Assembly (NCBI GenBank): GCA_013239625.1
Contig: MU053661.1
Span: forward strand, 124,001-154,630
DNA from: Lama guanicoe
Taxonomy: Eukaryota
Direction: 5' to 3'
Length of the DNA stretch: 30,630 nucleotides
Shown: one piece after another, positions 1 through 30,630 of the stretch
Numbering within the stretch: the stretch's first letter is position 1
Layout: the number at the start of each line of letters is the position of its first letter
The notes under the pieces: model-generated
Database searches by the model: none
What the model was told of the DNA's origin: nothing
What the model saw: only the letters and a program-made list of their open reading frames with translations
Program-made: the position numbers and the translations under genes

Positions 1-180
1 GTGCAAAGTCAATGTCACTGGGCTAAAGCCAACGTGTGGCCAAGGCTACGTTCCACACCGAGGCTCTAGGGTGGGATTCGTCTTCCTACCTTTCCCCTCT
101 TGCAGAGGTGCTCACACTCCTTGGCACAGGGCCCTGTGTCACTGTGACCTCTGCTGCCACTTTACATCTCTGTCTCTGAC
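1..180 (-). mobile_element. MLT1-type (ERVL-MaLR) LTR fragment
   Basis: Motifs such as 'ctgggctaaagccaacgtgtggccaaggc...gaggctctagggtgggattcgtcttcc...ctccttggc' resemble the reverse strand of MLT1 LTRs (recalled consensus). Truncated by the window edge. Confidence 0.65.
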
Positions 181-439
181 TATATAGATATAGAGGAAGA
201 GTCTTCTACATCTGGTATGGACCCTTTTTCCTAAATGGACATTGTATCCCTATTTATGTGCAGATGAAAACCCCTTCCCTCCAGGGTGCGGTGGCATCAG
301 CTCACAAGATGACCACTCTGGGCTTTAAGTGTCCTCTTTGTATTGTCATCAGGGAACTTCTCTCTCCATAGTTAGCTCTGTGTTACTTTGTTGTTATATT
401 TTACCCAGAATTACTGAAAGTTTTACTTAAAAGGGATCC

Positions 440-830
440 TAATTAGCTCTGTTTACCTGTTTCCAGAGCTGAAAGCTTCAGTTCTAGAGTATCAGTTTGA
501 TTTTTCCTAAAAATACATTCCAGTATATTTCTCTGGTGAAAGTCTCTACCCTGTTATCTATTCTCCCATCATTTCCTTATTTTCTTGAATATATTAAAAG
601 TGTTTTATAGCCTTTATTGGTAACTCTAATGCCTAAATTACCTGGGGGTTTGCATCCTTTGTCTAATGCTTTTATTCTCATATTGTCTGTCATATAGTCT
701 GGACATGTTGCATGTCTAGAAATTCTTTATTACATGGCAGACATTGCAAATGAAAAATCCATATGTTATCTTCTGTGAGAGGTTTTCCACCTTCCCGTTA
801 GGGAGACAGTGTGAGGGACTGATCATGTCA
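440..830 (-). mobile_element. Highly diverged ancient L1 (L1M-type) fragment
   Basis: T-rich sequence with motifs ('tgcatgtctagaaattctttattacatggcagacattg', 'atgttatcttct') typical of antisense old L1. Subfamily not determinable. Confidence 0.4.
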
Positions 831-869
831 CTCCAATCAGGCGCTGAGGTGGATCAGGATTAAAGTGCC

Positions 870-2445
870 TTTTTTCTTAAAACAGCTTTGAGGTATACTT
901 GGCAAAATAATTTTCACACGTTTAAATCGTACAGCTTAATATGTTTTGATGTAAGTATATCCCCAAGAAACCATAACCACACTTAAGAAAGTGAACATAC
1001 CCATCACCCACAAAGCTTCTCTCCTGCATTTTGTTGTCCCTCCCTCCCTCCCCATCTATTCCCCTGGAAACAATTGATCTGCTTTCCATCAGAACATATT
1101 GGTTTGCATTTTCAAGATCCTTCTATGAATGGATCCATGCAGTATCTAATCTTTGTTGTCTGACTACTTTCATTCAGTGTAATTATTTTGAGAGTCATCT
1201 GTGTTGCTGTATTAATAGCTTATTTATCTTATAGCAGAGTATTGTTTAGTGCTGAGTTATTGCTGAATAGTTTATTGTAAGCAGTGTTTGGATAGACCAT
1301 CATTTCTTTCTGCATTTACTTCTTGATGGATGCATGGGTTATTTACAACTTGAGCTATTATAAAAAAAAAATTGCAGTGAATATTTGGTTACAAGTCTTT
1401 GTATGGACATATGCTTTTCTTTTCTAAAGCACCAGATGAGGAATGTCTGGGTTATATGTTACATAGGTGTTTACCTTTTTTAAAGAAACTGTTAAAGACT
1501 TTTCCAAAAAGGGTTGTACTATTGTAAATTCCTCGTGGCGTGTATCAGTTCTGGTTGCTCTACTTTCTTGCCAGCACCTTGTAAGGTCAGTCTTTCTAAT
1601 CATATTCATTCTAGTATGTATGTGAACTAGTATCTCACTGTGGTTTTTAAAAGTATTTCTCTAATGACATCTTTAATCAGCATCTTTTCATATGCTTATT
1701 ATCCATCTAAATATCTTTACTGAAGTGTGTTTTCTGGCCTCATTCATTCATTCAGGTGTTTGCATTATTATTGAATTTTGAGATCTCTTTTTTCTGGATC
1801 AGATACAAAGAGAGACCTTTATCAGATATATGATCTGCAAATAGCTTCTGTCTACGGTTTGTCTTTTCACTTGCTTAGCAGTGTTTAGAAGAGCTTTGAA
1901 GAGTCTTCATGTTGATAAAGTTCACTCTATCAGTTTCTTTTTAAAATAGATGATAATTTTGGTGTCATATCAAAGAAATATTTGCCAAACCCAAGGACAT
2001 AAAGCTTAAGCCTATGCTTTTTCTCCTAGCTGTTTTATAGTTTTAGATTTCCTATTAAGATCGATGATCCATTTTGAGGTAAATTCTGTATATTTTGTGA
2101 GGTGTGGATCAAAGTTCATTTTTTATTTTTTTGCGTATCACTATCTAATTGTTCCAGCACTACATGTTGAAAAGATCCTTTCTCCACTGCATCCTTTTTG
2201 AGAATCAATTGTCTATATAAGTGTTGGTTTATTTCTGAACATTTTATTGTGTTCCATTATTCTATTTTCCTGTTTTACACCAACACCATACATTCTGATT
2301 ACTGTAGCTTTATAAAAAAAAAAAGTCTGAAAATCAGATAGTGCAAGTCTTCCAACTTTGTTTTTCTTGTTCAAAATTGTTTTGGATATTTGGGATACTT
2401 TGAATTTTTATATGAATTTTAGAATCAGTTTTTAAATTCCTTGCA
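870..2445 (-). mobile_element. L1MB/L1MC-type LINE-1, 3' end plus ORF2 remnant
   Basis: Begins with an antisense L1 3' terminus ('aaacagctttgaggtatact...catcacccacaaagcttc') and continues with typical antisense ORF2 motifs ('ctaattgttccagcactacatgttgaaaaga', 'gattactgtagctttata', 'atgaattttagaatcagttt'). Confidence 0.85.
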
Positions 2446-2484
2446 TCCTGTTCTGCCAAAATTCCACCTAAGTCTTTGGCCATC

Positions 2485-2680
2485 TCCAAAGCCACATTTT
2501 CTGAAGAAGTCTTTCTAGATCCCAGGTGAAAGGAATTTCTCTTTCCTCTGTCCTCCAATCAAATTTGATAATATTTGATTACATTTATTCATGTTTGGCT
2601 GTATGTACTTGTCTGATCTTTCCAGCCAGATAGTAAATCACAAAAGATAAGGAATCTTGACTTGGTTCCCTTTGTCTGCT
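2485..2680 (+). mobile_element. L2 3' fragment
   Basis: 'ccacattttctgaagaagtctttctagat' and 'ttgtctgatctttccagccagatagtaaatcac' resemble the L2 3' region; very diverged. Confidence 0.4.
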
Positions 2681-3823
2681 GAGAAACTAGTTCTTTGCTC
2701 TGCAGGAGTGAGCCCTGCAGTAAGAGGTATCTGCAGCACACATCTAGCTCATTGCTTGCATATTGTCAAGGAATCCTGCAGATTTAGAATTGTTTATTGA
2801 TTGTTGTCTCCAAGAAGGCTCAGTCTTTTTTATTTCTATTGCTACTGCTGCAGTTTCAAAGAACAATGGGCTAATTATTTTCCAAATATCAAATCATACT
2901 CTAACTGTGTTGTCACGCAAATTATGTCCTGCTGTGTCTTAACGACATGCTTAGTTTTCACAGGCTCCTTCACTCATGGAACTCTTGGGAGACTGTCATA
3001 TCCTTAGAGATAGCAATGCTGACTTTGGCGACCTGAGCAGCAGTATCTGAACTCACTCCTGCTGTTTTTCCAGTGTCCCCTCTAGCCCTCCTCCAGCCCT
3101 CCATGGGGGGCCCTGCAGTTCTGCCCTAGAAAAGCCTGTTGCTTCTCAGGAAGTCTTCCCTATGAAACATAATCATGTCCTTCTTGTGGAGACATTCAGT
3201 CCAGAGACCTGACAGCAGGGGAAAATGTTTAGCCTGCTTTTGGTAGAATTTTAATTCTTCCGTACTTGTTAGAAGCAAATCCAATGAGGAAACTGTTTTG
3301 GCATCTAACAAATCAGCATAAATGTCTGATGAGGAAGATCAGCTTCCCCATCCCACTCAGTCGTCATGTTGATGTGACACACACCTTGGCTAACATTTTC
3401 TCCTGTGAGCAACGTAAAGTCCAGGAAGTGATGAATGGCTTTTTGTTTTTCTTCCTTAGTCTTTCCATATTCACTGTGTCTCGTGAGATTATATGAATCC
3501 TGCTTATTTTCAGCACAACACTAAGCTTTTTAAAAGGATCACGAGTTTAAAAGGCTAGTGGACATTTTTTTAGAAGACAGAAATCCTTAGATTTTGGTCC
3601 TAGAGTTGAATCTTGGTTACTGGTGAATAAAAATTCCCGTCAAAATTTTAAAATCAGTGATATCAAGTTTTAAAAATAGTTAAATATTAGACAACTTCAT
3701 TAAACACTATAGCAGTTATTTACCTTTAAACCTGTTTCTGGGGCAATTTTGCAATGATTCCCTCCCTTTATCGATTCCCTCTTTATCAGAATCCTTGAGA
3801 GGCCGCTGTCATTCATTGTCAGT

Positions 3824-3864
<41 letters not shown>
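3824..3864. repeat. (ATC)13 microsatellite
   Basis: Perfect trinucleotide run read directly from the sequence. Confidence 0.97.
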
Positions 3865-4136
3865 GGAACTGATTCCTCTGGAAGATTCTAGGAAAATAAA
3901 GAGATGGACGGGGTTATGTGTAGGTCACTGTGTGCGTATAAAATAAGAACAGCTGTCAGACATTAGATGCAAGATACCCATTTCATTTAGAGAAGAATGT
4001 GGTCATGAAATCCTGATGTGGGGAATGAAGGAAGCAGTGGGAACAGGATAGTCAAAGGAAAGGAGGAGGAAGTGAGTGAAACGGAGAGCATAAATCCTTG
4101 GTTAGGTGATCAGCACACTGCTGAGAATGAGGGGAG

Positions 4137-4898
4137 TGTGATGGCAGAATCATGTCCCTCCCTGGCCACAGGGTAGCCACCTGGGACATGTTACTGTACA
4201 TGGCAAAAGGGATGACAGATATTTTTAGGACAAAATTCTTAGAGGATTTCTGTCTCCTAAACTGTCTCTTAGCCTTTTAAATCCATAGTACATTATTAAA
4301 GATTAGGGCAGGCACATAAATAAAAAGGATTCATATAATCTCACCAGACATACTGATTGTAGAAAGGATAAGGAAGAAAAACAAAAAGTCACTTATAAGT
4401 GCCTTGAACCATAAATTGCTCATGAGAGGAAATGTCACACATGGTGAGTGTCACAGCCACATACATAATGCCTGAGTGGGATGGGACAAGGTGATCCTGA
4501 GATGAGACAATAGGGTGAGTAGCCTGGATTGTCCAGGTGGGCCGAATGTAATCACAGGGGTCCTTAAAATGGAGGATATTTCCCAGCTGAGTTATAATTA
4601 GAGGGTGGTGTAGCCATGGAGCAATGTTCAGAAAGGCTGCTGGCCATGGAAATGGAGGAAGTTGAGGGGCACAAGCTAAGGAAGGTGGGTGACCTCTGTA
4701 AACTGGAAAAAAACCAACAAGGAAACATTCTCTTCTAGACCCTCTAGAAGGAATGAACCCTGCTGGTACCTTGAATTTATCCCAATGAGAACTGTGTTGG
4801 ATCTCTGACCTACACAGCCATAAGCTGATAATTCTGTGCTAGTTTAAGATATTAAGCTTATGGAAATTTGTTACAGTGGTAATAGGAAAATAACATAG
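4137..4898 (+). mobile_element. MLT1D-like solo LTR interrupted by a ~270 bp insert (about 4221-4487)
   Basis: 5' 'tgtgatggcagaatcatg...acatggcaaaaggga'; resumes with 'cctggattgtccaggtgggccgaatgtaatcacaggggtcctta'; 3' 'ggaaatttgttacagtggtaataggaaaataacata'. Confidence 0.8.
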
Positions 4899-4909
4899 TG
4901 AGCAGTAGT

Positions 4910-5200
4910 GTAAGGGATTAAAGGTCTAGGATGTGGTGTGGAGAGAATTCTGACATTTACACCTAAAAAACAACGAGGTGAAGTGGGAAGGTGTTTTAAG
5001 GAAGACCTACCTGGCAGGGCTGTGAAGCAGACTGGAGTGAGTTGAGCATTGGGGTTAGAGGGATCAATTAAATCTCTAGCAGAAAAATAAGGAATAAAAT
5101 GTAACAGGGCTTCAGTGTTAGTGGATGTAGGGATGGAAATGGGCAGAGAGATATAAACATTATTTCGAAATTAGCTACAGGTTTGATGACTGCATGTTGG
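4910..5200 (-). mobile_element. L2 fragment
   Basis: Purine-rich, with L2-antisense-like motifs ('cctggcagggctgtgaagcagactggag', 'gtagggatggaaatggg', 'tacaggtttgatgactg'). Confidence 0.45.
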
Positions 5201-5214
5201 GCAGGGTTAGCAAA

Positions 5215-5571
5215 TGTGTGGACTGAATGTTTGCATCACCTCAAAATCCATATGTCAAAACCGCATATCCCAGGGTGATGGTATTGGGAGGCGGGGCCTT
5301 TGGGACGTGATTAGTAGGATAAAATGAGGTCAAGAGTGTGGATCCCTCATGAATGGGATTAGTGTTCTTATACAGGGCCACAGAGTGACTGCTTCTCTCT
5401 GCTCTCTGGCCCATGAAGATAGTGGGAAGACAGCCTATCTTTGAGCTGGCAATCCTCTCCCAGATACATTGACCTTGAAAGCCGCAGCCTCCAAACGGTA
5501 AGGAATATGCTGGTTGTTTAAGCCACCCGACCCACGGTAATTTGTTACAGCATCCCAGACTAACGAAGACA
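5215..5571 (+). mobile_element. MLT1A-like solo LTR
   Basis: TG...CA ends; 'ggactgaatgtttg', 'gtgatggtattgggaggcggggcctttggg', 'ccctcatgaatgggattagtg', 'ttgtttaagccaccc', 'ttgttacagca...gactaacgaagaca'. Confidence 0.85.
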
Positions 5572-5644
5572 GTGGAGAATGCCACTGAGGTTGGCACTGA
5601 TTGCCTGGAGAACGCTGAAACCCAGGGAAGTGGGCAGCACAGAC

Positions 5645-5860
5645 ATTTACTCATTTAATACTGCCAACACAGTAGGGGATAAAGTCTACATATTCCTCGC
5701 TATTTGAAAGGTAAGGAAAAAGAGGCACAAATAATAACAATGAGAACGACAACAACAACAACAACAATAATTTGTCCAAGATTAACACAGAACCCCCTGG
5801 AGGGAGAGTGGGGATTTATACTCACGCAGGCTGGCCCCAGAGCCCCTGCTCATAACTACT
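5645..5860 (-). mobile_element. MIR SINE with an internal (AAC)n run
   Basis: 'ctcatttaatactgccaacac', 'aaggtaaggaaaaagaggcaca', 'aatttgtccaagattaacacag', 'ggggatttatactcacgcaggctggccccagagccc'; (AAC)n at about 5744-5767. Confidence 0.6.
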
Positions 5861-6577
5861 AAGTCACATCACCTTGCTTATGTGGATCAATTTTTTTCAA
5901 CTGTGATATGAGGGTACTGTGTCTGGTAACATATAATTTCAAAATACCTCACTGTATGGGAATCATTAGTCGCAGGCATTACATACCACAGAAAGCTAGA
6001 CATACACAAATAACTTGTTAGGGCAAGATAACCAATAATGTTTTTAAATATTATACCTGCTGACCCTTTGCAACAAAATGTTTATTTATAATTCTGCCTG
6101 GCTACAGAATATCATAATCCTGCATGTGGCTGGTGGCTCCCATGTTGGACAGCGCGGGCCTAGAGAATTTAAATGACTTGCCCAGCCTCGCCCAGGAAGC
6201 TCATGGTGGGATCAGAGCTATAGGCTGGGACTTTTCCTTCCTATCCAACAAGTCCCTCATGGAAGTTTAGAAGCTTCTTCTTTGGTGTCCAGCTGTCTAT
6301 CCGTACTTATGACATCTTGTCAGGTGTCCCAGCCTGCTCCTGAACATCAGCCAGAACCCACTTCTGCTTTTTTTGGCCAGGTAATACCTTCTAGCAACTT
6401 CCATTGCCTTCTTGGCATCAGTTCTTACCTGGAAGGGTACTGGCTAGAGATGGAAATGTGTCCACATGACAGGTTTTTCATAAACATACTAGGAGTGGTC
6501 AAGAGAAGAAAACGTCAGGAAGACAAGTGGAAGCAGGTCACTTAATATACCAAATGGGTACTTTCAATGTCTGTTTG

Positions 6578-7098
6578 TGTTTCCGAGTCCAGGCTTGTTC
6601 TGCTCATGCATTACAGGCCAACACATCAGGAGACCAGGTTTTGGGGCAAGAAATAGCGACTTTAATTTGGAAAGCCAGCTGAGAAGATGGTAGACCAATG
6701 TCCTGGAGAAACATCACCCCAAGTCAGAATTCAGGCTCTTCTTATATTAAAAAGGGGAAGCGGGAATGCTTGGTTGTTGCAAACTTGGTGTATGAATTCC
6801 TTGTTGTTAGAATCCTTTGTTCTTGCAGCTCTTCACCTGGGTCAGATCCGTGTAAACCTCCAACAAACAAATGTTATTTTCTATTCTGTATCTTGTTATC
6901 TTTATACGAATGGAAAAGTGTTAATATCCTTCAAAGTCAGAGCCTTGAGAATAGTGTCTCCTGTATATTTCAGGCTCTTGGCAGCATTGTTTCACAAAAG
7001 GTACAGAAACAACAAGCCTAAGCCTAGGATACAGGGCACAGGGTTAAAGTCAAAGGAACAGATCTAATATGGAGTCAGATTTTTTCTTTCCAATTTCA
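6578..7098 (-). mobile_element. ERV1-class (MER41-like) solo LTR, copy 1
   Basis: The minus strand reads TGAAATTGGAAAG...AAATCTGACTCCATATTAG...ATTAAA...GGACTCGGAAACA (TG..CA ends). Directly alignable in inverted orientation with 7749-8232. Family name recalled from artiodactyl MER41-like LTR termini. Confidence 0.8.
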
Positions 7099-7499
7099 GT
7101 AGTGCCATGGAGAAGGCACTTTGGGCAGCTTTCTGCAGGATCCTGGAGGCTTTCTCTCTCAGCCTCTGTGTGCCTCTATTGAAAACCAGTCATCGCTATC
7201 TGGCCTGCTGGAAAACCACTTTGCCTGTTTTGCCCTGAAGATGTGTTCTGTTTATAACTCATCTCTACTCCTTGGAAAACAACTCAATAAAAACTCAGTT
7301 GGTTTTCCAACAGCCCTGGGCAGGGGTGAGGGATAGCATGTTATTATTTTATTAAAAAAAAATAAAAGAAGTCTTAAAACAGCACTGGGCACATAGGAGA
7401 GAGAAAATCAATGCTTCCAGGCTTAAATCAAAAGTGATGACTCAGTGATTCCATGGCTGCTGTATTTGCTGAGCTAGTTACTCCTTTGCTCCATTACAC

Positions 7500-7670
7500 T
7501 TTTATTTTAACTGAAAAAGAAATATATGCATATGGTTAAAAAATTCAAACAGAGCACAAAATACACAAGTGAAAAAGTTTTCCCTCATCCTCTGTTCTTA
7601 CATGCTTCCCTGGAGGTGCCACTATTTACAAACCTTTGTGTGCTTTACAGATATGCTATGCACATCCCCA
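7500..7670 (-). mobile_element. Old L1 (L1ME-like) 3'-end fragment
   Basis: 'aatatatgcatatggttaaaaaattcaaaca...gtgaaaaagtttccc...ccctggaggtgccactatt...tgtgtgctttacagatat' matches the pattern of antisense L1ME 3' ends. Confidence 0.5.
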
Positions 7671-7748
7671 GCAATGTATGTAAATTCCTTTAAAGTTTTA
7701 CTTATTTTTAGCTTAAAGGGATTTAAATCCTCAAGTGGCTTCTGCCCC

Positions 7749-8232
7749 GGTAATGGAAAAGAACAAATCTGACTCCATATTAGATCTGTTCCTTTGACTT
7801 TAACCCTGTGCTCTGTCTCCAAGGCTTCATTTTGCTTGTAAAACAATGTCGCTTAGAGCTTAAAATATACAGGAGAACCTATTCTGAAGGTTCTGACCTT
7901 TAAGGGTATTTAACACTTTTCCATTCATATAAAGATAACAAATTGCAGAATAGAAAATAACTTTTGTTTTGTTGGAGGTTTACAGGTATCTGACCCAGGC
8001 AGATAGATGCAAGAACAAAGGATTCTAAAAACAAAGAATTCCTACACAAAGAAGTTTGCAACAACCAAGCACGTAGGAAAGGAGCCTCAATTCTGACTTG
8101 GGGAGATGGGGTTCCAGGACATTAATTTGCCATCTAGGTCTACAGAAACTTGCTATTCCATGCCCCAACACCTGGTCTCCCAACTTACTGGCCAGTCCTG
8201 CACTGAGGAGAATGAATTTGGACTCAGTAACA
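7749..8232 (+). mobile_element. ERV1-class (MER41-like) solo LTR, copy 2
   Basis: GGTAATGGAAAAGAACAAATCTGACTCCATATTAG...GGACTCAGTAACA; inverted homolog of 6578-7098 with internal deletions. Confidence 0.8.
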
Positions 8233-8734
8233 CTTCTACCTACCTAACAAGCTGGGCACTGGAACTGAGGGAAGCTCTCCCACACACAGGGGCCTACTGT
8301 GAGCCCTTGATTATTCCCCGAGGGTGGGGTGTGGATTACCCAGGGGGGATGTGGACTATGCACCAACACTCAGGCAGTCTGCTCCTTCTGGGGCTCAGAC
8401 ATTTTATCTCCGGCTCCCCGCCAGCCCAACATTTGGGACAGTGGAGCTAAGGCAGAGATCGTGCCTGCCTGTTTCCCAGCATGTAAAAGGGGAATATGTA
8501 CTCTTCCGAAGGTAGTTCTGTGCGACAACACCTGCGGGTGCTTGGTTCCCGGAGCAACAGGAAAGCCAGGTCCGCGTGGGGGCAAATGGTGTGATACCCG
8601 TAGGGGTTCTGCAGAGACCTTAGCTGGAGGGCTGTGCCAGGGACGTAAAATATGAGCTGTGGGCATTGAAGGGTTAGAGAAGGGTGCAGAGGCAGGACTG
8701 CAGCCTCCTTCGGGTTGCACCCAGAGGTAAAACG

Positions 8735-8880
8735 CTTTCTCCCCATCTCTGCTACTCCCCTCCCAACTCCAGATACCTGCCTTCTCTCTGCTCCTCCTGT
8801 CCATCTGTCTCCTTCCACTTTTCCCCTCCTCTCTTCCTCCTCCCATGTTCTCCCTCCCTCGGTTCCCCACCTTCTCTCTC
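8735..8880. repeat. Polypyrimidine/polypurine low-complexity tract upstream of the CpG island
   Basis: About 145 bp dominated by C/T on the + strand. Confidence 0.8.
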
Positions 8881-8899
8881 AGGACCCAGAGAGGATTGC

Positions 8900-9560
8900 T
8901 GGCCCTTCTGCACATGCGCAGTTGCTGCCAGCTGGACCGCGGGTTGGAAGTTCCATCTCCGAGCCGGGGATCGGCTCCAAAGGCTTCTCAGCTCTGTCGC
9001 CCGGTAGGCCTTTGGCTCCTGCCCCGGGCCGGGGCCTCTGGCTGTGGAAGTGCAAGGTGGGGGGATCTCGAGAAAGGGTTCAGGCGGCTGCGGGAGGGCG
9101 GTCCGCCTGTCACAGCCCCCCAGGGAGCCAGACAGAGTGTGTTCAGCTGAGTTGCTCGGGCCAGGCCCCTCTGCCCGCGCCACCTGCCCCGGCACCCCGG
9201 CCACAGCTGTCCAGGACCAGGTGTGACCCTGCCGCCTCTCACCCAGCCGGGCTGCCCTCAGTTCGCTGCTGGCGTCCCCTCCCCCTCTCCCGCCCGCGAG
9301 TCCTCTCCTCCCGGGCTTCCTCTCCTCGGCCGCCGGCCCGTCCCCGCCCCTGGGCGGGCTGTGTCCCGGGCAGGCGGGGTCTGCGGACCCGGACGGGGCG
9401 GGCGGCTGGGCTGGTGCTGGGCTCCGAGAGGGGCTGCAGCCCGCATCCCCCACCCCGCTCTCCCTGCCCCGCGACCCCCGGGGCTGCCTTCCTCCTCCTT
9501 TCCCGATCCCTGAGGTCCAGATCAGCGGCGTGGGCGCTGCTCTCCAGGCTGAAAGCCACC
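8900..9560 (+). promoter_or_regulatory. CpG-island promoter with NRF1-like, ETS-like and GC-box motifs
   Basis: GC- and CpG-rich block in an otherwise CpG-depleted region. TGCACATGCGCA at 8909-8920 (NRF1 consensus TGCGCATGCGCA, 1 mismatch), TGGAAGT at 8945-8951, CCCCGCCCC at 9342-9350, GGGGCGGG at 9395-9402. Direction inferred from candidate donors and the downstream exons. Confidence 0.8.
8915..9003 (+). other. Candidate non-coding first exon
   Basis: Follows the NRF1-like site and ends at CCG|GTAGGC (donor at 9004). Alternative donors: AAG|GTGGGG (9057) and CAG|GTGTGA (9221). No transcript evidence available. Confidence 0.35.
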
Positions 9561-10044
9561 GGCTGTAAAGCCCAGCTTCTGGTGGAGTCGGGAAAAGGGA
9601 GCGCCAGTGCTGAGGGAGCTTCTGTCTCCTCGCTCAGTATTTCTGCCACAGATAAGTACCTTGAACACTTTCTGGTGTTATGATGGTGGTGCTTGTTGAT
9701 GTCACGTGTTTTTTTAGTGAGAGGGATTACAGTAGTGAAAGCAAGGCTTGGTTCAGTTAAAAATGAGCTGAACGCATGAGGCTGTGATATCCTCCATCCT
9801 TCCCTCTCCCAGGGTGAAACGTGAGACCCTCTATCTTAAAAAGATAGTTACAGTCCCTAACTAGCCCAGCCCAGCTAGTGTGTGTTAACAGGAACAGAAC
9901 CACCAGAGGCGTTGGAGACCCAGGGACATTGCAGTCCTAAACAGCTCCTGGCAAAATCTGGTTTGTTTTGTTTTTTTGTTTGTTTGTTTTTCTTAAATTG
10001 TGGGACAGACTAGTAGTATAGAGGGAAAAATAATTGTCAAGAAA

Positions 10045-10190
10045 TATTTTTTCGTATAACAGCTTTATTGTGATATTGTTCACACACCATGAAGTCCACC
10101 CACTTGAATGTTACAATTCAGCAGCTTTTAGCATATTCACATTTGTGCAACCATTATTATTCCAGAACGTTTTCATCACATCAGAAAGAC
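10045..10190 (-). mobile_element. L1MB-type 3'-terminal fragment
   Basis: 'aacagctttattgtgatattgttcacacaccatgaagtccacccac...tacaattcagcagcttttagcatattcaca...ttccagaacgttttcatcac'. Confidence 0.75.
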
Positions 10191-10264
10191 CAGTGGAAAT
10201 GAATGACCAATCCACCCCTTTCCAGTGGTGTTTCTAAAGAATTTTCTCGCTGTTCCTGACCATA

Positions 10265-10390
10265 AATTAATTTGTTAGATTCCATGAAATATCTGGGAGG
10301 AATTCTAATCAGAATTGCAATGAATCTGCCTATCAAAGCAGGAAGAATTAATGTCTTTATGGCATAAACTTCTTCTACACATGAATATAT
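10265..10390 (-). mobile_element. L1 ORF2 remnant
   Basis: Minus-strand peptide IYSCVEEVYAIKTLILPALIGRFIAILIRIPPRYFMESNKLI resembles the L1 ORF2 motif [36 protein letters not shown].I. Confidence 0.75.
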
Positions 10391-10689
10391 CTGGGACCTC
10401 ATCATTTCATCTGTCCAGAGCCAGGTCTATGGGAAATCCTCATTGTGTTGCGTTTGTGAATGATGTGATTCAAAACAACATTAGATGCAACTGTAGTTTT
10501 CACAGAAGAGAAAAGTAACCTCATAGAAGCCAAGTGACTCTCTGTTGGTTAGAATGAGTGACAGCCCCGGCTGGAGTGATCGAGTGGACTTGGTGCTTGC
10601 AACCAGAGTTCTCCACCACCTACAGCTAAGGGGATTCCTGTGTTCTTTTACTTTTTTTATGGCGTTGTTTATATTTTTACTTATTATTT

Positions 10690-10953
10690 AAAATTATTTT
10701 TTATTGAAGTGTGGTCAATTTACCATGTTAGCTTCAGATGTACAGCAGAGATGCAGTTATAAGCATATGCATATGTATATACATGTTTTTAAGATTGTTT
10801 TTAGCACAACTCATTACAAGAAATTGAATATAGTACCCTGTGTTATATAGTAGGTCCTTGTCATTTATTTTATATTTATTAACGTGTATCTGTTAATCCT
10901 CCCTTTCCTGCCTGCTAACCACAGTTAGCTTTCTATGTCCATGAGTCTATTTC
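10690..10953 (-). mobile_element. Artiodactyl-type L1 3' end (5'-truncated)
   Basis: 'ttttttattgaagtgtggtcaatttaccatgtt...cattacaagaaattgaatatagtaccctgtgttatatagtaggtccttgt...ttctatgtccatgagtctatttct'. Confidence 0.8.
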
Positions 10954-12159
10954 TAGCAACACGGTTTTTGCTAGTAATATATGCTGGTTGGCTGCTTTCG
11001 GTTTCAGTAATTCCATCTTATGTGTGGGCGTTTTTCTTCTGGTGGGCCTGTGTGTGGTTTGCACACATGATAATAGAGATCTGTATCTGGGAGAACTCCA
11101 GACCTCGTGTAGTCCCTGGTACGGAGCGCCCACTGAACTGATGCTTGAACTGGGAAAAAAAAACATAGTAAATGTTGGAATTTCCACTATGGTTGAAACT
11201 TCCAGGTTTCTGTAACCTGTTTAGCCCACTTTAATGTTGGCTGCACCCATACTGGATAATTTGGTGGAACTTCATGGTATTGTGGTGTAGAGACAGGGCC
11301 TTGTATGCTTATTCTCTTCCCTTTTTCTAACACTCATTCTCCTGGGCCTTCCAGGTACTCCCCTAGAAGGGCCCAGGGCTGGCTTGGTGCTGCACTGAGG
11401 CAATATTTGTTAATAAGACGCTTTCCTCATCTCTTCTGAGCCTCCGTTTCCTTCTCTGCACAATGAGGGCTTAGACTAGATAAGTGCTTTTCAGTTTCTT
11501 TTAAAGCCATGTTTCCTTTGAGAAACAAAAAATGCAAATCTCTCCTCCCATCCCAACCCTTTAGATTTTGACACGTCCTCCAAGGAGTGACATAGCTCTT
11601 TGTGGTTAATTGATGTGATTGTGATTCCAGGTGGCACAGAAAAGACTCTTCAGAGATTTATTGCAGGGAGAGGGCAGGAAAGGGGCAGTATGTCACACTT
11701 TCTAGTGTGAGCACTGGAGCAAGGGCTTGGGTTTAACTACGGTGTCTAACGTGCCCTTTCTCTAATCTTGCACAATGTGATAAACCTCTCTCCCTAGTTT
11801 CTTAATGTGTCAAGTTGGGGTGATAATATTTTAAGGCTTTTGTGAAACATTATACTCATAAGCCATTTGTGTCTCGGTAGATACAAGACCTGCTAGAGAG
11901 TCAGGGATTTCTTTAAAAATATATATATATTGTCCACAGCACTCTGTGTGTATTTTGAAGTTCCTGGAGGGTGAGGGTTGAGTCTAAAGTCCATAGTGGG
12001 ACAGGTGACCCAGGGGTCTGTGTGCCCCAGATTGCCCCCTCCTCCCCAGTCCTCTTCCTCTCAGTCCAGGATGAAGTTCCCTAGCAGATTTACACAGAGG
12101 TCTTGTGGACATGGCTTTTCATTTTATTGTTTCACCAAGGAGGGTTGCCATCATGATTT

Positions 12160-12318
12160 CTGTGGTCAGATTTTGGTGATCTGAAGGCTATGCAATTGGG
12201 GATTTCTATTTAATAAAAAGAAAAAAATTACAAATAGAAAATTAGAACAAGGGTGGTGACAGGGGCTATAGAAAGTGGGGACCATTAGCTTTGTTAGCTT
12301 CAGGTGCAGTGGCCTCTG
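12160..12318 (+). mobile_element. hAT-Tip100 non-autonomous DNA transposon (ORSL-like)
   Basis: 'ctgaaggctatgcaattgggg...tttaataaaagaaaaaaattacaaatagaaaattag...agctttgttagcttcaggtgcagtggcctctg' resembles a recalled consensus. Family name uncertain. Confidence 0.5.
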
Positions 12319-12475
12319 GCCATGGGGACCCATCCTTGTGCTCTGAAGTTGGAGGGATAAGTGGGTTCAGTGGGAATGTTTACTGAGTGTATCTCATGGG
12401 CTGCAAATTGTCTTATTTGTACTGTGTGCTCCTTATCTGAGTCAGTGAACTCATTTAATCTCAATAGCCTCTTTA

Positions 12476-12595
12476 AAAATTTAGACTTTTTATTTTGAGA
12501 TATAATGTAGATTCCCATGTAGTTGTAAGAGATAATATGGAGAGGGCCTATGGACTCTTTGCCCAATTTTCTTTAATAGTTCCATCTTGCAAAGT
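12476..12595 (-). mobile_element. L1MC/L1MD 3'-terminal fragment
   Basis: 'gactttttattttgagatataatgtagattcccatgtagttgtaagagataata...catcttgcaaa'. Confidence 0.7.
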
Positions 12596-12807
12596 TGGGG
12601 TACTATTCATTCGTGACTCACTAACCCTTTTAGGTTTGTGTTATTGCCCTCATTTCTATTTATGAATAAACTGGTATTTAGAGAAGCTCACAGGCCTTCC
12701 CAGGTCCCCCACATGTTTAGTGCAGAGTCGGGTGAACGTGGGCTTGGGATTTCCAGGCAGTACCATTATGATTGTCTGTGGCAGGGAGCAGCATTCACTT
12801 TGCTTGT

Positions 12808-12870
12808 TTATTCATTCATTCAACAAGCATTTATTAAATAAACTCTGTGGGTCAGATGCTTTCTTAGGTT
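12808..12870 (-). mobile_element. L2 3' terminus
   Basis: 'ttattcattcattcaacaagcatttattaa' is the characteristic antisense L2 tail. Confidence 0.65.
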
Positions 12871-13086
12871 TATCTGCTTCTTCAGCAGTACTAAGAATCA
12901 GGAAATATTTATTTTTTTTAATCTGAGAAAATTAGTTCTGAGAGGTTATAAACCCCCCAAAGGAAGTATAGCTCATAAAGGAGCGATAGTAAACTTGAAC
13001 AGTCACCTCTTTTTATGCAGGTGGTACCCTAGGCATTTTAAATTTGCAAACTTCCGTAATCCAGATATATTCTTGTAAGGCAAGGA

Positions 13087-13133
13087 TTTTTTTTTAATTG
13101 AAGTATAGTCAAGTTTACAATGTTGTGTCAATT
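13087..13133 (-). mobile_element. Extremely 5'-truncated L1 3' tip
   Basis: 'tttttttttaattgaagtatagtcaagtttacaatgttgtgtcaatt' flanked by GCAAGG (13080-13085 and 13134-13139). Confidence 0.7.
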
Positions 13134-13140
13134 GCAAGGT

Positions 13141-13293
13141 GTTTTTTTTTGAATTTTGAATTGAAAAAATATTTTTGAGGGGGTTAATTAGGTTTACTTA
13201 TTTGTTTCATTTTTTTAAAATGAGGTACTGGGGATTGAGCCAAGGTCCTCGTACATGCTATGTACATGCTCTACCACTGAAGTTTACCCTCCT
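13141..13293 (-). mobile_element. Camelid Vic-1-type tRNA-derived SINE
   Basis: The minus strand reads AGGAGGGTAAACTTCAGTGGTAGAGCATGTAC...GGCTCAATCCCCAGTACCTC...AAACCTAATTAACCCCC (A/B boxes plus tail). TAAGGCAAG is duplicated at 13076-13084 and 13297-13305. Confidence 0.85.
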
Positions 13294-13722
13294 AACTAAG
13301 GCAAGTTTTCTTATCCATTATTCTGCACCTTAGGAGTTCAAATAAATTGGAGTGGAAATCCAGATGTTTTGATCCCACTGTGGTTCTTTGCATTATATCC
13401 TGCTGAGGGGTGGGGAAGCAGTTCCTTTATTCATTCTTTTATTCAGCTGTTTTGAGCACTGACTTTGCATCAGGGCCTGGCTAGTTGCTTGGAAACAGAA
13501 AACAAGAAATGACCCTTCTCTGCAGGGACAGGAAGCCTTGACCAAAAGCTGGGTAATGTGATCTGAGCTACAGTAGCCATGTGCAGAAGCTGAGGACAAA
13601 CTTACCCCCGATTTGCTTGGGCTTCCGTTGCCTTCTGGCTGGTACACCAGGTCGCCGCAACCCAGTGAGGCCCGCAGCCCGCAGCACAGTATGTACATTG
13701 GTCTACTCTCCCCTCTTGGCAG

Positions 13723-14295
13723 GGCCTGCAACATTAGCGTCCCTGACTATGTGCAGTGTGCTGAGGACCACCAGAATCTCCCCGTTGTGGTCCAACCCGT
13801 GGTAATCATCTTAGAGGAGAATTTCTTTTGCATCTATATTGGAATCTCCTTGGTGAGCCAGATCAGCCCATGCGGCTCCCAGTGGGCACTCTGTATCCAC
13901 TATAGGTATCACTATGGGCCCGAGAATGGATGGAGTGACTTCCAAACCCACCGCAATGTCGTGGGCCTTGTCACCATTACCGACTGCCTCTTGGCCAAGA
14001 CCTTCTAGAAGCTCCACATGCAGAGGAGCTGTATGGCACCACGTTCTACGACTCTCAGCTCTTTCTCTTTGTGCTGTATGGGGAGGTGGCCGAGCAGCCA
14101 CGCACTGATGTGGCCTTAAATCTAGGAGGACTGCAGGGTGGTGGAGAAGAGGATCGAGGACTTCACTGAGTCACTCTTGATCTTGCCCAAGTCCAAGTGG
14201 CTGGATGGGGCCCCAGAAAAGTCTGCGGAGAAGACCCCCCTCCTCTACACCCTGTTTGAAAAGGAGGACTTCGTGGGACTGGACACAGACAGCAG
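13723..14295 (+). pseudogene. TRAPPC9-like first coding exon, disabled
   Basis: Translates as (I)[44 protein letters not shown] / [25 protein letters not shown] / [26 protein letters not shown], matching TRAPPC9 MSVPDYMQCAEDHQ...[12 protein letters not shown]>ATT at 13733; TAG at 14006 and 14123; two frameshifts. Acceptor ctactctcccctcttggcAG (13721-22); donor-like GCAAGT at 14296. Confidence 0.95.
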
Positions 14296-14584
14296 GCAAG
14301 TCTACGTGGAGGCCCGGCCACCCTGGCTGTGTGAAGGGTTGCTTCCCTGCATCCAGAATTGGATCAGCAAGGAGGAGGGCTGTCTTGTAGCCAAGGCGGG
14401 AAGAAGGTGCAGCCCGCCGGTTTTCAGACGTTTAAAGTGAATCCGCCTTTGTTTCAGAGAGATCCTTTTAGGGTTAATATGGAGACTTACTGCCCCTTTT
14501 CAGCCAGGATACTTGGTGGGACCCCTGGAGTTGCTGTCCAAAAGAGTAGCTACAGCCACTGATGCTAGGAGCGCTGGTTAGGAG

Positions 14585-14835
14585 GCTGGCCTGAGCTGAG
14601 ATGTGCTGTAGTCAAATGCACATCAGACGCTGAGACTTGTCTAGTAAAAAGAATGTAAACTATATTGTTACTTTCTATATTGATTACATGTCAAAATGAT
14701 AGTATTTTACATACAGTAGAATAAGTAAGACCTGTTCTTAAAATCAGTTTCTAGTTTGTTTTGTTTTTAATTTTAAAATGTGGCAACTGGGAAGCTTTCT
14801 TTACATGGCTCTCATTTCATTCCTGTTGGGCAGCT
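14585..14835 (-). mobile_element. MER33 (hAT-Charlie) DNA transposon
   Basis: 'ctgagatgtgctgta...aaaaagaatgtaaa...tatattgattacatgtcaaaatgatagtatttt...aaaatgtggcaactggga...ttcctgttgggcagc'. Confidence 0.75.
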
Positions 14836-17110
14836 TGTCCTGGGACAGTCCCATCCCTTTGCCTATAGATGAGACTCTGAATCCCGAGACCAGAACGAGG
14901 TGCTGGTTGAGCTAGGGATGGAGCCGGTGTCTCCTGCCTCCCAGGCCCAGCACCTGTTCAGCTCAGGCTCTCTCTCCCTGCCCGACAGCCGCCATGCCAA
15001 GTTAGGACATCAGAAACACTGCAGGGGCTTCCTAATGAGCTCCTTACGCAGGGAAACGCATGTCACGGAGAATGGGACAGAGCAGGGAAAAATTCGTCCT
15101 CACTTTGTCACTGTGATTTGGTCAAAGGTCCCACTCTGCCTTGGAAGTGCAGACGAGCTCTTCTGGGCTGCCTAGAGCCCACCCGCTACTATGTTTCCCT
15201 GTGTATTTTTCGAGCTGTCCCTCGGGCAGAAGGGGGTGAGATGTCTTTGCCGAGAGGTGGTCCCCCTTTGCTGGGGAGAGTGAGGGAAGCCGTGACCCCC
15301 AGCCTACGGCCTCAGGCCTTGAGTCTGGAGAGCGCCCATGGTGGTCCCAAAGGTGACGGTCGGAGGACATGGCACGTGCTGCCAGACCCGCTGTGGAGGG
15401 GGTGCTCTGTGATTCTCTGTGATTCTAAGCTCAGATTCTACATTCTGGTTGTTGGTAAGTTGGAGGAGAAGATGCCAGAGAATTGATAAAAAGAAAGTCC
15501 ACACCAGTCCTATGAGTGAGAGGCACAGGGGATACGTGTCCCACCTGCGTGGGGTGCCTGGCGGGCTCTGGATGAATTTTCACTTCCTCCCCGGACATGC
15601 CTCTATGGCGTAAGGAAGGGAAGATTCATGTCGTGGCCATGATCTGTACTTGTCCTTGCAGGACCCTGTGATCTACAAGCCCGCACTACCCTTCCACTCC
15701 TTGTAGATGAGCTGGCAGGTTTAGTGGCCTGGGCAAAGCTGAGGGCACAGCTGCCAGCACCGGGCCACTCCCAGGCAGGCTCCGTTCACTTTACATGTCA
15801 CCTCCTGCTGAGGACCCTGGCGTTAGTCAAGATAGGTGCATCGGTGCAACGTAAGCAGGGACCACCTTCTGCCCCTGGACAGACTGGTGGGTGAGCAGTG
15901 GAAGCCTGGAGCCCTGCCCCAGCCCCCAGGCCAGTGCCTCCTCTTTTGTCATAGGAGGCACTGGTGACATTTTTGCTCAGCAACTGCTTGGCTCTGGGTC
16001 TGCAGACCCACCAGAGAATGCTAGCTTGTTTTTGAATTTTGAAGTCTGCCCTTGGGATTTGGCGGAGTAGCTGGATGGGTGCTTAGCCCACAGTGATTGA
16101 CACTGTCACCATTGCTTACCCAGAACCTCGTGTACCAGGCATGGCTCCTGGCATCAAAATACAGCAGCGTATTAAACCTCCCTCCTTGTGGGTCTCTCTG
16201 TTCTGGTACCATAAGGGCTCAGCCAGCATCTGAACGTCAGTGAGATAACGTGGCCAGTGAGCTCGGGTCAAGCACGTTCTCCTCCAGTCACTTTTACTCC
16301 ATTGTTGCTTTTACTATTCCACAGTCATTAATTTTAAAAACAATGCTTTGGAGCAGAAGCAGAGGCTAATTCTCCCCTGTTTCTCTTGGTGGGAGTGATT
16401 AAAATTGTCCAGATTGAATTGCGACCACATTTTGTAGCTCAAAAGCTGTCTACACGCATCTAGGTGAAGTTTTGGTTTGGGGCGCTGACCATGTTGGGGT
16501 CCCCCGGCATCGCCGCTCCCCTCAGGCCCCTGCCTTCCCTGGAGCAGGAGGTAAGTGTGGGTCTCACCTTCCCCGCATCCCTGTCCTCATCACACTCACG
16601 TAATTTCTTGTAAATGCTGTCAGTTATTTTTGTTCTCGTGTGTTTCTAATTTTCGCTGTTCCTCTTTTCCTTTTTCTATTTTCCTTTTTCCCTTATACCA
16701 CCCTGTGAGCACGTTGTTGGGTCTGAAAATGTGGGCTGTGCACACCCTGCATTGGAAATAGCCAGATCGCCCTCGGTGATGTCTCCAATGCTTTAAAAAG
16801 CAAAAACTTAACAGTTGCCTTGATTCATATATTATCCTAGTCATCTTTTTATTTTCTAGTTTTTTGGAATTTTTGCTCTGTTAGCCCATCACCCACTGGT
16901 CTTTGATACCTATTAAAGTCCTTGCTTTGATTAACCTGTTTGTTCCTCCTTATATTTGGTGGCATATGCACTCTTACTAATTTTGTTTATTTGTTTTGAA
17001 GAAGTGAGATGCGAATTGATTTAGGCGGCTGCTGAGGGATTTTTTTCATGGAGTATTTAAACTTGGAAAGTCAAAATCTGCAGCACCTTGCTTGATTCTG
17101 GCTTTTACAC

Positions 17111-17195
17111 AAACGTGCTCGGTACGCGGTTCCTGGCTGTCGCTGTGTGACGTGCGTGACGGCGTTTCCTGGCCGGCGGTCACTGGTGAGGAAGT
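17111..17195. promoter_or_regulatory. Small intronic CpG cluster (candidate enhancer or alternative promoter)
   Basis: 11 CpGs in 17111-17180, with TGACGTG, ACGTG, GCGTG, TTCC/GGAAGT motifs and a CTG|GTGAGG donor-like site. Confidence 0.45.
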
Positions 17196-17949
17196 GGCAG
17201 TCTTGGGGGTGAGCAGCTGCAGGGGATGCTGTTGGAGGAAGCAGTCTCCGGTTTTTTGTTTTTTGGGTTTTTTTTGCATTTACCTTCCCAGTGACATTTA
17301 CTTTCGTTTGCATTAATTGAGGGGCAGTTGCGGGTCTAAAATCCATGCCACTCTTTTTTTCCCTTTATGAGGCTGATTTTTCTGAGTATCAGGACAACAT
17401 GGCCTTCTCCTTAGTAGCTGGCTCACCTGGATCTGGTGGACACAGGGACTGCTAAAGGGGACCGTAGCTTCCTCTCTGCTTCAGCCAGTGGGCATTCAGA
17501 GCCGGGTCTGTGGTTTGCCTCAGCAGCCGTGCAGGCCTCCCTACACCGGCCTTTAATTTTACCCCTTTTTGGCAGTAAATACCTGACTCTGTGTCTGTTG
17601 CAGCTGATTCCACCACTGACGGCCGTGTCGTTATTTTGCGGTAGTGAGTCTCCAACACCCCTATCAGCCGTGAAGGGACCTTGCATTCTCACCCCCTTGC
17701 ACTGTTCCCCCTGGTAAGGGTGAAGCCCCCAGAACAGACTGCCCGTATTTTCTGTGTATCCCTGGATACATGCCTTACCCTTAGGAGGCCAGAAAAAGAA
17801 CTATCTCCACCCCAGTCAGTATCAAAGTTCTTAAGGGTCTGGGTTATATTAACTCTATGTTGCAGGGAGACTATTCCAGAATTGTTCAACAACCTTTGTC
17901 CAGGATGGCTCCTCTCCCAGTGGGGAGAAGGGCAGCGGAGGGAAACTAG

Positions 17950-18157
17950 CCAGGCCCCGTGTCAGGTACCAGTCGGCCGCCCTACTTGCCTGTTGCATTC
18001 ACATCCATGCCTCCCAGGTGGGCGGTGGCAGCCCCCTTTTGCAGATTGGGAAGCCTTCTCAGAGGGGTTAAGGAATTGGTCCGTTTACCGGCTAGTAAAT
18101 GCTGTAGCAGGATTCAAGCAGGGCCTTGTCAGATTTCAAGGTCATGTTCTCTCTACT
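17950..18157 (-). mobile_element. MIR SINE
   Basis: 'cccccttttgcagattgggaagccttctcagaggggttaagg...gctagtaaatgctgtagcaggattcaagc...tcagatttcaaggtcatgttctctctact'. Confidence 0.65.
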
Positions 18158-19149
18158 GTTTCCAGTACTTCCCTGTTACACCTGGAATGGTGAAGTGGAG
18201 CCTTTCAGAAAAAGTACGATTTAAGTGCCTCAGGACTGTTTCACAAAGCTCACCGTTCGTTGATGGTTTGGAAGCACCACAGTGCTTTACGCCTTACAGA
18301 TGTAAGGTTTTACTCCTTTGACGATGACGTAGTTGCAAATGACGTACAGGTGCAAAACCACACTTAGCAGCTTCTGAAGGGAAACACTGCAGTTCTCCCT
18401 TGATCCGCTTTCTTCTGCGGGATGTAACGTACTGCAGCGTAAGCCTGAGCTATCCGTACGGAGTGAGGGTTTGATATCCAAAGTTAGCATAAAACAGTCA
18501 GATGGAGAAAATCGAAGATGACAATATATTTTGGGGTTTAATTAGACAAGATATACTATCTGTCAATGGCCCATAAAGCGAATGAAATTGAGTACAGAAC
18601 ATTGCATTTCTTACTTTCTACAGAGAGCTGTCTTCCAACGTAAGGTTGTCTGCTTTGGAACTTCAGCTCAGCCACTAGGGCACCTAATTGTGTTGGTTGC
18701 ACTTACACAGTGTATGTAATCTGGGCTTCCTTAGCCCCAAACACTCCAGTGCAGAATCATAGGCTGTAGCCATCACTTAGTTATACAAATACTTCTAAAA
18801 CTATATGATACCAAAAAAATTAATAAAAATAAAAAGAGAGCGGGAGATTGCCTTTATCAAAGTTCCCTTGGATTTTAACTGCAAACTGATGTTAAGCAGC
18901 TCTGGTTCCCTTTGGATATGAATATATACATTTCTTTGCATTTAACTTGGATTTTAGACATGAATACCAAGCTCTTGTTTTCCATGAGCCACAAAAATCA
19001 TAGCCAAATGACACATGTATGAAATATTTTATTCTTTTTTTCTGAGACAGAATCCTTGGATTTGGGACTTGGGCTGTGATTTTGCTTTTTGCTCTTCCCA
19101 CCCCTCTTGTCACCACACTCCTTTTTCCCACGTGGACTCCAAGAGTTCA

Positions 19150-19972
19150 TGGTCTCAAAGGAGCAGGTGGACAAATACCAGTTGGTAGCCAAGCAGTGCT
19201 GCTGTAGAGGGAGCCCAGCCAAGAGCTAAAGGACATCATCAGAGAGGACTTCCTGGAAGAAATTGGCTCTACATTCAGTTCTGAGGACAGAGTAAGAGTC
19301 AGCCAGGAGAAGGAATCAAGAGGGTGACTCCGGTGGCAGGAGCAGCCCGGGTAGAAGCCTGGAGGCTTGTGGGGTGGGGACTCGGGGAGAGTGCCCTGTG
19401 TGGTACAGGGTGGTGGGTGCCCCTGCTGGGAAGGACACTGGAGAGGGCCTAGGGGTGGAGGGCTTTGGTGGAGCTTGGTTTTTACTAGAACTGACACAGA
19501 GGGGGCAGTGAAGGGTGTCAGCAGGAAGTGACACTCAGGAGAGCAGCTCTGCCTGTCCTTTTGAGCCCCACCCCTTCATTCATTTATTCATAACACACGC
19601 AATCCTGAGTGTCTAGGTGAGAGGGGTGGACCCACAGTAGTAAGCAAAATGTACTTACTTCTTAAGCGCTTAGCAGTGTCAGAAGTTGACTTAGTTTAGA
19701 ATGTTCTAGGAACACAGCAGGGCACCTAACCCAAAGTGCGGAGGTTGGAGGGAAGGAAGGCTTCCTTGACAAACATTCAAAATGAGCCTGGAGGCAAGTG
19801 GGAATTAGCAGCAGGTCACGAGGCACCTGAGGTCACTGGGGACCTGGGTACTGAGGTGAGGCTGGACAAGCAGGTTCGGGAGTGGGGCTAGAAATCTACC
19901 AGGGAGCCTCTGAAGGGTTTGAAGTGGGGTTGATGTAATCAAGTTTGTGCTTTCGGAAGGCTGCCGTGGCTC
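19150..19972 (-). mobile_element. L2 fragments
   Basis: 'gaggacttcctggaagaa', 'ttcattcatttattca', 'gggagcctctgaagggttttgaagtgggg...aatcaagtttgtgcttt'. Confidence 0.55.
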
Positions 19973-20010
19973 TGTGTGTGCGTGTGTGGTGTGTGTGTGT
20001 GTGTGTGTGT
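19973..20010. repeat. Interrupted (TG)n microsatellite
   Basis: Read directly from the sequence. Confidence 0.95.
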
Positions 20011-21050
20011 ATCGGGGAAGAGGGGGACGGTGCCACCAACTGGGAGGGTCATTAGAAGACCATTCACGGGCTCAGAGGCCACCAGTGGGAGAGGGGCGGC
20101 GAGGCTGCTTGGGGACGGCAGGGGCAGTGTAGATGCCGGATTTCCTTATGGGGAGTGCTTGTTAGTGGGGTCGCTCTAGCGACACCTTGTGGCTGGAAGA
20201 AAACAGATGGAGGCCACCAGGTGGAATTTCCTCTTCTCTCCTTCCCTGCCTTGTGTGATGATCCTAGGTCAGCCAACATATGGAACAGAAGACCTAAGTT
20301 CCAGAGTAGCCCAGGACTTTGCTGAGCTCATTCGAGTGAGATCTGTTATGATTTAGGCTTGTGTTGAAATCTGCATGTCCACTTAGCTAGAATGCCCCGT
20401 CTCTTGGATTTCAATAGGGGTATTAATTCTTGATAAAGATTGCTTTCTTGGTGAGAGGAAATTTAATACAACTGCTGTCTTTCTCAAAAAAAATCTTATC
20501 TTGTAAGAAATTTAATATTCAAAAGAATAGGAATATTTAAAAATGATAAACTAAGGCTTTCGTGTAGTTTCTTTGGTTTTCTGAGTTGATGTGGAGGTAG
20601 AGCCTTTGCATTACTTAATAGCACATCTTTGTCAGTATTTAAAGAGCTGTTAGTGAGCACCCCAGGCCCCACTTTTCAAAGCATCATTAAAGCTTGCTCT
20701 GAAATAGTGAAGTCATAAAGGTCTTGTTTGCAGAAGCCAAATATTTGGTTTATAATCTGCAGCATAGCTCCCTTTATAAAATAATAATAGGTTCAAAATT
20801 AAGAAAGTGGAAGACAATTGATTTTTTTAAAAGCTGAAACTAAACTTTCTTGTGCTAATGTTGCAACTGGAAATTTCGAAAAGAAAAATCCTACTGTAAT
20901 ATCATCTACGTGGAATACATATATGTCTGTCACGTTTGAAAAGTAACTGCACAGTGGTTTTTGAAGTCAGGACCATTCCAGCTGAGATACTGGCAGTGAT
21001 GTTTGCTGGTTTTCAATGGAAGAGCCTAAATTTGCTTCCTTAGCTTTATT

Positions 21051-21095
21051 CTTTTCTTTTCTTTTCTTTTCTTTTCTTTTCTTTTCTTTTCTTTT
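21051..21095. repeat. (CTTTT)9 microsatellite followed by (CT)n, T and G runs
   Basis: Read directly from the sequence. Confidence 0.97.
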
Positions 21096-21225
21096 CTCTC
21101 TCTCTTTTTTTTGGGGGGGGGTAGTGCGAGGGTTGAGTAGTGCTTTGCCAGCATGATTTTGGGGCAATTTGGGGGCAGATGTCGTGCACCAGCAGTGAGA
21201 TATTTCCATGCATTTTAATTTCCGG

Positions 21226-21346
21226 ACATCACCAGGGCACATGTGGGTTTTGTGCCTGCAGGCTGGGATGCTGCAGGACTCACTGGTCCATCACCGCTAT
21301 GTCCTGGAGCTGCTCCAATCAGTGAATGACTTTCTGTGGCTTGGAG
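21226..21346 (+). pseudogene. TRAPPC9-like second coding exon remnant
   Basis: Frame from 21250 reads [32 protein letters not shown], versus TRAPPC9 [32 protein letters not shown]. Donor GAG|GTAATG at 21347 is intact. The ancestral acceptor appears mutated (ttttaatttccGG) and the 5' part has deletions. Not in the ORF track because it is under 60 aa. Confidence 0.92.
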
Positions 21347-21689
21347 GTAATGTGTCTGATGGAGATGATCAGATGTGTAACTAAAGTACTGTTACTTGAA
21401 ATAAGAGAAAAGCTATCAAAAATGGCTCTAAAATACAGGATGAGGGAGGAGAATTGGCTGAGCTATTTGCAGTGGGGAATATTCTCAGGTGACTCTCTCA
21501 CTGTGTCTCCTGTCACTCTCCCCCACAGCCCTGCACGGCAGTCATACTGAAGCAACCACGCAGTTTCTCAGAAACGTGCTGAATTTCCTTGTGCCTCTGA
21601 TTGTTCACTTTTTTTTTAAAGTACATCTTGTCTTTTGCTTAAGTGCCATCCCTGCTAGCCACCTCTTACACTCATTCTTCTGGACCTCG

Positions 21690-22230
21690 CCCATATGTAG
21701 CTGCTGAATGGATGAACAAAATGATGTATCTCCATTTAGTGGAATATTATTCAGACATAAGAGTGAATAAAAAAGAAAAAATAAATAAAGGGGAATTTGA
21801 AAAAAACCACCTGCTCTGGGAAGTCCACCCTGACTGCTCAACCCGGCCTTTTCTCTTTGAAACCCCATCCGTTATACTCCTCTCTACTCTTTTTGATAGT
21901 ATTTACCAACTTCTAATAAAGTTTAACATTTTCAAAAAAAAGAGACATGCTGATACGACTTCAACGTGGATAAGCCTTGATAACAGCATGTTAACTGAAA
22001 GGAAGCAGACACAAACGGCCACATATTGTTGATTTCAGTGATCTGAAATGCCCAGAATAGGCTCATGCAGAGGCAGAGAGCAGATGATGGTTGCAAGGGG
22101 CTGGGTGGAGGGGGTTGGGGAGTGACTGCCAGTGACAGGGGGATTCTTTTCGGGTGATGAAGTGTTCTGGAAATAGATGGTTGTGAGGGCTGCACAACCG
22201 TGAGTGTGCAGAAGACTGCTGAGCGCTGTG
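21690..22230 (+). mobile_element. L1MB-type 3' region with an internal ~170 bp insert
   Basis: 'gaatggatgaacaaaatg...gtggaatattattcag', then 'cgtggataagccttga...tgaaaggaagcagacacaaacggccacatattgt...gtgatgaagtgttctggaa...gctgcacaacc'. Confidence 0.8.
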
Positions 22231-22829
22231 TCTGGGAGGTCCTGCGGTTGGGGGCGGCTTATATTGTTCTCACCCTGCAATGTGAAGAGTCATCTTGTGC
22301 TGTGGCCGTTCTACTCCTGTGAGTGGTGAGACTCAGAGACTTTGCAGAGTCATGTTTCTTTTTCCCCCTTGCTGAGTGTAGGCAAAAATGGTTTAAGCCT
22401 GAGAAAGTGCTCCATCTGCAGAAATGTCTTTCAGTTTTGCCTGGTGTAAAATTCTTGAGAGCTTTTTAATCGTTTAGGACAGTCTGTTGGGGAAACAGCC
22501 CGTGAAGCCTGGGTGAGACCTGGAAGAGCCGCGCTTCCCTCCCAGACACGGGTGGGGATTTCACCCCCGTTCAGGCAGTGAAGGGCTCAGAAACGTGAGC
22601 GGAGGTGACAGTCGTGAATATTTACGTGTATTCGCTGCTTCATCTTGGATATTAATTTCTGGCTGAGTCATTTTGTGGCGGCAGCCTCATCCTACGTCAG
22701 GAATTTATAGTATCTGCTCTTTGAGGTGAAGACCTGACAGACTTGATTATTTAACAGTCTGCCTTGAATTGATATCTCAGATTCTTTTGTCATTAGTAAA
22801 GCAGCAAAAATACAGACGTCCTTTAATGC

Positions 22830-22960
22830 TGATGTGACCTGGAGCAGGTTTAGTTTCTGTGTCTCAGTGGCCTTATCTGCGGGTGGGGAAGATGATAACA
22901 GTGCTTCCCTCAGAGGGTCTGGTGAGGGGAGAGTGAGAAGCACAAATGGAAGACTTTCAC
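22830..22960 (+). mobile_element. MIR SINE
   Basis: 'tgtgacctggagcagg...tctgtgtctcagtggccttatctgc...gatgataacagtgcttccctcagaggg...gtgagg'. Confidence 0.6.
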
Positions 22961-23304
22961 GAGATGCTCATGAATGACCGAATTTAGTGCTCTCAGCCTG
23001 GTGAGGCCTCAGGGGCAGAGATGACAGAACAGAGCAGTCCTAGCCGGAGCTCGATCCTCGTTGGTAGCTTTTATGATCAGTATAACCACTGTGGGTTATC
23101 AGGTAGTTTTAAGACTTGGTAATATGAATTCATGAATAATGTTATAAGACTAGAAAACTCACATCCGGTTTACATAGTTCTCAAGATTTCCTGTGATGAA
23201 TGAATATTTTTTCCCCATCTTAAATCTGGGTGGAGTCTCTAAAAAAATTCTGTAGTCCTCCATCTTTTTGCTTTAATTCTCCATTTTTTTAAAAACAAAG
23301 CTTA

Positions 23305-23385
23305 TAAATGGAGTTAATGGGGACTGAACTGAGGGCCTCATGCATGCTGAGACCATACTCTCTCAACTGAGGTATACTCTCCCCG
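23305..23385 (-). mobile_element. Diverged Vic-1-type SINE
   Basis: 'atggagttaatggggactgaactgagggcctcatgcatgctgagaccatactctctcaactgaggtatactctccc' is homologous to 13220-13293. Confidence 0.75.
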
Positions 23386-23629
23386 TAATTTTTTTTAAAC
23401 TTTACTTTCTTAGTATTCAGAGTTTAGAGGCCTCTAATTCTTTTTCTGGAGACTTGGCCATGAACCTGTAAATCAATAATTAGTGGACAAAATTTGGCTT
23501 ATTAAAAAAATCAATAGAACTTTCTTCAATTCATTCAAAGGGAAATGCTCATTGAGTTAAAATGTTTCTCCTTTATTGTGATTTCTAATTTTTAGTCTAG
23601 CTTAACTTATTAAAAGTAATCCTCATCAT

Positions 23630-23830
23630 CATAATAACCAAGCTTGCTGTGAGTGGACACCTACCAAAGGCTAAAATGTTTCTCTCCAAAGCAGGTGTTT
23701 GACGGTAGGTATCAGTGTCTCCTATTTTGCAGCTGAGGGATTGAGAGGTGGGCAGCTTGTCCCAAATCACAGGCAGCTGGCGGTGGCTAGCTCCGTGCGG
23801 GAACCCAGGCTGCACAGGATGCATTCTCAA
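23630..23830 (-). mobile_element. MIR SINE
   Basis: 'cctattttgcagctgagggattgagagg...cttgtcccaaatcacaggcagctgg...gaacccaggct'. Confidence 0.55.
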
Positions 23831-25814
23831 ATGCTCCTCTGATCAGCCCCCCGTTGAGTGGTTTCCCGAACACCTGTGAGTCCATAAATGACCTATTTTG
23901 GCGATCTCAGCCTGATGAGGCCTTCAAAGGAGAGACACCAGTGAGAATGTGAGACAGAGTGGCATAAATTAAAATTGTACATTTTCACTAATGTTGCATT
24001 CTCAGGTAATGGCATAAATAGATTATGTTTTCTTTATTTTAGTGCTCTGTAAGCACTAAAAACAAAACATTAAAAAAGATTATAGTGCAAAATAGGAGTG
24101 GGCTTTGAAAGTCCAACCATTGCTAATGATGTTGCTTGTTTTTCTCTAGTTGTGCTTATTGACAGAATAATTTACAATGACTGAATTTGTTTTATGTAGT
24201 CTTATTATGGAGGAAAAGTTTGTCAGTGAATATTGAAAGTAAAATCTTCACTCTTTTCTTTCCTGATGATAAATATGTAAGTTGTTTTCATGGCTTAAGT
24301 ATATTTCCTCATTTATGAAATTTGAGTGATGCCGTTTACCGTGTCTGACTGTGAGAGGTAGATGCCTTGTATACAAAGCATCCAAGAGCTGTTTAGTAAA
24401 AATGTGCTGTCAAAATGACAGATAGTTTAGAAGGATCAACTGTGAATACAGTTGGTATTAGAGGTATTGGCAATAGAGGGTGGCTTGTTTCTGATGCATA
24501 TTCAATATGGATATATATGAATATGGCTTAAAGTAACAAGGATTCAGGTTTTGTTTGTGTGTGTGCGTGCAGTATGAAGTTTGAATGAAATCTATGTCAT
24601 TCTATTGAGACAGGGACTAGTTAAATTGACTTAAGCAGACGACGTTGAAGACTATTTACACAGAATGTGTATTGTTACAACTCAGTATTCATGTTGCCTT
24701 GTAACTATCCACTCAGACATTTAAATTCGTAGGAATCTGAACAGAAGCATTAAGTTTAGAAAAATCCACACTGATCATTTTCAGGGAATAAGCTCTCTTT
24801 TGTGATTAAAGAAAATTTTGATTTATTTTTCTGCACTCAATAGGTTTTAAAATATCAAAACATTGATTTGACATGACAGCTTTTTTAATAGAAAAAAGCT
24901 CATGCTGTTTTAATATGTAAATAAATGTTTTTGTATTTCAATACACTTGTATGATTTCCTGGCTCTTTGAGAAGTATTTTGCAAGATACTTAGATTACCT
25001 CCTGTTGGAAAAATACAGACGTGACTTCTATTAATATAGGCCTAGTACAGGTCTGTTGGTTTTTGCTACAGTGCAAGACATGAGGCCTAGGAGAGATTTG
25101 CTGCCGATTGCCAGGAGGACAGATCCCAGATCTCAGTCTCCCCTCCTGTAAAATGAAGTGGCTGGACTGGATTCTTTCCTCTTCAAAGATGAGTTTCCAT
25201 GAGTCTGTGTCTTTTGTATATATTCAGGAGTATTAGCAATATCAGATTAAATACTGAATACCCTTCCCTTTCCCGAAGCGAAATGCAGTATAAGTATGTA
25301 TATAAGTATGTAGTATGTATACTACATAAGCTTTTAGTTATCTGATTCTTGTATCTGATCCACAGGCAATTTTTGTGTTGCTTCTTTCCCGGCAACCTGG
25401 AAGGTCTTTTTAGCCATAGTTGGCGCTGTTGCACCTTCTTACAGCCTTAATAGTCCTGTTTGTAAAAGAAGGCTTAAACAACGTTATTTTGTTTTGATTC
25501 CTTTGCTTAGTGCTTCAGGATAGCACAATGTCCATTATGTCTGTCTACCTGGAAATATTATTCTGCTTATAGTTTAGTTTTATTCTATCATCTCGCTGTG
25601 AACATTTCAGACTTCCTGTGCAAACAATGGCAACATCGGACTTTTCTTCCAGTGTTAGAAACCATTGAGCCGGAATTTTATAAAACAGCTAGAAGCGGCC
25701 TCTGGAACACCTTAAAGCTGAAAAGTGTACTGAGTTCCCTAAGTATTGACCCCACCACTGTGTGTCAATTGGTGGTAGGAGATTTGGTACATATACGAAG
25801 GGGTGTAGTGTTTT

Positions 25815-25965
25815 GACTTGGGTTTGCGTGTACGCGCTGCCACTGAGCCACGTGATCCTGAGTCAGTTCTTTCTGAGTTTTTCCCTCGTCTATGAGATGG
25901 GGACACTCATTTCTGCTTTGTAGAATTGTGAGAATTAGAAATTATGTAAAGTGTTTAGCACAGTG
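25815..25965 (+). mobile_element. MIR SINE
   Basis: 'gacttgggtttg...gctgccactgagccacgtgatcctgagtcagtt...ttccctcgtctatgagatgggg...tgtaaagtgtttagcacagtg'. Confidence 0.65.
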
Positions 25966-26849
25966 GGTATGTCAAGAGGGCTCATAAACTTAACTGCTGT
26001 TTGGTGTGAAGCCATCATTTGATAGTCTTTGGCAATTACTGATAAACAGGAAAATAAGAAAAGCTAGTTTTATGATGAAAGATATTTGAGGAGCTTCCAT
26101 AGTTCCTATACCCATAATTTAGCATCAGCAGAGTCAGGACCGTTACACAGTCGCCCTGAACCAATGTTAAGCCATAGAATTTTTTGTTACTTCATATATG
26201 TTGGGGCTTAAGGGGACCCAATACTTATACACATGTTGTCTCCAGGAGCCAACTGAGAGATAACAAAGAAGAACAGGGAGGCGATAAATGTCTCCTTTAT
26301 TACTGATGAAGCCACGTTCTCCATGAAATTCAGGGCTGCGGGAGAGTGGGTGTCATGACACTATGTCCCAGAATTAGAGACTCACGCAGTCCCAGGTAAC
26401 TCTTTGTCACAGTGAGCCTTCCCTTGAGAGGATCTGATCCATAATGCACAGGACTGTCTTGCCATGGAGCTGAGCATCATGGGTGCTTCCTAAGGGTGGC
26501 CAACACTGGAGGGAAAGGAAAGGTTTCATATGCCCTGCTTGTCTCCCCGGACTCACACCTCAATCTGTTAGTGTGAGGAGGGCTAGCAGTGGGCCAGGGA
26601 TCAGTGGTGTGAAGGGAGAAGCAGTCTCCCCTGTACTAGAGTGGGGAGGAAGCATCCCCTCCCTCAGTTTAAACAGGTGGTGGCTTGGAACAGAAGAGTA
26701 CTCCCCAAGAGTTTATAAGAGGGGAAATAAGGATTTCCTTTGGGACTCAGACTAGCCATGAAACACAGAAGATGATTAGTTGGGAGACTTATAAATAACT
26801 TTCTTATTAAATTGACATTTGTTGGGCACCAAAAATGTGCTACATTCTT

Positions 26850-27040
26850 TTCTGAGAGTTTTACAGAAATGAATCCTTCAATCTTCACAACAAGTGAGTA
26901 AGAAAGATTTGATTGTTATCCCAGGTTTACAGTGTGGAAATTGAGGCACACATAGGGTAAGTAAGTTGGCCAAGGTCACAGAGCTAATAAGTGGCAGAGC
27001 TGGGATTTAAACCCTGGCTGTCTGGTTTCCAGGCTCCCAG
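26850..27040 (-). mobile_element. MIR SINE
   Basis: 'aatcttcacaacaa...tttacagtgtggaaattgaggcaca...aagtaagttggccaaggtcacagagctaataagtggcagagctgggatttaaaccc'. Confidence 0.8.
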
Positions 27041-28430
27041 GGATGGGCTTTGGGTGTTTAGAGGTATCTGCATCCCTGGATTGCTGTACCACTGTGCATC
27101 AGTTAGCCCAGAAAGGACAGGGAAAGGAGAGTTATACAGGTGCTCACAGTTTTGTCTCAGCCACTGTCCACGGAGAGTGCACCGTGATTGGCGTTAATTG
27201 TCTTCTGGGCAGCAGATCTGTTCTTATAACAGAAATTTAGTCCATTGAGTTAATCTAGAAACCTTTCCTGCTCCGCTTCTGTCCACGCTTGCCATGTGAC
27301 TGACTACCTGAGGTTGGGCCGTTGAGGAGAAACTACTCATGGTTGAACTCTGATATTTCAGTCTGGTTTGTAGTTTCACATCTCCTGTTACATTAATAAA
27401 TTAAATTTCTGGTTTTCTTGCATCAGTGTGTCATAATTTTGGTTAATGTGAAACCAGTCCATGGGAGCCCAGGGGTGCTGACGGTATAATTTCTGAGCGC
27501 GTTGTGGCATTTCTACCCGTGCAGACCTGGCTGGAGGATGTCCACCTTCCTCACTGATTTCCCCCAACAGCAGGATCCTCTCCCACCCCCCGAATGTGAG
27601 GATGGGAGCTCCCTGAGTAGGCAAGCCAGAGGCCGAGTCCACCAATTAGAAAATGATGAAGTACCTGGAAGTGGGTTTAATAGAAGAAAAGGGCTTCCTG
27701 GTAATCTGATGGGCTGTTCGAGTCCGTTTGGTGAAAAGTTGTCCAGTGTCTGTGGTTTAGCTGCTTCTTTGCTGTTTAAAAGTCTGTATTACATGAAGGG
27801 ATTTTAAAAAGCAGAAAGGTGTGATTTCAGGTGGTACATCCGCACCGGTGAGAAGTGATGGATGACCGCCTGTGTGAGGCATAGACAGAGTCTTACAAAC
27901 TTCATAAAACAGCCTTAAAAGCTCTGCCATCTGAGTGCACTTCATATGGGGTCCAGTTCATCACTGGTCGCATTGTGAGGGCAAGTAGCTGATGATGGCA
28001 GAAACGACACGGGGGCATCAAAAAGGTCTCAGTCATGTTCCGTGTTTAGAGGATGCGGCACACTAATATATTTGAGCTGGTTTTTCACTGAAAAGTTTTT
28101 AGTGTTTTCTGGGACTCCCCAGTGCCCCAAGGTTCCATGCAGCTGGGTGTCCCCTCAGTGCAGCTCTGTCAGCGCTTGCTCTGGGCTGAAGTGGTGTCAC
28201 TGGGAGCAGGACGGTCAGCGTCCCCGGCTCCTCCGAGCTCCGTCTCATCCGCAGAGCCAGGTTTCTCATCCGTGTCTACTTAGTAGGGTTGCTGAGAATC
28301 ACACGTGATGGTGGTCAGGTGTGATTTGTGGTTGTCTCTGTGATTGGCGTATAGTCAATATTTGATAGAAACACTTGTTTTTTATTATAATTGTGGCTCC
28401 TAGATTGCAGTGGTTTTTAGCCTGCATTTA

Positions 28431-28563
28431 TTTTTTTATAAATTTATTCTTATTTTTAAATAAGCACTTGTATTTATTTATTTTCATGAAGGTACTGGGG
28501 ATTGAAGCCAGGAACATGTACATGCTCGACAGGTGCTCTACAACAGAGTAAAACCCACCCTCC
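28431..28563 (-). mobile_element. Vic-1-type SINE with target-site duplication
   Basis: 'aggtactggggattgaagccagga...tacatgctcgacaggtgctctacaacagagt...ccctcc'; flanks GCCTGCATTTA (28420-28430) and GTCTGCACTTA (28566-28576). Confidence 0.8.
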
Positions 28564-29414
28564 TTGTCTGCACTTAAAAATAAATATTTCAATACACAAA
28601 ATAGTTCTTAAACACCATCATGGGACCCATTTTCTGCATAGACAATTGAATACATATTCTATTTCAATAAGAATAAATGTCGTAGGGACATACCTTTCTG
28701 AATCTGTTTACGTGTTGAAAAACGGTCATAGCTAGTGAAAAATACAAGTCTTGGATCCACTACTTCTTAGGGTCTGCTTTGCCATCATGGGAAATTACAT
28801 TCTACTGAGAAGGCTAATTGGGTCTCATTGATATTTGGATGATTTAGCAATGTTCAAGGCTTTCAAAAGCTGACAGTTTTGTATTTTAAACTAACTACAA
28901 AGTTATCTTCTAGAAGTTGGAAGTCCTCAGCTTGTGAAGTGCCCAGTAATTCAGTGTGTATATGTCTGTGAACTTGTGTGCGTGTGATTTCAGGATTGTA
29001 GAAATAAGTTCCATATAGCCTTCTGATACCTTTCTCCTCCATTTCAAGGTGTAGGTATATATTTAGACAAGTAAATTGATACTCTTTTGTCATTTGGCAT
29101 ATTGGTGGAAATAAGAGGTTCTCATACTTGTTTCAGAAAGGTTGGGGAGCATGAGCTTAGAAAATGGGAGGAGATAGAGGCAGGGAGGTTCTTTACACTT
29201 TGTGCAGGATGAGAAACAGTACCTTTTCTCTTTTCTTCTAAAGCAAACTGGCACTGAATTGTAACATACTAATACTCAGAATTGCTTTTCTGATCAGAGA
29301 CAAGTGCCTCAGATTTTTCAAGGCAACATGAATGATGAAATGTGTTTTAGCAGTTATCTTTAAAAGTAGTTTTATTTTTCAAGTATAAGTCTATAGACTG
29401 TTCTTTTTTTCCAG

Positions 29415-29441
29415 CTGTACAAGAATTTCTCATTGATCCAG
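29415..29441 (+). pseudogene. TRAPPC9-like 27-nt microexon with intact splice sites
   Basis: ttctttttttccAG|CTGTACAAGAATTTCTCATTGATCCAG|GTACGT. Phase 1-1 reading (A)VQEFLIDP(G) versus TRAPPC9 (G)AQEVLIDP(G), the alternatively spliced 9-aa segment. Confidence 0.8.
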
Positions 29442-30630
29442 GTACGTGATCAATGTGTTTAGTTTCTTTGGGTTATTTATTTTTTTTAAGTGCTTGATTC
29501 ATTCTGGTGTGAATGAATGTTTAAAATTTCTGGATTTTGATCTTTAAAACTTGCTGATTTATCAGAACTGCAAAAAACCTGATGTTTGTTCCTTGCTCGT
29601 TTGGTCAACCTATTGATTTATGTTGTCTGTTAAAGAGGGAAATTCTTCCTCTAGCCTGCAGATAAGTGAATGGTTTGAAGTGTGCCTTAAAAATTATTTG
29701 AATGCATTGAGCATGTTTGTCCAGTCAATTTTGAATTGACTCATAATAATGACTTTGCTTTGATTCTGTGGCTTTTGTCCTCTCCACAAGAATTTGAATT
29801 CTCTGTTGCATTTTGTATTCGTGTTCTTAACAGGGGAAGGAATTTTGCATTTTTTACAGAGGTGGGTTTTCCTATCCCCTCTGAATTCCTTCTGTAATTG
29901 ATACAGCGAAAATCTGTTATTGCAGTGCTTAATTATTTCATAAACAATCTTTTGCCTTAATCAGAAACAATGACAAAGAATGATAAAAAAATATGAAAAT
30001 CTTCCTTCCTTTGAAGAACAGAAATGAGATTGTCAGGCTCTCGCATGCTTTGTACCTGACACACTTACTTTCATGTCATTGTGTATCATGATTCGGAGAT
30101 GGAGTCGCTTCAGGTTTGTAGATTTTTGTTTTAACATTTGTGTTGAATTCATTCTCTAGGCATGATGATTCCTGTTGCCTTTGTGGAAAGTGTAGATGAA
30201 GGGAAACAAATGCTTTGTTTTGTTTTCAGGAGGCCTGAGATGCTGATGGGAAAAGAGTAGAGGGTGGGCTGAGGAGAATAGTGACACTCCCTCTCCTCCC
30301 GGCTGAAATTGATGAACAATGAAATCAATTATGTGCATTGGTATTTGACCAATAGAAGTCAGAGGGCCCAGCCAGTCTAGTTATGCCCAAAGGAAAGTAC
30401 TGAATTCACCTGCAGAATAATGTGCTTTACAAAGTAGAAGCAGCTTAGAGCAATCAGAAAAATCAGTATTAAGATGAGATATAAAAAGAATATAATATCT
30501 TTTTTTTCTGAAACTTTTCTACATTAAGTTGTGTAGAGCTAAAATTAAGTTTCAAGCACCAGGAGTTAAGAGTTTAGGTGGTTCTGTGGGATCGTTATTC
30601 AGGGATGTGTCTAGACCCTGCTGGAGTGGC

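What the first reader, a model, noticed from the sequence alone, without database searches (positions are those of the whole stretch)
8900..29441. Hidden >15 kb intron-containing duplicate of the TRAPPC9 5' half under its own CpG-island promoter
Seen: three separate TRAPPC9-like segments in correct order and strand. Each ends where a splice donor sits, and they are separated by ~6.9 kb and ~8.1 kb. Known: TRAPPC9 (NIBP, the TRAPPII Trs120 subunit) is generally treated as single-copy; the peptide matches are from recall. Inference: this is a DNA-level duplication, not a retrocopy. The many substitutions and indels suggest it is old. Only part of the first exon shows in the ORF track, so automated annotation would likely miss the multi-exon structure.
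Basis: partly seen in the sequence, partly recalled or inferred. Interest (0 to 1): 0.8.

Follow-up and report, generated by a model that had tools for sequence, protein, structure and literature searches.

The report
Camelid multicopy TRAPPC9 pseudogene unit
This is a broken, intron-bearing copy of the front of the TRAPPC9 gene, one of dozens scattered through camel and alpaca genomes, and such copies likely mislead gene annotation and trait mapping in these animals.

Summary
TRAPPC9 coding exon 2 (13723-14295), most of exon 3 (21234-21346) and the 27-nt micro-exon (29415-29441) lie in order, 6.9 and 8.1 kb apart, so this is a DNA-level copy, not a retrocopy.

It is not a lone hidden duplicate. 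Of 54 short database relatives, 53 are named camelid gene models and none is named from another species. They lie on at least 12 large alpaca contigs. The window carries 13 of 15 family-derived residues and nests in a mixed camel-alpaca clade.

This copy is dead as TRAPPC9: start ATT, three stops, two frameshifts, exon-3 acceptor GG, exon 4 not found. The CpG island is shared with other copies and is likely the parent's promoter, copied along. Expression of this copy is untested.

The family appears in print only as a table row (PMC10568864), and this scan found it before on other DNA (e1-7859012, e1-7859014, e1-9897444). Two dromedary GWAS name 'TRAPPC9' on chromosome 14, likely at such a copy. 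Verdict: an ordinary member of an under-described amplified pseudogene family.

The parts
8588..8672 (+). Likely relic of the upstream TRAPPC9 exon that gives the long human and chimpanzee isoform its N-terminal extension; ends at a GT
   Evidence: Best of 141 sites in the window for both extensions (33-34 against 25-29); 0 of 100 local nulls, but one other site scored 32.5 against 32.7 in a coarser tiling; 7 of the 10 codons before the GT match
8900..9600 (.). CpG island, shared with other camelid copies; likely the co-copied TRAPPC9 promoter
   Evidence: GC 0.72, CpG o/e 0.59, 53 CpG; 17 of 113 camelid models match 8374-9057
8914..9056 (+). Predicted first exon with ATG at 8914 and GT donors after 9004 and 9056
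   Evidence: 5 of 110 camelid models join this peptide straight to exon 2: 3 at the first donor, 2 at the second (sequences). Sheep and goat 5' extensions align here (0 of 100 local nulls) but rank only 3rd and 2nd in the whole window
13723..14295 (+). TRAPPC9 first coding exon copy: AG acceptor, start codon changed to ATT, two in-frame deletions, two frameshifts, stops at 14006, 14117 and 14123, GC donor
14296..16230 (+). Intron-2 DNA shared with other camelid copies, whose gene models read into it
   Evidence: matches up to 14508 and at 15050-15172, 15658-15906 (15 models) and 16123-16230
21234..21346 (+). Exon 3 remnant: first 10 codons not alignable, GG at the expected acceptor, one frameshift, GT donor
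21347..29414 (+). Merged intron in which exon 4 should lie but was not found
   Evidence: best frameshift-aware score 36 against 29 on the minus strand, while exon 3 scores 143; 1 of 40 nulls reached the best profile score; no consistent site for 5 orthologs
29415..29441 (+). 27-nt alternative micro-exon copy with intact AG and GT, 6 of 9 residues identical

Best explanation
The window holds one broken copy of the TRAPPC9 5' part that belongs to a family of dozens of camelid copies, likely spread by repeated segmental duplication and likely decaying without selection. Steps: (1) inferred: in a camelid ancestor a DNA block with the promoter and the exons up to about residue 378 was duplicated once. 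(2) Shown by shared changes: that copy gained lesions (loss of residue E67, then a 3-4 codon deletion and a frameshift) before it multiplied. (3) Shown by the tree, with few columns: amplification began before camels and South American camelids split, and later bursts were genus-specific. (4) Shown in the sequence: this copy then lost its start codon and gained stops. (5) Inferred: the copied CpG island may still start spliced RNA. The longest predicted product is 142 residues, and its stop lies 287 nt before the exon-2 donor, which would send further-spliced RNA to nonsense-mediated decay (50-nt rule, recalled). It cannot make a TRAPPII subunit.
For: Taxonomic spread: 30 of 46 hits and 24 of 24 are short models; 53 of these 54 are named camelid, and the unnamed one clusters with dromedary records. 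Dispersion: 12 alpaca contigs over 20 Mb in one accession series and 5 Bactrian ones. Descent: the window carries 13 of 15 family-majority derived states, including the E67 gap found in 61 of 61 family rows; mean identity is 78% to the family and 69% to orthologs. Tree: a 62-row camelid clade (98/95) apart from 5 orthologs (100/97); neither genus is one clade in any of 200 bootstrap trees. Decay: 37 of 139 columns that are at least 98% invariant among 231 orthologs are changed; arginines changed 8 of 13 against 48 of 172 other residues (p 0.023), as CpG decay would give; pig differs from 8 other orthologs at only 5-14 of 195 residues. Exons 3 and 4 and the micro-exon appear in 0 of 113 camelid models, exon 6 in 31 and exon 7 in 4, which fits a dead exon-3 acceptor.
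Against: No paralog DNA was available, so there is no dN/dS, no breakpoint and no true copy count. Invariant columns changed less often than variable ones (27% against 41%, p 0.067), which leaves room for some constraint. In 27 of 110 models a second frameshift restores the frame, so they read through exon 2. Exon 1 joins exon 2 in frame here. I found no full-length camelid TRAPPC9 among the records listed (best 120 of 986 hits, at most 15 members shown per cluster), so the intact parent in camelids rests on recall. Database models are predictions, biased to open frames, and several are isoforms of one locus.
Confidence: 0.85

Rival explanations
1. The block is a camelid 'core duplicon': a transcribed, selected gene family like primate NPIP/morpheus or GOLGA8 (names recalled), whose promoter makes new spliced RNAs or short proteins wherever it lands and whose activity helps the block spread.
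For: Promoter and exon 2 recur across copies. 27 of 110 models have compensating frameshifts; 19 join exon 6 back to exon 2 and 10 join exon 2 to exon 2, as tandem units or circular RNA would. One Bactrian locus has 14 listed isoform models. A 15-row alpaca-only clade shows a recent burst.
Against: This copy has lost the family's read-through frame (three stops). Mean identity between copies is 80% against 95% between orthologs separated far longer. Invariant residues are freely changed.
Confidence: 0.12
2. It is a single old duplicate, or the real TRAPPC9 locus damaged by assembly errors.
For: No database protein matches this copy closely (best 87% over 89 columns), and the best DNA runs hold only 27% of its sampled words.
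Against: The same deletions and frameshift occur in models from four camelid species, which assembly errors cannot give. No model carries sequence beyond residue 378 (0 of 113).
Confidence: 0.02

Closest known systems
TRAPPC9 (NIBP, TRAPPII Trs120 subunit; Pfam PF08626)
   Same: Exon order, splice positions, micro-exon and likely the promoter; 69% identity over exon 2.
   Different: Only the 5' part is present; start codon, frame, exon-3 acceptor and exon 4 are lost; many copies instead of one.
[quoted passage not shown]
   Same: Same family: shared derived residues, gaps and flanking DNA.
   Different: The paper (section 9 read) gives a count only and groups the family with melanin-related genes; it does not describe structure, age or pseudogene state. 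This copy is more decayed than many annotated ones.
Pseudogene-rich repetitive blocks of alpaca chromosomes 11, 17 and 36 (NEK10-like, FMN2-like, ABHD17A-like; PMC13751797)
   Same: Fragmented multi-copy gene pieces attributed to segmental duplication and decay (sections 14 and 15 part 1 read).
   Different: Those blocks are local and reported absent from camel assemblies; the TRAPPC9 family is in both camels and alpaca and on many contigs. The paper does not mention TRAPPC9 in its main text or the one supplement held.
Primate core duplicons (NPIP/morpheus, GOLGA8, TBC1D3, LRRC37; recalled)
   Same: Lineage-specific, dispersed, intron-bearing partial gene copies with a promoter.
   Different: No kept reading frame in this copy and no shown selection or expression.

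Membership tests
Unprocessed (duplicated) pseudogene | Parent exons in order, separated by introns at parent positions | tested here: met
Unprocessed (duplicated) pseudogene | Disabling lesions | tested here: met
   ATT start, three stops, frameshifts, GG acceptor
Unprocessed (duplicated) pseudogene | Intronic homology to an intact parent locus in the same genome | not testable with these tools
   no genome held; no full-length camelid TRAPPC9 among listed records
Camelid TRAPPC9-like amplified family | Shared derived residues and gaps | tested here: met
   13 of 15; inside the 62-row clade
Camelid TRAPPC9-like amplified family | Shared non-coding flanks | tested here: met
   model peptides map from 5579 to 16230, seen only through translated models
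Functional TRAPPC9 paralog | Open frame through the TRAPPC9 domains | tested here: not met
   longest predicted product 142 aa, 94 of them TRAPPC9-derived
Processed pseudogene (retrocopy) | Exons joined without introns | tested here: not met
   gaps of 4666, 6938 and 8068 nt
Core duplicon gene family | Dispersed lineage-specific copies | tested here: met
Core duplicon gene family | Transcription of the copy | not tested
   no reads were laid on the window; RNA rows hold 9-12% of words
Core duplicon gene family | Selection on the reading frame | tested here: inconclusive
   protein-level proxy only, p 0.067; no paralog DNA for dN/dS
Core duplicon gene family | Sits at the centre of mosaic duplication blocks | not testable with these tools
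   no genome held; no other gene fragment among 118 of 131 frames scanned by Pfam

The most novel reading that the evidence does not exclude
Camelids have their own core duplicon: the TRAPPC9 promoter and first exons seeded dispersed duplications before camels and llamas split, still drive spliced transcripts at new sites, and some copies keep a selected short protein, which would make this a non-primate counterpart of NPIP/morpheus.
Probability: 0.12. Interest if true: 0.72.

Novelty: new member of a known kind. Interest (0 to 1): 0.33.

Why it matters
For this copy alone, little: it is a dead gene piece. The family matters in two ways. First, a housekeeping gene front was amplified across many chromosomes in both camelid tribes, and I found it in print only as a table row; it is a handle on how camelid repeat-rich regions grew. 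Second, it is a trap. Two dromedary GWAS list 'TRAPPC9' (PMC8027435) or 'TRAPPC9, POFUT2' (PMC10357240) at chromosome 14, 31.1-31.4 Mb. Human chromosome 21 homology is on camelid chromosome 1 (PMC7288448), and POFUT2 on human 21 and TRAPPC9 on human 8 are recalled. So these candidates are likely copies, and their SNPs may be differences between paralogs (inference, not tested).

Tried and rejected
Retrocopy: rejected, introns are present.

Assembly error at the real locus: rejected by lesions shared across four species.

Exon 4 elsewhere in the window, including an eye-catching minus-strand motif near 17500: not among the top six sites for any of 5 orthologs on either strand.

Fusion to another gene inside the window: Pfam on 118 of the 131 frames of 65 aa or more gave only the exon-3 hit and two weak unrelated hits below cut-off. 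The first four frames scanned gave no TRAPPC9 hit. Short exons of another gene could be missed.

Rfam: 0 matches. PDB by sequence: 0 matches. Scan look-ups near this place and in relatives were empty.

Own errors, redone: the micro-exon null used the wrong phase (redone); the arginine count had a frame slip, and its model set left out 3 of 113 models (redone); the script stopped before the exon-6 test (done: not in the window).

Tree: segments aligning over fewer than 75 residues were dropped, and 105 segments were collapsed to 69 distinct rows.

Full report
Observation. The window is mammalian DNA and no genome is held for it. Full-length TRAPPC9 proteins hit it at 13733-14296 and 21238-21345, and weakly at 29411-29443. 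A frameshift-aware alignment gives 129 of 187 identical residues for exon 2 and 29 of 37 for the 3' part of exon 3. The micro-exon at 29415-29441 has AG and GT ends, is the best of 146 same-sized sites and was not matched in 500 resampled windows. Ortholog isoforms define the micro-exon and the exon 2/3 joint; the exon 3/4 joint rests on homology ending at a GT. Exon numbers are recalled from the human gene.

State of the copy. The start codon reads ATT. Exon 2 lacks one codon at residue 67 and four near residue 91, has a frameshift near 14024 and another near 14120, and has stops at 14006, 14117 and 14123. The exon-2 donor is GC in an otherwise strong consensus; the exon-3 acceptor position reads GG after a pyrimidine tract, and the first exon-3 codons do not align. 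Exon 4 was not found by three methods, and exon 6 and later exons are not in the window. Joining the predicted exon 1 to exon 2 gives a 142-residue frame ending at 14006. The two frames of this copy that I looked up are not in the protein collection.

It is one of many. The exon-2 peptide finds 30 short proteins among 46 hits and 24 among 24. All 53 named ones come from dromedary, Bactrian camel, wild camel or alpaca; the other 16 hits are full-length TRAPPC9 from bats, a bird and one unnamed source. The search depends on shared words, so a much more decayed copy in another mammal could be missed. Cluster look-ups brought the set to 113 models. Within one accession series they lie on 12 alpaca contigs over 20 Mb and 5 Bactrian ones; some large contigs may be unplaced scaffolds, and many models are isoforms of one locus, so this is not a copy count.

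Descent. Fifteen columns separate the family majority from all five ortholog rows, and the window carries 13 of them. An early dromedary branch (P0065) carries 8, including the residue-67 gap but not the later deletion, which points to one founding duplication with stepwise lesions. In the tree the window sits in a 62-row camelid clade (98/95), next to an alpaca model (95/85) that ends at the same place as the window's first stop. Camel and alpaca rows interleave, and a 15-row alpaca clade shows a later burst. The tree has only 89 columns and many forks are open. The models cover exon 2 (113), exon 6 (31) and exon 7 (4) but never exons 3, 4, the micro-exon or anything later, so the unit likely spans the promoter to exon 7 and transcripts likely skip the damaged middle.

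The island. 8900-9600 has GC 0.72 and CpG o/e 0.59. It is family property: 17 of 113 models match 8374-9057 and 5 join it to exon 2. That it is the parent's promoter is likely but not proven. The N-terminal extension of the long human and chimpanzee isoforms aligns best at 8588-8677 and the match ends at a GT, but one other site scored almost as high in one tiling, and the sheep and goat matches at 8914-9044 are not the best in the window.

Selection. Pig differs from 8 other orthologs at 5-14 of 195 residues, while this copy has changed 37 of 139 near-invariant columns and shows an excess of arginine changes. Against pure neutrality, invariant columns changed somewhat less often than variable ones (p 0.067) and 27 of 110 models have compensating frameshifts; annotated models are biased to open frames. 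No dN/dS could be computed, and expression was not tested.

Literature. Searches: TRAPPC9+camel+duplication (2 irrelevant), any two of TRAPPC9 and five camelid terms (none of the 40 listed holds TRAPPC9), VicPac4 (1 irrelevant), TRAPPC9+camel (17), TRAPPC9+alpaca (0), camelid segmental duplications (8), TRAPPC9+pseudogene+partial duplication (1 plant paper), 'subunit 9-like' (1). What I saw: PMC10568864, passages and section 9 (family counted at 0, 4, 8 copies); PMC13751797, passages, section 14, part 1 of 2 of section 15 and a search of its one held supplement (similar pseudogene blocks, no TRAPPC9); PMC8027435 and PMC10357240, passages (GWAS candidates on chromosome 14); PMC7288448 and PMC6598621, passages (synteny); PMC6618069 and PMC13603154, passages with no TRAPP mention. 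The VicPac4 assembly paper was not found in the library, and it or unseen supplements of the other papers may describe the family.

Earlier notes of this scan report the same family on two other pieces of this genome and in another genome, with more than a hundred to several hundred copies and a TRAPPC9-POFUT2 block. I reached the multi-copy reading before looking, confirmed family membership and the dead exon-3 acceptor here, and could not check their copy numbers. The POFUT2 link prompted my reading of the GWAS rows.

Verdict. The feature is real and is an unprocessed pseudogene, one member of a camelid-wide amplified family. The copy is ordinary; the family is under-described and likely confounds annotation and association studies. 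Interest 0.33.

Noticed in passing
window 6577-7098 (+) and 7745-8229 (-): Two copies of a roughly 500-bp repeat in opposite orientation, 650 nt apart, just upstream of the promoter; LTR-like by TG..CA ends on the left copy. Two alpaca models match these stretches, which may be generic repeat similarity.
   Followed up: partly
window 5579-5674: One alpaca model (P0015) begins with a peptide matching here at 75%, so the duplicated unit may start at least 3 kb upstream of the island; the 5' breakpoint was not found.
   Followed up: partly
window 14293-14301: The exon-2 donor is GC in an otherwise near-perfect consensus; several family models read through this donor into the intron. Whether the parent intron is GC-AG is unknown.
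   Followed up: partly
proteins P0018, P0019, P0021-P0023, P0012: 19 models join exon 6 back to exon 2 and 10 join exon 2 to exon 2, pointing to head-to-tail units or circular RNA in other copies.
   Followed up: no
PMC8027435 and PMC10357240, dromedary chromosome 14, 31.1-31.4 Mb: GWAS candidates named TRAPPC9 and POFUT2 at one place, likely a duplicon copy rather than the real genes.
   Followed up: partly
window 13206-13280, 23295-23369, 28473-28547: Three copies of a short interspersed repeat, SINE-like by recall.
   Followed up: no
window 8700-18600: The best DNA runs hold only 27% of the sampled words; fragmented contigs in a repeat family or a different camelid species could each explain it.
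   Followed up: no
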